Virus record (IMG/VR): IMGVR_UViG_3300033066_000581
Location: 29,272 to 93,271 of that record
Length of the DNA: 64,000 nt
Source of the DNA: a virus
Taxonomy: Duplodnaviria > Caudoviricetes
Strand: one strand, 5' to 3'
Both the position numbers and the translations under genes were made by a program. This document shows positions 1 to 64,000 of the stretch, in pieces; the first letter of the stretch is position 1, and each line of letters begins with the position of its first letter. The notes under the pieces are model-generated. The model saw nothing but the letters and a program-made list of their open reading frames with translations, made no database searches and was not told the origin of the DNA.

Positions 1-79
1 CACCTACAGCCCACCACCAACCCTTGATGCCGTTGGCCTCGGCATCCTCACGATATTCAATTCTCTCTAGGAAGTTCAT
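1..79 (-). CDS. 5' part of a CDS running off the window (MNFLERIEYREDAEANGIKGWWWAVG...)
   Basis: ATG at 79 overlaps the TGA of the upstream gene (ATGA); frame is open to the window edge. Confidence 0.6.
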   Translation of the reverse strand, partial: MNFLERIEYREDAEANGIKGWWWAVG

Positions 80-663
80 TCTGATCCTTTTCTCACATCA
101 TCGTAAAGTTCCTTGGCGTGTTGATCTGACACGTGGCCAGGGACGCCTTTTCGGAACGACTTAAAATCACCGGACTTGGCATGGTCACGCATCTTGGATG
201 CTGACATGCCGGCAGTTCCCTCAGCATCAGGGTCTCTGTGCCCAGCAGACACGACCTTGATGTGCTTGAAGTTGAACTCCTTGCCGTTGTACTTGTGTAA
301 TAATTTATGCATCTCCTCAACCCTATCTGACCCTGCAACCATGGTCAGATGAGTATACCCTGCTGCGTTGAGCCGCTTTGCGTGGTGGATGAACGACGGG
401 TGTTCTTTGGATGATGCGTGGATATTAGCTCCAGGAAAAAACCGCTTGGCGTGCTTAAGTTTTTGAGCCGCGGTTAACGGGTTCTTTTTAGCATCTTGGG
501 TATGTGAAACTACGATCTCATGATCGGCATGTTGTTTCTTGGCTTCGGACTTCACCTTCTCCACAAGCTTTTCATGCCCAGTAGTTGGGGGATTCATCCG
601 GCCAAATGCGAATACAACGTGCTTGTCGGTTGACTCCGCAATGAATGTGGTGAAAGTCTTCAT
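76..663 (-). CDS. Cytidyltransferase-like (HxGH) nucleotidyltransferase, probable internal head protein
   Basis: FGRMNPPTTGH (HIGH-like) and MSASKMR (KMSKS-like) motifs; N-terminus MKTFTTFIAE resembles the T4 capsid-targeting sequence. Confidence 0.85.
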   Translation of the reverse strand: MKTFTTFIAESTDKHVVFAFGRMNPPTTGHEKLVEKVKSEAKKQHADHEIVVSHTQDAKKNPLTAAQKLKHAKRFFPGANIHASSKEHPSFIHHAKRLNAAGYTHLTMVAGSDRVEEMHKLLHKYNGKEFNFKHIKVVSAGHRDPDAEGTAGMSASKMRDHAKSGDFKSFRKGVPGHVSDQHAKELYDDVRKGSE

Positions 664-665
664 GG

Positions 666-1745
666 TTAATCCCTTATGAAATTTTGTCTGGAGAACTCAT
701 GACGATTTACTAGTTTTGTGGGTTGGTTTCCCTTAGAGATTACAAATCCCTCAGGCTTGGCCTTCTTTCCGCGGATACTGTGTTCAAATTCAGAGGTGTG
801 TGACAGCGAATCAACTAATGCATTTTTTGCTTGTTGGAGATGGTGGTGCACCTTCAAGATTTGGTTAAATCCAGAGTGGTGTGCCTCAACGTGGCTAAGA
901 CGCTTTTCAAGCTCGGCACGCTTACGGTCTTTGGCTGCTGCAGTAGAAACCTTATCGATTTCCTTCAGGCCTTTGTTCAGCAAAAATTGGTGATATCCGG
1001 TTGCTGATGGTTTCGATTCGTCTCTGATTGTGGAGTTGATGTACGTTGGAAGCGTTGTGGAATGATCCTCCAAGGCCTTAAAAGTCTTTGAATCCACCTT
1101 ATTTCCATGGAACTTAGCAGCCATGAGATTCTTCTTGAATTTATTCTCCAACCTATCTGGCATCTTGTGCGATGACAGATCTAAATCTGCTGGAATGTTG
1201 TGCACATCATGGCTATCCTTGAAATTGCCATGATCTACGTTGAAGCCTGCCGACATGTCTTCTAAATCTTTACCGTGATACTTAGTATGGACTACGATAC
1301 CGAGTTTAGCCTTAGCAACCTTTTGCCCTTGCTTAGTTTCCATGGGTGTTGAATATGTAATTGTGTTGGGCTTAAAGTGATACTTACCATCAGATGTGGT
1401 GACGTCATCGTGCGTATACATAAGATCCCCCTGATATACCCCCTTCTTCGGAGCAATCTTGGGTAGATGCTTCAGGGCAGACTGAAGCTTGTATACAAGA
1501 CCTGGCGCATGGCCATGATTCTTCTCAACGTCGTCATCTGTATAGTTGATCTTCGGTGTTTTATTGAATGCAGATTTGGAAGCCACGAAGAACTTACCGG
1601 TTTTTGGGTGGTGGCCAAAAACGACACTTGGCGAATTATGAACTAATGCGGCCGAATCTCCAAGCACTATGAAAAAATTCTCGGCGGCGGTTGTAATATC
1701 ATATGAGGTTTCCGGCTCAGAATGCCGAATGTTTGTGACCTTCAT
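666..1745 (-). CDS. C-terminal half of split KxDG ligase-like (DUF6267-like) protein: 37-aa IntC followed by C-extein
   Basis: YDITT...ENFF...LVHN|S intein blocks F/G end at 1635; extein has QGD and EGFV, resembling nucleotidyltransferase motifs III/IV; ATG at 1745 with AAAGG upstream. Confidence 0.85.
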   Translation of the reverse strand: MKVTNIRHSEPETSYDITTAAENFFIVLGDSAALVHNSPSVVFGHHPKTGKFFVASKSAFNKTPKINYTDDDVEKNHGHAPGLVYKLQSALKHLPKIAPKKGVYQGDLMYTHDDVTTSDGKYHFKPNTITYSTPMETKQGQKVAKAKLGIVVHTKYHGKDLEDMSAGFNVDHGNFKDSHDVHNIPADLDLSSHKMPDRLENKFKKNLMAAKFHGNKVDSKTFKALEDHSTTLPTYINSTIRDESKPSATGYHQFLLNKGLKEIDKVSTAAAKDRKRAELEKRLSHVEAHHSGFNQILKVHHHLQQAKNALVDSLSHTSEFEHSIRGKKAKPEGFVISKGNQPTKLVNRHEFSRQNFIRD

Positions 1746-2415
1746 CAATTAACCTTTCGCGAATATTTGAGCATATCTTTAGGAAAGCGGGGTCATCCGC
1801 ATTGCTGTTGCCTTTTATGGTATTTATATACCTCAAACAAAATACTATATTACTTGGATTTGACAGCTCCTCAGGAGATATGTTGAAATGATAACCATAT
1901 ACTACTGAAATTTTATGATCCACACAACGTTTAAGGTAATCATTCGGGTTTGGGGTATTTAATAATTCATCGATGAATTCAATTCCAGTATAGTAGCAAT
2001 ATTTTGGCTTAACTAGCTTTCTAGTCATTTGCTTTGTGTAAAAATATACTTGCTTTCTATAGTTATTAAGATCTTCTATATAATGCAATTCAGTTTTGGG
2101 TATGGAATTCCAGGCTTTGATTTCAGCCGTTCTAAGAGAAGAATTGTTTTCCACACCGTATTTTGCCAGCATTGTTTTCTTAATACCAGCCTGACGATGA
2201 TCAGATATTGCTTTGGATTTGGCATTATATACACCAGAATCTTTTAGAAACTGTCTTAGTCGGCCTGTTGAAACCCCAAACTGTTTCGATATCGTTGGTA
2301 TATGTTCAGATATTGCCCAAGCCGAAAGCAATTCTTCTTTTTGGTTGGCAAAAACCGCTTTATTCTTTTCTCGTCTATCAATAATTAACTTTTGGTCTGG
2401 GTTTAAATTAGCCAA
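1717..2415 (-). mobile_element. Free-standing HNH-like homing endonuclease between the split-intein halves
   Basis: CYYTG...DHKIS...N...NTIKG bba-Me-like pattern and KYGVEN motif; AT-rich; different frame from the IntC gene. Confidence 0.75.
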
Positions 2416-2451
2416 TTTGAATCCTAATAAGATGGTGGGTTACCAGCAATC

Positions 2452-2970
2452 TTATTTATCAAGTAATGAAATTCCAAATATATCATCACCAATGTTAAGA
2501 TCTTTTGCCTCAATCCATTGCCCAGATGACAACATAACCTGATGATCATCAGTCACTTTGATAATATGTTGTGCATCTAATTCAATTTCAACCCAGGCCT
2601 TATCCCCAAGATACGCCAGCTTATCTAGAACTTGAGTGAATTCTATTTCTCCAGCCTTGTTATACCCCAGAACCTTTAAATTTGAAGACGTAGACCAATT
2701 TTCAAATATCTCTTTAATAGACATAACTCCGTGTGTCTCAGTCAGCAATTCTGTGTTGCCTGAGACACACCCATCCCACTTGGTGCTGATCTTATGCCCA
2801 GTGTCTTCACCTGCCATAGTTTTCTTGGCGTGTTCTAAAGTATTGATTGCATGCTTCAGGCCGGCAGCACCAGCATTAATGGGGTGATCTTCTAAATGCT
2901 CAAGATGTTTAAGCTTAGAAGTCTCAAGGCCGGTGGATTCTGTCAAGTATTCTTTGAATGTCAATGTCAT
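2452..2970 (-). CDS. N-terminal half of split KxDG ligase-like protein: 67-aa extein plus 105-aa IntN
   Basis: STKWDG|CVSGNTELL (block A, Cys at 2769); VTDDHQV (block B TxxH); W-EAKDL-GD then stop. Confidence 0.88.
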   Translation of the reverse strand: MTLTFKEYLTESTGLETSKLKHLEHLEDHPINAGAAGLKHAINTLEHAKKTMAGEDTGHKISTKWDGCVSGNTELLTETHGVMSIKEIFENWSTSSNLKVLGYNKAGEIEFTQVLDKLAYLGDKAWVEIELDAQHIIKVTDDHQVMLSSGQWIEAKDLNIGDDIFGISLLDK

Positions 2971-2989
2971 GATGATATTTATTACCTTA

Positions 2990-4069
2990 TCAATTCTTCC
3001 TGAACCTGTAATCGGCCATAATCATGTTCGGATATGATCCTCCGACTTTATTGCGGAAATTTAGGTTGATCAGCAATTCTGGTGTCTTTATGAAGACGGA
3101 AACTTTCTTGGCAGCACCTGGATTTGGGTATCTAACCACAACATCCTGAATGGTGGTGAAACGTTCAAGCATAGCTGGGGTCATGGGAAAGGAATGAATG
3201 TGGCCACGATCCTTGTGCACCAGATGAAACCCATAGCCGATACCGGTCTTCAAGAATTTCTGAAGTCTACGTTTATCTATCTTGGATGTGACGTTGATAT
3301 CCTCGAACCCGCCCCTAGTTGCCTGTCTTCCGCCATAGGAATTGAACGTGGAACAGAACCTGGCGTTATCCACCCCCACCATATCTAGGAGAATTTTACC
3401 CTGTGGGTTGGTGATAATGCCTTGTTTTATTTCAGCCTGAGGGATCATCTTGGCCACACCGATGTTGAAGAATGTGACAGTCGGGCCAAATTTAAGAGAC
3501 ATATGCACAACACCTTTGTCGTGTATCACGTCGACGTCCGTAACAGTCTTTCCAACATCATGATCATTCAAACTGCCGATATACGGTTGATTGCCGGAAA
3601 CTCCCATAGGTCTTCGTTGATTCAATGCCCCCATCGCCTTAACGTGTAGCCCAGATTTATTTTCCAACCCATATTTTTGGAATAGCCCCATGACAAACCC
3701 GCGATGTTCAATCTTAGGATCCTCAGAGTCGGCGATGTACCGATTGATATCGTCGATCAATTCACCCTCAAAAAGATTTCCACGGTTGTTGGTACCTAGG
3801 TTTCCCCTGGATCCGTTTCCCCAAGCAAAACTTAAGCTCTTGAATTGAGACTTGAGATCTTGAAGCTTGATCGGCCCGTTAAGCTGTCTCAGTACTTTTA
3901 TCTTTTGAGGAGCCTTGGGATCCATAGAAAAAGGTCCCTGCGCTTCTGACGAAGGGACCTTTTTTATAACATACGAATACGCCTTAACCAGATCCTCTGA
4001 GATCTGTGGCTTGGAGGTTTTGATGACGATTACGTCATGGAGGTTTTTCGGAATAAGATTATAAGCCAT
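2990..4069 (-). CDS. Hypothetical protein, PD-(D/E)xK-like nuclease fold suspected
   Basis: 359-aa ORF; GNLFE...TDV...SLK spacing resembles restriction-endonuclease-like active sites. Confidence 0.5.
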   Translation of the reverse strand: MAYNLIPKNLHDVIVIKTSKPQISEDLVKAYSYVIKKVPSSEAQGPFSMDPKAPQKIKVLRQLNGPIKLQDLKSQFKSLSFAWGNGSRGNLGTNNRGNLFEGELIDDINRYIADSEDPKIEHRGFVMGLFQKYGLENKSGLHVKAMGALNQRRPMGVSGNQPYIGSLNDHDVGKTVTDVDVIHDKGVVHMSLKFGPTVTFFNIGVAKMIPQAEIKQGIITNPQGKILLDMVGVDNARFCSTFNSYGGRQATRGGFEDINVTSKIDKRRLQKFLKTGIGYGFHLVHKDRGHIHSFPMTPAMLERFTTIQDVVVRYPNPGAAKKVSVFIKTPELLINLNFRNKVGGSYPNMIMADYRFRKN

Positions 4070-4083
4070 TCATTATTTATGGC

Positions 4084-4491
4084 TTATAGGTTCTCCCATG
4101 TTTGTTCATCGGTAGTATAAACGACGTCACAGATGCCGAATGTGGCTAGAGCCCTCTGACAGCCGAGGCACGGCTTGGCCATGCCCATCATCATTGAATG
4201 ATCATGTGTGGACACCTTCTTGGCCCGGGCGATATAGATGGTCGCCTTCTGAAGTTCGTCCGGATGATCGAAATACTTGAGAGCGTTCAGGATCGCATCA
4301 GTCTCAGCGTGGAGATATATCGATTGTTCATTCTTGCCGTACTTGGCTGCGAATGGGTGGCTCTTGTTCTTGTTGACCCCGTACCGAATGATCTTATCAC
4401 GAACAGCGATAAGCGCTGCAACCCTGGCGTTTCCAACCGGTTGCAGCGCTTCAGCTAGTTCGTAGGTCTGGCTCTTTAGATAGTCTGACAT
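4084..4491 (-). CDS. Zinc-dependent cytidine/CMP deaminase-fold protein
   Basis: HAE and PCLGC motifs. Confidence 0.85.
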   Translation of the reverse strand: MSDYLKSQTYELAEALQPVGNARVAALIAVRDKIIRYGVNKNKSHPFAAKYGKNEQSIYLHAETDAILNALKYFDHPDELQKATIYIARAKKVSTHDHSMMMGMAKPCLGCQRALATFGICDVVYTTDEQTWENL

Positions 4492-4869
4492 CTACTTGGT
4501 CAGTTCATAGACGGCATTATGGAAGCCGTAGCGATAGGAAGGCCGCTTCCCGTTCAGAAGTTCCAGGCCACCGTTCTTGCCGATGACGATATGACGATAG
4601 TTACGGCAGAAAGCTTCGGCGAGAGTGTCCTCATCGCCGACCATACCAACTTCAATGATCATATAGACCGGGGCGGCATCACCATACTGATACGCCTCGA
4701 ACTTCTTCAGCTCATAAGCTTTGAAGCCGTGCTTTTGACGATACTCGGTGTTGAGAAGGGTTTGCTTGATCCGTTCGATCCGAGCGGTCTGCTTAGCGTT
4801 GCCGGTCGACCAGTGCTTCCTGGCTTCCATTTCGGCGAGGATATCGTCAACGGTTTGGTCATTGCTCAT
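4492..4869 (-). CDS. Hypothetical protein (early, leaderless)
   Basis: 125-aa ORF, ATG 6 nt after a TATGAT box. Confidence 0.75.
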   Translation of the reverse strand: MSNDQTVDDILAEMEARKHWSTGNAKQTARIERIKQTLLNTEYRQKHGFKAYELKKFEAYQYGDAAPVYMIIEVGMVGDEDTLAEAFCRNYRHIVIGKNGGLELLNGKRPSYRYGFHNAVYELTK

Positions 4870-4875
4870 ATTCTT

Positions 4876-4904
4876 ATCATATCACAGTGGCCAATTAAGT
4901 ACAC
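4876..4904 (-). promoter_or_regulatory. Early promoter GTGTAC-N17-TATGAT
   Basis: One of 11 copies of this motif. Confidence 0.85.
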
Positions 4905-4910
4905 AGCTAA

Positions 4911-5126
4911 TTACGGTGCCCGCGAAAATTCTCCACAGTACCAGAAACTGTTAACGATGGGCCATTCTGTTCTTCCAGACGTATATGTGCCGGCATTCAT
5001 GCCGTTAGATTTGACGTTTCCGATCACGGTTGGCGGGTATCTACGACACTGATATTGATCTTCTCCCAAGATATACACCTTGGAATGTCTACAATTCAGA
5101 CAATTTGAAATCGGAATACTCATCAT
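4911..5126 (-). CDS. Small Cys-containing hypothetical protein
   Basis: CxxC...CRRYPP...WP...WYCGEF pattern; ATG overlaps the upstream stop. Confidence 0.65.
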   Translation of the reverse strand: MMSIPISNCLNCRHSKVYILGEDQYQCRRYPPTVIGNVKSNGMNAGTYTSGRTEWPIVNSFWYCGEFSRAP

Positions 5127-5299
5127 CCACCACTCAAGAAAATGCCGACGGCGTACAAACACGCACCCAAAGCAAAGCATATCCATGCCCATGGGATCTC
5201 GGCTGGGTGTCTAGTCCTGCCCCTAACTCCCATTGGCCCGATCAAAATCGTGCACGCAGCCCACAAACATGTGGCCAGGAAGCCTATTGCGCTGATCAT
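5123..5299 (-). CDS. 58-aa putative two-TM membrane protein (not in the ORF track)
   Basis: MISAIGFLATCLWAACTILIG...WICFALGACLYAVGIFLSGG; fills the gap exactly between its neighbours. Confidence 0.65.
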   Translation of the reverse strand: MISAIGFLATCLWAACTILIGPMGVRGRTRHPAEIPWAWICFALGACLYAVGIFLSGG

Positions 5300-5300
5300 C

Positions 5301-6332
5301 CTATTCTCCGTTCTTTAAGAGCCACGCGTTAGAAATCACCTTGAAGCTCTTGTTGGGGTCGTCAAGATTCTTGAAGACCACACCTTCACGTAGCTTGGCA
5401 TTGATAGAAGGACCATCAGCATACTCCAGAGCTTCTTCCATAGTCATATCAAAGGCCAGGCCAATATCAATCACTGGCGCATGCTTTAATTCTAGAAGTT
5501 CGATGATAAGACGCCGATCAAATGCATTTACATATCCACGAGATTCATCGAAGATATCAAAGACGAAGAACTCAAGCTCCTTCAGGCCTTCCTTGTTGCC
5601 TTGGACACCAGGACCCATCAGTTCGCCTTGGATAGCGACGTTGTCATAACCGTTCTCGATCATCATTTCTTCGATCTTAAGGGCCCTGGCCACGCGCCAG
5701 AAGGAATTATCCTCAGTCTCGATCAGGTCAAGGTTCCGTGAACAAACACCAAACCGGCCTTCATGTCGGTAAACGGTCATCGATGAACCATCAAGCTTCA
5801 TCGTCACCTCGTAGTAGCCATGGAGCTTGTCGACATCCAGGTTCTGGATACGTTCTTGGTCCGTCTTCCGAAGGAATGACGGGAAGTTGCCACGGACCTT
5901 GCCAGCAAGATTGGCAGGAATCACGGGTTCCCACTTCTCGACACCACAAATCTCGGTCAGGTCCTCTTCAGCCTCGTAGGCCCGAAGCACCCATTCAAAG
6001 AAAGCTACCTCTTTAGACTCAGCAGCGAAAACGTTGATCGGATGAAGCGCCAAGCCTTGTGAAAGCTGGCCGCGGAGCTTGATCGTTTTGATCCGAGCGC
6101 CTTCCTTGCCGTTCCATGTGATCTTGTTCTTCACCAGGAATTTGAACGGTTCCTGATCGACTGGCACGAAGGAGTCGATCTCGAAATAGACGCAGATGTC
6201 ACCTTCTTGGAATTCATTCTTCTTAACAACCGCTTGCCATCCACCGATCTTGGCTAGTTCGATGGCATCAGCGCCTTCGATAGGAAGGATCTCGTCAATA
6301 CGACGAAGGGTAACTAGTTTACGTTCTGACAT
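5301..6332 (-). CDS. ATP-dependent RNA ligase, DRB0094/Rnl5-like
   Basis: N-terminal PIEGADAIE domain; KTDQERIQN, KLDGSS (motif I), QGE, FDI, EGVVFK, SFKVIS. Confidence 0.9.
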   Translation of the reverse strand: MSERKLVTLRRIDEILPIEGADAIELAKIGGWQAVVKKNEFQEGDICVYFEIDSFVPVDQEPFKFLVKNKITWNGKEGARIKTIKLRGQLSQGLALHPINVFAAESKEVAFFEWVLRAYEAEEDLTEICGVEKWEPVIPANLAGKVRGNFPSFLRKTDQERIQNLDVDKLHGYYEVTMKLDGSSMTVYRHEGRFGVCSRNLDLIETEDNSFWRVARALKIEEMMIENGYDNVAIQGELMGPGVQGNKEGLKELEFFVFDIFDESRGYVNAFDRRLIIELLELKHAPVIDIGLAFDMTMEEALEYADGPSINAKLREGVVFKNLDDPNKSFKVISNAWLLKNGE

Positions 6333-6338
6333 ATTTCC

Positions 6339-6683
6339 TCAGGCAGCTAGACGGTTAAGAGTTTCAGTGTTCGCTTGCATCTGGGCGATCACACAGGCGG
6401 AAGGTGTTGCATCTGACACGAACGGAACGGTATAATACAGGTCCACTCGTTCATCATCAACCACATACATTCGTTGGAACATAAGGACGTCACCGGTGCA
6501 GTTGACGAACTCGATATCCATGATGGTTTTGAGTTCAGCTCGAGTCAGAGCCCCATCGATAATTAGCGTCACCTCGAAGGCCTTTGCATCAAGCCGAAGT
6601 GGATCGTCACATGTTGGGTTGAGTAGATTTAGGGAAAGGGCTTCGGCCGGAGTGACGTCCGTAAGCCAGTAACGACGTTGCAT
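6339..6683 (-). CDS. Hypothetical protein
   Basis: ATG at 6683 just after the kinase stop; the longer ORF-track start overlaps the kinase. Confidence 0.6.
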   Translation of the reverse strand: MQRRYWLTDVTPAEALSLNLLNPTCDDPLRLDAKAFEVTLIIDGALTRAELKTIMDIEFVNCTGDVLMFQRMYVVDDERVDLYYTVPFVSDATPSACVIAQMQANTETLNRLAA

Positions 6684-6684
6684 C

Positions 6685-7188
6685 TTAGTTGTTTTCATCA
6701 TAGGGGATAATAACGATGTAGTTAAAACCTTCATCGAAGGTCGGGGCGACGTAGGTGTTCCGCATCGAACTGATGATATGCGGAGGAATGGTTTTGCCAG
6801 GTCGGCCGGCAAGACGTTCATTCAGAACGTCTTCAGGCACCTCGAAGACGATAGCGACCTTGCGATACTCAGGAGGGAAACGAGCCAGCTTCTTACGACG
6901 AGAGTTAACGGTCAGGTTCGTCTGATCCCAGATGACATCGCGCCTCGACTTGATAGCTTCGGCTAGAAATAGGTTCATGACAGCCGTAGCATCTTTGATA
7001 TTGTCCTCAAAGACGTCATCATACGTGAGACCATGGTCTTTAGCGATCCGATCGATATGATAGTCAGTGCTGTAATAGAAGAAATCCCGGGCCCGCTGGA
7101 GGGCTGGCCCGAGGTTCTTTTCTGAATACGTCGACTTACCGGAACCAGGAAGCCCAACGAACATATAGAGGACAGGTGGATTTTTCAT
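6685..7188 (-). CDS. P-loop kinase, polynucleotide-kinase-like (AAA_33)
   Basis: GLPGSGKST Walker A; DQTN; RxxxR lid. Confidence 0.85.
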   Translation of the reverse strand: MKNPPVLYMFVGLPGSGKSTYSEKNLGPALQRARDFFYYSTDYHIDRIAKDHGLTYDDVFEDNIKDATAVMNLFLAEAIKSRRDVIWDQTNLTVNSRRKKLARFPPEYRKVAIVFEVPEDVLNERLAGRPGKTIPPHIISSMRNTYVAPTFDEGFNYIVIIPYDENN

Positions 7189-7194
7189 ATTACC

Positions 7195-7223
7195 ATCATA
7201 TCATAGTGCACAGAAAAGTACAC
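7195..7223 (-). promoter_or_regulatory. Early promoter GTGTAC-N17-TATGAT
   Basis: Repeated motif. Confidence 0.85.
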
Positions 7224-7225
7224 AA

Positions 7226-7603
7226 CTATTTTTCGAAGCGGACGATCAAATCCTTCTTCAAGATCTTAACAGGGTTGTCCATAGCAAACTCAACGAAGGC
7301 CCAAGTTTCCGTAACCCCCCGGACATATCCTACCAGTGCACGTCGGCCGTATTTAGTAAACGCATCACGATCAGAAACTGCAGCGCCGATCGTTACCGGT
7401 AGTTCCGGAAGGGGCGGAATAGCTTTAATCTCGTCATAGGCAAAACTAAGCTCAGCCCCAATACCGGTATTATTATCGACAACAATCACAACCTTGGTTT
7501 GGTTTGGAACAACTCTCTGGATTTCGGCTTCAACCAGGATCTTATCACCCGGTTGAAGTGCCTCGATTTCCTTGCTGCTGAAAATGAATCTACGTTCAGT
7601 CAT
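7226..7603 (-). CDS. Hypothetical protein
   Basis: ATG at 7603 overlaps the end of the RNA ligase 1 gene. Confidence 0.65.
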   Translation of the reverse strand: MTERRFIFSSKEIEALQPGDKILVEAEIQRVVPNQTKVVIVVDNNTGIGAELSFAYDEIKAIPPLPELPVTIGAAVSDRDAFTKYGRRALVGYVRGVTETWAFVEFAMDNPVKILKKDLIVRFEK

Positions 7604-8819
7604 CGATATTAACTCCATAGTTATAGGCCGACTTCGAGAAGAAAGCCGCCTTCGCTTCATCAAAACTTTTGTTGTTCGAGGTGGACATCTTGATCTTCTT
7701 GATTAGGTCGTCACACACCAGAGCATACGCAACAGACTCGTTGAACTTGGTAGGATCAGAACGGCCATCGGCCTCAAACAGGTTGAAGATAAACTTAGCC
7801 CAAGTGGGATAATCCTTCATGTATTTAACCGCAAAGGTCTTACGATCCATGTTTCCACGAATTTGGTACCAATAAAGGCTGTAAATATCGCCGGCTGATT
7901 GATAGATATCGGCCATCACTTGGGTTTCGTAACGGACCACAGAGTTAAAGTCATCTTCTTCCATCAACGGCTTCAGGTCATCGATACTCCCATTAAGGAT
8001 CAGGTCGAGAACCTTACGTTCCGAAGAGATGGCATCCTTGGTCTTATGCAGACGCACATACCAATCGCTCTTGATCTTGGCCATATGACCATCATCGAAG
8101 GTGATTACAACACCCTCTTCATCTTCCCACTGTCGGATATGAGTCAGCAGCTCGCCAGAATTGGATTGAACAGGAATGACCTTCACCACAGGAATATTGA
8201 AACGACGAGCTTCAACTTCCATGTCGGCGCGCCCAACATATTCGCCGGTAACGTTCTCACGGATGGCAAGCAAAACCAGGTTATCCTCTTCATGGTTAAC
8301 CACGATACGTTGCTTGTTCGAGCACCATTCAAAGATCGGCGTATAGCCCAGATCGGTGATGTGTTTGGCGAACATCTGATAGTTGGGCTTATCGGCCACA
8401 AACTCTTCGGCTTGCATCGAGACGTCGGTGATGCCCATCTTCGTGCCCCAGCGAATGCCGGTAGCAAGAGGAATCGGGGTGATCATCGATCCGTCAAGTT
8501 TGATCGGAAGGGTGTGCTTCCGAGTCAGGTCAATATGTTCAAGCGCCATATCTTCACGTTCACCAACGTTGAAGAACTTATGGAGGCGGCGAGCAATGAT
8601 CCGGCCAGTTTCGTTGTCGAAGATAATACCACGACATTCGCGAAGAATAGCCGCGTTTTCATCAGCGTTGATGGAAGGGAACGTATCGTTGCCGGCCACA
8701 ACATAGTTGATGACCGTATAACCGTCCTTCACGGCGACGATGAACTCCTTACGATCCTTGATCGCAGGAAGAACATCGCTGATGTTGCGAATGATGGGAA
8801 ATTGATAGTGAAGAGTCAT
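7596..8819 (-). CDS. rnlA: T4 Rnl1-type RNA ligase
   Basis: ECRG, KFFN, KLDGS, FEW, EGVV, KIK motifs. Confidence 0.9.
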   Translation of the reverse strand: MTLHYQFPIIRNISDVLPAIKDRKEFIVAVKDGYTVINYVVAGNDTFPSINADENAAILRECRGIIFDNETGRIIARRLHKFFNVGEREDMALEHIDLTRKHTLPIKLDGSMITPIPLATGIRWGTKMGITDVSMQAEEFVADKPNYQMFAKHITDLGYTPIFEWCSNKQRIVVNHEEDNLVLLAIRENVTGEYVGRADMEVEARRFNIPVVKVIPVQSNSGELLTHIRQWEDEEGVVITFDDGHMAKIKSDWYVRLHKTKDAISSERKVLDLILNGSIDDLKPLMEEDDFNSVVRYETQVMADIYQSAGDIYSLYWYQIRGNMDRKTFAVKYMKDYPTWAKFIFNLFEADGRSDPTKFNESVAYALVCDDLIKKIKMSTSNNKSFDEAKAAFFSKSAYNYGVNIDD

Positions 8820-8820
8820 C

Positions 8821-9018
8821 TTAAATTTCCTGTAAGCTGGGGTGCGTACCATCAGCTAGCGTTTGCATATTAGACCAAGTCAGGGCGCCCATGACGTCCA
8901 TAGGGTGGACATTGAGCACTCCGGCAACAATTTGTGCTACCATTGTTGCTTCTAGCTTAAATCCAGCATCCTTAGAAACTCGGACAAACAATTCGCCAAT
9001 AAGTTTTCTGTCGGTCAT
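8821..9018 (-). CDS. Hypothetical protein (early, leaderless)
   Basis: ATG 6 nt after TATGAT. Confidence 0.7.
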   Translation of the reverse strand: MTDRKLIGELFVRVSKDAGFKLEATMVAQIVAGVLNVHPMDVMGALTWSNMQTLADGTHPSLQEI

Positions 9019-9024
9019 ATTCTT

Positions 9025-9053
9025 ATCATATCATAACCGACAGAAAAGTACAC
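9025..9053 (-). promoter_or_regulatory. Early promoter GTGTAC-N17-TATGAT
   Basis: Repeated motif. Confidence 0.85.
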
Positions 9054-9140
9054 TAGAAAATGCGATATCGCCCGAAATTAAACGACGTTCGCCGATAGAT
9101 ACCTACCATAATTCTTGCCATCCGGCTGGATGGCACTTTT

Positions 9141-9416
9141 CTAATACTCGGCGTCATCTTCGTTCTCATCGTTACCAGGATTATAGTTGACCAGGTCAAC
9201 GTATTCGCCGAACTCGTCGTCGAAGATCTTGATCAGATTGTCGTAATCACCTTCCATCATACGGGTAGTGATTCCCTTGATCTCTTCCTTGGTTAACCCA
9301 AGTTGCTTGCCGAAGGTCGACACATAGCCCATCAGAACAAATGCGTTACCTTCAGGTCCACTAAGATCGATCTCACGGCGCCGATATCGCATATCATTGA
9401 TTGTCTTGATAGCCAT
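9141..9416 (-). CDS. Hypothetical protein
   Basis: IDLSGPEGNAF motif familiar from small phage proteins; AAGGA upstream. Confidence 0.7.
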   Translation of the reverse strand: MAIKTINDMRYRRREIDLSGPEGNAFVLMGYVSTFGKQLGLTKEEIKGITTRMMEGDYDNLIKIFDDEFGEYVDLVNYNPGNDENEDDAEY

Positions 9417-9420
9417 TTCT

Positions 9421-9963
9421 TTATCCTTCCCAGATATGTCCGTTAGGTCCACCCGGGACCAAGCTGCGTTCAAGTTGATAGACGTTGATCGTCTTGACTG
9501 GTTTGCCGTTGAGGCCACCCTTGTAGATTTCCAGGTTGTCATTATCGAAATCTACCACATAGGACCATTCACAGCTGAACCCCATAGATGGCTCTTTGCC
9601 GAACGACAACGAATCTTGAAGCATCAGGCCCTTTGGTTCATCCAGGATGAGTTGGAAGATCTTGGCGCTTGTCTCCCGATCGAAAGGCTCCATGATCCGA
9701 GAATATTCTCGAGAATATTCTTCGTGATCAGTTTTACTGAGAATCTCCAACTTATCGATTAGTTCATTAGCCAATTCTTTAGTCAAGAACCGGCATCGCT
9801 TTACCCGATCCCTGAGATCCTTATATTGGCCGGTGTTGATGGCTGAGACAAGGATGTTGGCGATGTCACGGCCTTGGCCAGAAGGATATCCATCCCATTG
9901 GCCATATTGGGCGACCTTGTATTCGCCATCGACGATTGCACAGATAAGATGCCGTGTTCCCAT
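9421..9963 (-). CDS. Hypothetical protein
   Basis: MGTR...QYGQWDGYP motif; GGAGG SD. Confidence 0.8.
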   Translation of the reverse strand: MGTRHLICAIVDGEYKVAQYGQWDGYPSGQGRDIANILVSAINTGQYKDLRDRVKRCRFLTKELANELIDKLEILSKTDHEEYSREYSRIMEPFDRETSAKIFQLILDEPKGLMLQDSLSFGKEPSMGFSCEWSYVVDFDNDNLEIYKGGLNGKPVKTINVYQLERSLVPGGPNGHIWEG

Positions 9964-10133
9964 TACATTACCTCCAACGGTTCATCACGAATAACTTCTA
10001 AATTCTTCTTATGGTCTGGAAGAAGCTCACAGGCTTCTACGTAGGCCTTGTAGTACGAATCGCACCCATCAATGATGCCTAATTGCTTCTTAGACTTCTC
10101 ATCGATGATGAGCCAAACCGGCAACCTTTTCAT
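9963..10133 (-). CDS. 56-aa hypothetical protein (not in the ORF track)
   Basis: TAATG stop/start coupling at both ends. Confidence 0.65.
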   Translation of the reverse strand: MKRLPVWLIIDEKSKKQLGIIDGCDSYYKAYVEACELLPDHKKNLEVIRDEPLEVM

Positions 10134-10336
10134 TATTCTTCGTTCTCTTCAATATATTCAATAGTGACACCAAGGACTTTGGCAATATTTTGAAACATAT
10201 CACGGACGGCTTCTTGCCCACTTGAGCCAAGTTCATCGTAATTTGCATATCCTACTTGAATACCATTCACGTAAAAACACTCGGATTCATCTCTGGTGTA
10301 TGGCTCATTACAACTAAAGACTGGCTTATCAGACAT
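10133..10336 (-). CDS. Hypothetical protein
   Basis: Coupled ORF within the operon. Confidence 0.65.
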   Translation of the reverse strand: MSDKPVFSCNEPYTRDESECFYVNGIQVGYANYDELGSSGQEAVRDMFQNIAKVLGVTIEYIEENEE

Positions 10337-10550
10337 TAATCACCTTAAAAACAACATCCAGATCATACGCATTAGCCCATGACCATGTCATGGGAATGGC
10401 CGATTGCTCACAGATATCATTGGCGATCAGTTCGGCGTCCGCATCTTCGAAATCTTCTGCATTTTCCATGAGATCATCGACACAATCGACGTACCAGGCA
10501 TGAGCAGCAGCGAAGTGGGCTTCGATTTTTTCAGCGGTGTATTTGGTCAT
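10329..10550 (-). CDS. Hypothetical acidic protein (early, leaderless)
   Basis: ATG 6 nt after TATTAT. Confidence 0.7.
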   Translation of the reverse strand: MTKYTAEKIEAHFAAAHAWYVDCVDDLMENAEDFEDADAELIANDICEQSAIPMTWSWANAYDLDVVFKVINV

Positions 10551-10556
10551 AATCCT

Positions 10557-10585
10557 ATAATATCACAACCACCAAATAAGTACAC
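10557..10585 (-). promoter_or_regulatory. Early promoter GTGTAC-N17-TATTAT
   Basis: Repeated motif. Confidence 0.8.
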
Positions 10586-10587
10586 AA

Positions 10588-13500
10588 CTATTTTCGGATA
10601 AAGTGATAATCCGCATCATGGAGTTCGGTATTGATGACGTCCTTAAGTCTAAATCCATTTTGGTCCAACCAAATCATCACTTCCGCCCCCATTGGAGCCC
10701 CTGTATTATATTCGGTATGCTGCAACTCCAGGATCAAATGGTTGCAACTCTTAAGAATATTGACTGCTCCCTTCAGGATCGCGAGCTCTGACCCCTGGAC
10801 GTCCATCTTGATCAGATCTGGCTTAAGAATATCTCCACAAAGCCAATCAAGAGTCACCATTTTCATCATGCACATTGAATTGTCTGGGAAATAGTCCTCG
10901 GCCTCTGGATTTACGTTGATGTTTTCTCGATACCTTGAGTTTCCACCCGGGTGTGCTAGGTTCTTCCAGAATGGCACATTCGACCTGGCCTCTTCGCCCA
11001 GAAGTTTCCCAGTAAAATATCCACTGACTCTTATATTTTCATCATAGATGGGATTCACTTCGTTCATGGCCTCGAAAGCATAGAATTCTGCATCTGGCCA
11101 AACTCTTGCGGCTTCATTAGTCCAATGGAGGACACAAGCCCCGATATCAAAGATCGTCTTGATATCGGGGTACTGTTCCTTCATCTTCTCCAAATACAAC
11201 CGATGGTTGTTGGGAAGAAGTCTCTGATTTCCAAGTTCGATCAAACGTTCAAGCACCGCTGGGTCACTGGTGTGCGGTATAATTGCAGGAGTAGGCTTCG
11301 TAGGACGATATACCTTAGCCCCATGGTGATCGCAGACAATTCGGGTATCTAGTACTATTTGCCACCCGGCAGCCCGAAGCTTTTGGCAGAAGTCAGCGTC
11401 CTCAGAGATTGTGTTGGCATGGTCGATGGCTGGATGATATTCAAACCATGGATATTTAATGGACTTTACCGCATTGACATCCACCAAGCAACATCCAAAC
11501 CCAAGCCAATCCATATCTCTATAGACGCCAGGCTCTGCACTGAACGAAAATCTATTACCCCCTCGGCCGGCCTCAACCTGGTTCTCTTCATTCCTTTGGA
11601 CATAGAGTCCACCTATTGCTCCGGTATAATCATCCAAACCGGCGATCAACCGAATCAATGTATCCGGTGGGAACGAGATATCAGAATCCACAAAGAAGAT
11701 GTAATCATATTGGTCTATACTATGAGATGCAATGAGATTTCTAACTTGGTCCACACGATATCCGAAGAAGTACTGAAAATCGGCCTTATACCCGGTCGGG
11801 ATCTTCAAATCATAGATTGATTTGAACGTTTCTGGTTCAATGTACTTGGCTGTTGGAATGGCGATAAGGATACGTTCATCTGGTACTGATGTCTGCCCAA
11901 TTGATTTGTCTCTTACCAAATTCTGTTCCACTGGGTTCACCTTATAATCATTGAGGGGGTTGAGGTCGTTGTAGTATGTTGTAATATGTGGGTAGGCTCT
12001 GATCTTATATGGATCGGCCTGTTCTAGCAACTGATAGAACAATTCAACGTCTCCGCCGACCATAGGATATTTCTTGTCTATCTTGAGATGCTCTTTATTA
12101 ATACGGTCGTATAGGTCGACCGTAAAAACTCTCAGATGGGTATAAGGTATACCCCAGGCGTGTTGATATCTTCTGTAGCTACAATCTTCTTTAACATCGT
12201 TTGGATATTCCTGAGCAACCAGTGGTACCTTATCTGCTAAAGACCAACAAGACCCGTATGAAAACTCAAGTTTATCTTCATGGAAGTCTGTGTTATACCT
12301 GTTGAATATTTGATTATCTGGGATAAGCTTATCATCACCGTCCAGAAGCATGATCAATCCACCGTAACACTCATACATCATATAAACCTGATTGTCTAAG
12401 CTGCCTCTACGCGTGTCATTGACTTCAAATTTGAATCTATTTTGAAGATCTTCAGGCAGAGACGCGATAGTGTCTTTTATGATCTCTGCTGTACCATCAT
12501 CGGATGCGTCATCGGTTATGAACATCTTCCAGTTATCATAGTCCTGGGTAGCAACTGACATGATGCAATCAGCAATATAATCACGGGCATTACGAACGGC
12601 ACAGACCACGTTGATCATAGTCTCTTCTTTACGATAATGTTCTAGCCGTGATGAAGGTTCAGAAATCCTACGTTCGAACACCTTATCAACCAGAACAGAA
12701 GTCCGTTGCAATCTGCGATATTCATCGACCGGTAGATATCTGTCCAGTTCCTTATATAAGAAGGCCTTCCACTCCAGGGCGATCTTGTCCCATTCTACCA
12801 GTCCCTTGATCTGGCTACAGGCTCCTACCTTCAATTTCCAACCGTATATATCGTCATAGGCTCGATAGACCGTATCAATGAACTTTTGAACCTGCCATCC
12901 CTTTCTGATATGTGGAAAGAGGTCATTTGGCACGACTGGATAGTCGATCATATAGGATCCTGCCTTTAGCGCAGTTTCGCCCAAGGCCCCGAACCGACAC
13001 GTGATCACGGGCGTGTTATAGTATAACGATTCTAGGGTTGATATCCCCGACGTTTCAGGGAATGCACACGGATAAATTGTGAATCCAGCAGTCTTAAGGA
13101 TCCTGGCTATCTCATATTGGGTGATGACTCCGGTAAAGTTAACCGCCAACTTTTGATAACGGGAATCGGTACTATACAGAACCCATTGTTTTTCCTGCTC
13201 GTCAGGTTGGCCCATATTATAGTATCCGCCTATAACCGTCAAATAGGCATCAGGGATGAGTTCCTTAACCCGAGGCCAAATATCCTCAAGAAGAACCCCT
13301 AGGCCCTTCGACACAGAAGCATTGTACACGAAATGGTTACGATCCTTCTCTACATCATCCAACGTATCATGGGGGTTAACACCATTTCGTGTCTGCCAGA
13401 TGGAATTCTTAAGTACCTCATAGTTCCGACGCTGGCCATGTGTGCTGTTGGTGACGTACGTAGTATGAAAATCTGACAGGGTGAAGATACGATCGATATG

Positions 13501-13941
13501 CTTTTCAACGACCAACTCTTCAAGAAACTGTTCAGCGACACAGAAGGTATCATGAAGCCAGACTGCCTTGAACTTGGAGTTCTCGACTATGTCATTGAAT
13601 AAGCCCACCTCGTATTCAACCCCGTTCCATGTCATCTTGGACGGATGGCCTAGATCATTCCTAAGAAACGGAATGCAGGTTCTTGATGAGATGACAACGT
13701 CGAAAACCTTTTCCTTGATATCTTCGATTGTTTTCCATGGCGCATATACCACGGATGTCTCACCAGTTTCGTCTAGCCATGGCTCTTTTACGTTATTGAA
13801 GACTGTGACGTTGCATCCAATCTTCGATAATTCCTTAGAAAGATATACTACAGCTGATTCTGACCCGCCAAGGCCTTTATGCTGTACAGTTGATCCGTCA
13901 TACTCAAGACCAATTAGATCGATAATCGCTATATTCATCAT
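10588..13941 (-). CDS. Multidomain glycosyltransferase (GT-B + GT-A + GT-A) fused to an FkbM-family methyltransferase
   Basis: GLGGSE and ETSGISTLE (GT4-like); DDASDD and DGDD (GT2); DSD and SEDADFC (second GT-A); DIGA...FEA...KMDVQGSE (FkbM). Confidence 0.88.
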   Translation of the reverse strand: MMNIAIIDLIGLEYDGSTVQHKGLGGSESAVVYLSKELSKIGCNVTVFNNVKEPWLDETGETSVVYAPWKTIEDIKEKVFDVVISSRTCIPFLRNDLGHPSKMTWNGVEYEVGLFNDIVENSKFKAVWLHDTFCVAEQFLEELVVEKHIDRIFTLSDFHTTYVTNSTHGQRRNYEVLKNSIWQTRNGVNPHDTLDDVEKDRNHFVYNASVSKGLGVLLEDIWPRVKELIPDAYLTVIGGYYNMGQPDEQEKQWVLYSTDSRYQKLAVNFTGVITQYEIARILKTAGFTIYPCAFPETSGISTLESLYYNTPVITCRFGALGETALKAGSYMIDYPVVPNDLFPHIRKGWQVQKFIDTVYRAYDDIYGWKLKVGACSQIKGLVEWDKIALEWKAFLYKELDRYLPVDEYRRLQRTSVLVDKVFERRISEPSSRLEHYRKEETMINVVCAVRNARDYIADCIMSVATQDYDNWKMFITDDASDDGTAEIIKDTIASLPEDLQNRFKFEVNDTRRGSLDNQVYMMYECYGGLIMLLDGDDKLIPDNQIFNRYNTDFHEDKLEFSYGSCWSLADKVPLVAQEYPNDVKEDCSYRRYQHAWGIPYTHLRVFTVDLYDRINKEHLKIDKKYPMVGGDVELFYQLLEQADPYKIRAYPHITTYYNDLNPLNDYKVNPVEQNLVRDKSIGQTSVPDERILIAIPTAKYIEPETFKSIYDLKIPTGYKADFQYFFGYRVDQVRNLIASHSIDQYDYIFFVDSDISFPPDTLIRLIAGLDDYTGAIGGLYVQRNEENQVEAGRGGNRFSFSAEPGVYRDMDWLGFGCCLVDVNAVKSIKYPWFEYHPAIDHANTISEDADFCQKLRAAGWQIVLDTRIVCDHHGAKVYRPTKPTPAIIPHTSDPAVLERLIELGNQRLLPNNHRLYLEKMKEQYPDIKTIFDIGACVLHWTNEAARVWPDAEFYAFEAMNEVNPIYDENIRVSGYFTGKLLGEEARSNVPFWKNLAHPGGNSRYRENINVNPEAEDYFPDNSMCMMKMVTLDWLCGDILKPDLIKMDVQGSELAILKGAVNILKSCNHLILELQHTEYNTGAPMGAEVMIWLDQNGFRLKDVINTELHDADYHFIRK

Positions 13942-13952
13942 CTTCTCACTTC

Positions 13953-13960
13953 TATAAATA
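13953..13960 (+). promoter_or_regulatory. gp55 late promoter TATAAATA (fibre operon)
   Basis: Exact T4 late consensus in intergenic DNA. Confidence 0.85.
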
Positions 13961-13997
13961 CCAAATAAGATTCCATTAGAAGGACAGCTCGCCAATT

Positions 13998-15857
13998 ATG
14001 GCAAATACCGTGAACGCAAGGATCATCCTAAAAACTAATGGTGTAACTGGGGCAAGGCCATCAACTAGCGACCTACACGACGGTGAGATCGCAATCAACA
14101 CGTTTGATGGTAAGCTATTTATCAAGAAAACCCAGGGTGTTGCCCAGACCATCGAAGAACTGGGTTACACAGGATCGCAGGGTTACACCGGGTCTCGCGG
14201 TGATACCGGTTACGCCGGATCGCAGGGGGTTCAAGGCCTGATTGGTTACACTGGCTCTCAAGGAATTCAGGGTATACAAGGTGTAACCGGTTACACTGGG
14301 TCAAAGGGCGACCAAGGAATTCAAGGAGTTCAGGGTTACACCGGATCTCAGGGCATTCAAGGTATCCAAGGAGTTCAGGGTTACACTGGGTCAAAAGGTG
14401 ACGTCGGTTATACTGGGTCTTTTGGTTACACCGGTTCACAAGGACCTATCGGTTATACAGGTTCTCAAGGAGTTACCGGATACACAGGATCGCTTGGTGG
14501 TTTGGGGTATACAGGATCGAAAGGTGACCCCGGAAATTTTGGTGGCGCAACCTTCTATTATGATTTCTCCACCAACACGTCCGATACCGATCCAACTACC
14601 GGTGTTCTGAAATTCAACAACGCTGACATCTCTCTGGCAACCCAGCTGTATATCGACGATGAGGATATCCATGCTACGGATATCCAACAGTTCCTGAGAA
14701 CCATTGACGACAGCACCTCTGCTGTCAAAGGCCATTTCAAGATCTCGAACTCGATCGACCCTACCGATTTCGCTATCTTTACAATCAGTGGGCTAACCGA
14801 GGCTACCGGGTATTTCAAGGTAGATTGTTCGTTCGTCTCGGGCCCGGCCTCATCGTTCTCTGCCGGCGAAGACATCGTCATCACCTTTGCAAGAACCGGA
14901 GATAAGGGGGACACAGGATACACTGGTTCGATCGGCGGACTAGGATACACTGGGTCTGCCGGGACGAACGGTGCGCAAGGTTACACCGGTTCACAAGGAC
15001 CTATCGGTTATACTGGTTCTCAAGGTGATGTAGGGTCTCAAGGCCCGTTAGGTTACACCGGGTCTAAAGGTGACCAGGGTATCCAGGGTGTAATCGGTTA
15101 CACTGGGTCAAAAGGTGCTGATGGTGCAGCCGGAGCAACCGGATACACTGGATCTCAAGGTGATCAAGGTATTCAAGGGGTCATCGGATATACAGGATCG
15201 AAAGGTGATCAGGGGAACCAAGGTCCAATCGGCTATACCGGTTCTCAGGGAGCAACGGGTTACACTGGCTCGAAAGGTGACCAAGGAACTCAAGGCGTAA
15301 CAGGCTATACGGGATCTCAAGGTGCCATCGGTTACACTGGATCTCAAGGGCCTATAGGTTATACGGGATCTCAAGGAGCGATCGGATACACAGGATCTCA
15401 AGGAGCTATCGGATACACAGGGTCTGCCGGTTCCCAGGGGGCTATCGGTTACACAGGATCAAAAGGTGATCTAGGTTATACCGGATCTGTCGGAGTTGCG
15501 ACGGTTTCAATTCCGTTCGTCATCGAAGGGGGCGGAGCGGTGATCGCAACAGGGATCAAAGGAGACCTTCCCATCCCGTTCAACTGTCAGATCAACTCAG
15601 TGACACTTTTAGCAGACCAAAACGGGTCCATCGTGATCGATATCTGGAAAGATACCTATGCCAACTATCCACCAACCGCTGCAGACTCTATCGTAGCCTC
15701 AGCAAAACCAACGATCTCGGCATCCAATAAATCGTTGGATTCGACATTGACCGGGTGGTCTAATACTGTCACAGCCGGTAGCACACTAAGATTTAACGTA
15801 GATTCAGCGTCGACAATTACCAGATGCACAGTCTCACTTGGAGTAACTAAAACATAA
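13998..15857 (+). CDS. Collagen-like fibre protein
   Basis: Two Gly-X-Y tracts with about 28 GYTGS units; N-terminal GEIAINT-DGKLF fibre-anchor motif. Confidence 0.85.
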   Translation: MANTVNARIILKTNGVTGARPSTSDLHDGEIAINTFDGKLFIKKTQGVAQTIEELGYTGSQGYTGSRGDTGYAGSQGVQGLIGYTGSQGIQGIQGVTGYTGSKGDQGIQGVQGYTGSQGIQGIQGVQGYTGSKGDVGYTGSFGYTGSQGPIGYTGSQGVTGYTGSLGGLGYTGSKGDPGNFGGATFYYDFSTNTSDTDPTTGVLKFNNADISLATQLYIDDEDIHATDIQQFLRTIDDSTSAVKGHFKISNSIDPTDFAIFTISGLTEATGYFKVDCSFVSGPASSFSAGEDIVITFARTGDKGDTGYTGSIGGLGYTGSAGTNGAQGYTGSQGPIGYTGSQGDVGSQGPLGYTGSKGDQGIQGVIGYTGSKGADGAAGATGYTGSQGDQGIQGVIGYTGSKGDQGNQGPIGYTGSQGATGYTGSKGDQGTQGVTGYTGSQGAIGYTGSQGPIGYTGSQGAIGYTGSQGAIGYTGSAGSQGAIGYTGSKGDLGYTGSVGVATVSIPFVIEGGGAVIATGIKGDLPIPFNCQINSVTLLADQNGSIVIDIWKDTYANYPPTAADSIVASAKPTISASNKSLDSTLTGWSNTVTAGSTLRFNVDSASTITRCTVSLGVTKT

Positions 15858-18421
15858 TGACAGTTCTAGCAGCGATCGCTAACGGAAACTTTACATCGGC
15901 TTCAACTTGGGGGATCGTCGATTCCACATCATACCTGGATTCTGAGGCCTCTTCAACGGCTCTGACAACATCATATGTCTCTTCGGCCAACGTCACACCT
16001 GGCGCCATCACTGTTGATGGTGTTGGTGTTAAGATTGGAGCCAGAAACACAACTACCGGTACTATGACAGTCCAATTGTATAACTCAACTGGGGCTGTTG
16101 ATGTTGCAAACGTCACCATTAATACTGCAGATATTCCGCTGTCGAGTACGTCTGATCAGGCCGGCGGGTGGGTATTCTTTAAGTTTGCTTCCCCAGTGCT
16201 TCTGCTGGCCGCAACCAACTATCAAGTAAGAGCTTTGGTTTCATCGGCTTCTTCTATCACGCTTTTCAGAAATGCTACTGCAGGAAACTGGTCTAGATAC
16301 CTGCGCAGAACTACAACCCAAGCTCCAGCAGCCGGTGATGACGTTATTATCACGGCGGAACATACTGGGACAGGAACTAAAATCGTCAGATCAGTAACCA
16401 TGGATTCTACGGCTGCTACTGATTACGGCTCTGCAGCAACTGCAAACACATCAGCTGCAGTTCATATCTCAACTGGCGGAATTCTATCGTATGGAACAAC
16501 AGCATCTACGAACTATGTGATGCGGATCTCCGGAAACCTGCAGGTTTACGCCAACGGTATCTTCAATATGGGATCTGTTGGAGCTGAGATCCCCAGAAAC
16601 TCTACCGCAATTCTGGAATTCGACTGCGCTGCCGACGGTGACTTTGGGTTGATCATGAGAAACCTGGCCAACGTATCTATTCAGGGGTTGTCTAGAACGT
16701 CCGGAAAATCAGCTACTTGGTGTTATCTTAACACGGACGAAGCAATTGCTTCAACATCACTTGGTGTCGACACCGACACGGGATGGCTGGATAACGACGT
16801 CATCGTTGTGACCACGACAACAAGAACTGTTGCTCAGAGCGAAGCCGGCGCACTCAATGGTGCTGCTGGAGCATCAACACTAACCGTCGATGGGTTTGCT
16901 GGGGCCGGAGGTGGATTAGCATTTGCACACTCCGGAACTACACCATTTGCTGCTGAAGTTGGCCTGATTACCAGAAATGTGATCGTCAGAGCTGTTACGT
17001 CGACGTTCACTACGTTTGTCATGGGGTCTGCAACGTGTACGTTTGATGCAGACTGGGCTCAATTTCAATACATGGGATCTAGTGGTGGAACCAACAAATA
17101 CGGAATAAACTTGGTGCCAGGTGCTGGAGGAGTTAACTCGGTTAACTATTGTTCTATTACCGACTTTGAATACTCTGCCATCTATATTTCACCAACGTCT
17201 ACAGGTGTCGTGGATGTTTCAAATAACGTAATTTGGAAGGGAACAAGTGGAACTTCGGGAAGCTATGGAATATTCATTTTCTCGGCCATAACGTCAACTA
17301 ATACGTATAACAACAACCTTATCATCGGCTGGACAGGAGGACCAACATATGGCATCTTCGTCTCTGGCACCAAGGGCCCTATTACCAACTCAGCTATTGT
17401 TGGATGCCAATATGGTTTGTTCTGGTCAAGCAAGACAGAAGTAGTTTCAGGCACCGCTAATGCAGTATCTAACGTTGTAATTCACGGTGGATGTAGCCGG
17501 GCGTTTTATACAAACCTTATTCCGGCGAATATCGTAATTCACAACCTACGAACGATCAGAAATAGTATCGGTATATCAATGGTTGACGTCACATCACAAT
17601 CAGCCGGTATGGTCATGGCCAATGGGGTATTCTCAGATTTCCTCTCTCTAGGAGATACAACCGGCATTCAATATGCCGGCACAAACGGGATGTTTGCTAG
17701 ATATTTCTTCCGAAACCCTATCGTCTCAGGCGATACGACATTTTCTATGACCGATGCCCTGAACTTTGATTCTGGGCATGCCGAGATGATCTTCGAGAAC
17801 CCCAAATTCAGCTTGGCCACCGGATACTATACGATCGCCACTAACAGGGACATCATGATCGGAAACGGTGGATTCTTCTCGTATCGACTTATGCCACAGA
17901 TCACCATGAGAAACCCGACCCTAGGAGCAACTACTACCATGGCCGGTAACCTAGATCTTATGGCTCTTGGGTCGTATATCAAACTTCATACGATTGCCGG
18001 AAACACGTACAACTACAAAACAACGTGGGGTGGGAACAACATCTCACAGTCGAACACGTCTGTTGCGTATGGGTCAGAAAACGTTTCTGAACAACTAATT
18101 CCCCAGTCAGCAAACGTTAAGTTCGAGAGCTCACCGTGTAAAGTTCAAGTGAATTCTGGAACAACTGCCAACATCTCAGTCAGAATCTATAAGCTGAACA
18201 CGTACAACGGCAACGAACCTAGACTGATCCTGAAATCCAACTACCTGATGACAGGGAATGCTTCAGACTTGGTAATGAATACGTTCTCCGGATCTACTAA
18301 CACATGGGTGGAAGTGACCTGTACGACTCCTACTGCTGGGGAGAATGGCGTCTTTACCTTCGTTGTCGATATCGACGGAACAGCAGGTAGCGTTAACATT
18401 GGAAGGTGGGCAGTGTCATGA
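15857..18421 (+). CDS. Tail fibre/spike protein with beta-helix-like region
   Basis: 854 aa, G/S/T/N-rich beta repeats; TAATG-coupled to the collagen gene. Confidence 0.65.
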   Translation: MTVLAAIANGNFTSASTWGIVDSTSYLDSEASSTALTTSYVSSANVTPGAITVDGVGVKIGARNTTTGTMTVQLYNSTGAVDVANVTINTADIPLSSTSDQAGGWVFFKFASPVLLLAATNYQVRALVSSASSITLFRNATAGNWSRYLRRTTTQAPAAGDDVIITAEHTGTGTKIVRSVTMDSTAATDYGSAATANTSAAVHISTGGILSYGTTASTNYVMRISGNLQVYANGIFNMGSVGAEIPRNSTAILEFDCAADGDFGLIMRNLANVSIQGLSRTSGKSATWCYLNTDEAIASTSLGVDTDTGWLDNDVIVVTTTTRTVAQSEAGALNGAAGASTLTVDGFAGAGGGLAFAHSGTTPFAAEVGLITRNVIVRAVTSTFTTFVMGSATCTFDADWAQFQYMGSSGGTNKYGINLVPGAGGVNSVNYCSITDFEYSAIYISPTSTGVVDVSNNVIWKGTSGTSGSYGIFIFSAITSTNTYNNNLIIGWTGGPTYGIFVSGTKGPITNSAIVGCQYGLFWSSKTEVVSGTANAVSNVVIHGGCSRAFYTNLIPANIVIHNLRTIRNSIGISMVDVTSQSAGMVMANGVFSDFLSLGDTTGIQYAGTNGMFARYFFRNPIVSGDTTFSMTDALNFDSGHAEMIFENPKFSLATGYYTIATNRDIMIGNGGFFSYRLMPQITMRNPTLGATTTMAGNLDLMALGSYIKLHTIAGNTYNYKTTWGGNNISQSNTSVAYGSENVSEQLIPQSANVKFESSPCKVQVNSGTTANISVRIYKLNTYNGNEPRLILKSNYLMTGNASDLVMNTFSGSTNTWVEVTCTTPTAGENGVFTFVVDIDGTAGSVNIGRWAVS

Positions 18422-18576
18422 GTTATGGAAGCTTACGATACTTCGAAGATGGTCGCCCACATCTGTATTATATCAGTACAGAATCCATGAAATACATATC
18501 AGATGCTAGTCCATTTGTGTTGTTGAGGAAGCTTATTACTAGAATCGGCAACGCTTTTGCTTTCTTGTCTGGATAA
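18418..18576 (+). CDS. 52-aa hypothetical protein (not in the ORF track)
   Basis: ATGA overlap with the upstream gene; fills the gap. Confidence 0.5.
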   Translation: MSYGSLRYFEDGRPHLYYISTESMKYISDASPFVLLRKLITRIGNAFAFLSG

Positions 18577-18611
18577 ATATAAGAAAAGATTGAGGGAAAG
18601 GGAACTCAACG

Positions 18612-20312
18612 ATGGCAACTAGCCGCGACTTTGTAGTCAAAAATGGCCTTGTGGTCAATAACCAGATCAACGTAGCCACCGGTGTGTACGTTGGGGCAAA
18701 CGTTACGATCAACACGACAGCTATCGTGATCGGTAACTCAACCGTTAACACCGTCATCAACTCATCCTCGATCACTGCCCCAGCCCAAGCTTATACCAAC
18801 ATCAGCGTTTCAGATACCGCTAACGTTGGGTCTAACGTTTCCGTCAACACCTCTGCCCTTTTCATCGGCAACTCGACCGTCAACACGACAGCCAATTCGT
18901 CGACAGTCTCCACCGGGGCTGGGTCATTTTCTGCCAACATCTCCGTGGGGTCTAACGTTAAGATCTCCACAGTTGGTACGTCGTGGGGTAACGCAACAGT
19001 CAACGTTGTGGCCAACTCGGTTGCATTGAAGCTTTCGAACTCAACATCCAACATCACGATCTCTGTCCCTGCAGCAGCAGACGTCTCAGCAACGAACGTC
19101 TTCTTGCATGCCAACGGTTCGTACGTCGCAGTAACGTCAGGTGGGGGATCCGGAACTCCAGGTGGATCAAACACGTACGTACAGTTCAACGATTCTGGTG
19201 CGTTTGGCGCTACTGCGGGACTAGTATTCAACAAGACTACGAATACGGTATCCTTTGGCAATACTACGGTTAACTCAACCGTCAACTCAACAGCTGTTGC
19301 CTACACAAACTCCACAATAACAGCGTCATATAGCACCCTAGGATTCAGCTTTGGTAATACTACAGCCAACGCCATAATGAATACAACTTCCTTGGTGTTT
19401 GGCAACACAACAGTAAATGCCTCGATGAATACCTCAGTTCTTACTATAGGAACTGCTGCAGTTACGACAAATAGCGCTGTAGGAGCCAACGTCTATTCAA
19501 ACACGACTGCCAGCTTTATTGGCAACTCAACAGTCAATACAGTACTTACTAGCACGGGATTGGTTATCTCCGGAAACCTGAGCGTCAACTCCACTACGTT
19601 TACCGTCGGTAACTCAACAGTCAATACAACTGCCAACTCATCATCGCTGTCGATCATCACTATTGCGGCTTCGAACACGGTTTCTGTTGGAGCGAACGTT
19701 GTCATCACCACATCAACCATAAACCTAGGTAACTCCACGGTTAATGCCGTAATCAACTCCACTGGATATTCTCTGCCGGCCGTTGGGGTTATGGCCATCG
19801 GTAACTCCACGGTTAACGTGTCTTCCAACTCTACGGTGTTGTCTGCTGCAGCCTTATCAATCGCCGCTAACGTATCGGTCGGAGCCAACTTATCGGTCAA
19901 TACATCGACCATTACTATAGGCAACTCCACCATCAATTCTACCGCCAACTCCACGGTAATCAAGAGCGGAGAAATCCGGGCTACTGGTGAATTGATCTCC
20001 TCATATTCTGATATTAGATTAAAGAAGGACATCGAGCTAATCGACAACGCCTTGGAAAAGGTGAAAAGTCTCAGAGGCGTTTATTTCAGACCAAACGATT
20101 TGGCGGTTTCATATGGATATGAAGACATCAGACATGTGGGATTAATTGCCCAAGAGGTCCAGGCAATTCTTCCAGAAGTCATCCGCCAGGCCCCCATCGA
20201 TGGTGACTATATCACCATTCTATACGCAAACCTTGTAGCACTGTTGGTGGAATCAGTTAAAGAGCTTGCTGAAAAGATCGAAAATAAGTCATGTGCGTGT
20301 GGGTGTAACTAA
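18612..20312 (+). CDS. Tail fibre with GNSTVN repeats and C-terminal peptidase S74 chaperone
   Basis: S|DIRLKKDI...GLIAQEV...Y autocleavage chaperone signature. Confidence 0.88.
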   Translation: MATSRDFVVKNGLVVNNQINVATGVYVGANVTINTTAIVIGNSTVNTVINSSSITAPAQAYTNISVSDTANVGSNVSVNTSALFIGNSTVNTTANSSTVSTGAGSFSANISVGSNVKISTVGTSWGNATVNVVANSVALKLSNSTSNITISVPAAADVSATNVFLHANGSYVAVTSGGGSGTPGGSNTYVQFNDSGAFGATAGLVFNKTTNTVSFGNTTVNSTVNSTAVAYTNSTITASYSTLGFSFGNTTANAIMNTTSLVFGNTTVNASMNTSVLTIGTAAVTTNSAVGANVYSNTTASFIGNSTVNTVLTSTGLVISGNLSVNSTTFTVGNSTVNTTANSSSLSIITIAASNTVSVGANVVITTSTINLGNSTVNAVINSTGYSLPAVGVMAIGNSTVNVSSNSTVLSAAALSIAANVSVGANLSVNTSTITIGNSTINSTANSTVIKSGEIRATGELISSYSDIRLKKDIELIDNALEKVKSLRGVYFRPNDLAVSYGYEDIRHVGLIAQEVQAILPEVIRQAPIDGDYITILYANLVALLVESVKELAEKIENKSCACGCN

Positions 20313-20968
20313 TGGTTCTTCAGGCTAGTGGCCAAATAAGCATGGGAGACATCGTTGCCGAGTTTGGCGGAGTTGCCCAGCATGCCTTATCAGAATACTA
20401 TAAGGGTGGAGCTTACGTTCAAAATATTGCGCAAAACGCAGCAGTACCTACGTCTGGCCAGATCAAACTATCAGATTTCTATGGCGCCGGTAATATTTCT
20501 GATCACACTAACACTATAGAAATGTACGCCGAATCTGAAAGCTATGCGATCCCCATAGGTGGTGGTGAGGGCGTGCCGGTGGAATATGGAACACATACCG
20601 ATGCCGGATATGCCAACTCGGTTATCGGGACACTACCACACTCAGCAGTAACTCCTAACCCCTACACCTACGCTGGTGGTACCGGCGGAGCCCAAACTAT
20701 CACAGTTCAATCTATCGTCTATTCAGGCAGTGAGATCGAAGCGTATACACTTCAGCTTCAACTAACATGCCCAACCACGATGAACACCGCTTCGAATACC
20801 ATCTTCAAATCCTTCTTGGATAGAGCATCAGGCGTTGTTTATGACAGAACTAGTACTGGTTTCACGATTTCACCAAACGGGACAACCGTGTATATCTCTT
20901 GGGACTCAAACAACACATTCTACGCCAACAATACGTTCTATCACCCCGTGATCACCAACACATACTAA
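20312..20968 (+). CDS. Fibre tip/adhesin-like protein
   Basis: N-terminal SGQISM..I..EFGG...LSEYY...SGQIKLSDFYG motif typical of genes following S74 fibres. Confidence 0.65.
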   Translation: MVLQASGQISMGDIVAEFGGVAQHALSEYYKGGAYVQNIAQNAAVPTSGQIKLSDFYGAGNISDHTNTIEMYAESESYAIPIGGGEGVPVEYGTHTDAGYANSVIGTLPHSAVTPNPYTYAGGTGGAQTITVQSIVYSGSEIEAYTLQLQLTCPTTMNTASNTIFKSFLDRASGVVYDRTSTGFTISPNGTTVYISWDSNNTFYANNTFYHPVITNTY

Positions 20969-20980
20969 GGAGAGTGACAA

Positions 20981-21724
20981 ATGGCAGTGCCAACCACACG
21001 GGATGAGTTTAGGGCTTTTTGCTTACGCAAATTGGGATTTCCTGTCATCGAAATCAATGTGGACGCAGATCAGGTAGAGGATCGCATCGACGAAGCCCTG
21101 AAGTACTATTATGACTACCATTTCGACGGTGCTGAGATGACGTATTACAAACATCAGATCACCACCACAGACATTACGAACAAATATATCACGCTCCCTG
21201 AGAATATCATCGGGGCGGTGAGGATCTTTCCATTGGGCGTTGGTGGCGGCGCCGGAAACGTGTTCTCTATGGAATACCAGATCTCGTTGGATGCCTGGGC
21301 TCAGATGTATGTCGGGGGCGGATTAGTTTCGTATTTCCTTAACAGACAAAACCTGGCGCTCGTACAGGAACTCCTGGTCGGCCAAAAGCCCATCAGATAC
21401 ACCAGACACAAAGATCGAGTCTACGTCGATATGAATTGGGATGCATCCCTGGAAAATCAATGGCTGATCGTTGAGGCGTATGAAATCGTTGACCCAGACG
21501 TGTATACAGATGCTTGGGGCGACCGTTGGTTGGCCAATTATACCACAGCTTTGATCAAGCGGCAGTGGGGGTCAAATTTGACCAAATTCGTTGGCATGCA
21601 ACTTCCTGGTGGAGTTACGTACAACGGCGAGAAGATTCTCGATGATGCGGTCAACGAGATCCGAGATCTAGAGCAACGCATGGCCATGGAATTCAGTTTG
21701 CCGCCATTAGACAGAACTGGATAA
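20981..21724 (+). CDS. 13: Neck protein gp13
   Basis: LRKLG.PVIEINV..DQVEDRIDEAL; KRQWG.NL.KF.G.QLPGG. Confidence 0.95.
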   Translation: MAVPTTRDEFRAFCLRKLGFPVIEINVDADQVEDRIDEALKYYYDYHFDGAEMTYYKHQITTTDITNKYITLPENIIGAVRIFPLGVGGGAGNVFSMEYQISLDAWAQMYVGGGLVSYFLNRQNLALVQELLVGQKPIRYTRHKDRVYVDMNWDASLENQWLIVEAYEIVDPDVYTDAWGDRWLANYTTALIKRQWGSNLTKFVGMQLPGGVTYNGEKILDDAVNEIRDLEQRMAMEFSLPPLDRTG

Positions 21725-21729
21725 TCATC

Positions 21730-22464
21730 ATCGTTACGTCAGTCTATTTTTCTAATTTTCAGAACTCACAAGAGCAACAACTCATTGAAGACCTAGTGGT
21801 GGAGTCAATTTCCCACTACGGTCACGATGTATACTATATTCCTAAAACTATAGTTGAGTTTGATGCAGTATACGGTGAAGACCCACTTTCAGTATACTCA
21901 AATCCGTGTCTTGTAGACATGTATATCAAGAACGTTGAAGGATTTGCCGGAGATGGTGACTTTCTCTCCAAGTTTAATATTCAGATCCGTGACCAAATTA
22001 CATTTACTGTTGCTCGTCGTAAATTTCAAGAAGACGTGGGTGCTTACGTAGACATCTCAAGACCCAGAGAAGGTGACTTGATCTATTTTCCGTTGAATGG
22101 AAAGCTTTTCCAAATCAAGTTTGTTGAGCATGAAGCCATCTTTTATCAGATGGGGTCTTTACAGACCTATGATATTCGATGCGAGCTGTTCGAATATTCT
22201 GGCGAACGACTTGAGACCGGCATCGATATCATCGATAACCTTGAAAAGAAGTATTCGACTTCCATGGATGTCTATGATATATTGACCGACGATGATCTAG
22301 TAATTACTGACTCTGATGGGTTTGCTATCATCCAATCAGCTTATGACCTTGAGACTCAGGTCGGAGATTCTTTCTCCGATACTGATGAACTACAGGCCGA
22401 GGCCGATGCGATCATTGATTGGACAGATGTCGACGTTTTCTCAGAAGGTGAGGCAGGTATCTAA
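21730..22464 (+). CDS. 14: Neck protein gp14 (probable non-canonical ATC start)
   Basis: FLSKF, PREGDLIYFP, CELFEYS; homology-like N-terminus extends upstream of the first GTG at 21796. Confidence 0.9.
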   Translation: MVTSVYFSNFQNSQEQQLIEDLVVESISHYGHDVYYIPKTIVEFDAVYGEDPLSVYSNPCLVDMYIKNVEGFAGDGDFLSKFNIQIRDQITFTVARRKFQEDVGAYVDISRPREGDLIYFPLNGKLFQIKFVEHEAIFYQMGSLQTYDIRCELFEYSGERLETGIDIIDNLEKKYSTSMDVYDILTDDDLVITDSDGFAIIQSAYDLETQVGDSFSDTDELQAEADAIIDWTDVDVFSEGEAGI

Positions 22465-23295
22465 ATGTTTACTGAAACCTTTTTCCACAACACCATCAGA
22501 AAATACGTAGCCCTTTTTGGCACACTGTTCAACGGGATCTATATCAACCGAGTTGACTCCAATGACGAAACTATCCAAAGCCTTAAGGTACCGTTAACAT
22601 ATGGACCCAAAGAAAAGATGCTGGCCAGGCTGTACGGTGACCCTGAACTCAACCGGGCTCCTGCTATAGTTCTTCCTATCATCTCATTTGAGATGGGGGC
22701 GTTAACCTACGATGGCAGCCGCAAAGCAACGACTCGTGGAAAATTTTACTCCGTTGCAGATTCAGCCAAATCCAGGAAGCTTTATCAGTACAACCCTGTA
22801 CCATATAACATTGACTTCACCGTATCCATCCTGGCGAAGAACCAGGCTGACGCCACGCGCATCGTAGAGCAAATTCTTCCGTACTTTACCCCAGAATTTA
22901 CACTATCTGCGACACTCATTCCTGAACTCGGCGTAGTACAGGACGTCCCAGTTGTGCTTACGGGCGTCTCACAGGAGGATGTGTACGAGGGAGATTTTGA
23001 TGGCCGCAGAACTATTACGTGGACACTCCAATTCACTCTGAAGGGATACCTTTACGGGCCCACGAAAAGAATTGAAGCAATCAAGACTGCCATCGTCAAT
23101 CTATTTCCAGTTTCTGGTGATATCGATGATGCTATCGGCAACGGGGTCGAATATGAAACCATCACAACAACTCCCGGATTAACAGCCAACGGCGAACCCA
23201 CCTCTAATTCATCTGCGTCTATTGGGGTGGCAAACATTGATGCAGATGATAACTATGGGTATATAATAGAGTTTGATGAGGAATTTGATGCGTAA
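22465..23295 (+). CDS. 15: Tail terminator/sheath stabiliser gp15
   Basis: RKYV.LFGTLFN, VPL.YGPKEK, EQILPYF.P. Confidence 0.95.
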   Translation: MFTETFFHNTIRKYVALFGTLFNGIYINRVDSNDETIQSLKVPLTYGPKEKMLARLYGDPELNRAPAIVLPIISFEMGALTYDGSRKATTRGKFYSVADSAKSRKLYQYNPVPYNIDFTVSILAKNQADATRIVEQILPYFTPEFTLSATLIPELGVVQDVPVVLTGVSQEDVYEGDFDGRRTITWTLQFTLKGYLYGPTKRIEAIKTAIVNLFPVSGDIDDAIGNGVEYETITTTPGLTANGEPTSNSSASIGVANIDADDNYGYIIEFDEEFDA

Positions 23296-23713
23296 TAGTA
23301 TGGCGAAGGTCTTGAATGTGACACCAGTAGTAATTACCACCAAAGATGATAGACAACTACCTGATATCCCAGCAATCAAGCTAACCGGGGAAAAACAGGA
23401 AGCCGTTGATATCATCGACGGGGCTAAGGAGTCCATCTTTGAGGTGATCAAGACTGGGGAAGGCGCTTTAGAAGCTGCAGCTGAAATTGCCGGCCAGTCC
23501 CAGAATGCTAAGGATCTTGAGGTTGTTGGTAAATTGATGGACAGCATCGTGAATGCCAACAAAGTTCTGGTTGATATCAGTAAGCGTAAAGTGGATATGC
23601 ATAAGCAGGAAGCCAACAACTCAACTGGCCCCATCGCCAACAATATCTTCGTTGGGTCGACAGCAGATCTATATAAGATGCTGCAAAAGATGGATGAAGA
23701 TAGTGCTGGATAA
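23288..23713 (+). CDS. 16: Terminase small subunit gp16
   Basis: Gene position; NNIFVGST.DL motif. Confidence 0.85.
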   Translation: MRNSMAKVLNVTPVVITTKDDRQLPDIPAIKLTGEKQEAVDIIDGAKESIFEVIKTGEGALEAAAEIAGQSQNAKDLEVVGKLMDSIVNANKVLVDISKRKVDMHKQEANNSTGPIANNIFVGSTADLYKMLQKMDEDSAG

Positions 23714-24605
23714 GCCTACAACCTATAACGGCAATATCAACCTCAAAAGATCAAACGTTGAGCAGACCTTTACTGCTGAAGAGATCTTTGAGCTGGCTAA
23801 ATGTCGTAAAGATCCAATCTACTTCATCAGAAAGTACTGTAAGATCATCAACGTCGATGCCGGGTTGATCCTGTTCGAACTTTGGGATTTCCAAGAAGAG
23901 ATGATCCTCAGTTTCGACGCCAATAGGTTCAATATAGCCAAGATGCCACGTCAGGTGGGAAAGACGACTACCGTGGCTGCGTATTTCATGTGGAAGGTTC
24001 TATTCTCTGAAAACTATTCGATCGCCATCCTGGCCCACAAGGCTGCTCAGGCCCGAGAGATCCTCGGTCGTATCCAACTGATGTATGAAAACCTCCCCAA
24101 ATATATGCAAGTAGGGGTCGTTATCTGGAACAAAGGATCGATCGAACTGGAGAACGGTTCCAAGATCATGACCGCCGCCACGTCCAACAACGGACTTCGT
24201 GGTGGGTCATATAACTGCATCTACCTCGACGAGTTTGCGTTCGTACCCAACAACATCCAGGAGGAATTCTGGGCTTCTGTGTATCCAACCATCTCGTCTG
24301 GTACGACAACCAAGATCATCATCACATCAACCCCGAATGGCCTCAACCTTTTCTATAAGATCTGGGTAGACTCGGAAGAGGACAGAAACAGCTACGTTAG
24401 AGTTTCTGTGCACTGGTCTAACGTTCCAGGAAGAACCCAGGAATGGGCTAAAGAACAGATCCGGAACACCTCTCAGGAACAGTTCAACCAAGAGTTCGAA
24501 TGTGTTGATGGGTCAACACTATTAACCATTTTAGATCGTGATACCGGAGTAATAATGGAGATTAGAGCAGATGAACTATGGGAATTTCTTAGTGTGAATT
24601 CATAG
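23694..24605 (+). CDS. 17: Terminase large subunit N-half (ATPase) plus 34-aa IntN
   Basis: PRQVGKTT Walker A, YLDEFAF Walker B, ITSTPNG; FNQEFE|CVDGST at 24501, then stop. Confidence 0.93.
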   Translation: MKIVLDKPTTYNGNINLKRSNVEQTFTAEEIFELAKCRKDPIYFIRKYCKIINVDAGLILFELWDFQEEMILSFDANRFNIAKMPRQVGKTTTVAAYFMWKVLFSENYSIAILAHKAAQAREILGRIQLMYENLPKYMQVGVVIWNKGSIELENGSKIMTAATSNNGLRGGSYNCIYLDEFAFVPNNIQEEFWASVYPTISSGTTTKIIITSTPNGLNLFYKIWVDSEEDRNSYVRVSVHWSNVPGRTQEWAKEQIRNTSQEQFNQEFECVDGSTLLTILDRDTGVIMEIRADELWEFLSVNS

Positions 24606-24609
24606 GATT

Positions 24610-24638
24610 TATAAATATTCTCTGTTGGAGGAGAATAT
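24610..24638 (+). promoter_or_regulatory. Late promoter TATAAATA plus RBS-sequestering hairpin of the GIY-YIG gene
   Basis: ATATTCTC(T)/(G)GAGAATAT stem at 24615-24638. Confidence 0.8.
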
Positions 24639-25239
24639 GCCAGTAGTATACAAAATTACAAGAACAGACGGGCTTGAATATATTGGAATTGCAATATCAT
24701 TTAAAAATAGGTTGGCGACCCATAGATTAAGTACTAGATTTTCTTCCGGAATACTAGAAAGCAAGATCTTGTATGAAGGAACATATCAAGAATGTTGGGA
24801 TAAAGAAGAAGAGTATATCAAAGAATATGACACATACAACAACGGTCTCAATCTAACTATTAACGGTAAGGGGATGAATCCTAAATCAACACTAGGATTC
24901 AAATTTTCGGCTGAAAGTAGACAGCGTATGTCTGAAGCTAAGAAAAATTACATCCCATGGAATGTTGGGAAAAAATATTCAATGTCAGAGGACGTTCGAG
25001 CCCGTCGAAAAGGAAAACGCTGCTCTTCAAAATTATCGATCGATGATGTGAAAAGTATCCGAGCTGAATATGAATTGCGCAATGATATCGAGTTGCTCAG
25101 TGCTGTTGGGACCATTGCAAAAAACGGAATTCCAATAACATATGAAATTGCATTCATCAATAAACACCACAAACGATATAATCTAACAACAACCGGAATG
25201 AAGAATATCTTAAGAAGAAAGTCCTGGGCAGATGTATAG
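24637..25239 (+). mobile_element. GIY-YIG homing endonuclease with NUMOD3-like repeats, inside split terL
   Basis: VVYKI...YIG...RL..H...E...N; PWN.G repeat; AT-rich; GGAGGAG SD. Confidence 0.88.
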
Positions 25240-26374
25240 ACGTAATAATCGATTTTCAATATTGACGCCTGATGGCTGGTCTGATTTTTCTGGGCTACAA
25301 AAGACCACTAAGCAACTTTCATATGTTGTAAAAACCAATGAATCTTCGCTTATTTGTAGTCAAAAACACCAATTATCGACGACGACTGGGTGGAAATTAG
25401 CAAAGGACTTGGTCATTGGTGATTTTGTTTATGGACAAGATAGTATTCAAGAAGTAAAATCTATAGATTTGGTTCATGGTAATAATGAATTCTATGAATG
25501 CATCGATGTAGAAAAGCAAAAACAATATTACACCAACGGATTACTATCACACAACTGCGAGTTCCTAGGCAGCTCGATGACTCTGATCAGCGCCGTTGTG
25601 TTAAGACGACTAGTTCACAGGAACCCGGTCGGGAACTTCAACACCATCAAGATCTACAAAGAGCCAGACCCAGCCGGAACCTATATAATTGTCGCTGACG
25701 TGGCCAGAGGTGTTGGCGGTGACTATTCAGCCTTCGTGGTCTTTGACGTAACCAAGTTCCCGTACCAGCAGGTGGCAGTCTATCGAAGTAACCTGGTCTC
25801 ACCGCTGATCTTCCCCAACTTCATCTTTTCTGCGGCCAAGCATTACAACAATGCACTGGTTCTGATCGAGACCAACGATATTGGTGGTCAGGTGGCAGAT
25901 ATCCTCCATTACGACCTGGAATACGAGGGAGTTATTTCATCAACTAACTCAGGAAGAGATGGACAGGTAGTAGGCGGTGGGTTCTCTGGTGGATTTCACT
26001 TTGGGGTTAGGACAACAAAGTCAGTCAAGCGAATCGGGTGTGCCAACTTCAAATCGTTGGTCGAAGGCGATCAGCTTATCATTAACGACTACCAAACCAT
26101 CTACGAGATGTCCAGATTTTCCCAGAAGGGCCAATCATACGAAGCCGAGGAAGGCCATGATGATATGGTTATGTGTTGTGTTCTGTTCTCATGGTTAACA
26201 AATCAGGCGTATTTCAAGGCTATTACTGAGAATGACGTCAGATTGTCGTTGTATGAGAAGAACGTCCAAATGATTGAAGAAGAGATGATTCCGTTTGGAA
26301 TATTCGATGACGGTAATGAGCCGGCGGAGAACATTGAACCTATGCCTGTTTATAAAGATGAATTCTCTTGGTGA
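25232..26374 (+). CDS. 17: Terminase large subunit C-half: 108-aa IntC plus nuclease domain
   Basis: LTPDGW...YYTNGLLSHN|CEFLGS; DVARG.GGDYSAF, E.ND, HDD.VM. Confidence 0.93.
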   Translation: MYRRNNRFSILTPDGWSDFSGLQKTTKQLSYVVKTNESSLICSQKHQLSTTTGWKLAKDLVIGDFVYGQDSIQEVKSIDLVHGNNEFYECIDVEKQKQYYTNGLLSHNCEFLGSSMTLISAVVLRRLVHRNPVGNFNTIKIYKEPDPAGTYIIVADVARGVGGDYSAFVVFDVTKFPYQQVAVYRSNLVSPLIFPNFIFSAAKHYNNALVLIETNDIGGQVADILHYDLEYEGVISSTNSGRDGQVVGGGFSGGFHFGVRTTKSVKRIGCANFKSLVEGDQLIINDYQTIYEMSRFSQKGQSYEAEEGHDDMVMCCVLFSWLTNQAYFKAITENDVRLSLYEKNVQMIEEEMIPFGIFDDGNEPAENIEPMPVYKDEFSW

Positions 26375-26397
26375 CAATTACCTAAGTTCTTGCATTC

Positions 26398-26405
26398 TAT
26401 AAATA
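26398..26405 (+). promoter_or_regulatory. Late promoter TATAAATA (gene 18)
   Basis: Exact consensus. Confidence 0.85.
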
Positions 26406-26442
26406 TCGGTAGAATATTCTACTCATATAGGAGCTCCATAAT

Positions 26443-28533
26443 ATGGCCTTTCCAGTGTCCGCAGGCGTAAACACTACAGAAATTGATCTTACAACAGTTC
26501 CGGCTGCAGTATCTACCACAGAAGGCGCAATCGCCGGGGTATTTCGTTGGGGCCCAATTGATAAGCTTGTCCTTATCGATCGTGAAGACACTCTAGTTAA
26601 TCGCTTCGGAAAGCCTACTAACCATAACCCAGAAACTTGGTTTGTTGCAGCCAACTTCCTATCATATTCAGATGGCATTTTCGTATCCCGTGCAGCCAAC
26701 ACATCAGACGCTACCGGAGCAAATGGTGTACTTTCTGCGATGGCCAACACTTCAGCCATCACTTCAAACCTGGTGCACCTGGTGAAGAATGAAGACGATT
26801 ATCTAACCAAGGAAGCTACGTTCGAATCAGGCGTTCAATATATCGCCCGTTGCCCTGGTGAGCTTGGCAACTCGCTGAAGATCTCGGTGTGTGATGCGGC
26901 TAACCAATACAGCTCAAATATCTCACTTATATTCACCGTATCATATACAAACTCAACCGCTTCTATCATTACATTCACCGTAGGCTCAAATACGGCAAAC
27001 GTTGTTCTGGTTGCATGCAACACAACCATCACCAACACAGACATGGCTGCAGCCGCAACGACCGTGCAATCACAGCTGGTTGTTGGTGATATTTTGCAAG
27101 CCGGTAACTCTAGCGTTGGTAAACAATTCGTTCGCATCACTAGCTTGGGTACAGTTGGTAACTCAGTCGTTAATTCAGTAGCCAGAGGGTTCTTCACTCT
27201 AGGGTTCGAGTCACTATATTCATTGTCAGCCAACGTGACAGACACTACAATCTATCGTAACTGGGAATATTATAACGCAGTCGACTCAGCTCCTGGACAA
27301 TCCAGCTACGTGGCCCAATTCGGTAATACGGTAGCCAACGATGAAGTCCATATTGTTGTTTCCGACGAAGATGGTAAGTTCACAGGCGTTCCAGGTACGA
27401 TCCTAGAGGTCTATAAGGGGCTATCTCGTGCTTCTGATGCTAAAACTTCAGATGGTGCAGTTAACTACTACAAGACGGTTATCAACAACAATTCACGTTA
27501 CATTTGGTACTCAAAGGATCGCACCAACGCGGTTTCAAACACCTCAGCCAAAATCGCATCGTCAACCAACTCCAAGCCCCTAACGGTATCATTCATCAAC
27601 GGTTCTGATGGTGACAATGAAACCAACGTTTCTGTTGGGGTCATCGCCACTGCATATGATAAATTCAGATCAGCTGAAGATATCGACGTGTCTCTACTCA
27701 TGGCTGGTAAGGCCAAGGGTGGTACCAATGGCGAACAAATGGCCAACTATCTGATCGACAACCTGGCCGAAGTCCGCAAGGATCTCGTCGTGTTCGTGTC
27801 TCCTGATAAGGATGATGTGGTAAACAACTCAGGTCGTGACGAATACAACGACGTTGGCGTGTTTAAGCAATCTCTGCGTTCGTCATCATATTACGTGATG
27901 GACTCTGGATACAAGTACCAATACGATAAGTACAACGACGTTTATCGCTATATTCCACTGAATGGCGATATCGCTGGCCTGGCGGCCCGTACGGATCAAA
28001 CCAATGATCCATGGTTCTCTCCAGGCGGTTTCAACCGTGGACAGATCAAGAACGTTGTGCGTCTGGCTTGGAACCCCAACAAGACCGATCGTGACTATCT
28101 CTACAAGCTGAACATCAACCCAGTCGTGACCTTCCCAGGTCAAGGAACTGTCCTGTACGGTGACAAGACTGGGCTATCTAAGCCATCCGCCTTTGATCGC
28201 ATCAACGTGCGTAGACTTTTCATCACCCTTAGAAAGGCCATCAGCCGCGCGGCAAACTTCACCCTATTCGAGTTCAACGATGAATTCACTAGAGCGCAGT
28301 TCCGTAGCATCGTTGAGCCGTTCCTGAGAGACGTTAAAGGTCGTAGAGGTATCACGGACTTTAGAGTGGTCTGCGACGAAACAAACAACACGGCCCAGGT
28401 TATTGATGCCAACCAATTCGTTGGTGATATTTACGTTAAGCCAAACCGTTCGATCAACTTTGTGCAACTCAACTTCGTAGCAGTCCGCTCTGGGGTAGAA
28501 TTCTCAGAAGTTGTCGGCTCTTTCAACGGCTAA
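26443..28533 (+). CDS. 18: Tail sheath protein gp18
   Basis: PWFSP.G.NRG, AFDRINVRRLF, KP.RSINF. Confidence 0.97.
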   Translation: MAFPVSAGVNTTEIDLTTVPAAVSTTEGAIAGVFRWGPIDKLVLIDREDTLVNRFGKPTNHNPETWFVAANFLSYSDGIFVSRAANTSDATGANGVLSAMANTSAITSNLVHLVKNEDDYLTKEATFESGVQYIARCPGELGNSLKISVCDAANQYSSNISLIFTVSYTNSTASIITFTVGSNTANVVLVACNTTITNTDMAAAATTVQSQLVVGDILQAGNSSVGKQFVRITSLGTVGNSVVNSVARGFFTLGFESLYSLSANVTDTTIYRNWEYYNAVDSAPGQSSYVAQFGNTVANDEVHIVVSDEDGKFTGVPGTILEVYKGLSRASDAKTSDGAVNYYKTVINNNSRYIWYSKDRTNAVSNTSAKIASSTNSKPLTVSFINGSDGDNETNVSVGVIATAYDKFRSAEDIDVSLLMAGKAKGGTNGEQMANYLIDNLAEVRKDLVVFVSPDKDDVVNNSGRDEYNDVGVFKQSLRSSSYYVMDSGYKYQYDKYNDVYRYIPLNGDIAGLAARTDQTNDPWFSPGGFNRGQIKNVVRLAWNPNKTDRDYLYKLNINPVVTFPGQGTVLYGDKTGLSKPSAFDRINVRRLFITLRKAISRAANFTLFEFNDEFTRAQFRSIVEPFLRDVKGRRGITDFRVVCDETNNTAQVIDANQFVGDIYVKPNRSINFVQLNFVAVRSGVEFSEVVGSFNG

Positions 28534-28561
28534 TATATAGAATACTAAAGGAGAAACGCGT

Positions 28562-29113
28562 TTGAGCTTCAACGTCAACGAGATCAAATCTCAACTTACT
28601 TACGGTGGTGCTAGACCTACACAATTCTATGTGCAGTTTAGCAACCCCTCAGACTCGAGCGCCGATCTGAAGGTTCCCTTCATGGTCCAGGCTGCATCAA
28701 TCCCGCCGAGCACGTTGGGACAGATCAATGTTCCGTACTTCGGAAGAACGATCCCAGTCCCAGGTGATAGAACCTATTCGGCCTGGAACGTTAATGTCAT
28801 GAACGACGAGGATTTCCTCGTACGTAACTCCATTGAAAAGTGGTCTCATGACATCAATTCCCCAGAAGGAAATATCAGACGATTCCCCGGGGCTTCTGCA
28901 CTATTGACGCAAGGGACTGCCCTGGTTACCCAAATGGGGAAGAATGGCCAAGCGCTTAGAACCTATAAATTCCACGGAATTTGGCCTCAAGAAGTTGGAG
29001 AGATTCAACTAGCCTGGGATGCAACCGATCAAATTGAGTTGTTCCCGGTAACATTTGCATATGATTTCTGGACCGTGGTTCCTGGTCCAACTGGCGATGG
29101 TGGTGGGGAATAA
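28562..29113 (+). CDS. 19: Tail tube protein gp19
   Basis: GGARP..F, VP..GR...PGDR; TTG start with GGAG. Confidence 0.95.
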   Translation: MSFNVNEIKSQLTYGGARPTQFYVQFSNPSDSSADLKVPFMVQAASIPPSTLGQINVPYFGRTIPVPGDRTYSAWNVNVMNDEDFLVRNSIEKWSHDINSPEGNIRRFPGASALLTQGTALVTQMGKNGQALRTYKFHGIWPQEVGEIQLAWDATDQIELFPVTFAYDFWTVVPGPTGDGGGE

Positions 29114-29132
29114 CCTTCCCACCACTAATTTT
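29099..29132 (+). terminator. Hairpin at the end of gp19, possible terminator
   Basis: GTGGTGGG...CCCACCAC stem followed by TAATTTT. Confidence 0.45.
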
Positions 29133-29148
29133 ATGATAGGGTATTGAT

Positions 29149-30867
29149 TTGGCACAACTTTTTGGGTTTGAGATCTCCCGTATTTCCGATAAGGAAAAGG
29201 AAAAATTAGTTTCCTTTGTTCCTAAGCAGGAAGACGATGGTGCTACAACTATTCAAGCCGGGGGCGTGTATGGAACGTACGTAGACCTTGACGGGTCGAT
29301 TAAAAATGAAGCGGAACTAGTTACTAAGTATCGGGATGCTGCCCAGCAGCCAGAGATGGATATGGCCATTGATAACGTCATCAATGATGCTATCGTCCAA
29401 GAAGATGATAAGCCGATTGTCGAATTGGTTCTAGATGACGTTAAAGTTACTGCCAATATCAAGAAATTAATTCTGGATGAATTCCAAAATATTCTTAATC
29501 TGTTAGAATTCAACCAATATGCATATGAAATCTTCCGTAGATGGTATATTGATGGAAGACTATACTATCACGTAATCGTTGATAAGGATAACGTTGCTGA
29601 TGGGATTAAGGAGCTTCGTTACGTAGACTCCAGAAAAATGCGCAAGGTTGTAGAAACCCGTAAACGTAAGGTTAACACCAACGTTTCTGTGACAGAAACG
29701 TCATCAGAGTACTATATCTACTCTGATAGAGGGTTTAAGGGAAAATCATCCGGATATGGGGGTGGTAACACCACTCAGGGAAATACACTTCGCATTGCCA
29801 AGGACAGCATCGTCTTCGTTTCCTCTGGGTTAACCAATACCGAGGGAGACATGATCCTTTCGTATCTTCACAAGGCCCTGAAGGTCCTAAATCAGCTTAG
29901 AGCCCTTGAGGACTCGCTGATCATCTATCGTATCTCGAGAGCCCCAGAACGTCGAGTATTTTATATCGACGTCGGCAATTTGCCCAAAGCCAAGGCTGAA
30001 CAGTACGTCCAGAGCGTCATGGCCAACTTCAAAAACAAATTAGTCTACGATTCTGCGACCGGCGAAATCCGTGATGATCGCAAGTTCATGACCATGCTGG
30101 AGGATTTCTGGCTTCCGAGACGTGAAGGTGGTCGTGGAACTGAAATCACCACCCTACCTGGCGGGCAGAACCTCTCACAGATCGATGATATCGAGTATTT
30201 CCAACAGAACCTATACAAGGCTCTGAACGTTCCAATCTCTAGACTACAGCCTGAGTCGACCTTCTCCTTCGGTAGAGCTACCGAAATATCGCGAGATGAA
30301 GTAAAATTCTCCAAATTCATTACCCGGCTGCGTGGGAAATTCTCAGTTCTGTTCCTAAAGCTACTTGAAACTCAACTGATCCTTAAGAATATCATCACGT
30401 CTGAGGATTGGGAAGAGTTCAAGCACCAAATTAGATTTAAGTTTGCTACCGATAACTATTTTGACGAGCTCAAGGAAACTGAAGTTCTTCGTGATCGAAT
30501 TGCAATGCTTAGAGATGTTGATGATTATGCTGGAAAGTACTATTCACATAGTTGGATCCGTAGAACAGTTCTACGTCAAACTGAAGAAGAAATTGACGAG
30601 ATCGATAAAGAAATCAAAGAAGAGCTCGACAACGAACAGTATAATCCTCCAGCAGACATGTCTGGTGAGCCCGATGGTGGGGCCCCGGAGAACCCAGGGG
30701 TAGGTGATGGTGGATCGGGCTCGGATTCAAATGATCCAGGAAACCAGCAGATCGACCTATCTTCTGAACCCCCACAAATTCTAGGAAAATTGGCCAACAG
30801 ACAAGATGCAATAGGTCTCGCCGCCAAGCAAGAGATAGCATCAAGGCGTTCCGGAACAAAGTCTTAA
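29149..30867 (+). CDS. 20: Portal protein gp20
   Basis: IYRISRAPERRVFYIDVGN, EDFWLPRREGGRGTEI.TLPGG. Confidence 0.97.
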   Translation: MAQLFGFEISRISDKEKEKLVSFVPKQEDDGATTIQAGGVYGTYVDLDGSIKNEAELVTKYRDAAQQPEMDMAIDNVINDAIVQEDDKPIVELVLDDVKVTANIKKLILDEFQNILNLLEFNQYAYEIFRRWYIDGRLYYHVIVDKDNVADGIKELRYVDSRKMRKVVETRKRKVNTNVSVTETSSEYYIYSDRGFKGKSSGYGGGNTTQGNTLRIAKDSIVFVSSGLTNTEGDMILSYLHKALKVLNQLRALEDSLIIYRISRAPERRVFYIDVGNLPKAKAEQYVQSVMANFKNKLVYDSATGEIRDDRKFMTMLEDFWLPRREGGRGTEITTLPGGQNLSQIDDIEYFQQNLYKALNVPISRLQPESTFSFGRATEISRDEVKFSKFITRLRGKFSVLFLKLLETQLILKNIITSEDWEEFKHQIRFKFATDNYFDELKETEVLRDRIAMLRDVDDYAGKYYSHSWIRRTVLRQTEEEIDEIDKEIKEELDNEQYNPPADMSGEPDGGAPENPGVGDGGSGSDSNDPGNQQIDLSSEPPQILGKLANRQDAIGLAAKQEIASRRSGTKS

Positions 30868-30870
30868 TAG

Positions 30871-30878
30871 TATAAATA
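30871..30878 (+). promoter_or_regulatory. Late promoter TATAAATA
   Basis: Exact consensus. Confidence 0.85.
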
Positions 30879-30903
30879 CTACATAATATTCTAGGAGAAG
30901 CAT

Positions 30904-31206
30904 ATGACCTACCAAATTTCAGATCTGATTGTAGAATCATTGAATGATTCGCCAGTTGATGTTGAGAAAATCTTCGATGAACTAATGGAAGATCGTATCG
31001 CCGAAGCCATTCTTCTACGTAAGCAAACCCTGGCTAGCGCGCTAGTTTCTGAGTCTGCTGAACCAGATGAAGATGAAGATGATGACGTCGAATTTGACGA
31101 TACCGACTTTGATGTTGACGATGACGACGATACAGACTTTGGTGAGATCGATCTCGATGACATCGACTTTGACGACATCGAAGGGTTCGATGAAGATGAC
31201 GACTAA
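30904..31206 (+). CDS. Acidic prohead core protein (gp67-like position)
   Basis: D/E-rich tail; follows gp20 and a late promoter. Confidence 0.65.
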   Translation: MTYQISDLIVESLNDSPVDVEKIFDELMEDRIAEAILLRKQTLASALVSESAEPDEDEDDDVEFDDTDFDVDDDDDTDFGEIDLDDIDFDDIEGFDEDDD

Positions 31207-31972
31207 GACTCCAGACGAAGAAAAGAAATTCGTCAAGGTTAACGACCCAAGTCTAAAGCACCGCCTGAAGCACGTGATCGTTAAACACCCAGACCGCAAC
31301 GGTAACGGCGATGACGTATTCAATGCTGCAAACATCAAAACTATCGATAGAGCCAAGGAACGACATGGATATAATCCAGGCGAAGATGCTGAGATCTACG
31401 AAGATGACTCGGGAGAAGAAGCTGTGACAGAACAGACCCCCATCAACGAACTTTCAAAGCCTTTGCTAGGACGTTACATCAAAAGAGCCACAACAGATGT
31501 AGCCTTCCATGCCAATATGGCCGGCAAGAGCAAAACCAAGGCTGCCGTTGGCCACAATCGAGAACGCGTCGGGGCTAGAGCAATTGGAATTTCTAAGGCT
31601 ACTGACCGTTTAACCAAAGAAGACCTTGACGAAGCGCTCCAAGAGGCCTATGACTCTGGGTTTGTTGGTGCTGTTAACCACCATACCCCTGAAGGTAAGG
31701 CCAAGATCAAGCAAATTCAAAACATGGTCAAGGACCACAACAAGAAGATGCGGGCTGAAGGAAAGCATCATGAGCAACTCAAAGTGGCTGCTTACGGGCG
31801 TCTAGGAAAGAACAACCCCAACGCAGCGAAATATTCTCCGAACAACGAAAAGAGAATTGCGGCCGGCGGGAACAAGAATAACAGACCGCCAAAGATCTCT
31901 CCGCAGGATGCATCGCATGTTCGCATCCACGTCACAAAGAAACGAAAAAATTGGGAAGGAAAGTGGGTCTAA
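31190..31972 (+). CDS. Hypothetical head-associated protein
   Basis: Within the head operon; INELS..L..Y motif. Confidence 0.7.
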   Translation: MKMTTKTPDEEKKFVKVNDPSLKHRLKHVIVKHPDRNGNGDDVFNAANIKTIDRAKERHGYNPGEDAEIYEDDSGEEAVTEQTPINELSKPLLGRYIKRATTDVAFHANMAGKSKTKAAVGHNRERVGARAIGISKATDRLTKEDLDEALQEAYDSGFVGAVNHHTPEGKAKIKQIQNMVKDHNKKMRAEGKHHEQLKVAAYGRLGKNNPNAAKYSPNNEKRIAAGGNKNNRPPKISPQDASHVRIHVTKKRKNWEGKWV

Positions 31973-32538
31973 TGGCTATCACAACAGAACACAAAGCAAT
32001 CATGGAACAGTTGATCACAGAGCTTTCTGATGATACTCTGAAGTCATATCAAAAGAAGGCTAAAGCTCAGGTAGATGCTCTAGGGCACAAGCGCGGACCA
32101 AAGTCTAAAGCTGAAAAGGCAACTATTAGTAAAAGACAGGCTGGGTCATATAAGGCTACTAAAACCATTGGTGACCGAGCTGCTGTAGCATACGAAAAGC
32201 GCAGTGCAGACAATACTAAAGCCTTTCATGAAGCAATTCACGACAGTCTGGCAGCACATGGGTTTAAGCACGCAAACGAAGGACCCAAACATGACGTTTG
32301 GGTGAAACACCACAAGTCGGGCGTTTCAATCTTCGCAAAGCATAAACACCCATCTGATCATCACCGCGACGGTGAACTTTCAATGATTTCTTCTGATGGA
32401 CATTCAACCCACGTTCAAAGACCATGGGGGTTGAATAAACCAACAGAAGCAGTAAAGACCGACACGCATGACGAAATTAAGAAATTCCACGATCGCGTCA
32501 TCAAAGACAGAACCGAAGATAACGAGTACGGTAGATAA
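31972..32538 (+). CDS. Hypothetical His/Lys-rich head-associated protein
   Basis: TAATG coupling; ITELS..L..Y motif. Confidence 0.7.
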   Translation: MAITTEHKAIMEQLITELSDDTLKSYQKKAKAQVDALGHKRGPKSKAEKATISKRQAGSYKATKTIGDRAAVAYEKRSADNTKAFHEAIHDSLAAHGFKHANEGPKHDVWVKHHKSGVSIFAKHKHPSDHHRDGELSMISSDGHSTHVQRPWGLNKPTEAVKTDTHDEIKKFHDRVIKDRTEDNEYGR

Positions 32539-32541
32539 TTC

Positions 32542-32934
32542 ATGGCATATACAATCACATCCAACAAGAAAAACGCATCGATAGTTATTCACGCTTCAGC
32601 GAATTCTGGAAATGTGATCGTTGTCGGTAATTCAACTGTATCCAATATCGCATCTGGCAATGAGATTGTCACTGGGGCATACATTTCTCAGATCATTGCG
32701 GGTTCTCCATCTGGCAACGCGGCGTATTGGGTCATCAAACGCGGAGCCAACGTAGTGTCAGTCGTAGATTCATCAACGATGATCGACTATGCTGGATCTG
32801 GAATGAGTCTTAATGTCGATGCTGCTGCAAATGTTGTGATAGAACTCGTCGGAGCCACGAACGGAGCCATCATGATTGAACTCCAGAAGCAAACCAGTAC
32901 CTCAGATTACTACACTCAACCATTGGTGCCATAA
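32542..32934 (+). CDS. Hypothetical structural protein
   Basis: Coupled to gp21 (TAATG). Confidence 0.75.
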   Translation: MAYTITSNKKNASIVIHASANSGNVIVVGNSTVSNIASGNEIVTGAYISQIIAGSPSGNAAYWVIKRGANVVSVVDSSTMIDYAGSGMSLNVDAAANVVIELVGATNGAIMIELQKQTSTSDYYTQPLVP

Positions 32935-33614
32935 TGAAGCTGATCACTGAAACTATCGAGAACGTAGGCGTAATTGAAGAGGCTGTTGATAGTACAGGCA
33001 AGAAGAGCCTGTTTATTGAAGGCGTATTCCTACAGGCCGGAGTAAAGAACCGCAACGGCAGAATTTATCCTCCGGAGATCCTCTCTAGAGAAGTTAACCG
33101 ATACGTTACTGAGAATATTAATCCAGGCCGAGCTTACGGTGAACTTGGACACCCAGCTGGCCCAACTATCAATCTCGATCGCGTCTCCCACATGATCAAA
33201 TCGATCAAGCAGGAAGGCAACAATTTTATTGGTAAGGCCAAGATCCTTGATACCCCGATGGGGAACATCGTTCGCAACCTAATCGCTGAAGGCGCCCAAT
33301 TGGGAGTTTCTTCGCGTGGTATGGGTACACTAAAGATGAATAGTCAAGGCATCAACGAAGTCCAAAACGATTTCCATATTGCCACCGCTGCCGATATCGT
33401 TGCTGATCCTTCGGCTCCTGATGCGTTTGTGAACGGGATTATGGAATCAAAGGAATGGGTATGGAGTAATGGCCAGTTCATTCCAGCAAAACTAGAAGAA
33501 ATTAGAGAAGATATTGAAACTGCAGCTAGATCTCGTCAATTAACCGAGCAAGCCAAGTTCAAGGCCTTCACTAAGTTTATTCAAAACATCTCAAATTCAC
33601 AATCTTATAAATAA
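32934..33614 (+). CDS. 21: Prohead protease gp21
   Basis: MKLITE, GELGHP, GVSSRG.G, DIV.DPSAPDA. Confidence 0.96.
   Translation: MKLITETIENVGVIEEAVDSTGKKSLFIEGVFLQAGVKNRNGRIYPPEILSREVNRYVTENINPGRAYGELGHPAGPTINLDRVSHMIKSIKQEGNNFIGKAKILDTPMGNIVRNLIAEGAQLGVSSRGMGTLKMNSQGINEVQNDFHIATAADIVADPSAPDAFVNGIMESKEWVWSNGQFIPAKLEEIREDIETAARSRQLTEQAKFKAFTKFIQNISNSQSYK
33606..33613 (+). promoter_or_regulatory. Late promoter TATAAATA (gene 22)
   Basis: Exact consensus. Confidence 0.85.
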
Positions 33615-33639
33615 TTCAAAACCTAAGGAGTCTCAGATA

Positions 33640-34608
33640 ATGGCCGTTAACGAAACAGTGGAACTTGACGAAACTGCAGCTGCAGATACTCTGAAGCCAG
33701 GCAGCAAGACCGAGCTACTTCAGAACGCTCTTTCAAAGATGGCCGGAATGTCATCTGAAGATTTGTCACATTTCCTAAATGATTCTCTGGCACAAGTCGG
33801 AAATTCATCGGCCGGCGTGCCTGAAGGCGCTGCAGCAAAGAACAAGGCTTCTATCGCAATGAAGGAGTCTATCAAGGAAGACATTGACAGCATGTTTGGT
33901 GAGGATCTCTCTGAGGACCTTAAGGACAGAGCCACAATGATCTTCGAAGCAGCCGTCAGTGCTCAAGTCGAAATTGGTCTGGCCTCTCTAGCAGAAGAAT
34001 TCCAAGAAGCCCTGGATGAAGAACTAGAAAATCAAGCAGCTGAGCTTGTTGAGAAGGTAGATCGCTATCTTTCGTACGTCACTGAACAGTGGATGGAAAA
34101 GAACGAAGTAGCCATCAACGGTGCACTACGTCTTGAAATTGCTGAGGACTTCATCGGTGGTCTGAAAACCCTATTTGAAGATCATTATATCGACGTTCCT
34201 GACGACAAGTACGACGTGGTTGATGAACTAACCCAAACCGTCGAAGATCTTGAAGCCCGCCTGAACGAAAGTACTGCTCTAGCACTAGAGCTCATCGCTG
34301 AAAGAGAAGATCGTATCTCTAGTGATATCGTTCTAGAAGTTGCTGAAGGTCTTTCTGCAACTCAGGTTGAAAAGCTGAAGACTCTGTCTGAAGGTGTATC
34401 GTTCGACACCGAAGATGATTTCCGCAATAAAGTTCAAACCCTGCGCGAAAGTCTAATCGAAAAGAAGCCAGTCGCCGGTAAAACAGGTCTAATTGTCGAA
34501 GAATCTGCTGGTAAGACAGTAGATGAGCTTGATGAAGAAGATAAGAAAGTAATCAGCCCTCAAATGAGACGTTATGCTGATGCTATTTCTAGAACAGTTG
34601 CCCACTAA
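33640..34608 (+). CDS. 22: Prohead scaffold gp22
   Basis: IFEAAV, YL.YV.E.W, F..GLK.LF.DHY. Confidence 0.92.
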   Translation: MAVNETVELDETAAADTLKPGSKTELLQNALSKMAGMSSEDLSHFLNDSLAQVGNSSAGVPEGAAAKNKASIAMKESIKEDIDSMFGEDLSEDLKDRATMIFEAAVSAQVEIGLASLAEEFQEALDEELENQAAELVEKVDRYLSYVTEQWMEKNEVAINGALRLEIAEDFIGGLKTLFEDHYIDVPDDKYDVVDELTQTVEDLEARLNESTALALELIAEREDRISSDIVLEVAEGLSATQVEKLKTLSEGVSFDTEDDFRNKVQTLRESLIEKKPVAGKTGLIVEESAGKTVDELDEEDKKVISPQMRRYADAISRTVAH

Positions 34609-34627
34609 TACTTCAAAACTACAAACT

Positions 34628-34635
34628 TATAAATA
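34628..34635 (+). promoter_or_regulatory. Late promoter TATAAATA (gene 23)
   Basis: Exact consensus. Confidence 0.88.
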
Positions 34636-34663
34636 AAACAAAAGCCTAAACAGGGAGAAAACA

Positions 34664-36013
34664 ATGAGCCAAGCGTATGATGCCGAACAGATTCTAGGTA
34701 AGTGGGGAGACATTCTAGATCACAATGACCTAGCTCCTATTAAGGATCGTCAGCGCCGTCTTACAACTGCCACTCTTTTGGAAAACACTGAAAGAGAAAT
34801 GGGAGTAGCCGAAGGTGCTTCTCCTGGGTCAAGTGCACTTCTAACCGAAAGCGCTCCTACGAACGCTACCGGCGCAGGTATTGCCAACTTCGACCCACTT
34901 CTAATCTCCCTGGTACGTCGTACAGCACCTAACCTGATGGCCTATGACATCTGTGGTGTGCAGCCGATGACTGGTCCAACTGGCCTGATCTTCGCAATGC
35001 GTTCACGCTACTCGAACCAAACTGGCACTGAGACCTTCTACAACGAAGTGAACACTGCCTTCTCGTCTGGTCGTTCTGGTGCTAATACCATCGGCAACAA
35101 GCATATCGGTACGGTTCCTGGTAACACAGCCCAAACCACAGTGCTGGCCAACGCATCACTCTATAACTACTCAACCGGTGTGGCAACAGCCAACCTGGAA
35201 GGTGGTACAACAGGCAACCCCAATACGTACCCTGCAATGGGCTTCAGCATCGAGAAGGTTACAGCAACAGCTGTTGGCCGTGCACTAAAGGCTGAATGGT
35301 CAATCGAGCTAGCTCAAGACCTTAAGGCTGTCCATGGTCTGGATGCTGAGACTGAACTCTCAAACATCCTTTCTGGTGAAATTATCGCCGAAATCAACCG
35401 TGAAGTTGTTCGTTCAATCAACGTGACAGCTGTCCGCGGTGCTTCTGAAGGTACAACTACTGCAGGTATCTTCGACCTGGACACCGACTCAAACGGCCGT
35501 TGGTCAGTTGAGAAGTTCAAGGGTCTCATGTTCCAAGTTGAACGTGAAGCTAACAAGATCGCCCAACAAACACGTCGTGGTCGTGGTAACCTGATCATCT
35601 GTTCGTCTGATGTGGCTTCTGCCCTTCAAATGGCCGGTGTTCTGGATTATACCCCAGCCCTAGACAAGAACGGCAACCTGACTGTCGACGATACTGGTAA
35701 CACGTTTGCCGGCATCCTAAACGGTAAGTATAAGGTCTACATTGATCCATATGCTGGTGGCAACTATCTGGTTGTTGGCTACAAGGGAACTAACGCCTTC
35801 GATGCTGGTCTGTTCTATTGCCCGTACGTGCCGCTACAAACACTACGAGCCGTGGATCCCGACACGTTCCAACCTAAGATGGCCTTGAAGACCAGATATG
35901 CAATGGTGCCTAATCCATTCGCCAAGGGATCAACCACACCAGATACATCTGGCGCCCTTGAAGAAGATACCAACGTGTATTACCGCAGACTAATTGTCCA
36001 AAATATCATGTAG
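34664..36013 (+). CDS. 23: Major capsid protein gp23
   Basis: GVQPMTGPTGLIFAMRS, ELAQDLKAVHGLDAE.EL, FYCPYVPL. Confidence 0.98.
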   Translation: MSQAYDAEQILGKWGDILDHNDLAPIKDRQRRLTTATLLENTEREMGVAEGASPGSSALLTESAPTNATGAGIANFDPLLISLVRRTAPNLMAYDICGVQPMTGPTGLIFAMRSRYSNQTGTETFYNEVNTAFSSGRSGANTIGNKHIGTVPGNTAQTTVLANASLYNYSTGVATANLEGGTTGNPNTYPAMGFSIEKVTATAVGRALKAEWSIELAQDLKAVHGLDAETELSNILSGEIIAEINREVVRSINVTAVRGASEGTTTAGIFDLDTDSNGRWSVEKFKGLMFQVEREANKIAQQTRRGRGNLIICSSDVASALQMAGVLDYTPALDKNGNLTVDDTGNTFAGILNGKYKVYIDPYAGGNYLVVGYKGTNAFDAGLFYCPYVPLQTLRAVDPDTFQPKMALKTRYAMVPNPFAKGSTTPDTSGALEEDTNVYYRRLIVQNIM

Positions 36014-36054
36014 TCTGCTAACAAAATCAATCACTTAGATTGATAAGTTAAATT

Positions 36055-36078
36055 GAAGGCCTTCGGGCCTTCTTTTTT
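36055..36078 (+). terminator. Rho-independent terminator with UUCG loop
   Basis: GAAGGCC-TTCG-GGCCTTC-TTTTTT. Confidence 0.92.
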
Positions 36079-36117
36079 ATGATCTAGTTTCCAACCCAAG
36101 AACTCATATATAGAACC

Positions 36118-37473
36118 ATGAGCATCAAATTAGCACTCCCACCCAAGGCCGAATTGGTCGACCTTTATGAATCTATGTCAATATCCCAATTGGCTAAACA
36201 CTATGCTACGTCCAGGCCTACAGTAAAATCCTGGATGGCTGAGTATGATATCACCAAGCGTGATCAAAAAACAGCTGCCATCTTATCAAACACGAAGAAA
36301 CGTCTGAACATTCCAGGCAAGGAAACATTCCAGAAGCTATACCTTGCCAACACGGAAAAAGATCTCCAACACATCTACAACGTAGGCCAAGAGACCATAC
36401 ACCATTGGATAGAAGTTTTGGATATACAAAAGAGATCTTTAGGTGAAGCCGTAAAGTTTGCAAAGGAAAGGGCTTGGAATAATAGAATTCCCACCAAAGA
36501 AGAACTGACAACCGTATACGATGACTATAGGCATCTAGGTCTAACAGCTAATCATTTTGGGCTATGTTCTTCATCAATTAGAAAATTACTAACCGAATAC
36601 GAAATTCCTACACACATTCCATGGAGATTTGTTGGTGAACAACAAATCCTGGAGTTTTGCCAACAAATAAGACCTGATTTAACCTGGATTGCTAATGACA
36701 AACGGCTGATCAACCCATACGAACTGGATATCGTTTGTCATGAGCTGAAGTTGGCCATCGAATATTGTGGCATCTATTGGCATTCAGAGATCTCCGGCAC
36801 GAAGAGTTCGACATACCACCAAAAGAAGATGCTAGCCTGTAAGGACAAAGGATATCAGCTAATCACCATCTACGAAAGCGATGACCTAGATCAGATGAAG
36901 TCGATCCTATCAGTGAAGCTTGGTCTGGCAACCAAGGTGCATGCTAGGAAAACTAGAGTCTCTAAAATTTCGCCTGAAGAATACCGTGCGTTCAACCTGG
37001 CCCACCATAGACAAAAACACACTCCAGCTAGTGTTTATCTTGGGTTATATCATGAAGGCGAATTGACACAAACCATTTCATTTGCCAAACCTCGGTATAA
37101 CAAGGCCTTCGATTGGGAATGTATCCGGATGACAACCAAGTCTGGGATTGTCGTTGTCGGGGGTGCATCCAAACTATGGAAACATTTCATGGTCGGGTGG
37201 CCAGGGTCGATCATTACGTATGCAGATGCTAGGTTTGGGTCTGGTGAGATATATGAAAAATGTGGGTTGGTGTTCTCCGGGCTTACTAACCCCAACTACA
37301 AATATTTCCACACGAAGAACCGGATGGAGCTCAAGTCTAGACAACAGTTCCAAAAACACAAATTGGCCAGTCTTCCGATATTCGACCAGACTATGACTGA
37401 ATGGGAAATCATGAAGGCTAATGGTTACGATAGGATCTGGGATTGTGGAAATTTCATCTATATGACTAGATAA
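36118..37473 (+). mobile_element. Hef-like homing endonuclease
   Basis: Repeated HTH-like units, then ELDI...KLAIEYCG.YWHS and C-terminal RIWDCG. Confidence 0.8.
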
Positions 37474-37499
37474 ATAGACCACCACCAACACGGAGTATA

Positions 37500-38012
37500 A
37501 TGATGTCTGAGATCCTGCCTGATACAGTGAACCTTCTGTCTCCACTGAATTTCATATTCACGATCAAGAAGACTCCGAACGTTAATTACCATTGCCAGTC
37601 AGTTAACGTTCCAGGGATCTCTATGGGAAATGCAGATCAACCCAACCCGTACGTGAACGTTCCGGTTCCAGGTGATCACATCCAATTTGGTGACCTGAAT
37701 ATCGAATTCAAAATCGATGAAAACATGGCCAATTATCTAGAAATTTTCGATTGGATTAAAGGGATTGGATTTCCGGATACCAATCAGCAGTATGTAGATC
37801 TAATTGCCCGGTATCGGGGTGAGGGTGTTCTCTCAGATGCTACCTGCTTAATCTTGAACTCAGCTAAAAACCCCAACGTAAGAATAGACTATATCGATAT
37901 ATTCCCAGTAAGCCTATCTGACATATACCTTGATACCAGGGAAACTGACGTTAACGTTGCTGTGGCCAGCGCTACCTTCAAGATCTCGTCATTTAATATT
38001 ACGAAACTCTAA
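37500..38012 (+). CDS. 3: Tail tube terminator gp3-like
   Basis: N.LSP..F.F, PGD...FG.L...F..DE.M.NY. Confidence 0.85.
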   Translation: MMSEILPDTVNLLSPLNFIFTIKKTPNVNYHCQSVNVPGISMGNADQPNPYVNVPVPGDHIQFGDLNIEFKIDENMANYLEIFDWIKGIGFPDTNQQYVDLIARYRGEGVLSDATCLILNSAKNPNVRIDYIDIFPVSLSDIYLDTRETDVNVAVASATFKISSFNITKL

Positions 38013-38032
38013 TCCCAAATCAACATTTTGTT

Positions 38033-38062
38033 ATGTACAAAGCCCCCAAAGGGCTGTATAAT
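38033..38062 (+). promoter_or_regulatory. Early-type promoter ATGTAC-N18-TATAAT before uvsY
   Basis: Variant of the repeated motif. Confidence 0.7.
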
Positions 38063-38097
38063 AGTACTTATCTGTCTATAAGTTATAGGTGTTCTCT

Positions 38098-38532
38098 GTG
38101 AAGCTTGATGATATTCTGTCTCTATGGCAAGATGATTGTAAGATTGATCCTACAGATTTGGGTAACGAATCATTAAGTACTTCCCAGTTACACCACAAAT
38201 ACCTAAAGATGCATAGTGGTGAAAACCTTCTCCTAAGGAAGAAGAAGGAAGATCTGAAACGGTTGAGGCTTGATAAGGCTGAATTCTACTTCCAAGGCCC
38301 ACACGAACAAACACCAAAACACTGGAAGCTTCCGGCTATTGGTCGTATCATCAAATCAGAGATCCCCACGTACGTTGAGGCTGATGAGGATATAATTCAT
38401 GCTACACTAGATCTAGCCCTACAGCAGGAGAAGGTGGATGTTCTCGAATCTATCATCAAGGTGATCACCAATCGTGGGTGGCAGATAAGTAATGCCATCA
38501 ATTGGTTCAAGTTCCAGGCAGGTGAAAGATGA
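38098..38532 (+). CDS. uvsY: Recombination mediator UvsY
   Basis: W..D..ID...LH.KYL...RGW.I.NAI.W.KF.AG. Confidence 0.92.
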   Translation: MKLDDILSLWQDDCKIDPTDLGNESLSTSQLHHKYLKMHSGENLLLRKKKEDLKRLRLDKAEFYFQGPHEQTPKHWKLPAIGRIIKSEIPTYVEADEDIIHATLDLALQQEKVDVLESIIKVITNRGWQISNAINWFKFQAGER

Positions 38533-39977
38533 GCACCATAAAAATCAAGCAACACAACGCCGTCTATGCCAAGATCATCTGTGAGTCGAGTACCGCCCAG
38601 GAACTATCTGAACACCTGACATTTGTGGTTGATGGCTATAAGTTCATGCCGGCATACAAGAGTGGAAGATGGGATGGGAGAATACGTTTGTTCAACCCGT
38701 TCACCTGTCTAGTGTATGCTGGGCTGGTTGGTGATATCGTCAAGTTCGCCAAGGACAGAGACTATGACGTAGAGCTTGATGATGCATTCGCACATTACGA
38801 ACTATCTGTCAAGGAGTTCTTTGAGTTCATCGAAGGCCTAGGTTTGCCGGCTGAGAAGTCTCCCAGAGATTATCAGGTCAAATCAGTCATCCAATCTCTT
38901 AGAGAAACTCGGGCCATGCTTGTGTCTCCTACGGCTTCTGGTAAATCGTTGATCATCTACATGATCTTCAAGTATCTTGGTCTTAAGACGCTCTTAGTGG
39001 TTCCAACTACCCATCTGGTCAACCAGATGGCCACTGACTTTGAAGAGTATGGCTACACGGATGGGTCACACAGGATCTATTCTGGTAAGGAAAAGGAGAC
39101 CGACTTCCCGATCACCATCTCCACCTGGCAGTCGATCTATAAGATGCCGAAGGCCTGGTTCAACAAATACGATGTGATTATCGTCGATGAGGCGCACTTG
39201 GCTGATGCAAAGTCGTTGACTGGTATCATGGAGAAGTGTGAGAAAATCCGTTGGAGATTCGGCCTAACTGGAACTCTGAAGGGAACCAAGATCAACGAAC
39301 TGGTCCTGAAAGGCCTCTTCGGTAAGGTCGTCCAAGTGACCACAACAGCTGAGCTACAAAAGCGTAAGTTCCTAGCCGAGCTCAAGATCAAGGTGATCAC
39401 TCTTAAGTACGCGGATGAGACAAGACGGATCGTGTCCGGATACAAGTACGAGGATGAACTGGATTTCATCGTCACCAACCGACACCGTAACCGCTTCCTG
39501 AGAAATTTGCTCATTTCTCTCGAGGGAAACACCATTTTGTTGTATCAATTTGTTGAGAAGCATGGTATAATACTATATGACATGGTGAAGGCTGTGGCAG
39601 GAGAACGTCCTGTATTCCTTGTCCATGGTGGTACCAAACCGGACGATCGTGAGAGAATCCGGAAAGAGTTTGATGCTAGCATTAACGGGATCTTGATTGC
39701 CTCGGCGGTCTTCTCTACCGGGGTTAATATCATCAACGTTCATAATGTGGTATTCGCGTCACCATCCAAATCGAGAATTCGCAACCTCCAACAGATTGGT
39801 CGTGTCCTCCGTAAGATGGGCCTAAAGACCTCTGCAACACTGTATGATATTGCTGATGATCTATCATGGAAGAGTAAACGCAACTATACACTGAACCATA
39901 TGATGGAACGACTAAAGATTTACGATGAGCAAGAGTTTGATTACAAGATCTACAATGTAAGGCTTAAAGATGGATGA
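38529..39977 (+). CDS. uvsW: Helicase UvsW
   Basis: SPTASGKS, DEAH, GLTGT, Q.IGR.LR. Confidence 0.96.
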   Translation: MSTIKIKQHNAVYAKIICESSTAQELSEHLTFVVDGYKFMPAYKSGRWDGRIRLFNPFTCLVYAGLVGDIVKFAKDRDYDVELDDAFAHYELSVKEFFEFIEGLGLPAEKSPRDYQVKSVIQSLRETRAMLVSPTASGKSLIIYMIFKYLGLKTLLVVPTTHLVNQMATDFEEYGYTDGSHRIYSGKEKETDFPITISTWQSIYKMPKAWFNKYDVIIVDEAHLADAKSLTGIMEKCEKIRWRFGLTGTLKGTKINELVLKGLFGKVVQVTTTAELQKRKFLAELKIKVITLKYADETRRIVSGYKYEDELDFIVTNRHRNRFLRNLLISLEGNTILLYQFVEKHGIILYDMVKAVAGERPVFLVHGGTKPDDRERIRKEFDASINGILIASAVFSTGVNIINVHNVVFASPSKSRIRNLQQIGRVLRKMGLKTSATLYDIADDLSWKSKRNYTLNHMMERLKIYDEQEFDYKIYNVRLKDG

Positions 39978-40389
39978 ACAGTTGGTGTTGAACGACATAG
40001 GAACTATTGAAGACCAGGAAGATTCTACCAACCATATCATCATAAGGCTTATAACAGGCGATGAGGTTGTTGGTAGGCTTGAGGTTGCTGGTCCACATAC
40101 CGTAGTCTTGTCTGATCCTGTTCTGGTCTATATGGCATCAGACGAGAATAGTACATGGACTTCGTTCGGTAAATTCTCCAATTTCTCACGAGATCAGATG
40201 TTTCCATTCAACAGAAATTTGATCATCTCAGAATATCTACCATCCCCGGCTCTAGTTAAGAGATACGACAAAGCCTGGGAGATTACAAAGGCTGCAAAAG
40301 CAGGCATAGAACTATCGGACGAACAGAAACAGAGTACCTATACAAAGGTGCTTGAAAGTTCGGACGTCGAACAAGGAGTAAAGCACTAA
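39970..40389 (+). CDS. Hypothetical protein (Sm-like fold suspected)
   Basis: IRLITGDEVVG; conserved position before gp55. Confidence 0.7.
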   Translation: MDEQLVLNDIGTIEDQEDSTNHIIIRLITGDEVVGRLEVAGPHTVVLSDPVLVYMASDENSTWTSFGKFSNFSRDQMFPFNRNLIISEYLPSPALVKRYDKAWEITKAAKAGIELSDEQKQSTYTKVLESSDVEQGVKH

Positions 40390-40943
40390 TGGCTGCCGCC
40401 AAGGTCAAGAAGCCGCGTAAAGAGCATTATGTCAACAACAAGAAGATGCTCGAGCATATCGTTGAGTACAAACAGAAATTTGCCGAAAACCCATCAACTA
40501 GGATCCCAAACTATCTTGGTGAATGTATCCTGTTGATCGCAACAAACCTTGCTAGGAAGCCCAACTTTGCCAACTACTCCTACAAGGATGAGATGATCTC
40601 CGATGGCATCGAGAACTGTCTTCTGTATTTCAACAACTTCAATCCGGAAAAGTCCAAGAATCCATTCTCGTATTTCACCCAGATCATCTACTTCGCCTTC
40701 CTTCGAAGGATCGCTAAGGAAAAGAAGCAAACCTACGTGAAACAGAAACTCGTCGACGAGGTGATGATCTATAACCAGATGGGCGATGACGGTGAGGTTA
40801 CCGGTAAGACGAAGAACAACTACGACCCAATCAAGCTGGCTGACCTCTACGAATCCGTGGAGAAAAAGTCCAAAGCTAAACCGAAGAAGGCGTCTAAGAA
40901 GGGCGTCGAGAATTTTGTAGAGGAGGATGCACTCAATGAATAA
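40389..40943 (+). CDS. 55: Late sigma factor gp55
   Basis: HYVNNK, NY.YKDEMI.DG.ENC, NPF.YFTQI.YFAF.RRI. Confidence 0.96.
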   Translation: MAAAKVKKPRKEHYVNNKKMLEHIVEYKQKFAENPSTRIPNYLGECILLIATNLARKPNFANYSYKDEMISDGIENCLLYFNNFNPEKSKNPFSYFTQIIYFAFLRRIAKEKKQTYVKQKLVDEVMIYNQMGDDGEVTGKTKNNYDPIKLADLYESVEKKSKAKPKKASKKGVENFVEEDALNE

Positions 40944-41118
40944 TCTGCAAGTGCCACCTGCCGTAGCCACATACGTCGACGGCATGAACAACAAGACCAA
41001 CCCAAGATACGTCAGGGACAACTTCCGACGTGACGTGGACAACATCATGAAATACTGTCAAGAGGCGCTGTCCAAATATGACAGAGAAGCTAAGTCGGAG
41101 ACAGCATCTAAACGATGA
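40936..41118 (+). CDS. Hypothetical protein
   Basis: Overlaps both neighbours; GGAGG SD. Confidence 0.7.
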   Translation: MNNLQVPPAVATYVDGMNNKTNPRYVRDNFRRDVDNIMKYCQEALSKYDREAKSETASKR

Positions 41119-42179
41119 AATTGGTTTTAATCACGGATACCCACATCGGCGGAAGGGGAGATTCTCAGCACTTCGCCATGTACTTCAAGAAGTTCTATGA
41201 TGAAGTGTTTTTTCCATATCTAGATGAGCATGACATCAAGACAATCATTCATCTTGGGGATATTGTCGATCGCCGAAAGTATATCAACTTCCAGAGTGCC
41301 AAGCGTCTCCGAGAAGATATCATTGAGCCGATAATGAAACGTGGTATAGAAGCCCATTTCATTATCGGCAACCATGATGCGTATTTCAAGGACACCAATG
41401 ATGTAAATTCGATGAATGAGCTTTATTCTGGCCACCCAGGAAACATCAACGTTTATTCTGAGCCAACAGAGATCTCTGTTGATGGATTACCAATCATGAT
41501 CATGCCGTGGATCAATAGATCGAACATGGCTGCAGCCAAGAAGGCTATTGATGAGACAAACGCCGAAGTTCTTATGGGTCACCTAGAGCTTAAGGGTTTC
41601 GAGATGTATCGAGGCGCAGTTAACGATCATGGGCTTGATGCATCCTTGTTTCAAAAGTTCGATCAGGTGTTCTCAGGTCACTTCCATCACAGATCCCAAC
41701 GTGGGAATGTTACGTATCTTGGTGCTCCGTACCAGATCACCTGGTCAGACTTCAATGATGACCGCGGATTCCATATCTACGACACCGAAACTCGAGAGCT
41801 CACTTATGTGAAAAATTCGTTGTACATGTTTCACAAAATATATTACAATGATACTGACTGGGAAGATCCTTCATGGATCTCCGACCTAGATTTGTCCATC
41901 TACAAGGATGCGTATATCAAGGTTGTCGTAATCAACAAGACCAATCCATTCTGGTTTGACCTTTTCATCGAAAGATTGGAGAAGGCCGGGGTTGCCGACT
42001 TCCAGGTCGTGGATGACAACCTGAACATCAACATGGAAGATGACTCTGACATTGTCGACGAGGCCGAGGATACCCTGACCATCCTGTCTAAATATGTAGA
42101 CGGTGTCTCAGGGAATGTCGACAAGAACGATCTCAAGAAACTGATCAGAAATCTCTACGAGGAAGCTCTGGCACTATGA
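41115..42179 (+). CDS. 47: Recombination nuclease gp47 (Mre11-like)
   Basis: DTH, GD, GNHD, GHFH. Confidence 0.96.
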   Translation: MKLVLITDTHIGGRGDSQHFAMYFKKFYDEVFFPYLDEHDIKTIIHLGDIVDRRKYINFQSAKRLREDIIEPIMKRGIEAHFIIGNHDAYFKDTNDVNSMNELYSGHPGNINVYSEPTEISVDGLPIMIMPWINRSNMAAAKKAIDETNAEVLMGHLELKGFEMYRGAVNDHGLDASLFQKFDQVFSGHFHHRSQRGNVTYLGAPYQITWSDFNDDRGFHIYDTETRELTYVKNSLYMFHKIYYNDTDWEDPSWISDLDLSIYKDAYIKVVVINKTNPFWFDLFIERLEKAGVADFQVVDDNLNINMEDDSDIVDEAEDTLTILSKYVDGVSGNVDKNDLKKLIRNLYEEALAL

Positions 42180-43888
42180 TCATTTTTGAATCTTTACGCT
42201 ATAAAAATCTGCTCTCAACCGGCAATGATTTCACTGAGATCATCCTAAACCGGTCGAAATCAACATTGGTCATTGGAACCAACGGTGCTGGTAAGTCTAC
42301 CTTCATCGACGCGTTGACGTATGCGCTGTATGGGAAAGCTTTCCGGAACATCAACAAGCCACAGCTAGTCAACTCGATCACCCAGAAGAACCTGGTCGTT
42401 GAGATCGAATTCAAGATCAACACCAAGCGATATCTTGTCCGCCGTGGGATGAAGCCAAATCTCTTCGAGATCTTCATCAACGGTAACCTTCTTAATCAAA
42501 CTGCCGACGCTAGGGAATACCAGGAATACCTTGAGACCCAGGTGCTGAAGATGAACTTCAAGGCTTTCAGCCAGATTGTCATCCTCGGCAAGGCCAACTA
42601 TGTCCCGTTCATGCAACTTCCGGCCCATCACCGCAGAGAAGTAATCGAAGATCTCCTGGACATCCAGATCTTCTCCAGGATGAACCTCCTTCTGAAGGAG
42701 GACATCTCTAAGAACAAGGAAGACGTGGTCACCAACGACTACGACGTAAAACTTGTCAATCACACCATCGACCTTCATAAGTCTCACCTGGAATCTTTGA
42801 AGAGAAACAACGATGAGGTCATTGCCCAGAAGCGGTTGAAAATCGCCGAGCTTGGAGACGAGATTTCTGAAGCCGAAGCAGCCATCGACTTACTTGAGTC
42901 CAAAAAACAGGATATTGTTAGAGGGATCAGGGATGAGCAGAAGGTAAATTCTAAGTATGAAAATCTTTCTCATTACAAGCTGAAGTTCGAATCCAAGGTT
43001 GAGGCCATCGACAAGGACATCACCTTCTTCGAGAATAACGACAACTGCCCAACATGTAAGCAAGCCATCGACGAGCTATTCAAACAGACAGCCATCGGTG
43101 AACGTTATAACAAGATGATCGAGTATAACGACGCTCTCAAGAAGGTAGACGAAGAACTTCCAAAGTTGGAGAAGCGGCTAGCTGAGATCAGGGCCGCGAA
43201 GGTGTCCTTCGATAAAGCCAACATCGATATTTCTATCCAGAAGTCAAAGCTGGTTAACCTGGCTTCGACCATACGGTCTGTCCAATCAGAGATCGACGAT
43301 CTATCCACGGAGGAACACTTGGAGACAAACCAAGATACGATCCAGGAGCAATACGTTGAGCTTAACAGGTTGTCCAAAGAGCGTGAGAAGCTTCTGGTGT
43401 ACAGAAATACACTAGAGGTTGCTGCCCAACTTCTGAAGGACTCAGGTATCAAGACAAAGATCATCAGACAGTATATTCCGATCATCAACAAGCTGATCAA
43501 CAAATATCTGGCCCAGATGGAATTCTTCGTCAACATTGAACTCAACGAGAAGTTCGAGGAAACCATCAAATCTCGCCACCGTGATGAATTCACCTACTCC
43601 TCATTCTCTGAGGGTGAGAAGTTGCGGATCGATGTGGCTCTGATGTTTGCCTGGAGGGCGATCGCCAAGCTTAAGAACTCGGCGGCGACGAACCTCTTGA
43701 TCTTGGATGAGATCTTCGAGAGCTCTTTGGATGCCAACGGAACAGACGAATTCCTACGTATCCTGGATGAGCTCACCGTTGACACCAACGTCTTTGTTAT
43801 CTCCCACCATGGGGATACGTTGTTCGACAAATTTCACAGCGTTGTGAAATTCGATAAGGTAAAATCATTTAGCAGGATGGTAGTATGA
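42176..43888 (+). CDS. 46: Recombination ATPase gp46 (Rad50-like)
   Basis: GTNGAGKST, CPTC hook, FSEGEK, LDE. Confidence 0.97.
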   Translation: MIIFESLRYKNLLSTGNDFTEIILNRSKSTLVIGTNGAGKSTFIDALTYALYGKAFRNINKPQLVNSITQKNLVVEIEFKINTKRYLVRRGMKPNLFEIFINGNLLNQTADAREYQEYLETQVLKMNFKAFSQIVILGKANYVPFMQLPAHHRREVIEDLLDIQIFSRMNLLLKEDISKNKEDVVTNDYDVKLVNHTIDLHKSHLESLKRNNDEVIAQKRLKIAELGDEISEAEAAIDLLESKKQDIVRGIRDEQKVNSKYENLSHYKLKFESKVEAIDKDITFFENNDNCPTCKQAIDELFKQTAIGERYNKMIEYNDALKKVDEELPKLEKRLAEIRAAKVSFDKANIDISIQKSKLVNLASTIRSVQSEIDDLSTEEHLETNQDTIQEQYVELNRLSKEREKLLVYRNTLEVAAQLLKDSGIKTKIIRQYIPIINKLINKYLAQMEFFVNIELNEKFEETIKSRHRDEFTYSSFSEGEKLRIDVALMFAWRAIAKLKNSAATNLLILDEIFESSLDANGTDEFLRILDELTVDTNVFVISHHGDTLFDKFHSVVKFDKVKSFSRMVV

Positions 43889-44241
43889 CCGAAGGATATA
43901 AGACGATCGTGGCCGGGTCTAGAGGGATCCTGAGCTATATGGAAGTGGTGAAAGCAATCGAAGATGCCCCGTGGGAGATCTCTGAGGTAGTCTGTGGTGG
44001 AGCTGTAGGCCCAGACAGTCTCGGCGAGCGTTGGGCTAGAGTGAATAACATCCCGATCAAGATGATGAAGGCTGATTGGAATAAGCATGGATCTGCTGCT
44101 GGACCTATAAGAAATGCTGAGATGGCTAAATATGCCGACAGGGCCATAGTCGTCTGGGACGGTGAATCTCCTGGCTCGAAAAATATGATCAAGGAGATGA
44201 ACCGGTTGGATAAGAAAACACACGTGAGGGTAGTAATATGA
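43885..44241 (+). CDS. SLOG/YspA-like (DUF2493) protein
   Basis: AGSR, GGA.G.D, AGPIRN..MA, WDG.S.G. Confidence 0.85.
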   Translation: MTEGYKTIVAGSRGILSYMEVVKAIEDAPWEISEVVCGGAVGPDSLGERWARVNNIPIKMMKADWNKHGSAAGPIRNAEMAKYADRAIVVWDGESPGSKNMIKEMNRLDKKTHVRVVI

Positions 44242-44447
44242 AGATTATCGATAAGCTAAGGACCTTATTTGCATGGAAGCTTGATCATGAAACATTTACA
44301 TGGAGATGTGAAGAAAATATGATCACCGGTAAACGTAGAGCCTTCTGTAAAATATCTGGCGGGTATACTCCAATCCCCAATTGGTTATTTGAAGGGCCGC
44401 CCGGATCTTATAGCGTTGGCCCATATGGAAAGCAAGTAGTGGCATGA
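44238..44447 (+). CDS. Hypothetical protein
   Basis: ATGA coupling at both ends. Confidence 0.65.
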   Translation: MKIIDKLRTLFAWKLDHETFTWRCEENMITGKRRAFCKISGGYTPIPNWLFEGPPGSYSVGPYGKQVVA

Positions 44448-44935
44448 GCATCCTAGAATTAGTTCCATCGACGGATCCGATCCTCTCAGAGATCATGCCA
44501 AAGTTCGATTTCGATAAGCCTCCGATTAATCCAGAGCAGTTGGCCGTAGACCTGGCTGAAACAATGATCGCCAACAAAGGCCTTGGGCTCTCCGCCAACC
44601 AGGTTGGATTGAGACACAGAGCTCTTGTGATCACGGGATCCCCGATCATTGCAATTTTCAACCCTCGCATCGTTGACGTGACCCCCGAGGAGATAAATAT
44701 GGAAGAGGGCTGTTTATCATTTCCTGATCTCTTCTTCAAGGTCAAACGTCCAGCGGCCATTAAGATCAGATATCAACGCCCGAACGGCGAAACGGTAACA
44801 GAACAGTATCAAGGGCTAACAGCCAGAATCATTCAACATGAAGTAGACCACCTAGATGGTATAGTATATACCTCACGAGGTAATAGAATTCATGTGGATG
44901 CTGCCAAGAAAAAGATGAGAAAGAAACTCCTATGA
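44444..44935 (+). CDS. def: Peptide deformylase
   Basis: GLGLSANQ, EGCLS, QHEVDH. Confidence 0.95.
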   Translation: MSILELVPSTDPILSEIMPKFDFDKPPINPEQLAVDLAETMIANKGLGLSANQVGLRHRALVITGSPIIAIFNPRIVDVTPEEINMEEGCLSFPDLFFKVKRPAAIKIRYQRPNGETVTEQYQGLTARIIQHEVDHLDGIVYTSRGNRIHVDAAKKKMRKKLL

Positions 44936-45405
44936 GATATTTTCTAGACACAGAGTTCAATGGCTTCGGTGGTGAGCTGATCAGTCTTGCCCTTGTCCGT
45001 GAGGATCTGGAGTCACTTTACATTGTATATGATAAGCCCCTGGCTCCCATCGAACCCTGGGTTGCTGAAAACGTCATTCCTATTCTTTATGCATCAATTT
45101 GCCCAACTTATCAAGGTAAACCGGTTTACATATATGATGGTATTAGCCAAGCCACTGGAGCTAGTATTATTGCAGCCTTTTTGTCTGCAGATGAAAACCC
45201 AGTCATTATCACCGATTGGCCAGATGATGTAAAATATATGTGTGAAGCAATAATCACCGGCCCAGGTGTAATGGCTGCTATCAACCAATTGTCTTTCAAG
45301 ATCGTCAGGTGCGACGCTTACCCAACTGAAGTTGCTGATGCAGTTCAGCACAACGCTTGGTGGGATGCTGTCGCTCTTCGTCAACTACTTCTTCCAACCA
45401 AATAA
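44932..45405 (+). CDS. DEDDh 3'-5' exo(ribo)nuclease
   Basis: FLDTEF...HNA..DA. Confidence 0.8.
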   Translation: MRYFLDTEFNGFGGELISLALVREDLESLYIVYDKPLAPIEPWVAENVIPILYASICPTYQGKPVYIYDGISQATGASIIAAFLSADENPVIITDWPDDVKYMCEAIITGPGVMAAINQLSFKIVRCDAYPTEVADAVQHNAWWDAVALRQLLLPTK

Positions 45406-45420
45406 GGACCATTGTATATC

Positions 45421-45882
45421 ATGAATTTTATCGATGAACGAAATTTTGACGTCAACATCCAATACCAGGGTGAAGAATTATCGTGGCTTGGGGATATCAA
45501 CTTCATGCATGAGAAGTTCGGCATTAACGAAGTGGTTAAGAAGTTCTCTCCAGAACTCTTGAAGGAATTTCTCTTGTTCCGGATCCGTTTCCTAGAGGAA
45601 GAGCTCCAAGAGATGAAGGATGCAGAGTCGGCCGAAGACGTTGTAGACGCTCTTATCGACCTTGTGGTTGTGGCCATCGGAACGCTGGACTCATTCCAAG
45701 TGGATGGCCAAGTAGCCTGGGACGCAGTCTTGGAAGCCAACCTGTCTAAGAATGCAGGGTCAAACCCAACTAGACCTAACGCCTTCGGTCTTCCCGACTT
45801 GATCAAGCCAGAAGGATGGCAAGGCCCATCACACAAAGGTAACCATGGGCTCTTGGCGAAAGTCAAATACCCGCTAAAATAA
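45421..45882 (+). CDS. MazG-like/PRA-PH nucleoside triphosphate pyrophosphohydrolase
   Basis: EEELQE...DALID, ANLSK, LIKPEGW. Confidence 0.85.
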   Translation: MNFIDERNFDVNIQYQGEELSWLGDINFMHEKFGINEVVKKFSPELLKEFLLFRIRFLEEELQEMKDAESAEDVVDALIDLVVVAIGTLDSFQVDGQVAWDAVLEANLSKNAGSNPTRPNAFGLPDLIKPEGWQGPSHKGNHGLLAKVKYPLK

Positions 45883-45884
45883 GG

Positions 45885-45914
45885 GTGTACATTTTACTTC
45901 GGTTGTGATATGAT
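45885..45914 (+). promoter_or_regulatory. Early promoter GTGTAC-N18-TATGAT heading the modification cluster
   Basis: Repeated motif. Confidence 0.8.
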
Positions 45915-45919
45915 GAATT

Positions 45920-46561
45920 ATGAACCGTAATGAACTGAAGGCGCTTCTGCGTCGTACTATCAGCATTCCAAGTGATGACCAAGAAATCTTGGCCAGGACT
46001 AAGATGCTGGCTGAAGGCATCAGGTCTCACCATGGGGTTAACAGGAATGGTAGAGCCAGGTCTGATGAGCAATTCGAGCGTGATTGTCTACTAGGTGTTG
46101 TCCGTGAGATGGCTGTCGCTAAGATCGTTGGTGGTAAACTCAACGACCAAGAATGGAACGTCAATGACCGTTCTTCATTCGCCTGGGATGTTGAAGTTGA
46201 TAACCTGAAGTTGGAGATTAAACCACACTCAGGTGCTGATTACTTCAACCTGTCAGAAGGCATTGCTCGCATCCTATATAACAATAGTTCCTATTTCAAC
46301 TATGTGGTCGCAGTATATGTGGCCGAAAGGTCTGATTGTTTCAAGATCAAACCAATGATGATCATCAGCCCCGATGAATTAACCTTCGGTACCAATAAAT
46401 CGCAGTTCAATAACTGGCAGATCTACTTCGACCACAGACGATATCCACACACACAAATATGGAGTGACAATGAGCCAAACAAGAGAATCAGTGAGAGTCC
46501 TGGAGGAGTGTATCGCACTTCAAAACAAAAAATCTCTGGACTACCAGAACCCCAATTCTAA
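45920..46561 (+). CDS. Hypothetical protein, PD-(D/E)xK nuclease suspected
   Basis: E.AVA...WDV...LEIK; leaderless early promoter. Confidence 0.55.
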   Translation: MNRNELKALLRRTISIPSDDQEILARTKMLAEGIRSHHGVNRNGRARSDEQFERDCLLGVVREMAVAKIVGGKLNDQEWNVNDRSSFAWDVEVDNLKLEIKPHSGADYFNLSEGIARILYNNSSYFNYVVAVYVAERSDCFKIKPMMIISPDELTFGTNKSQFNNWQIYFDHRRYPHTQIWSDNEPNKRISESPGGVYRTSKQKISGLPEPQF

Positions 46562-47012
46562 CGTAACCCAGGCGATGCACTATCGCCGCGGAATTGATTC
46601 TATTTTCGACACGATGTGGGGTAAGATGCTACGCATCCAATCGATCCTAGAGTCAGGCAGTAATCCCAATTTTGAGTCGGTTGAAGATTCCTTCAAGGAT
46701 CTGATCAACTATGCCTCATTCGCCGTCTCATATTCTAGAGGAGCCATGGAAGGCCAGAGTCCAGATCGTGACATCTTCAACCGGCCAAAACCGGTTAAGG
46801 TGGATTTTCAAGACCCCAGTCTTGAAGTGAAATCACCTGGGATTGAAGATACTATCACCAAATATCGTGGCAAGTCGATGCCTGATATTCTAGGTGCAAT
46901 ACCAGAATACGTTCCGATCTGGTGCGCCGTCTCGAGCGAACATGTCAACTTTACGACAACGTTCAATGAACGGTATATCGGCAACCAAGCTACGGGGAAT
47001 GTCTACGGATGA
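46470..47012 (+). CDS. Nucleotide-modification-associated domain protein (DUF1599-like)
   Basis: KK..DY...K..R...ES.EDS..DL.NYA. Confidence 0.8.
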   Translation: MSQTRESVRVLEECIALQNKKSLDYQNPNSNVTQAMHYRRGIDSIFDTMWGKMLRIQSILESGSNPNFESVEDSFKDLINYASFAVSYSRGAMEGQSPDRDIFNRPKPVKVDFQDPSLEVKSPGIEDTITKYRGKSMPDILGAIPEYVPIWCAVSSEHVNFTTTFNERYIGNQATGNVYG

Positions 47013-47758
47013 TTGGTAGCCAGTATGTGTATATTGACACTATTCGTGCAGAATTTGCTGAGCTTCTTAACGAAGGGATCTTTGTAGAAGACAAGACGGG
47101 GGTCAAGCTTCTCGAGATCCCTGCAGCATCCTTTGTGGCATCTGAAGGAACCATCTTTGGTTCTCCCAACGAAGATTATATCCAACGCGAGTTGTCTTGG
47201 TATAGGACTCAGTCACTCAACGTGAATGACATTCCAGGAGGCCCCCCGCAAATTTGGAAAGATGTGGCTGACCCGATGGGCAAGATCAATTCCAACTATG
47301 GCTGGGCCATTTGGTCACCGGACAACGGTGGTCAATATTTCAAGGTCTTGAAAGAGCTTCGTGATAACCCGCTTTCACGTAGAGCCATCATGATTTATAC
47401 CAGGCCTTCGATGTGGTATGATTACAACCTTAATGGCCGGTCGGACTTCATGTGCACCAACACAGTCCAATATCTCATTAGAAATGGAGCTCTCTCGGCG
47501 ATCGTTCAGATGCGGTCTAACGATGTGTTCTCCGGGTATCGGAATGATTATGCCTGGCAAAAGTTCGTCTTAGATGAACTAGCGGCAGCTTTGGACATTC
47601 CTGCTGGTGATATTATCTGGCAGGTTGGGTCTCTTCACATCTATGAACCGCAATTCTATCTGGTTCATCACTATCGTATAACGAGAGAGATCACCATCAC
47701 CAAGAAGAAATACGCCAAAACATATCCTATCTCAGAATGGAAACCAAAAGATGTCTGA
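47009..47758 (+). CDS. 42: dCMP hydroxymethylase (T4 gp42-like)
   Basis: DKTGVK, INSNYGWAIWS, IMIYTRPSM, SDFMCTNTVQY, MRSND...RND (Asp indicates dCMP specificity); close match to T4 gp42 as recalled. Confidence 0.93.
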   Translation: MIGSQYVYIDTIRAEFAELLNEGIFVEDKTGVKLLEIPAASFVASEGTIFGSPNEDYIQRELSWYRTQSLNVNDIPGGPPQIWKDVADPMGKINSNYGWAIWSPDNGGQYFKVLKELRDNPLSRRAIMIYTRPSMWYDYNLNGRSDFMCTNTVQYLIRNGALSAIVQMRSNDVFSGYRNDYAWQKFVLDELAAALDIPAGDIIWQVGSLHIYEPQFYLVHHYRITREITITKKKYAKTYPISEWKPKDV

Positions 47759-47975
47759 AGTTCATGTACTACGGATAACAGTGAAACAGGATGGTAACGG
47801 TTATCCAATCCAACCGGTTACTACTATCGCTGGAATTTACGATGATGAAACCAAACTGGAAAAAGATTTAGCAGGTATAGTTAAGAACCCGTACTTTGGT
47901 TCAGGCTCGCATGCTGTAACAACCTACAAGCTCAATGAGGATTACAGTGGGTATTCTAAGTACTGGAAAGACTAA
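47751..47975 (+). CDS. Hypothetical protein
   Basis: Overlapping ORF within the operon. Confidence 0.65.
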   Translation: MSEVHVLRITVKQDGNGYPIQPVTTIAGIYDDETKLEKDLAGIVKNPYFGSGSHAVTTYKLNEDYSGYSKYWKD

Positions 47976-47977
47976 AA

Positions 47978-48439
47978 ATGCATAGTATTCTGGAAGAAGA
48001 TAAGTGGACCAGGCGCTACGTAGCCTTGGCCAAACATATATCTGATTGGTCTAAGGATCCTTCAACCAAATGTGGTGCTGTGGTTATCGGTGACCATGGA
48101 CAGGTTCTGTCGACGGGTTTCAACGGGTTTCCTCGAGGTATCGCAGATGATAGTCGGCTGCATGACCGTGAAACCAAGTATAAGCACATCATCCATGCTG
48201 AGATGAACGCCATCTATAATGCATCCTTGACATCAGTATCCTTGAACGGTTCGACTCTATACGTTTATGGTCTTCCGGTGTGTGCTCATTGTGCCCTGGG
48301 GATTATTCAATCAGGCATCAAGACTGTGGCGGTTGCTTACCCGCGAAATATTCCAGACAAATGGAAAGAATCCGGTGAATTAACAGAAGCCCTATTCTCA
48401 GAAGCAGGAGTGCGATATTTCCAGTTCTTTGCTGATTGA
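47978..48439 (+). CDS. cd: dCMP deaminase
   Basis: SKDP, GFNGFP, HAEMNA, VCAHC. Confidence 0.92.
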   Translation: MHSILEEDKWTRRYVALAKHISDWSKDPSTKCGAVVIGDHGQVLSTGFNGFPRGIADDSRLHDRETKYKHIIHAEMNAIYNASLTSVSLNGSTLYVYGLPVCAHCALGIIQSGIKTVAVAYPRNIPDKWKESGELTEALFSEAGVRYFQFFAD

Positions 48440-49469
48440 ACCTACTGAATATTACGACGAATTTAAGCGTTACTACGGGCTTGCTAAGAAGCAGCAGGAA
48501 CTCTGTAATCTAGGTTCAGTTCCTCATGAGTTGTCTGAGGTGAACGACTCCTTGATGGAGAATGTTCACCTGTATGACGTAGTTGAACGTAAGTATGCCG
48601 GGTTCTCTCAAATCGTTAACGACTGCTTCTACGGAACAGGTGAAGAACATCCATACTACCATAAGCTGCAAACTGGCGACGTCACCAACCAACGTAGAAT
48701 AGTAACTGAGGACTGGAACGGCAAGAGAGACACATTTGGTTTGGCCGAATGGCTCTATGTTTTCATCGTCCACCGTATTACTGGTTCAGGCATCAACTAT
48801 GCCAAGAAGCCTTCTGGATATCATAACACCATCCTGTTCCATCTACATCAGGCTGATGACGTGCATGGTATGGCCAAACTGATCAAGAACTACCCAGCCA
48901 CGTTCTATACGTCTGGTGGTTATCAGTTCCCACAATTCCCCAAGCCAACTTCTGATTATAGGAAAGGTGGAGACTACTATCTTTGTGAATTTGCCACACT
49001 TCTGTCGTACGACTTGGCCTGCTGGTTGGTTCATCAGAAAGAAAAGCCAGGGCTTCGCGATATCATAGATTTCATGCTGGTATGGAACGTTGAGCATGGG
49101 TTGAAGCAGTACAAGTTCCAGTACGCCGCAGTCGCTGCTGATATTGCTGACTGGTTCCCAGATCTTGTAGACCGTGACTCTATGTTCACGTACGGTTCGA
49201 ATGCTAGAGAAGCTATGTCGTATATGGCCACACCGAAGGTCAAGATGAAGCAGGATGATTTTCTGGATGCAGTTATGGAAATGGGATGTTCTGACCTAGA
49301 TGCCAAGCCTTATAACCTCGAGGACTGCTTTTGTGACGCGATTCGATGGCTTGAGAACTATTGTGGCAAAGGTGGTGACTATGATCACCTAGACCTTAGC
49401 CAGATCTGGAATTCCTCACATCTCAAACATCCACATGGGAGGCAGCGTTGGCTCACAACAACCACGTAA
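48429..49469 (+). CDS. Putative amino acid:DNA transferase (aG/PT-pyrophosphorylase, HhH-glycosylase-like)
   Basis: HRITGS, F......AD, GSNA, LED..CD..R pattern and neighbourhood; family call from memory. Confidence 0.6.
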   Translation: MLIEPTEYYDEFKRYYGLAKKQQELCNLGSVPHELSEVNDSLMENVHLYDVVERKYAGFSQIVNDCFYGTGEEHPYYHKLQTGDVTNQRRIVTEDWNGKRDTFGLAEWLYVFIVHRITGSGINYAKKPSGYHNTILFHLHQADDVHGMAKLIKNYPATFYTSGGYQFPQFPKPTSDYRKGGDYYLCEFATLLSYDLACWLVHQKEKPGLRDIIDFMLVWNVEHGLKQYKFQYAAVAADIADWFPDLVDRDSMFTYGSNAREAMSYMATPKVKMKQDDFLDAVMEMGCSDLDAKPYNLEDCFCDAIRWLENYCGKGGDYDHLDLSQIWNSSHLKHPHGRQRWLTTTT

Positions 49470-50344
49470 TTGATGGCATTAACAAGGATGCGGTCAACAT
49501 TTTCGAGGGCTTCAATACCAGGGCTGGAGCCAAGGAACACTACCTAAGGTTGGCCGATGGGTTCATTCCATACAACCCAGATCCTGTTGTCATCGAACAT
49601 GATGGAGTCCGGGTGGTTCGTGATGACTTGATTGTTGGAACTAAGACCAGGGCAGGTGATATGCTCATGTCCAAGGCCAACCAAAAAACGATCGTCTATT
49701 CCCAGCCACGTACCGGCCTGGCCGGTGTTTCAATCTTAGATTGTGCCAGGCAACATGACAGAGAAGTGGTTCTGTTCATGCCAGCATCTAAACGTATCTC
49801 GTTGCATCAGGCCTGTTGTATCGAACAGGGTGCCAAACCCATCTTCCAACGCATTGCGGCGATGCCCAACCTCAACCGTTTGGCCAAGATCTGGGCAGAA
49901 GAGAACGATGGCTTCTTTATCCCACTCGGCCTAAGACACGAATACGCAACAGCCGGTATCGTGCATGCGGCCTCTATGATTGACGAACCAGACGAGGTTT
50001 ACGTAGCCATCTCAACGGGTGTATTGTCCCGGGCCCTTCAAATCGCCTGGCCAAACGCCAAGTTCCACGAGGTGGCTGTTGCTAGAAACCTTAAGGCCGG
50101 TGAAGCCGGTGAGGTTGATGAATTGATCAGCGACCCTCTACCGTTCACAACCCCAGAAAAGGCTGAGAACCTGCCACCGTTCCCGTGTGTGGCCACATAC
50201 GACTCGAAGGTGTGGAAATATATTCCAAAGAACACCGGCCGAAATATTCTCTTCTGGAACGTCGGAAAAGAACCTGTACTCCAGGATGAGAGCATATATA
50301 ATACCGTGAACTCCTATAGAGACTGGGACAAAAATTTATCATGA
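49448..50344 (+). CDS. PLP-dependent enzyme, fold type II
   Basis: VRDD...GTKTR (PLP lysine), STG.L.R, YD.K.W, LFWNVG. Confidence 0.8.
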   Translation: MAHNNHVIDGINKDAVNIFEGFNTRAGAKEHYLRLADGFIPYNPDPVVIEHDGVRVVRDDLIVGTKTRAGDMLMSKANQKTIVYSQPRTGLAGVSILDCARQHDREVVLFMPASKRISLHQACCIEQGAKPIFQRIAAMPNLNRLAKIWAEENDGFFIPLGLRHEYATAGIVHAASMIDEPDEVYVAISTGVLSRALQIAWPNAKFHEVAVARNLKAGEAGEVDELISDPLPFTTPEKAENLPPFPCVATYDSKVWKYIPKNTGRNILFWNVGKEPVLQDESIYNTVNSYRDWDKNLS

Positions 50345-51450
50345 AACGCCTCCTAACATCACCATTCAACGCTATCTCCAGCTCTATGCATTCCCATAGG
50401 GCTGCACAGGGTGTCATCTACGCCGACATGATCTATCGAGGTGGGAATGCCGTTGATATAGATTTTGGCAACAAGGCCAACTACGATGACTACGACACCC
50501 TGTTAATCTATCATGGAAATGATTGGTCAGGATCTCTCAACCTTTTCGGTGGGATGAAGGCCTTTGCCGGCATTGATCGGATCATTGAGCTTTCAAACTA
50601 TAAAGGTCAAGTCGTATCTTTGATTGAAGATATGCCTGATTATCATGGTATTCTATATGAGCGTTACAAGAAACTGGATGACCTCAATAGTCAATGGCAT
50701 AAGGTTAACTGGGAAGGTATGGCAAGTCTTGAGTCGAGATCGATTACGCTTAGCTTGCAGGACTTAAACAGCTATAGTGAACAATACGCAATTGGCACAC
50801 TACCAAGAACACTAGTGATTGGTGACTCTCATGCCATCTCCTTATATTGCCCTGGTACAGAAATGAACTCTGTTCCATTCAAGACCTTGCATGGTGCTCT
50901 GAATGAAGGCCTGGAAACATTCCTCCTTAATCCCAAAGGCCTCAAGGAAGTGGATTCTTATTTTGGGAATATCGATATCCGTCACCATCTGATGAGACAA
51001 GAAAATCCTAGCATCGCCGCAAAACAGCTAGCTCAAAGATACGTATACGAAGCCACACTGCTGGCTGACAAGTACGAATTGTCCAATTGGAATATCTTTG
51101 TGCCGCTGCCTATAGAGGATGAATCACGCCAAGTTCCTAAGACAGGTTGGTATAAGGGAACTCCATTCTTCGGATCATGGAAAGAACGTAACCAGATTCG
51201 AACCGAATTCAACGGTTGGCTACGGGTTTTTGCGCGCCTTGTCACAAAGGCAAAGATAACTATCGTCGATGATTGGGCTGATGGATTAATGAACTCTGGT
51301 GGTCAACTGGATTTCAAGCACATGGAGAAGCCCAGGTCCATCCACCTCTCGAGGGCATCATACCCGTTCTGGACTGGGCAATATTGGAATGATGGTAATG
51401 GCTCCTTGGCCAAGAAGGCTGAAGGCATCGAAGGGTTTTTTGGAGAATAA
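50341..51450 (+). CDS. Fusion: beta-glucosyltransferase-like N-domain plus SGNH-like C-domain
   Basis: DYD.L...LNLFGG...YKG resembles the T4 BGT N-terminus; IGDSH, GNID and terminal HL match SGNH blocks. Confidence 0.5.
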   Translation: MKRLLTSPFNAISSSMHSHRAAQGVIYADMIYRGGNAVDIDFGNKANYDDYDTLLIYHGNDWSGSLNLFGGMKAFAGIDRIIELSNYKGQVVSLIEDMPDYHGILYERYKKLDDLNSQWHKVNWEGMASLESRSITLSLQDLNSYSEQYAIGTLPRTLVIGDSHAISLYCPGTEMNSVPFKTLHGALNEGLETFLLNPKGLKEVDSYFGNIDIRHHLMRQENPSIAAKQLAQRYVYEATLLADKYELSNWNIFVPLPIEDESRQVPKTGWYKGTPFFGSWKERNQIRTEFNGWLRVFARLVTKAKITIVDDWADGLMNSGGQLDFKHMEKPRSIHLSRASYPFWTGQYWNDGNGSLAKKAEGIEGFFGE

Positions 51451-51451
51451 T

Positions 51452-52102
51452 ATGGCAGACTGGATTAGAATTACTAAAGATAATTATAAAGACCTAAAGG
51501 TTGGTATGGCATTTGCTGCCAAGCTTAAGTATAGTGAACCTGGTGTATATAACATATACATTGGGTATATCGAAGATCTCTTACCTCCGAATAATGGCCT
51601 AGGCATATGGCTTAAGGGGCGTGTAATTACTGATAGTGTGGGTCCTTATATGGATTATTCCATAAGTGAAAGCCTTATAGACCTTTTGGATGAAATGAAG
51701 CTGTATTCAACCTTCCGTAAATTTACGGAACAGGACACTAAATTGACAGAATTCGTGACCCTGAGTTATGCATCCGACCCTCATATCTCTATGCCTCCTT
51801 CAAAACCTAAGAGCAGTTCTATTGACTATCGCTTCGGCGAGGATGGTTACATCGACGAACTGAAGACCTATATCGATGCAACCTACGGTGCCCACTATTC
51901 AGGTAAGGTGGGTCCAATGGATATCATGATCGCTGGGGGTCAGGCTCTAGGATTTATTGTCGGAAGTATCATAAAATACGCATTCCGCCTAGGAAAAAAA
52001 GATAACTATAAGCGTGACGACGTGCTGAAGATTGCACACTACGCTATTCTCCTCCTCCACACATATGACGTTTTGAAACTAGGAGACAAGAAAGATGGTT
52101 AA
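51452..52102 (+). CDS. Protein with C-terminal DUF3310-like domain
   Basis: HY...GF..G.IIKY..R.GKK...D.LK..HY. Confidence 0.75.
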   Translation: MADWIRITKDNYKDLKVGMAFAAKLKYSEPGVYNIYIGYIEDLLPPNNGLGIWLKGRVITDSVGPYMDYSISESLIDLLDEMKLYSTFRKFTEQDTKLTEFVTLSYASDPHISMPPSKPKSSSIDYRFGEDGYIDELKTYIDATYGAHYSGKVGPMDIMIAGGQALGFIVGSIIKYAFRLGKKDNYKRDDVLKIAHYAILLLHTYDVLKLGDKKDG

Positions 52103-52277
52103 ATTTAGAGTATATTTTATGGAGAGAAGTCCTCTCGAGACTACTGCATCTCATTGGGAACTTCTCAATGGAAACACCTTGCACTTTTTTAATCTCGGTA
52201 AAAGCTTATCCAAGCAAACTGAATTAGTGCTTGGACCCAATACTTATTGGACAACATTTGAAAGAAAGGAAGACTAA
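52095..52277 (+). CDS. Hypothetical protein
   Basis: AGGAG SD; lies within the operon. Confidence 0.6.
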   Translation: MVKFRVYFMERSPLETTASHWELLNGNTLHFFNLGKSLSKQTELVLGPNTYWTTFERKED

Positions 52278-52278
52278 T

Positions 52279-53145
52279 TTGACGTTTGAAATCAAGATGC
52301 CGATTGAGGAGCTCAAGAAGCGAAAACTTATGGTCGCGACACCGATGTACGGTGGCATGGCCGCGGGCATGTTTACGAAGTCGATCGCAGATTTGTCGGC
52401 ACTGTGTGTACATTATGGAATTACCCTCCAGATGTACTTCTTGTTCAACGAGAGCTTGATCACTCGGGCCCGCAACTATTGCTGTGACGAATTTATGCGA
52501 TCCGATTTCCATCATCTGATGTTTATCGATGCTGATATCGGATTCAACCCACACGACGTAATTGCTCTGATGGCTATGCAGGCCTCCGATCCCAAATACG
52601 ATATCGTCTGTGGGCCCTATCCTAAGAAGTGTATCTCTTGGGAGAAGATCAAGATGGCCGTTGATAAGGGCCACGCTGACGAGAACCCAGAGAACCTGAA
52701 TAACTTCGTTGGTGATTATGTCTTCAATCCTAAGGCCGGTGTCAGTGAGATCCCGATCGGGGAACCGGCCGAAGTTTCTGAGGGCGGTACCGGATTCATG
52801 ATGATCGCCCGGGAAACGCTGGACCGGTATAAGCTAGCTTATCCGGAACAGATGTATAAGCCAGACCATGTTCGTACCGAGCATTTTGATGGCACCCGCG
52901 AGATCATGGCGTACTTTGATTGCATCATCGACCCAGAATCTAGACGTTATCTCTCAGAGGATTACAACTTCTGTTATCATGCCCAGAAGGCAGGTATGTC
53001 AGTATGGCTATGCCCATGGATGCAGCTGCAACATGTTGGGACGTTCGTCTTCGGTGGGTCTCTTGCAGCCCTGGCTTCTATCGGCGCCTCGGCCACTGCA
53101 TCTGTTGATGATTTGAAAAAACCTAAGCCAAAAAACAAAAAGTAA
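52279..53145 (+). CDS. GT-A glycosyltransferase-like protein
   Basis: ATPMYGG, ESLITRARN, FIDADI, GTGFM, LSEDY.FC; TTG start. Confidence 0.85.
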   Translation: MTFEIKMPIEELKKRKLMVATPMYGGMAAGMFTKSIADLSALCVHYGITLQMYFLFNESLITRARNYCCDEFMRSDFHHLMFIDADIGFNPHDVIALMAMQASDPKYDIVCGPYPKKCISWEKIKMAVDKGHADENPENLNNFVGDYVFNPKAGVSEIPIGEPAEVSEGGTGFMMIARETLDRYKLAYPEQMYKPDHVRTEHFDGTREIMAYFDCIIDPESRRYLSEDYNFCYHAQKAGMSVWLCPWMQLQHVGTFVFGGSLAALASIGASATASVDDLKKPKPKNKK

Positions 53146-53157
53146 CCTATAGTTAAC

Positions 53158-53892
53158 CTACAGTTTCTTATTCCATGGAACCTTTCCTAGCATATGCCCA
53201 GGATTGGTTTCGTAGAATTTAGCAATTGAAGCTCTTCTTTTAAGTTTTGTGGCTTCTGATTGTTTGACCCCACTGCTTGATATCTTATTTTTCTTTGATA
53301 TTTCCATAAGAATTGGGTTTGTGTGCTTAGTTTGCCCCTTACACCAACTAGGTTTTCCTCGCATTTTCAACCCAGCGGCTGTAGTGTTAGCTAAAACCCT
53401 AGGGTCAGTTTTCGTTAATCCACAATTCCAGGATTTATTGAGTCTTCCTAATGTAAATCCGAAAGGCTCTTCACCAGGAATGAACATCTTAGCAATAACT
53501 CCATTGTTGTAAAACTTGGTGCCTCTAGTATTTGAAGTTTTTGCTATGGTTTCTTTTAATGCTGCATATTGTCTTGATGTAAGTTTGAAATATTGATCTT
53601 TATGCCAAACGTTTGATCTTTGCATATTAAAGAATGCTAGAGACATAGAATAGTTTTCATACGTTTTCCATAGTAACATATGTGCAATGAAGTGCTGTCT
53701 TGGTGTTAGCTTGACTATATTTTCAAGAGATTTTGCGTGTTGCTTAAACATCGATTTTGGAAGAATGTGGTGTTTTTCAACATATCGGGTGGCATCAATA
53801 TGTTGGAGTTTACAAAATTCAATAAATTTAATGTAACGTTCAAGGTATCGACTGTTGTGCCTGATACTAGTTAACTCTTGATAAATATTCAT
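53158..53892 (-). mobile_element. HNH homing endonuclease with NUMOD3-like repeats, antisense insertion
   Basis: EKHHILPKS...ENIV.LT.RQHF.AH.LL; PWNK/SWNCG repeats; AT-rich. Confidence 0.92.
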
Positions 53893-53948
53893 TCTGGAGA
53901 TCTCCCGGTTTCTAGCGTGGTTGGACGTTAGTAGCGTCGCGAACCACT

Positions 53949-53956
53949 TATTTATA
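53949..53956 (-). promoter_or_regulatory. Late promoter TATAAATA of the HNH gene
   Basis: Exact consensus on the minus strand. Confidence 0.8.
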
Positions 53957-54057
53957 GGATGTTGGAAATCAGCTTCGCAGCTCAAGAGAAATCAACCAGT
54001 TAGCGCTGAACCGGTTAAGGTGACCAAACCCCGAGCTAAGGCCGCCCGCAAATAGTT

Positions 54058-54087
54058 GTTTACATCAGACCCAGTCTGTGATACAAT
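54058..54087 (+). promoter_or_regulatory. Early promoter GTTTAC-N18-TACAAT before gene 45
   Basis: Variant with T4-like GTTTAC -35 box. Confidence 0.75.
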
Positions 54088-54111
54088 ATGAATAAGTGAA
54101 AAAGGAATAAC

Positions 54112-54786
54112 ATGAAATTAGAACCACGCACGATTCAGATCCTGAAGAACTTTGCATCCATCAACCCCTCCCTGATTTTTAATGAGGGTGTTGATGGTTC
54201 TGTGATCTCAACGGTTTCGCCAGCAAAGACTATTCTAGCCAAGGCGAAGATTAAGGAGAATATCCCATGCCGATTTGGGATCTATGACGTTAATAGGTTC
54301 ATCAATGCTATGTCGATCTTTCCGGAGGCCGATATCGAACCTACCGAGAAGGTGGTTACGATCAAGGGGCCAAACGGTGCAGTAACCCGTTACACGTGTA
54401 CTGATCCGGCAAATATCATTGCGCCCCCCGCCAAGGAAATTACTATGCCCAAGGTGGATGTTGAATTCAGCTTGACAGATCTCGATTTTACCAAGGCCAT
54501 GAAAGCGCTGAGTATTCTAGGTCTACCAGAAGTTGCGATCGTTGGTGATAGGGAGATTGTCTATATCCAGGCCATCGACTCTAAGAATCCAACTTCTGAC
54601 AACTTTAAGCTTCCGGTTGGAAAGACCGATGCAGAGTTCCGGTTCATCTTCAAGGCTGAGAACCTGAAGATTCTGTCCGGTGACTATGCCGTAAAGATCT
54701 CCTCCAAAGGCCTGGCCAATTTTGTAGGCGCGAATGTGGAATACTATATCGCAGTTGAGTCGAACGGAAGTTCCTTTACAGCCTAA
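54112..54786 (+). CDS. 45: Sliding clamp gp45
   Basis: ILKNFA.IN, F.IYD...F, K.ENL. Confidence 0.94.
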   Translation: MKLEPRTIQILKNFASINPSLIFNEGVDGSVISTVSPAKTILAKAKIKENIPCRFGIYDVNRFINAMSIFPEADIEPTEKVVTIKGPNGAVTRYTCTDPANIIAPPAKEITMPKVDVEFSLTDLDFTKAMKALSILGLPEVAIVGDREIVYIQAIDSKNPTSDNFKLPVGKTDAEFRFIFKAENLKILSGDYAVKISSKGLANFVGANVEYYIAVESNGSSFTA

Positions 54787-54840
54787 GTAATCTATCGGTT
54801 ACATTTCGTTATGTGAATTATATGTGACATTGGAGTTATC

Positions 54841-55788
54841 ATGAATACAGATCTAATACAATCAGTGTGGGTGGAGAAGTATCGTCCTCATACGATCGGC
54901 GATACTATCCTCCCTAAGCAGCTCAAAGAGACTTTCCAGAGTTTCGTTGATCAAAACCATATTCCCAATATGATCTTAGCTGGTTCGGCCGGCGTCGGTA
55001 AGACTACAGTAGCAAAGGCGCTTTGCGATCAGCTCGGTTGTGACTATATAGTCATCAACGGGTCTCTGAACGGTAATATCGATACCCTACGTAACGAGAT
55101 CATGACCTTTGCGTCGACGATCTCCTTTACCGGTGGTCGTAAATACGTGATCATCGATGAGTTTGATTACGTCAACCCCAACTCAACACAACCTGCCTTG
55201 CGGAACTTCATGGAAGAATTCTCCAAGAACTGCGGGTTCATCTTCACGTGTAATTTCAAACATCGGATCATCGAACCTCTACATTCTCGTTGTGCGGTGA
55301 TTGATTTCTCTATCCCAAATGGAGAAAAGGCCGAGCTTGCACGCCAGTTCATGCAACGCATCCAAGAGATCCTAGCTGCTGAGAATGTGACGTATGATTC
55401 CAAGGCAGTGGCCGGAGTCATTAAGCAGTACTTCCCAGATTGGCGTCGTGTGATCAACGAGATCCAACGTTACGCTTCATCAGGTCCTATCGATAGTGGA
55501 ATTCTGTCGACCTTTAAAGACTCGCATCTAACACCTCTTATCGGCTTCATCAAGGAAAAGAACTTCACCGGAGTTCGTAAATGGGTCGGTGAAAACTCTG
55601 ATCTGGATCAAACCACAATCTTCAGAGCACTTTACGACACCTTGACAGGCGAGCTAACAACTGCTTCTATCCCGCAATTAGTCCTTATCCTGGCCGACTA
55701 CCAATACAAGGCGGCCTTTTGCGCTGATCATGAGATCAACATCTCAGCCTGTTTGGTTGAGATCATGGCAGGGTGTGACTTCGTATGA
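54841..55788 (+). CDS. 44: Clamp loader large subunit gp44
   Basis: WVEKYRP, G.GKTT, DE.D, SRC. Confidence 0.97.
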   Translation: MNTDLIQSVWVEKYRPHTIGDTILPKQLKETFQSFVDQNHIPNMILAGSAGVGKTTVAKALCDQLGCDYIVINGSLNGNIDTLRNEIMTFASTISFTGGRKYVIIDEFDYVNPNSTQPALRNFMEEFSKNCGFIFTCNFKHRIIEPLHSRCAVIDFSIPNGEKAELARQFMQRIQEILAAENVTYDSKAVAGVIKQYFPDWRRVINEIQRYASSGPIDSGILSTFKDSHLTPLIGFIKEKNFTGVRKWVGENSDLDQTTIFRALYDTLTGELTTASIPQLVLILADYQYKAAFCADHEINISACLVEIMAGCDFV

Positions 55789-56000
55789 TCTGGTACAATT
55801 CAATCAAGAATTGGTTCCTTAGGGTTTGGAACTTTCTACAAGAATTCTTCTATACCGGAGACCGGTGTTATATGTGCACCAAGCACCTAGATCTTCTTGG
55901 TGATGAGATTATCCTGGGTGTCAGAGGTGCACACGTCAACTTCTACATGTGTGAGGAGTGCGCCAACGATATAGCAGCAGGTGTCGATGTCAGCGCTTAG
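55785..56000 (+). CDS. Small CxxC/CxxC protein
   Basis: CYMC...CEEC; ATGA overlap. Confidence 0.6.
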   Translation: MIWYNSIKNWFLRVWNFLQEFFYTGDRCYMCTKHLDLLGDEIILGVRGAHVNFYMCEECANDIAAGVDVSA

Positions 56001-56364
56001 CCCATTCGACTATTTAAACTCCATCACCTTCACTAAACAGGATCTGATGGAAGATCCTGAGAACGTTAAGGGATACTCACCATTCATGGTTAATAGAGGA
56101 TTGTCATACCATTATGACACCATTCTCTACGCCAATGAGATGAATTCGAGACCAAATATCGATAAGGATGCCCAGTATGCGTACCTTATAAATATCATCA
56201 GAGCAAAGAAGCGTTTCGCCAAGTGGGCTAAACCTCAGGTTAATGATGATATCAAGGCGATCATGGAATACTTCAAGTATTCATTAAATCATGCCCGTGC
56301 CATCCTTCCTCTTCTTACCTCAGAACAACTGAAAGAAATAAAAAAACAACAAAAGGTTGAGTGA
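55981..56364 (+). CDS. 62: Clamp loader small subunit gp62
   Basis: Y.PFMVNR.LS...D....NEMN, KRF.KW.K. Confidence 0.92.
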   Translation: MSMSALSPFDYLNSITFTKQDLMEDPENVKGYSPFMVNRGLSYHYDTILYANEMNSRPNIDKDAQYAYLINIIRAKKRFAKWAKPQVNDDIKAIMEYFKYSLNHARAILPLLTSEQLKEIKKQQKVE

Positions 56365-56771
56365 TGAGTGACTATAGTATCTTCCAAGGACGCGGTGTTA
56401 AGGTAAGTCTTGTTAGCGATGACGATTTCCTGAAGATACGAGAGACGCTCACCAGGATTGGTGTGGCCTCCAAGGACTCCAACAAGCTCTACCAATCTTG
56501 CCATATCCTCCATAAGCAGGGCTTATATGCCATCGTCCACTTCAAGGAACTCTTCATCTTGGACGGCAAGAGCGCCAACTATACAGATGAGGATGAAGCC
56601 CGCCGTAATACGATTGCCATGCTCCTGGAAGAATGGGGCCTGTTGGATATCGTTGATGGGGATGGGCTCGAAGAGAAGTCTGTCCCCCCACGTGCACTTA
56701 AGATAGTGCCGTTCCGTGAGAAGGACCGTTGGGAACTGATCCCCAAATACACCATCGGCAAGCTCCGATAA
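56361..56771 (+). CDS. regA: Translational repressor RegA
   Basis: FLKIRETLTRIG, LYQSCHILHKQG, HFKELF. Confidence 0.97.
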   Translation: MMSDYSIFQGRGVKVSLVSDDDFLKIRETLTRIGVASKDSNKLYQSCHILHKQGLYAIVHFKELFILDGKSANYTDEDEARRNTIAMLLEEWGLLDIVDGDGLEEKSVPPRALKIVPFREKDRWELIPKYTIGKLR

Positions 56772-56796
56772 AAGTTACCCTCCCCCTAAAATAGTT

Positions 56797-56825
56797 GTGT
56801 ACTTATTCACCGGTTATGATATGAT
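56797..56825 (+). promoter_or_regulatory. Early promoter GTGTAC-N17-TATGAT
   Basis: Repeated motif. Confidence 0.85.
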
Positions 56826-56851
56826 AAGAATATCAAAACTGGAGACACATC

Positions 56852-57055
56852 ATGAATGATTACCTGGGCAAGGAACTGGCAGTGGGCGATACGATCATCA
56901 TGATCACTCCAGGCTATCGTGACTTCACTAAGGGGAAGATCGTTCGATTTACTCCTCAGTACGCCATCATCGAGATGCCTAAGACAGTTCGCTGGTCTGG
57001 TTATCCTAATGGCATCAAGCAACAAGGTTATCAGCTGATCAAGATCGAAGAATAA
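56852..57055 (+). CDS. Hypothetical protein
   Basis: Early promoter plus GGAG SD. Confidence 0.7.
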   Translation: MNDYLGKELAVGDTIIMITPGYRDFTKGKIVRFTPQYAIIEMPKTVRWSGYPNGIKQQGYQLIKIEE

Positions 57056-57196
57056 ATGTTAGGATTGTTTTGGCGCCTTATTGTTGGCCGGTTTCATCTC
57101 CATGACTGGGAAACGAAGAACCGGATAAACGTTTGGACTTCTGATAACAGTACCCGTCCACTGTATGCGCGAGTTGAACTTTGCTGCAAAACATAG
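57056..57196 (+). CDS. 46-aa hypothetical protein (not in the ORF track)
   Basis: ATG directly after the upstream TAA. Confidence 0.45.
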   Translation: MLGLFWRLIVGRFHLHDWETKNRINVWTSDNSTRPLYARVELCCKT

Positions 57197-57228
57197 ATAA
57201 TGGGTAGAAAGACATATATAAGAACTAC

Positions 57229-57317
57229 GTGCTTGTGGGGGAATTTCGGTAGACCCGTGAGACTCAAAATCTCATTCCGTAATAGGAGTGCGGGTTCGAC
57301 CCCCGCCAGGCACACCA
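57229..57317 (+). tRNA. tRNA-Leu(CAA)
   Basis: GTGCTTG/CAGGCAC acceptor stem, TGAGA-CTCAAAA-TCTCA, long variable arm, encoded CCA. Confidence 0.93.
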
Positions 57318-57326
57318 AAATTAAAT

Positions 57327-57405
57327 TCTTCCGTCGTCTAATCATCTAGACTAGGACACTCACTAAAGGTGGGAGATGCTGGTGCAAGTTCAGCCGGAAG
57401 AAGAT
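57327..57405 (+). pseudogene. Degenerate tRNA-like element
   Basis: TCTTCCG/CGGAAGA acceptor stem and GCTGG-TGCAAGT-TCAGC T-arm, but shortened anticodon arm and no CCA. Confidence 0.6.
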
Positions 57406-57410
57406 CATTA

Positions 57411-57486
57411 GGTCCCATCGACCAATGGCCTAGGTCACCAGACTTTCACTCTGGAAATACGGATTCGACTTCCGTTGGGGTCACCA
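57411..57486 (+). tRNA. tRNA-Glu(TTC)
   Basis: CCAGA-CTTTCAC-TCTGG; CCA end. Confidence 0.92.
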
Positions 57487-57499
57487 AGATATATACATT

Positions 57500-57573
57500 G
57501 GGCTTGTAGTTTAATGGCAAAACCCCTGATTTGCACTCAGGTGACAGGGTTTCGATTACCCTCTAGTCCACCA
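57500..57573 (+). tRNA. tRNA-Ala(TGC)
   Basis: CCTGA-TTTGCAC-TCAGG; G3:U70 pair; CCA end. Confidence 0.9.
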
Positions 57574-57590
57574 AAATTTTAGGAGTAACA

Positions 57591-58136
57591 GTGAAGAGCA
57601 CGATCGTCTACATCCATGGTTATGGGTCTTCACCGGCCTCTGATACTGCTGTTAAGTTCAAGAATGAGTTCAAGGATGAACACTTCTTGTGCCCGCATAT
57701 TAATCATGATCTGGATCCGTATACGACCAAGAAGCAACTTGATGCATTTGCTGATAAGCTGAAGAATCATGACGATGTGGTCGTTATCGGTTCCAGTATG
57801 GGTGGGTTCTGGGCAGATTATATGGCTGTAACCCACGGCTTCAAGACAGTCTTGATCAATCCAGCTCTCAAGCCTTCGGTAACCATGAAGCGTTTTGATG
57901 CTCCGGATAAATACATCAAGCACTACGCCGAGATCGAAGCTTTTATCAAACCCCATAGTCGTCATTTCATCGTGACTTTCTACGGTTCAGATGATGAGAT
58001 CATCCCAATCGATCATATTCATCAACACTACAAGAACCCTATCATCTTGAAGGGTGAAACCCACCGGATCAGTAATATGAAGCCGGTTTTCGATATGGTT
58101 AAGAAGATGATCGGGAATTACCCGGAGAAGCAATAG
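57591..58136 (+). CDS. YqiA/YcfP-like alpha/beta hydrolase
   Basis: HGY.SS, GSSMGG, INPAL, D, H. Confidence 0.88.
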   Translation: MKSTIVYIHGYGSSPASDTAVKFKNEFKDEHFLCPHINHDLDPYTTKKQLDAFADKLKNHDDVVVIGSSMGGFWADYMAVTHGFKTVLINPALKPSVTMKRFDAPDKYIKHYAEIEAFIKPHSRHFIVTFYGSDDEIIPIDHIHQHYKNPIILKGETHRISNMKPVFDMVKKMIGNYPEKQ

Positions 58137-58730
58137 TTGGTCCAGTCGTTTAAGAGTTTTTTGACGGAAAAATACGTCAATCTCATTCAACATCGCCATG
58201 ACAACGACCGTGAGAAACACGCTGACCACGTATACAAGATGCTTCATCATGCGTATGAGCCTATTGGTGGCCTTCATGGTAATGGTTTCAAAGACAAACA
58301 CGATATGCTCAAGAGCATCCCTATGTGGAAGCTCCATAAGGGATCTGATGGTAAGGTAAAGGCCGCCGCCCTTTATAAGGACAAGGGTGGCCGAAAGCTG
58401 GTAGCCTTTGCGACTGATGGGTCGCACGAAGGTAAACACGCCATGTCTCACATCATCAAGGACGATGTGCATAGGAAGCGTTCATATTCAGAGATCTCAG
58501 GCCCAGCGATCGGGTTCCATAAGAAGCATATTGGGGATCTGAGACAACACGCTATGAAGCCTCATGAAGTCAAGAAGCTCATGCATGACGATGAAATTCG
58601 AAAGGTTCCACATGGCGATGCTGAAGTCGCTCGACACCCAGAACTGAAACACCATTTCTATCAACGGAAGATCGGTGGTGAATGGCACACCAAGTTGGCG
58701 ATCGGATCATCTGGCCAACATATAAAATAA
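58137..58730 (+). CDS. His-rich hypothetical protein, probable internal head protein
   Basis: N-terminus MVQSFKSFLTE is capsid-targeting-like. Confidence 0.7.
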   Translation: MVQSFKSFLTEKYVNLIQHRHDNDREKHADHVYKMLHHAYEPIGGLHGNGFKDKHDMLKSIPMWKLHKGSDGKVKAAALYKDKGGRKLVAFATDGSHEGKHAMSHIIKDDVHRKRSYSEISGPAIGFHKKHIGDLRQHAMKPHEVKKLMHDDEIRKVPHGDAEVARHPELKHHFYQRKIGGEWHTKLAIGSSGQHIK

Positions 58731-58755
58731 TCGTAATATTTGCTATGAGGATGCG

Positions 58756-59025
58756 ATGAAATTCAAACGTGAAACCAGGTTTGAGCGTTGGTCGAAAAAG
58801 ACCAAGCAACCGATCACCAAGTTTGCTTGGTGGTGGACTAAGGTAGGGGATTATTTGATTTGGCTTGAGGATTATGATGAATATTATCAAATCGAGGCCC
58901 CAGAGGGCGCGCCTATGTTCATAGTGCGTGTATATCGAAATATCATTAAGTCGGACCGATCGCCATGGGCCCGTGCAGGGCCCAGGTGGTTAGCTAAGAC
59001 TATATACGTTCGGGACAATCAATAA
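58756..59025 (+). CDS. Hypothetical protein
   Basis: GAGG SD. Confidence 0.6.
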   Translation: MKFKRETRFERWSKKTKQPITKFAWWWTKVGDYLIWLEDYDEYYQIEAPEGAPMFIVRVYRNIIKSDRSPWARAGPRWLAKTIYVRDNQ

Positions 59026-59044
59026 GCCCCACAGAAAAATAGTT

Positions 59045-59073
59045 GTGTACTTTTCTGTCACTCATGATATGAT
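59045..59073 (+). promoter_or_regulatory. Early promoter GTGTAC-N17-TATGAT
   Basis: Repeated motif. Confidence 0.85.
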
Positions 59074-59079
59074 AAGAAT

Positions 59080-59736
59080 ATGACCGTTAAAAACTATTCG
59101 AGCTACGGCTCCAAGCCTTCTGATACCGCTGTGGTCAAGAAGGATCGTTACCAGATTACGGCATCAGCCCAAGCCTGGATCGGTGTTCGTTACGCTGAGA
59201 AGACCAAGGCGATCGCCAATCTGGCCGAACAAACCATGGATGCCCTCGTTGAGGGTAATCTGGTAGACTTCGGTCGTGATGTAACTCTCCGGCTAGCTCT
59301 TATCGATGATAAGACAGCCGGCCTCTACATGCACACTGAGAACCTGTTGGCCATTGATGTCAGCAAGATCAATATGGCGCATCCTACGATGTCCAGGCCA
59401 GATCTGATCGGTGGTTTCTCGTTGATCGAGACGATCTGTCATGAGATGGTCCACGCTGAACAGTATCACCAAAATCGGCTCATTCAAACCGGCCCTAACC
59501 AAACCAGGACCGCGTATATCTATCGTTATCGGGCTCGGAATGAAACAGAATTTCGGAATGTCAATCGTGTTCTGAAGTTGACCTACGAGCAATATCGGGC
59601 CCTTCCTTGGGAAAAGGAAGCCTTTGATCGTCAAGTTCCATTGGCTCAGACGGTCACCAATATGAAGCCGGACCTTAAGAGCACCATAAGAAATATTAAC
59701 GATCTTTACCTAAAAGATTTGCTGCTTCGGCGATAA
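59080..59736 (+). CDS. Zincin-like metallopeptidase (early, leaderless)
   Basis: HEMVHAEQ...PWEKEA. Confidence 0.8.
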   Translation: MTVKNYSSYGSKPSDTAVVKKDRYQITASAQAWIGVRYAEKTKAIANLAEQTMDALVEGNLVDFGRDVTLRLALIDDKTAGLYMHTENLLAIDVSKINMAHPTMSRPDLIGGFSLIETICHEMVHAEQYHQNRLIQTGPNQTRTAYIYRYRARNETEFRNVNRVLKLTYEQYRALPWEKEAFDRQVPLAQTVTNMKPDLKSTIRNINDLYLKDLLLRR

Positions 59737-59741
59737 TAGTT

Positions 59742-59771
59742 GTGTACAAATATCCTATATCGTGTTATGAT
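59742..59771 (+). promoter_or_regulatory. Early promoter GTGTAC-N18-TATGAT
   Basis: Repeated motif. Confidence 0.8.
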
Positions 59772-59809
59772 AACATATATAGGAATTCAAGCTTAAGAGG
59801 GTAATCCCA

Positions 59810-59995
59810 ATGTCTACCGATACCAGAGAGACTCGAGAGGTGCTTCGTGAATTCGAAGCCGATCTGCGCGACTTCGCTGCAGTGCGCATCGGAACCACAT
59901 CCTCTAATGCAGTAATCAAGATGGCCCAAGACCCCAAGCTCTACAAGGACGTTGCTGAAGCCTACTGGCGACAGCGTATCGTTTGTCCGGCCTAA
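59810..59995 (+). CDS. Hypothetical protein
   Basis: Follows an early promoter; GAGG SD. Confidence 0.6.
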   Translation: MSTDTRETREVLREFEADLRDFAAVRIGTTSSNAVIKMAQDPKLYKDVAEAYWRQRIVCPA

Positions 59996-60006
59996 TTAGG
60001 CCTTGT

Positions 60007-60082
60007 AGGGGTTAAGCATTAAGGGGCGATGCCTCGGTCTCCAAAACCGTATAGACAGGTTCGAGTCCTGTAATCCTTGCCA
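60007..60082 (+). tRNA. tRNA-Trp(CCA)
   Basis: CGGT-CTCCAAA-ACCG, ACAGG-TTCGAGT-CCTGT, CCA end. Confidence 0.9.
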
Positions 60083-60091
60083 ATTTACCAA

Positions 60092-60167
60092 CAGCTGGTG
60101 GCGGAGTTAGATATCGCGACGGTCTGCAAAACCGTTTACATGGGGGCAGTTCCCATCCAGTTGTCCA
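60092..60167 (+). tRNA. tRNA-Cys(GCA)
   Basis: ACGGT-CTGCAAA-ACCGT, U73, CCA end; atypical T-loop GGCAGTT. Confidence 0.85.
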
Positions 60168-60168
60168 T

Positions 60169-60243
60169 TCTCCTATGGTGTAGCTGGTAGCACGTGAGGC
60201 TTTGGTCCTTAAGGGCGTCGTTCGAATCGACGTTGGAGATCCA
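60169..60243 (+). tRNA. tRNA-Gln(TTG)
   Basis: TGAGG-CTTTGGT-CCTTA, CGTCG-TTCGAAT-CGACG, CCA end. Confidence 0.9.
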
Positions 60244-60261
60244 TTATAAGAAAGAACTGTT

Positions 60262-60990
60262 ATGCTAACCTTTGCAATTGGTGATGTTCACGGCCGCTAT
60301 GACCTTCTGAAGAAGGCCTTTGAAGCTATGGCCGTATATTACGCAGAAGAAACCGATGCAGAAAAGTTTCGTATCGTGATGCTTGGTGATTACGTGGATC
60401 GTGGTCCTCAGTCTAAGCAGGTTATTGATTTTCTGCTCATTCAACTAGATAATGCCAAAAGCAATGGCCTTTTTGAACTGATTTGCATGAAGGGCAACCA
60501 TGAAGATATGATGGTTGATGCCTTAGAAGGCCGTAGAATTGGCCTCTGGCTTGGTAATGGCGGGTATGCCACGATCAAGTCCTATCTGAATGGAATGGCC
60601 TTTGATAGGGACAACCTCGGTAAGGAAATTCCACAGTCTCATATCGATTGGCTGAAGGATCTTCCTACCTCGTATGAGGATGACCTGAGGATCTTCGTCC
60701 ACGCTGGATTGATGCCGAACGTCCTTCTTAAGGATCAAAATGATGAATCCTTGATGTGGATTAGGGATCGGTTTCTGGATCGTGACGGTTCCAATTTCCC
60801 TGATGGGAAACATATCGTCCATGGCCATACGCCAATCCACTACAACAAGCCGGATCATAACGTTCCGGAACTTTTGGAACACCGGACTAACCTGGATACC
60901 GCTGCCTATTTTGGTGGTATTTTGTCGGTAGGTGTCTTTGACGACAAACAAGCTCAACCGTTAAAGGTTCTCAGTATAACAATGGAGTAA
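60262..60990 (+). CDS. Metallophosphoesterase (PPP Ser/Thr phosphatase-like)
   Basis: GDVHG, GDYVDRG, GNHE, HAG, HGHT. Confidence 0.92.
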   Translation: MLTFAIGDVHGRYDLLKKAFEAMAVYYAEETDAEKFRIVMLGDYVDRGPQSKQVIDFLLIQLDNAKSNGLFELICMKGNHEDMMVDALEGRRIGLWLGNGGYATIKSYLNGMAFDRDNLGKEIPQSHIDWLKDLPTSYEDDLRIFVHAGLMPNVLLKDQNDESLMWIRDRFLDRDGSNFPDGKHIVHGHTPIHYNKPDHNVPELLEHRTNLDTAAYFGGILSVGVFDDKQAQPLKVLSITME

Positions 60991-60998
60991 GAAATATT

Positions 60999-61144
60999 GT
61001 AGTAGAATGCCCCCAAGGGGGGCAACCGTGTAAAGGGATCGACAATCAAGATCAGGGTGCGAACCTGATTTACCAAATCGATCATCATCTTCGCACGATG
61101 GGAAGCGGCGTAAATTTAAGACGTCGCCACGGGTTCTGCTGCCA
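60999..61144 (+). ncRNA. Candidate multi-stem structured RNA ending in CCA
   Basis: 5'/3' closing helix plus six internal helices found by eye. Confidence 0.6.
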
Positions 61145-61165
61145 ACAATTCGCATAACTAAGAAT

Positions 61166-61327
61166 ATGGATTATCACGAACAACCACTAGCTGACCGCAT
61201 TGCAATCAGAATTCAAGAATTTCTTGGTGAGAACTTTGATCCTGAGATCTTTGACTCCACCACATTTAAGAATGAGATCACTAACTTGATTCATGCCGTC
61301 CTCGATGAAACATATGGAGATTATTGA
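61166..61327 (+). CDS. 53-aa acidic hypothetical protein (not in the ORF track)
   Basis: Stop codon abuts the amidase TTG start. Confidence 0.55.
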   Translation: MDYHEQPLADRIAIRIQEFLGENFDPEIFDSTTFKNEITNLIHAVLDETYGDY

Positions 61328-61921
61328 TTGCAGGTTATCAACCATCTTATTGACGGGCATCCGCTGTATAAGGCCTCGCCCAACGTTGGCGGAGCTCTTA
61401 TCAACCCCACACTTCTGGTGATGCATTTCACAGCATCTGGAGTTGGTGCAAGGGGTGATGCTGATTTTCTGAGCAATCCTAATGCCAAGGCTTCAGCCCA
61501 CGTGGTCGTAGGTGAGACCGGAGACTATTACCAGATCGTTCCGTTCAACAAGAAGGCCTGGCATGCTGGGGTATCTTCGTGGAAGGGTAAGAACAATTGT
61601 AACGATTATTCCATCGGTATCGAGGTTGATAACTGGGGGATCGTTACGAAGAAGCCTGATGGGACGTTCCAATCTTGGACCAAGGCGCCGGTTGATGCTA
61701 GCCGTGTTGTCCACCTGAAGAATAAGCGTGGAGTCGATGCCTATTGGCAGACATACACAGATATCCAACTTGCAAAGGTTGGCGAGATTACCAAGGCCAT
61801 CTTGGCAGCATATCCATCAATCAAGGAGATTGTTGGCCATGAGGACGTAGCACCTGGACGAAAGACTGATCCAGGCCCAGCGTTCCCACTGGCCCGTTTT
61901 CAATCTCTCTTGACTCATTAA
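61328..61921 (+). CDS. N-acetylmuramoyl-L-alanine amidase (Amidase_2; endolysin candidate)
   Basis: HFT, SAH, AWHAG, SIGIE, GH......RK.DPG. Confidence 0.93.
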   Translation: MQVINHLIDGHPLYKASPNVGGALINPTLLVMHFTASGVGARGDADFLSNPNAKASAHVVVGETGDYYQIVPFNKKAWHAGVSSWKGKNNCNDYSIGIEVDNWGIVTKKPDGTFQSWTKAPVDASRVVHLKNKRGVDAYWQTYTDIQLAKVGEITKAILAAYPSIKEIVGHEDVAPGRKTDPGPAFPLARFQSLLTH

Positions 61922-61924
61922 TAC

Positions 61925-62002
61925 GCCAGTTTAGCTCAGTTTGGTAGCAGCGCGCGCCTTGTAAGCGCGAGGTCGGGGGTTCGAGGCCTCCAACTGGCAC
62001 CA
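61925..62002 (+). tRNA. tRNA-Thr(TGT)
   Basis: GCCAGTT/AACTGGC acceptor stem, CGCGC-CTTGTAA-GCGCG, CCA end. Confidence 0.95.
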
Positions 62003-62026
62003 ATAAAAAATGTTCAAGGAGGAAAT

Positions 62027-62182
62027 ATGAACTCTAGAACCAAAGCTAAATGTATAGATAAACGTCGATTACATAAACGACTTCGACGAGCAGTGAAAGC
62101 AACTTCGATAACTCATATCGGCAACGGCCGATCAATGAGATCTGGTTATGGATCTGGGGTTAAACGCAAATCATTCTCTTAA
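62027..62182 (+). CDS. 51-aa highly basic peptide (not in the ORF track)
   Basis: AAGGAGG SD; MNSRTKAKCIDKRRLHKRLRRAVK... Confidence 0.65.
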   Translation: MNSRTKAKCIDKRRLHKRLRRAVKATSITHIGNGRSMRSGYGSGVKRKSFS

Positions 62183-62199
62183 TCATGAAAAGGTGAACA

Positions 62200-63273
62200 A
62201 TGAAACTACAAGAACAATTTGAATCCGCTTGGAAAGCTGCAGCCGGCGCAAAGGCTCTATCTCGTGGCGATATGCTTTTCCTGGCTCTTAACCGAGCAAT
62301 GAACGGTGTCGACATCCACCCAAACCAACTTCTTTATGCTTTCTCCAAGGAGATCCAGGAGATGTTCACTCCGACCACTGACGCTAATAAGTTGGCCAAT
62401 GGTTATGCTCGTTGGAAGGCAGTTGAACTGGCACTTCCGGAGTGTATGAAGAGCCCTGGTTGGGATTTCCTGACCGCCGAAGAACATCTTGAGTACCGAG
62501 AGGTGATCCGGGCTATGGCCGAAGCATTCATTGTCCAACTTATGAATGAACAAGAAATTGAGCTCCCGGATGCTGACTATCTGTATATCACCGTCCGCAA
62601 GGATCTCTCTCCGGAGCAACAGGTGGTTCAGGCTGCTCATGCGGCGTTCATCGCTGGCGTTAACTTTGGTCAACGGGGCCTGAGTGATCAGATCGATCCT
62701 GAGGGCGTCCACTTTGTGGTTCTTCATGCAGAGGACGAATTCGAGCTTCTTGAGGCCTTTGACTTTGATGCTGAGAAGTTCAACTTTGACCTGTATCCTT
62801 ACTACGAACGTGACCGGCATGAATTCACCGCGGTAGCTTCTCCGGTGATCACCGGGAAGACTCGGGAAGTATATAAGGGTAAGCCGCTTCTTAAGTTTGA
62901 CACTTCTATGGTTGAGATTGTCTTCAAGCCGGAAGACAATGAGCCGGTGGCATTCCGCGATATCTCCATGGATGACGAAGGCCTGACCTTTGTTCCTGGC
63001 TGGGGTGCGTTCGACCTATCGAAGTTCAACCCGATCGTTGTGGGTTCTGGGGATCTTAGTGTTTCTGAGATTCGACCTAGCGCACCCGTATACGCAGATA
63101 TGGGTAAACCGGAATATTTCCTAGGAGGGTTCTTCAACGACATCACACTTAATGGTCGCCGAATTTCAGATGAGGTTTACGGCGCTGACTATTGGTCCGG
63201 CCCCATTTTTGGTGCTCCTGGGTTGGGTCAACACTCTCAAACTTCTGTCGAAAGAAATATGCAAACGACCTAA
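62200..63273 (+). CDS. Protein with central PTH2-like peptidyl-tRNA hydrolase domain
   Basis: VRKDLS....VQAAHA motif; flanking domains unknown. Confidence 0.65.
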   Translation: MKLQEQFESAWKAAAGAKALSRGDMLFLALNRAMNGVDIHPNQLLYAFSKEIQEMFTPTTDANKLANGYARWKAVELALPECMKSPGWDFLTAEEHLEYREVIRAMAEAFIVQLMNEQEIELPDADYLYITVRKDLSPEQQVVQAAHAAFIAGVNFGQRGLSDQIDPEGVHFVVLHAEDEFELLEAFDFDAEKFNFDLYPYYERDRHEFTAVASPVITGKTREVYKGKPLLKFDTSMVEIVFKPEDNEPVAFRDISMDDEGLTFVPGWGAFDLSKFNPIVVGSGDLSVSEIRPSAPVYADMGKPEYFLGGFFNDITLNGRRISDEVYGADYWSGPIFGAPGLGQHSQTSVERNMQTT

Positions 63274-63280
63274 AATAGTG

Positions 63281-63309
63281 GTGTACATATTTGGCTACTG
63301 TGATACTAT
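63281..63309 (+). promoter_or_regulatory. Early promoter GTGTAC-N17-TACTAT
   Basis: Repeated motif. Confidence 0.8.
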
Positions 63310-63339
63310 GGGATAGTAAGCTAATCACAAGGAAATCAC

Positions 63340-63618
63340 GTGGCTAAGTTTGATATTACTATCGTCGGTGCTGAACCTACGAACCGAGTTGTTTCTGTCT
63401 TCACTGTGGAAACTGTGACCGAATCTATGGTCGAGGCTCTTGAAGTTTTTGACGAAACGGTTGCTCCGACGTTCCGCATCTTCGTTCGCACCGCTGAAGG
63501 CGAGGAATTTCAGGCTTTCACTTGGTGCCGGGACGAAGCATCGGGCATCGCCCGCGCTTGGCGCGAGGGTGTCGAGTTTGGTCACGACGTGGCCGCTGTT
63601 TGGGCGGAGGCGATCTGA
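63340..63618 (+). CDS. Hypothetical protein
   Basis: Early promoter and AAGGA SD; GTG start. Confidence 0.7.
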   Translation: MAKFDITIVGAEPTNRVVSVFTVETVTESMVEALEVFDETVAPTFRIFVRTAEGEEFQAFTWCRDEASGIARAWREGVEFGHDVAAVWAEAI

Positions 63619-63830
63619 TGATTGATTACGTCACCGTCGAGATCGGCTCCACTGGCTCAGTTGTGATGGTTGAGCCGGAGCTTCGCAAAGGGCTTACGCG
63701 CCGAGTGTTTCGCCGCATGTTGAACGGCTCCCTTGAATGGGCCGCCTACGATGACTGGCGAATGCACAACGAGCGCGCCCGGTTCTTCGGCTTCGCCTCG
63801 CGCGAACTTCCCGCCTCTATGACCTCCTGA
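63618..63830 (+). CDS. Hypothetical protein
   Basis: TGATG coupling; GGAGG SD. Confidence 0.65.
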   Translation: MIDYVTVEIGSTGSVVMVEPELRKGLTRRVFRRMLNGSLEWAAYDDWRMHNERARFFGFASRELPASMTS

Positions 63831-63842
63831 AAGGAGCCCGAC

Positions 63843-64000
63843 ATGCACAGCGTTCTTCGCCCCAACTACCGCCGCGCCCGCGCCCTTGCATTGGAGATCG
63901 AAGCGGCCCGAGTCCATTTGGATGAGGCGCGAGGTGACCCTTCATACACCCTCGACGACATCGAGGATTTGAAGGCCGAACTACATCACTTGGAGCGCGA
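63843..64000 (+). CDS. 5' part of a CDS running off the window
   Basis: AAGGAG SD; frame open to the end. Confidence 0.65.
   Translation, partial: MHSVLRPNYRRARALALEIEAARVHLDEARGDPSYTLDDIEDLKAELHHLER

Follow-up and report, generated by a model that had tools for sequence, protein, structure and literature searches.

The DUF6267 gene of an uncultured T4-like phage is present as two genes, whose intein halves flank an HNH nuclease gene. In the window analysed here, a stretch of 64,000 nucleotides, the N-half gene (2970-2452), the endonuclease ORF and the C-half gene (1745-666) follow each other in that order on the minus strand, and each has its own start and stop codon. The N-half gene encodes 172 amino acids, consisting of a 67-aa N-extein (2770..2970), which starts with the leader-like sequence MTLTFKEYLTES and ends in HKISTKWDG with ligase motif I (KxDG), and a 105-aa IntN followed by a TAA stop codon (2452..2769). 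Block A of IntN (CVSGNTELL) begins at Cys1, and block B contains T73-D-D-H76 (IKVTDDH). The 36-nt spacer that separates IntN from the endonuclease gene (2416..2451) reads with a second in-frame stop (TAA) inside it, and also holds a Shine-Dalgarno-like AGGA motif 6 nt upstream of the TTG with which the endonuclease gene starts. That gene is free-standing and encodes an HTH-HNH protein of 232 aa (1717..2415, minus strand). The C-half gene encodes 359 aa, composed of a 37-aa IntC (1635..1745; MKVTNIRHSEPETSYDITTAAENFFIVLGDSAALVHN, MKVTNIRH...SAALVHN), with block F (YDITT..NFF) and block G (LVHN), and a 322-aa C-extein with its stop codon (666..1634) that begins at Ser+1 (SPSVVFGHHP...). The start of IntC and the 3' end of the HNH ORF overlap by 29 nt in different reading frames. 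The predicted spliced product has 389 aa and the junction KWDG-SPSVVFG. A preliminary description of this DNA had proposed a split intein formed by these same two ORFs, with this exact junction and Ser+1, a 105-aa IntN directly after STKWDG, a 37-aa IntC ending in HN before the serine, a separate HNH-type gene between the halves and a product of roughly 389 aa, and all of these elements were recovered.

A second IMG/VR contig, obtained from a different sample, matches the window at 99.3% identity across positions 1-5263 without a gap, and because this independent contig has a near-identical, gap-free layout, an assembly artefact is rejected. Strain differences between the two contigs within the fractured gene number six synonymous and no non-synonymous. 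DUF6267 is a single-copy gene in the 93-kb record; as that record is only about 52% complete, an intact further copy may lie in the missing part of the genome. NrdA of the same phage, with a GIY-YIG endonuclease, is another fractured gene and one of the classic kind. A megablast search of window positions 1-6400 against GenBank phages gave zero matches.

The host protein DUF6267

DUF6267 is an uncharacterised gene of marine and freshwater T4-like phages, with homologues in hundreds of cyanophage records. The Pfam DUF6267 profile matches the N-half over profile positions 2-48 (E 1.8e-10) and the C-half over positions 48-372 (E 2.1e-82). When the exteins are joined, the resulting 389 aa align without a gap to an intein-free relative of the same length (P0006, 389 aa) at 87.1% identity, and P0006 reads STKWDG-SPSIVFG across the junction. 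Cyanophage homologues likewise run unbroken through the site, as TTKWDG-APA. A chance split is rejected because of the adjoining profile ranges and the gapless P0006 alignment, and the contiguity of intein-free homologues across KWDG/SP, whose absence the preliminary description had named as a refutation, is thereby established. Two tblastn matches, in P-HM2 and ACG-2014h, seemed to span IntC (query 1-357); their translation is that of an ordinary intein-free gene, and the extension is spurious.

The intein is inserted directly after the most conserved motif of DUF6267. K64, D66 and G67 of KxDG are invariant among 52 DUF6267 sequences, and the motif is present in every N-half. Inteins usually prefer conserved motifs as insertion sites, and the position of this one fits that preference. 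The preliminary description had gone further and taken the insertion itself to mark KWDG as catalytic, a step we do not retain; KxDG is a candidate catalytic motif because of its conservation and the fold of the protein, and not because of where the intein sits. Candidate counterparts of the remaining ligase motifs lie in the C-extein in canonical order: motif III at D137 (QGDLMY), IIIa at F154/P156/N157, IV at E362-G363 (PEGFV) and V at K374/R378 (TKLVNR). These four were picked by eye from invariant columns, not by residue-level superposition.

The AlphaFold model of the DUF6267 protein has a pLDDT of 90.5. RNA or DNA ligases account for approximately 24 of the 30 best VIA-align rows for this model, with middling Z scores of 9.2-5.6, and the best Foldseek rows are DNA ligases, with equally middling E values of 0.016-0.1. 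The best structural matches are NgrRnl (5cot), TbREL1 (1xdn), T4 Rnl2 (1s68/2hvq), Trl1 and T4 Rnl1, and archaeal and human DNA ligases are also among them (Z 9.2-6 over 140-200 residues). The protein shares the invariant KxDG with RNA and DNA ligases, and its candidates for the other four motifs follow in the canonical order. Unlike the ATP-dependent ligases, it has about 120 helical residues (227-347) inserted between candidate motifs IIIa and IV, and neither an OB domain nor any other known domain is present at the C-terminus of the model. A sequence search of the C-extein against the PDB gave no match, and there is no detectable sequence similarity to ligases. The modelled fold together with the invariant motif points to a ligase-like covalent nucleotidyltransferase, which agrees with the ligase-like character that had been attributed to the protein at the outset.

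The split intein and the endonuclease gene

IntN matches the Pfam Intein_splicing profile at E 9.6e-6 and 25.9 bits, under the gathering threshold of 35.8 bits because just the N half of the intein is present. The nearest solved structure to IntN is the NrdJ-1 intein (8ubs), at E 2.9e-7 and approximately 28% identity over about 98 residues (67-164), and DnaE inteins also match, at E values of about 1e-3. NrdJ-1 has an IntN of roughly 105 aa, Cys1 and Ser+1, as does the intein at the DUF6267 locus. It is a naturally split intein (PDB 8ubs, 9omb) and the closest solved relative of this IntN; it differs in its extein and insertion site, and the sequences have strongly diverged. Given this kinship with a characterised split intein, the orthogonality and the value as a tool that the preliminary description thought possible are no more than candidate properties of the pair. 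For IntC, a sequence search against the PDB gave no match whatever. DnaE split inteins display charge complementarity between their halves, which is not evident overall in this pair, in which both IntN (net charge -10) and IntC (-3) are acidic.

The residues needed for splicing are conserved to a degree that suggests selection. Among 91 IntN sequences, taken as clusters at 50% identity, Cys1 and T73 are each found in 100% and H76 in 98%. The 14 IntC sequences compared, comprising the window, ten split loci and three contiguous inteins, all have blocks F and G, the penultimate His, the terminal Asn and Ser+1. Ser+1 is the native residue of this extein clade, since the intein-free relatives also read KWDG-SPS. 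Judged by its motifs, the intein is of class 1 (HINT domain) and is naturally split at the canonical endonuclease-insertion position, and its halves should rejoin the DUF6267 protein by trans-splicing.

It is conceivable that the intein halves no longer splice and have become a non-covalent dimerisation module that holds the enzyme fragments together, in the manner of the NrdA of phage Aeh1, which has no intein. T4-like phages are known to have split enzymes whose fragments function although they are not covalently rejoined, as cited in PMC2677866. Association alone, however, needs neither Cys1, the block B Thr and His, the terminal His-Asn nor Ser+1, yet these are kept at 98-100% across 91 N-halves and 14 IntC sequences, and an unspliced complex would retain 142 extra residues right after the KxDG lysine motif. 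We regard this alternative to trans-splicing as very improbable.

The 232-aa protein encoded between the halves has a helix-turn-helix DNA-binding domain at its N-terminus (about residues 6-63), and its C-terminal part (about residues 107-222) is an HNH nuclease domain. Its sole match among curated models is phrog_1035, endonuclease VII (E 2e-5); Pfam gave no match even at E values up to 10, and distant homologues of the ORF carry DUF7487. D166, H167, K168, N189, N198 and K201 are invariant among 22 homologues; of these, D166, H167, N189 and N198 cover the catalytic His and the further Asn or His positions of an HNH motif. The AlphaFold model (pLDDT 88) is best matched in VIA-align by the Gme HNH nuclease 4h9d (Z 8.4, 92 of 97 residues aligned), followed by GVE2 HNH, PacI, McrA and T5 SciA; Foldseek gives a probability of 0.94 for 4h9d, but an E value of 0.2.

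We put the probability at about 0.85 that the locus is a fractured gene, in which DUF6267 is interrupted after motif I by a split class 1 intein and a free-standing HTH-HNH homing-endonuclease gene, and whose halves trans-splice. The locus would yield three proteins. The intein fragments would bring the N-half and the C-half together, and Cys1 would carry out an N-S acyl shift to give a thioester that is attacked by Ser+1. Cyclisation of Asn37, the terminal residue of IntC, would then release the intein, and an O-N shift would leave the intact 389-aa enzyme (...STKWDG-SPSVVFG...). The HNH protein presumably cleaves the intein-free DUF6267 alleles of co-infecting phages, so that recombinational repair would spread the cassette by homing.

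Distribution of the family

Members of the N-half family form at least 90 clusters at 50% identity in metagenomes. They were found by an exhaustive HMMER search; a word-based homologue search with the N-half retrieved the query alone. Of the new natural split pair with Ser+1 that the preliminary description proposed, the pair and its +1 residue hold up, but it is no singular find and belongs to this large, diverse family. Where the upstream sequence suffices to judge, ten further loci have the same three-gene layout with a homologous HNH ORF (L006/L032, L008, L012, L014, L019, L022, L026, L031 and L033), with identities to the window of about 40-50% for the halves and 32-35% for the HNH ORF. 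All three ORFs are intact in the window and in these ten loci. A conserved read-through fusion of IntN with the HNH protein is ruled out, as IntN and the HNH ORF stand in different frame relations at different loci.

The same site is occupied by contiguous mini-inteins in P0149, P0201 and P0219, and it is empty in the close relatives P0006, P0007 and P0008. On the extein tree the split state needs at least eight changes, six of which are forced by well-supported branches, and the window branches from among three intein-free relatives (support 98-99). This patchy distribution supports homing, if indirectly. The DNA of P0006, the closest intein-free allele and so a guide to the homing site, was sought in IMG/VR but not found; the nearest empty alleles there are only about 47% identical. 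A search with the junction DNA pattern also returned chance matches without DUF6267 similarity, one of three in IMG/VR (L007) and approximately 18 of 29 in the metagenomes.

The recurrence of the layout bears on two other explanations. In the first, the interruption is a group I intron with an HNH gene that is spliced out of the RNA, or else a contiguous intein only looks split through an assembly or frameshift error. Phage group I introns often house HNH genes, and the HNH ORF and IntN share a frame with two stop codons between them. Against this, there is no Rfam match to an intron, nor any other relevant one, in window positions 400-3300 even at E values up to 1, in-frame intein blocks are encoded on both flanks of the interruption, the IntC frame differs from that of the overlapping HNH ORF, and the same arrangement with separating stop codons is seen again across many samples, in independent assemblies whose frame relations vary. 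This explanation is extremely improbable. In the second, invasion by the cassette destroyed DUF6267, of which only decaying remnants are left. Inactivation of genes by selfish elements does occur, and the close relatives P0006, P0007 and P0008 keep an intact intein-free gene. A dead gene is nevertheless hard to reconcile with three ORFs that remain intact here and in ten loci diverged to 32-50% identity, with strain differences in the halves that are synonymous in all six cases, and with the retention of the extein and intein catalytic residues and of a partner cytidylyltransferase gene downstream; we give it little credence.

The cytidylyltransferase-like gene (76..663, minus strand; phrog_3041, E 9e-69; Pfam CTP_transf_like) lies directly downstream of the C-half and starts with MKTFTTFIAES. 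A cytidylyltransferase-like part is fused to the C-terminus of DUF6267 in P0008, P0012 and P0033-35, and a cytidylyltransferase-like neighbour is also found in L006, L012, L031, L032 and L033. Within the HNH ORF, 76 nt upstream of the ATG of the C-half, there is a perfect T4-type late-promoter consensus (TATAAATA, 1821..1828, minus strand), one of nine matches in the window where 1.8 are expected by chance. It may represent an independent late promoter of the C-half. The motif is absent in L006 because that locus has RYCN in place of the RYIN of the window. Of the two exteins, only the N-extein has a leader-like N-terminus of the T4-like capsid-targeting type (MTLTFKEYLTES), and the adjacent cytidylyltransferase has one of the same kind. 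One could imagine that the cassette is more than a selfish passenger, and that trans-splicing attaches a head-targeting leader to the catalytic body and so gates or times the loading into the virion of an injected ligase-like enzyme, a proposal that we consider unlikely.

Relation to known fractured genes

Fractured genes were described by Dassa, London, Stoddard, Schueler-Furman and Pietrokovski in 2009, with gp41, IMPDH, DnaE, NrdA, NrdJ, DNA ligase, terminase and one unknown gene as hosts (PMC2677866). The endonucleases in that study were GIY-YIG or Vsr-like, and an HNH enzyme was merely predicted as possible (PMC2677866). The DUF6267 locus has the identical layout, the phage or environmental origin and the split at the canonical endonuclease-insertion position. 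It differs in that its endonuclease is an HTH-HNH protein and that its host, DUF6267, is absent from those eight; the DNA ligase of that list is a genuine, Felix 01-like ligase. The DUF6267 locus joins this class, with a known layout, a new host gene and an HNH-type endonuclease.

Two other systems resemble the locus in part. The nrdA gene of Aeh1, according to the work of Edgell and co-workers as cited in PMC2677866, is split by the HNH gene mobE, has no intein, and encodes fragments that assemble non-covalently. As far as that citation describes it, there too an enzyme gene of a T4-like phage is interrupted by a free-standing gene for an HNH homing endonuclease, whereas intein halves flank the HNH gene at the DUF6267 locus. 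In actinobacteriophage inteins, an endonuclease VII/HNH-like ORF is located inside the intein and out of frame, which was explained by a free-standing endonuclease gene having invaded an intein (bioRxiv 10.1101/2025.01.02.630785). The nuclease there is of a similar kind and also in a separate reading frame, but those inteins stay contiguous and occupy other hosts. The one split case in that study lies in a Pol-beta-type nucleotidyltransferase, a family unrelated to DUF6267 (bioRxiv 10.1101/2025.01.02.630785). The literature on DUF6267, on fractured genes with split inteins and on HNH endonucleases with split inteins yielded no description of a DUF6267 intein family, and we found no paper that places an intein in DUF6267, in line with the preliminary description, which knew of none in this host family.

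With this locus the fractured-gene class gains an HNH-type member, a possibility that Dassa et al. 2009 had only predicted (PMC2677866). The locus belongs to a large, diverse family of split inteins that has the fast-splicing NrdJ-1 as a relative, with split, contiguous and intein-free forms at one site, and the coexistence of these three forms makes it a good system for the study of intein splitting and endonuclease colonisation. For DUF6267 itself there is now a functional lead, as the modelled fold suggests a ligase-like covalent nucleotidyltransferase. The intein family is a possible source of protein-ligation tools; its natural pairs, at least 90 of them, diverged and all at one site, would make up the largest natural collection of Cys1/Ser+1 split inteins not yet described.

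The fractured DUF6267 gene

Three ORFs were read from the sequence in succession on the minus strand at window 666-2970. The first, the N-half (2970-2452, -; 172 aa), reads ...GEDTGHKISTKWDG, then CVSGNTELLTETHGV...IKVTDDHQVML...DDIFGISLLDK and a stop, with a boundary placed by script between 67 aa of extein and a 105-aa N-intein (IntN). A 36-nt spacer, which carries another in-frame stop and an AGGA motif, separates it from the HNH ORF (2415-1717, -; 232 aa, TTG start). The C-half (ATG at 1745, end at 666, -; 359 aa) shares its first 29 nt, in a different frame, with the end of the HNH ORF; it opens with MKVTNIRHSEPETSYDITTAAENFFIVLGDSAALVHN, then SPSVVFGHHP..., which the script divides into a 37-aa C-intein (IntC) and a 322-aa extein. 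Re-derivation of the ORF coordinates and of the extein and intein lengths found each figure of the preliminary description correct.

That description had placed a split intein at the KxDG motif, and the residues for class-1 splicing are indeed complete: Cys1, block B T73-x-x-H76, blocks F and G (YDITT..NFF...LVHN) and Ser+1, the first residue after IntC. Against solved structures, residues 67-164 of the N-half match the NrdJ-1 split intein (8ubs; E 2.9e-7), with DnaE inteins next; the match to Pfam Intein_splicing (E 9.6e-6) scores under the gathering threshold, which is to be expected when only half of the domain is present. The split point is the canonical endonuclease-insertion position, and fragments of 105 and 37 aa have sizes typical of natural split inteins. 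Insertion directly behind the KxDG Gly, three residues past the candidate catalytic lysine, is at the kind of conserved site that inteins favour. An Rfam scan of window 400-3300 found no family match, group I intron included. The two halves are a predicted trans-splicing pair.

The profile of the Pfam family DUF6267 (PF19782) matches from position 2 to 48 in the N-half (E 1.8e-10) and from 48 to 372 in the C-half (E 2.1e-82), so that the break falls at one single profile position; PHROG 455 gives the same picture. Joined by script, the exteins form a 389-aa protein that aligns without gaps, at 87.1% identity, with P0006, an intein-free metagenomic homologue also of 389 aa, and the junction anticipated at KWDG-SP proved contiguous. 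P0006 reads STKWDGSPSIVFG across the insertion site, and TTKWDGAPA is uninterrupted in proteins of cyanophages P-HM2 and P-RSM6. Ser+1 is thus native to this extein clade and was not brought by the intein.

The HNH gene and known fractured genes

The HNH ORF has no match in Pfam and only one in PHROG, to PHROG 1035 'endonuclease VII' (E 2e-5). In an alignment with the 21 homologues found, D166, H167, K168, N189, N198 and K201 are invariant and read as the H-N-N form of the HNH motif. In its AlphaFold model (pLDDT 88), the C-terminal domain (107-222) is closest to the Gme HNH nicking endonuclease (Z 8.4, 92/97 residues aligned), with phage GVE2 HNH nuclease, PacI, EcoKMcrA and T5 SciA among other matches, and the N-terminal domain (~6-63) resembles the helix-turn-helix DNA-binding domains of GcrA, Tc3 transposase and Hin; Foldseek agrees weakly. 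Remoter homologues carry DUF7487 repeats. The invariant residues and the match to the Gme enzyme support the proposal of a separate HNH-like gene between the halves; the modelled product is an HNH endonuclease with predicted cleavage activity.

The layout is that of the 'fractured gene' of Dassa et al. 2009 (PMC2677866), whose hosts were gp41, IMPDH, DnaE, NrdA, NrdJ, a Felix 01-like DNA ligase, terminase and one unknown protein beside nrdB; the endonucleases were GIY-YIG or Vsr-like, and HNH types were held able in principle to fracture genes. A 2025 preprint (bioRxiv 10.1101/2025.01.02.630785) describes contiguous actinophage inteins with an endonuclease VII-like nuclease encoded inside them in a separate frame; its one split intein sits in a Pol-beta-type nucleotidyltransferase, which belongs to an unrelated family. 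Our literature search found no paper with DUF6267 as an intein host.

The same virus record holds a second fractured gene outside the window, NrdA (G000:C1, about 13.5-17.0 kb; locus L057, ORFs 3981-2353, 2287-1592 and 1602-529, all -). A 542-aa ribonucleotide reductase N-half ending in an IntN (MTNL/CLTGDSKLD..., block B TPEH) is followed by a 231-aa GIY-YIG endonuclease and a 357-aa C-half with IntC MGIKITKLSYREDVYDITVEDNHNFFANGILVHN then CVEICL; an nrdB-like ORF lies downstream. The NrdA IntN is only 26% identical to that of DUF6267. Weak Pfam Intein_splicing matches (E 0.012, 0.064) at window 25307-25555 (+), inside a 386-aa ORF, may mark a Hint-like segment or be due to chance.

Conservation and distribution

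Searched exhaustively with the N-half by HMMER, 1.84 billion representatives yielded 397 matches. Among the best 149 of these, 90 proteins read KxDG-Cys and end after a further 85-140 residues (median 102), and are therefore natural N-halves; in these and the window sequence Cys1 and T73 are conserved in 100% and H76 in 98%. Ten C-halves opening with an IntC of ~37 aa occur among the best 120 C-half homologues, some with a C-terminal cytidylyltransferase fusion, and three proteins (P0149, P0201, P0219) have a contiguous mini-intein at the identical site. Scanning with a degenerate DNA pattern of the IntC/extein junction turned up one more locus in IMG/VR (L006) and, in metagenomes, nine true loci, of which one (L032) duplicates L006. 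Wherever there is enough upstream sequence, the order is N-half, homologous HNH ORF, C-half, with the HNH 3' end overlapping the IntC start; a cytidylyltransferase gene comes next wherever the locus extends that far. This layout is kept although the N-halves are only ~40% identical to that of the window, full-length C-halves 47-51% and the HNH ORF 32-35%; it is therefore an old layout that has been maintained.

On a FastTree phylogeny of 128 C-exteins (109 intein-free, 16 split, 3 contiguous), a sample that includes all usable top-120 matches and is skewed toward relatives of the window, the split state changes at least eight times, six of them forced by well-supported branches, and the window sequence is nested within three intein-free sequences (support 98-99). 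This patchiness is compatible with repeated acquisition through homing, with precise loss or with both; the tree does not discriminate between gain and loss. No second copy of DUF6267 or of the HNH gene was found in the 93-kb virus record (~52% complete). A second IMG/VR contig, from a different sample, is 99.3% identical across window 1-5263 with zero indels; the two halves differ at six positions, each time synonymously, and the cassette not at all. Of the 37 differences from this strain, 19 crowd at window 4774-4850, in the first ~30 codons of ORF 4869-4492 (5 non-synonymous codons), a local hypervariable or recombined patch.

The host protein and its neighbours

The AlphaFold model of P0006, built with 52 homologues, is confident (pLDDT 90.5, pTM 0.86) and supports the description of the host as ligase-like. 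Exhaustive structural comparison put RNA ligases on top (Naegleria NgrRnl, Z 9.2; TbREL1, 8.3; T4 Rnl2, 7.7), then Trl1, T4 Rnl1 and many ATP-dependent DNA ligases, with ligases in some 24 of the 30 best rows; Foldseek ranked DNA ligases best, with weak E-values. The invariant DUF6267 columns fit the ligase motif order, with candidate motifs I (K64, D66, G67), III (D137 in QGDLMY), IIIa (F154, P156, N157), IV (E362, G363 in PEGFV) and V (K374, R378 in TKLVNR), and a helical insertion of ~120 residues (227-347) lies between IIIa and IV in the model. A sequence search of solved structures with the extein gave no match and a literature search found no paper mentioning DUF6267; we therefore consider it likely, though unproven, that the protein is a divergent covalent nucleotidyltransferase and probably a ligase.

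At a distance of 2.3 kb, the same block of genes contains a bona fide RNA ligase gene (PHA02142 OB-fold plus RNA_ligase domain, motif KLDG; window 5301-6332, -), with a dCMP-deaminase-like gene (4084-4491) in between. Within the HNH ORF, a perfect T4 late-promoter consensus, TATAAATA (window 1821-1828, -), encodes conserved R-Y-I-N and lies 76 nt 5' of the C-half start. This motif is over-represented in the window (9 occurrences, 1.8 expected), and the variants AATAAATA and GATAAATA closely precede the N-half and the HNH ORF.

Following DUF6267 is a gene for a cytidylyltransferase-like (HxGH-type) nucleotidyltransferase (window 76-663, -). The two are fused in the database proteins P0008, P0012, P0033-P0035 and P0039, and PHROG 455 models such a fusion; their adjoining or fused state suggests that the ligase-like enzyme works in a two-step pathway. 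The N-extein starts MTLTFKEYLTES (2970-2935, -) and the cytidylyltransferase MKTFTTFIAES (663-631, -), and of all ORFs of 80 aa or longer in the 64-kb window just these two start M-x(1-3)-F-xx-[FY]-[ILV]-x-E. The motif resembles the T4 capsid-targeting sequence, MKTYQEFIAE; residues 1-18 are disordered in the P0006 model, and of the two halves the N-half alone bears this leader. The DUF6267 enzyme and the cytidylyltransferase may be packaged and injected.

What the first reader, a model, noticed from the sequence alone, without database searches (positions are those of the whole stretch)
45421..53145. Candidate new DNA hypermodification pathway: cytosine hydroxymethylase coupled to enzymes known from thymidine hypermodification
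Seen: one contiguous, largely overlapping gene run of MazG-like NTPase, putative nuclease, DUF1599-like protein, gp42-like hydroxymethylase, dCMP deaminase, putative amino acid:DNA transferase, fold-II PLP enzyme, BGT-like/SGNH fusion, DUF3310-like protein and a GT-A. Known: T4 gp42 makes 5hm-dCMP, and the Asp in RND selects dCMP (Asn selects dUMP). Amino acid:DNA transferases with PLP decarboxylases act on 5hmU in phages ViI and M6, after a 5hmU DNA kinase. Inference: here that chemistry may act on 5hmC, giving an amine-, amino-acid- or sugar-decorated and perhaps acylated cytosine. Alternatively the adjacent deaminase converts 5hm-dCMP to 5hm-dUMP, an unorthodox entry to hypermodified T. No 5hm-DNA kinase is recognisable in the window.
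Basis: partly seen in the sequence, partly recalled or inferred. Interest (0 to 1): 0.88.

Follow-up and report, generated by a model that had tools for sequence, protein, structure and literature searches.

The report
Kinase-less hydroxymethylcytosine DNA hypermodification cassette
An uncultured T4-like phage makes T4's hydroxymethylcytosine but, in place of T4's sugar-adding enzymes, carries a widespread three-enzyme kit related to the one that hangs amino acids on thymine in other phages, so its DNA probably bears a decorated cytosine that nobody has yet identified chemically.

Summary
All ten genes are at the stated coordinates on a 93-kb IMG/VR T4-like phage contig about 52% complete.

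- **Hydroxymethylase:** T4-type (E 4e-86 to gp42), with all three residues that mark 5hmC rather than T or 5-hydroxy-C.
- **Partners:** a fold-II PLP enzyme and a protein whose C-terminal half has an SGNH acyl-enzyme fold. Seven database clusters are natural fusions of that protein with the 346-aa protein.
- **Kinase:** no 5-hmdU-DNA-kinase domain anywhere on the contig.

Most likely reading (0.6): 5hmC in DNA is activated by the SGNH protein, substituted by the transferase-like enzyme and tailored by the PLP enzyme.

- ThyX lies upstream on the contig, so the deaminase serves ordinary dTMP supply.
- The GT-A-like gene is a backbone gene, also present in phages with no hydroxymethylase.
- This phage has the minimal one-paralogue form of the cassette.

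The scan has met this cassette before on other DNA (59 notes, at least 45 genomes). No paper in the held library describes it.

The parts
45412..45882 (+). MazG-like NTP pyrophosphohydrolase; inferred to deplete dCTP, the role of gp56 in T4
   Evidence: PF01503 E 8.8e-6; phrog_671 E 9e-18. Adjacent to the cassette in 19 related loci. The dCTPase role is inference.
45920..46561 (+). DenB-like endonuclease IV homolog; in T4, DenB cuts unmodified C-containing DNA
   Evidence: phrog_1360 E 2.3e-9. In T4 relatives denB has the same distribution as gene 42 (PMC2993671).
46464..47012 (+). DUF1599 / nucleotide-modification-associated domain 1 protein
   Evidence: PF07659 E 1.4e-6, 28.9 bits, above the cut-off. 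Linked to gp42 in 32 related loci.
47009..47758 (+). T4-type dCMP hydroxymethylase (5hm-dCMP synthase)
   Evidence: E 4.2e-86 to T4 gp42 (1b5e). SDFMC: catalytic Cys, and Asp at the E. coli L143 position. MRSND: Asp169 kept. RND: N177 replaced by Asp. The diagnostic residues come from PMC13326640.
47751..47975 (+). 74-aa ORF of unknown function
   Evidence: No Pfam or PHROG hit. No homolog in the related loci.
47978..48439 (+). dCMP deaminase (cd-like), feeding dUMP to ThyX
   Evidence: PF00383 E 2.4e-17; phrog_174 E 2e-39. ThyX lies at contig 17162-17731.
48429..49469 (+). X346: HhH-glycosylase-fold enzyme of the aGPT-Pplase (AADT / HMUDK_hel) superfamily, with putative catalytic Glu298 and Cys302; it lacks the family's C-terminal ~45 residues
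49448..50344 (+). Fold-type II PLP-dependent enzyme; candidate Schiff-base Lys66 in GTKTR
   Evidence: phrog_7093 E 7e-35. Family profile versus cysteine synthase E 0.006. Homologs at 29-35% identity in Erythrobacter and Microcystis phages pass PF00291 and are fused to, or next to, DNA methylases.
50341..51450 (+). Y369: two-domain protein. N-domain (about 1-150) is faintly like the N-lobe of T4 beta-glucosyltransferase; C-domain (about 155-345) has the SGNH acyl-enzyme fold
51452..52102 (+). DUF3310 protein with an N-terminal extension of about 120 aa
   Evidence: PF11753 E 1.9e-9; phrog_480 E 6e-19. Occupies the same position in 9 related loci.
52231..53145 (+). GT-A-like protein (phrog_1574); a backbone gene of this T4-like lineage and probably not part of the cassette
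   Evidence: phrog_1574 E 1e-59. Homologs in DLP_6, Cr30, Sinorhizobium phiM7/M19/N3 and cyanophages. Same slot before gp45 in phages that lack gp42.

Best explanation
The run is a two-stage DNA-modification cassette.

Stage 1, at the nucleotide level:
- A T4-type dCMP hydroxymethylase makes 5hm-dCMP.
- A MazG-like pyrophosphatase and a DenB-like nuclease disfavour unmodified C.
- dCMP deaminase together with ThyX (elsewhere on the contig) supplies ordinary dTMP.

Stage 2, on the DNA polymer, is inferred. Three co-inherited enzymes convert 5hmC into an unidentified non-sugar derivative.
- Y369 has an SGNH acyl-enzyme domain behind an N-domain that may bind the flipped 5hmC. It stands where thymidine pathways have the 5-hmdU DNA kinase. 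It most likely turns the hydroxymethyl oxygen into a leaving group, for example by O-acylation.
- X346 is an HhH-glycosylase-fold member of the aGPT-Pplase superfamily. It uses Cys302 and Glu298 as clade-2 aGPT-Pplases do: it attacks C6, expels the leaving group and lets an amine or amino acid add to the exocyclic methylene.
- The fold-II PLP enzyme then tailors the attached amino acid. Decarboxylation, as by ViI gp226, is the precedent.

What is shown and what is inferred:
- Shown here: the gene identities, folds, motifs, gene linkage and protein fusions.
- Inferred: the substrate, the order of the steps, the acyl-activation step and the product.
For: - **Hydroxymethylase identity:** E 4e-86 to T4 gp42, with Asp at the positions of E. 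coli ThyA L143 and N177, and Asp169 kept (criteria in PMC13326640). The same residues occur in all 34 linked homologs.
- **X346 motif:** EDCFC 298-302 matches gp46 ETILC 243-247. Per PMC8989533 the conserved Cys and neighbouring Glu of clade-2 aGPT-Pplases are needed for activity, tested by mutation in M6 gp51 and ViI gp247. In PaMx11 gp46 these are E243 and C247. Glu and Cys are kept in 67 of 69 superfamily representatives.
- **Language-model neighbours:** the nearest clusters carry PF18723, and some carry PF18724.
- **PLP enzyme:** homologs pass PF00291 and are fused to DNA methylases. ViI gp226 is also fold II.
- **Fusions:** seven representative clusters are Y369-X346 fusions.
- **Linkage:** in 29 loci with at least 6 kb on both sides, Y369 occurs in 24, gp42 in 18 and PLP in 18. 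Fourteen loci carry gp42, Y369, PLP and the second paralogue together.
- **Cultured carriers:** Y369 homologs occur in Aeromonas phages 31, 44RR and 25, which have gene 42 but no glucosyltransferase.
- **No kinase:** no PF18748 or PF18723 match on the contig.
Against: - No chemistry was measured.
- A CheckV-complete 174-kb relative (G001) has X346 and its paralogue but no TS homolog, TET, C5-methylase or DUF1599. The pair is therefore not strictly tied to TS-made 5hmC.
- SGNH enzymes are mostly hydrolases, and no acyl donor is evident.
- The contig is only about 52% complete and carries two generic P-loop kinases, so a kinase cannot be excluded.
- This phage's X346 lacks the conserved C-terminal ~45 residues. 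The second paralogue, present in 72 of 80 loci (counts), is absent here.
Confidence: 0.6

Rival explanations
1. X346, Y369 and the PLP enzyme do not act on 5hmC in DNA. They act on another substrate, such as a free nucleotide or base, RNA or tRNA, or another DNA base. Their linkage to gene 42 would then only reflect a shared 'nucleotide metabolism' neighbourhood.
For: - G001 is a CheckV-complete 174-kb genome with X346 and its paralogue. It has no TS homolog, TET, C5-methylase or DUF1599.
- Five of 29 well-flanked loci show only the paralogue pair.
Against: - The best structural match and the Glu/Cys motif point to DNA-acting transferases.
- 18 of 29 well-flanked loci carry gp42 within 10 kb, and all of those are of the dCMP type.
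- PLP-domain homologs are fused to DNA methylases.
- Y369 homologs occur in gene-42 phages that lack glucosyltransferases.
Confidence: 0.15
2. The adjacent deaminase converts 5hm-dCMP to 5hm-dUMP, and the cassette then builds a hypermodified thymine as in ViI, M6 or PaMx11.
For: - The deaminase gene lies between gp42 and X346.
- All characterised aGPT-Pplase pathways act on 5hmU (PMC8989533).
Against: - ThyX lies on the same contig (E 1.9e-41), which gives the deaminase its ordinary role of dUMP supply for dTMP. T4 itself carries cd.
- No Asn-type (dUMP) hydroxymethylase is linked in any of 34 loci.
- No 5-HMUDK is found.
- cd is missing from several cassettes that keep gp42, X346, PLP and Y369, for example L011, L016 and L040.
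Confidence: 0.07
3. In this particular phage stage 2 is decaying. X346 has lost its conserved C-terminal tail and the paralogous partner is gone. The DNA would then carry plain 5hmC or only a partial modification.
For: - X346 ends at GRQRWLTTTT where the family continues for about 45 conserved residues (HPSDD...YK).
- No paralogue is found anywhere on the 93-kb contig.
- The UDG-fold and C5-methylase-like genes seen in relatives are also absent here.
Against: - Proteins at 69% identity (P0003, P0004) share the short end. In alignment A1, which includes them and the window protein, more than 100 columns are invariant, Glu298 and Cys302 among them. That argues for continued selection.
- Eight of 80 loci also lack the paralogue yet keep Y369, with or without PLP.
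- All genes are intact and tightly packed.
Confidence: 0.1
4. X346 is a true DNA glycosylase or lyase, used for instance against host or competitor DNA or in repair of modified DNA, rather than a group transferase.
Against: - The conserved E-D-x-x-C-D motif is the aGPT-Pplase signature. From general knowledge, not checked here, HhH glycosylases use an HhH-GPD Asp or Lys instead.
- Fusion to an SGNH protein and linkage to a PLP enzyme fit a biosynthetic role.
Confidence: 0.05

Closest known systems
Thymidine hypermodification pathways of phages M6, PaMx11, ViI, PhiW-14 and SP10 (dUMP hydroxymethylase; 5-HMUDK kinase; clade-2 aGPT-Pplase = amino acid:DNA transferase; PLP decarboxylase or other tailoring enzymes), PMC8989533 and PMC11472151
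   Same: - A TS-family hydroxymethylase supplies a 5-hydroxymethylpyrimidine.
- An HhH-glycosylase-fold enzyme carries a conserved Glu-x3-Cys motif, and its best structural match is PaMx11 gp46.
- In relatives this enzyme often comes as a paralogous pair.
- A fold-II PLP enzyme is linked; ViI gp226 is also fold II.
   Different: - The hydroxymethylase is dCMP-specific and T4-like, so the base is C, not T.
- There is no P-loop 5-HMUDK and no PF18723 or PF18748 match. A protein with an SGNH fold is the constant partner instead, and is sometimes fused to X346.
- X346 matches neither PF18724 nor PF18723 by sequence.
- This window has one paralogue, not two.
- The product is unknown.
T-even 5hmC pathway (T4 gp42, gp56, gp1, cd, DenB, alpha- and beta-glucosyltransferases)
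   Same: - gp42 orthologue at about 60% identity with all diagnostic residues.
- cd-like deaminase and DenB-like nuclease.
- T4-like replication-gene backbone (gp46, gp45, gp44).
   Different: - No alpha- or beta-glucosyltransferase. At most a faint echo of the BGT N-lobe in Y369, whose second domain is SGNH rather than a UDP-glucose-binding lobe.
- A MazG-like enzyme where T4 has the gp56 dCTPase.
- ThyX rather than td.
5-hydroxycytosine / arabinosyl-cytosine pathway of RB69 and DLP3 (PMC13326640)
   Same: A gp42-like TS homolog in a T4-like phage without glucosyltransferases, followed by post-replicative decoration.
   Different: - 5hoC synthases have Asn at the E. coli ThyA D169 position. 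This enzyme and all linked homologs keep Asp (MRSND).
- No gene of the run gave a match to an NDP-sugar enzyme, and no arabinosyltransferase was recognised; neither family was searched for by name.
Aeromonas phages 31, 44RR2.8t and 25 (cultured T4 relatives with gene 42 but no glucosyltransferase)
   Same: - They carry a Y369 homolog (28-34% identity, E down to 6e-44; predicted-structure match E 1.5e-29).
- Phage 31, the one checked here, has a 5hmC-type gp42 (MRSND, RND).
   Different: - In phage 31 and its closest relatives (hits spanning residues 1-341/345) the Y369 part is the N-terminal 335 aa of a 795-aa ORF. Its C-terminal 460 aa show no detectable similarity to X346; there is only an EIACC motif near the end.
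- No X346 match and no homolog of the PLP enzyme was found in cultured Aeromonas phages.

Membership tests
T4-type dCMP hydroxymethylase (5hm-dCMP synthase) | Full-length sequence similarity to T4 gp42 and a catalytic Cys | tested here: met
   phmmer E 4.2e-86 over residues 7-239 against 1b5e; FMCTNT Cys conserved.
T4-type dCMP hydroxymethylase (5hm-dCMP synthase) | Asp at E. coli ThyA N177 (dCMP specificity), an acidic residue at L143 (water access) and Asp169 retained (Asn marks 5hoC synthases) | tested here: met
   RNDYAWQK, SDFMC and MRSND. Criteria from PMC13326640.
T4-type dCMP hydroxymethylase (5hm-dCMP synthase) | Produces 5hm-dCMP from dCMP and methylene-THF | not testable with these tools
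   Needs an enzyme assay or in vivo LC-MS.
Amino acid:DNA transferase (clade-2 aGPT-Pplase, Pfam PF18724 ADDT) | Sequence match to PF18724 | tested here: not met
   No Pfam hit at E up to 10 for 21 family members. No PF18724 match on the contig at E up to 1. hhalign versus PaMx11 gp46 probability 0.3, versus ViI gp247 0.3.
Amino acid:DNA transferase (clade-2 aGPT-Pplase, Pfam PF18724 ADDT) | Two-helical-bundle, HhH-glycosylase-like fold as in PUGT (8z2m) | tested here: met
Amino acid:DNA transferase (clade-2 aGPT-Pplase, Pfam PF18724 ADDT) | Essential Cys with a neighbouring essential Glu (E243/C247 in PUGT) | tested here: met
   EDCFC at 298-302 versus ETILC at 243-247, at matching distance from the end of the structural alignment. 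Glu 67/69 and Cys 67/69 across representatives. No residue-level superposition was available.
Amino acid:DNA transferase (clade-2 aGPT-Pplase, Pfam PF18724 ADDT) | Works downstream of a P-loop 5-hmdU DNA kinase encoded with it | tested here: not met
   No PF18748 or PF18723 match on the 93-kb contig. Only generic AAA_33 kinases, 40-50 kb away. The contig is about 52% complete.
5-hmdU DNA kinase helical domain (clade-1 aGPT-Pplase, Pfam PF18723 HMUDK_hel) | Sequence match to PF18723 | tested here: inconclusive
   No HMM match. hhalign versus PaMx11 gp50 E 0.06, with a collinear YP..T..Y...KP..G...LRE..GDFM motif. ESM-atlas neighbours (score 0.98, 24 of 30 hits) are clusters in which 13% of members carry PF18723.
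Fold-type II PLP-dependent enzymes (Pfam PF00291 PALP) | Match to PF00291 and a Schiff-base lysine | tested here: inconclusive
   The window protein itself gives no Pfam hit at E up to 0.01. Homologs at 29-35% identity score 40.6 and 46.3 bits against a cut-off of 35. Family profile versus cysteine synthase E 0.006. Lys66 in GTKTR is invariant, but its equivalence to the PLP lysine was not aligned.
SGNH/GDSL hydrolase superfamily | Three-layer alpha/beta/alpha SGNH fold | tested here: met
SGNH/GDSL hydrolase superfamily | Block I GDS Ser, block III GxND Asn and block V His | tested here: met
   GDSH (Ser163), GNID (Asn210) and His335 are invariant in 22 sequences. The usual Asp of DxxH is absent; Glu329 is invariant instead.
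T4 beta-glucosyltransferase (Pfam PF09198) | Match to the BGT family and a UDP-glucose-binding C-lobe | tested here: not met
   Only sub-threshold N-lobe hits: E 0.068 for the window protein, and 9 of 22 members with best E 0.0016 against a cut-off of 27 bits. The second domain is SGNH, not a GT-B lobe. BGT was not recovered by PDB sequence or fold searches.
GT-A glycosyltransferases (for 52231-53145) | Match to a GT-A family and a DxD motif | tested here: inconclusive
   A homolog gives only sub-threshold Anp1, GT2 and GT2_3 hits, E 0.004-0.08. The family profile finds nothing in PDB. A FIDADIGF motif is present. One record is annotated 'dpG-synthase-like'.

The most novel reading that the evidence does not exclude
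A widespread group of aquatic T4-like phages activates 5-hydroxymethylcytosine in DNA without a kinase. An SGNH acyl-enzyme built on a glucosyltransferase-like DNA-binding half would O-acylate the base. A new clade of aGPT-Pplase enzymes would then replace the acyl group with an amino acid, which a PLP enzyme tailors. The result would be the first amino-acid-derived hypermodified cytosine and the first acyl-activated nucleobase substitution in DNA.
Probability: 0.25. Interest if true: 0.9.

Novelty: new variant of a known kind. Interest (0 to 1): 0.68.

Why it matters
By the papers read here, described pyrimidine hypermodifications of the amino-acid or amine type sit on thymine, and described decorations of 5hmC or 5hoC are sugars or a carbamoyl group.

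This cassette would extend transferase/PLP chemistry to cytosine, and would do so without the DNA kinase those pathways use. It occurs at 572 loci in IMG/VR and in more than 850 protein clusters. A large share of environmental T4-like phages may therefore carry a base that current sequencing, restriction and defence-system studies do not account for.

It would also supply new enzymes that act on 5hmC in DNA, of interest for epigenetic labelling. It further points to cultured Aeromonas phages as a place where part of the chemistry could be measured now.

Within this scan the cassette is a repeat find. This window adds four things: the minimal one-paralogue form, the ThyX argument against the deaminase route, evidence that the GT-A-like gene is backbone, and the superfamily-wide Glu/Cys count.

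Tried and rejected
1. **Sequence membership of X346 in PF18724 or PF18723.** No Pfam hits, no matches on the contig, and hhalign to PaMx11 gp46, gp50 and ViI gp247 was not significant.
2. **5-hydroxycytosine synthase reading of the gp42 homolog.** Rejected, because Asp169 is kept.
3. **Deaminase-to-5hmU route.** Disfavoured, because ThyX is present.
4. **GT-A-like gene as part of the pathway.** Rejected as backbone.
5. **Co-loss of X346's C-terminal tail and the missing paralogue.** Rejected: the eight other loci without the paralogue encode the tail (in L008 on a split ORF).
6. **C-terminal 460 aa of Aeromonas phage 31 ORF233c as a divergent X346.** No similarity by hhalign, hmmsearch or PDB search. 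Only an EIACC motif is present.
7. **Placing the Y369 N-domain by structure.** The SGNH domain filled every list. A PDB sequence search of the N-domain found nothing.
8. **Profiles of Y369 and the GT-A-like protein against PDB sequences.** Nothing useful.
9. **PLP profile versus ViI gp226.** Only a 31-column C-terminal motif, E 0.003, probability 10%.
10. **Promoter and terminator scan of 44000-54500.** No excess over shuffles.
11. **Literature.** No paper in the held library links aGPT-Pplase-type enzymes or SGNH proteins to dCMP hydroxymethylase. Iyer et al. 2013 was not held.
12. The look-up of encoding contigs and the look-up of sequencing runs were closed, so metagenome context and run or expression data were not obtained.

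Full report
**Setting**

The window is bases 29272-93271 of a 93,271-bp IMG/VR viral contig that CheckV rates about 52% complete. The backbone is T4-like:
- a gp46-type SMC/Rad50-like ATPase (42176-43888), a peptide deformylase and an RNase H-like protein lie upstream;
- a gp45 clamp (54112-54786) and a gp44 clamp loader (54841-55788) lie downstream.

Between these lies the reported run. It is entirely on the + strand, and most stops overlap the next start.

**Check of the observation**

| Gene (window coordinates) | Result |
|---|---|
| MazG-like, 45412-45882 | PF01503; phrog_671 |
| Nuclease, 45920-46561 | DenB-like endonuclease IV, phrog_1360 |
| DUF1599, 46464-47012 | PF07659, above cut-off |
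| TS homolog, 47009-47758 | confirmed, see below |
| dCMP deaminase, 47978-48439 | PF00383 |
| X346, 48429-49469 | no Pfam or PHROG match, see below |
| PLP enzyme, 49448-50344 | phrog_7093 'threonine dehydratase'; no Pfam match |
| Y369, 50341-51450 | two PHROGs of unknown function; no Pfam match |
| DUF3310, about 51452-52102 | PF11753 |
| GT-A-like, 52231-53145 | phrog_1574 only; no Pfam match |

An HNH homing endonuclease on the minus strand (53158-53985) separates the run from gp45.

**The hydroxymethylase**

It aligns to T4 dCMP hydroxymethylase over its whole length (E 4.2e-86). A 2026 paper shows that some gp42-like enzymes, RB69 gp48 among them, make 5-hydroxy-dCMP instead. It gives the diagnostic residues in E. 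coli ThyA numbering (PMC13326640):
- N177 replaced by Asp marks dCMP specificity;
- L143 replaced by Asp or Glu marks a non-methyl product;
- D169 replaced by Asn marks 5hoC synthases.

The window enzyme reads SDFMC, MRSND and RND. It is therefore dCMP-specific, of the hydroxymethyl type, and not a 5hoC synthase. All 34 gp42 homologs linked to X346 in related loci read the same way.

**The 346-aa protein (X346)**

It has no match in Pfam, PHROGs, PDB sequences or cultured phages. It does have more than 850 metagenomic relatives at about 58% identity and 572 IMG/VR loci.

- *Motif.* Clade-2 aGPT-Pplases need a conserved Cys and a nearby Glu. In PUGT these are E243 and C247. PaMx11 gp46 reads ETILC at 243-247, gp50 (HMUDK_hel) reads EHTLC, and X346 reads EDCFC at 298-302. 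The position relative to the end of the structural alignment agrees: 317 in the model against 264 in the chain.
- *Conservation.* In 69 full-length representatives found by a profile search of 1.84 billion proteins, Glu298 and Cys302 are each kept in 67, Asp238 in all 69 and Arg116 in 67.
- *Sequence membership.* X346 is nevertheless not a sequence member of PF18724 or PF18723. Language-model neighbours point to clusters that partly carry PF18723, and some carry PF18724.

I therefore place X346 in the aGPT-Pplase superfamily as a new clade. I do not place it inside ADDT.

**The PLP enzyme**

Its family profile weakly matches cysteine synthases (E 0.006). It has homologs at 29-35% identity in Erythrobacter phages R6L and ZS04 and in Microcystis phage Mae-JY30.

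The R6L and Mae-JY30 homologs, the two scanned, pass PF00291 at 40.6 and 46.3 bits against a cut-off of 35. The R6L copy is fused to an N6/N4 DNA methylase domain and the Mae-JY30 copy lies next to one. This fold-II PLP domain is thus repeatedly tied to DNA-modifying enzymes. ViI gp226, the O-serinyl-thymidine decarboxylase, is also fold II. Direct comparison with it gives only a short C-terminal motif.

**The 369-aa protein (Y369)**

- *N-terminal domain.* Fold searches did not place it, because the SGNH domain filled every list. PF09198 (T4 beta-glucosyltransferase) is hit below threshold by 9 of 22 members, best E 0.0016, always in the N-lobe region. The BGT echo is a lead, not a result.
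- *Cultured homologs.* Homologs occur in Aeromonas phages 31, 44RR2.8t and 25. These phages have gene 42 but no glucosyltransferase. Phage 31's gp42 is of the 5hmC type.

**Linkage and fusions**

The cassette order in close relatives is mazG, DUF1599, gp42, cd, X346, PLP, Y369, DUF3310, GT-A-like, gp45.

Among 29 loci with at least 6 kb on each side of X346:

| Gene present | Loci (of 29) |
|---|---|
| Y369 | 24 |
| gp42 | 18 |
| PLP enzyme | 18 |

Seven representative clusters are natural Y369-X346 fusions: P0143, P0156, P0167, P0186, P0206, P0211 and P0213. This is the strongest evidence that the two proteins act together.

A paralogous pair of aGPT-Pplases with a PLP enzyme is the hallmark of thymidine-hypermodification clusters. 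The differences here are the cytosine-type hydroxymethylase and the SGNH partner in place of the kinase.

**What is particular to this window**

- The UDG-fold and C5-methylase-like genes seen in relatives are also absent.
- X346 lacks the family's conserved C-terminal ~45 residues, and its stop overlaps the PLP start. Proteins at 69% identity share this short end and keep all invariant columns. I therefore read it as a tolerated lineage trait rather than decay, and keep decay as a rival at 0.1.

- ThyX is on the contig at 17162-17731 (E 1.9e-41). The deaminase together with ThyX gives an ordinary dTMP route.
- The GT-A-like gene is a backbone gene. In Stenotrophomonas phage DLP_6 (66% identity) and Caulobacter phage Cr30 (57%) it sits in the same slot between the deformylase and gp45, with none of the cassette genes. 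DLP_6 has no TS homolog at all, and Cr30 has only a canonical ThyA.
- 'No kinase' holds for 5-HMUDK-type domains. Two generic AAA_33/zeta-toxin-like kinases do exist on the contig, and half the genome is unseen.

**A caution**

**Mechanism proposed**

- *Shown:* the gene identities, folds, motifs, linkage and fusions.
- *Inferred:* 5hmC is incorporated as in T4. Y369 takes the place of the kinase and activates the hydroxymethyl group, most simply by O-acylation. X346 then performs the Cys-dependent substitution known from clade-2 aGPT-Pplases, with an amine or amino acid as nucleophile. The PLP enzyme tailors the adduct.

I give the overall reading (a post-replicative, non-sugar modification of 5hmC) 0.6, and the specific acyl-activation scheme about 0.25.

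**Prior knowledge**

No paper in the held library describes such a cassette. The scan itself has met it before: 59 notes in at least 45 genomes. Follow-up agents called it a kinase-less hydroxymethylcytosine hypermodification cassette. I reached the same reading before looking those notes up.

Noticed in passing
window 53158-53985 (-): HNH homing endonuclease (phrog_655 E 2e-32) inserted between the GT-A-like gene and gp45. It is the only minus-strand gene in this stretch.
   Followed up: no
contig G000:C1:17162-17731 (-), outside the window (locus L090): ThyX flavin-dependent thymidylate synthase (PF02511 E 1.9e-41). It is the phage's own dTMP route.
   Followed up: partly
window 6685-7188 (-) and contig 26634-27335 (-) (L083:11634-12335): Two AAA_33/zeta-toxin-type P-loop kinases (167 and 233 aa; phrog_6931, 12810, 2071 and 505). 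They belong to the same broad superfamily as the PaMx11 gp49 kinase but are not HMUDK-type. Their role is unknown.
   Followed up: partly
L087:5001-7388 (Aeromonas phage 31 PHG31ORF233c): In a cultured gene-42 phage the Y369 homolog is the N-terminal 335 aa of a 795-aa ORF. The C-terminal 460 aa have no detectable relatives in PDB or to X346, but carry an EIACC motif 46 residues from the end. This could be a very divergent transferase domain.
   Followed up: partly
L085:4816-7236 (Erythrobacter phage vB_EliS_R6L gp1) and L086:5111-6702 (Microcystis phage Mae-JY30): A fold-II PLP domain is fused to, or adjacent to, N6/N4 DNA methylase and ParB-like proteins, and is annotated only as 'DNA modification methylase'. 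This suggests another undescribed PLP-dependent DNA modification.
   Followed up: partly
L046 (record G001, 174,359 bp, CheckV 100%): A complete T4-like genome with X346 and its paralogue but no thymidylate-synthase homolog, TET/JBP, C5-methylase or DUF1599. The substrate of the pair there is unexplained.
   Followed up: partly
L015:9598-10005 and L015:14087-15286: Relatives carry a UDG-fold 135-aa gene just before X346 and a C5-cytosine-methylase-like 399-aa gene between Y369 and DUF3310. Both are absent from this window.
   Followed up: no
window 49430-49469: X346 ends in GRQRWLTTTT and lacks the family's conserved C-terminal ~45 residues (HPSDD...YK). Its stop lies inside the start of the PLP gene. 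Relatives at 69% identity share the short end.
   Followed up: yes
window 43885-44241 and 44444-44935: A YAcAr/SLOG-family protein (PF10686) and a peptide deformylase lie between gp46 and the cassette. The deformylase is part of the conserved backbone also seen in DLP_6 and Cr30.
   Followed up: no
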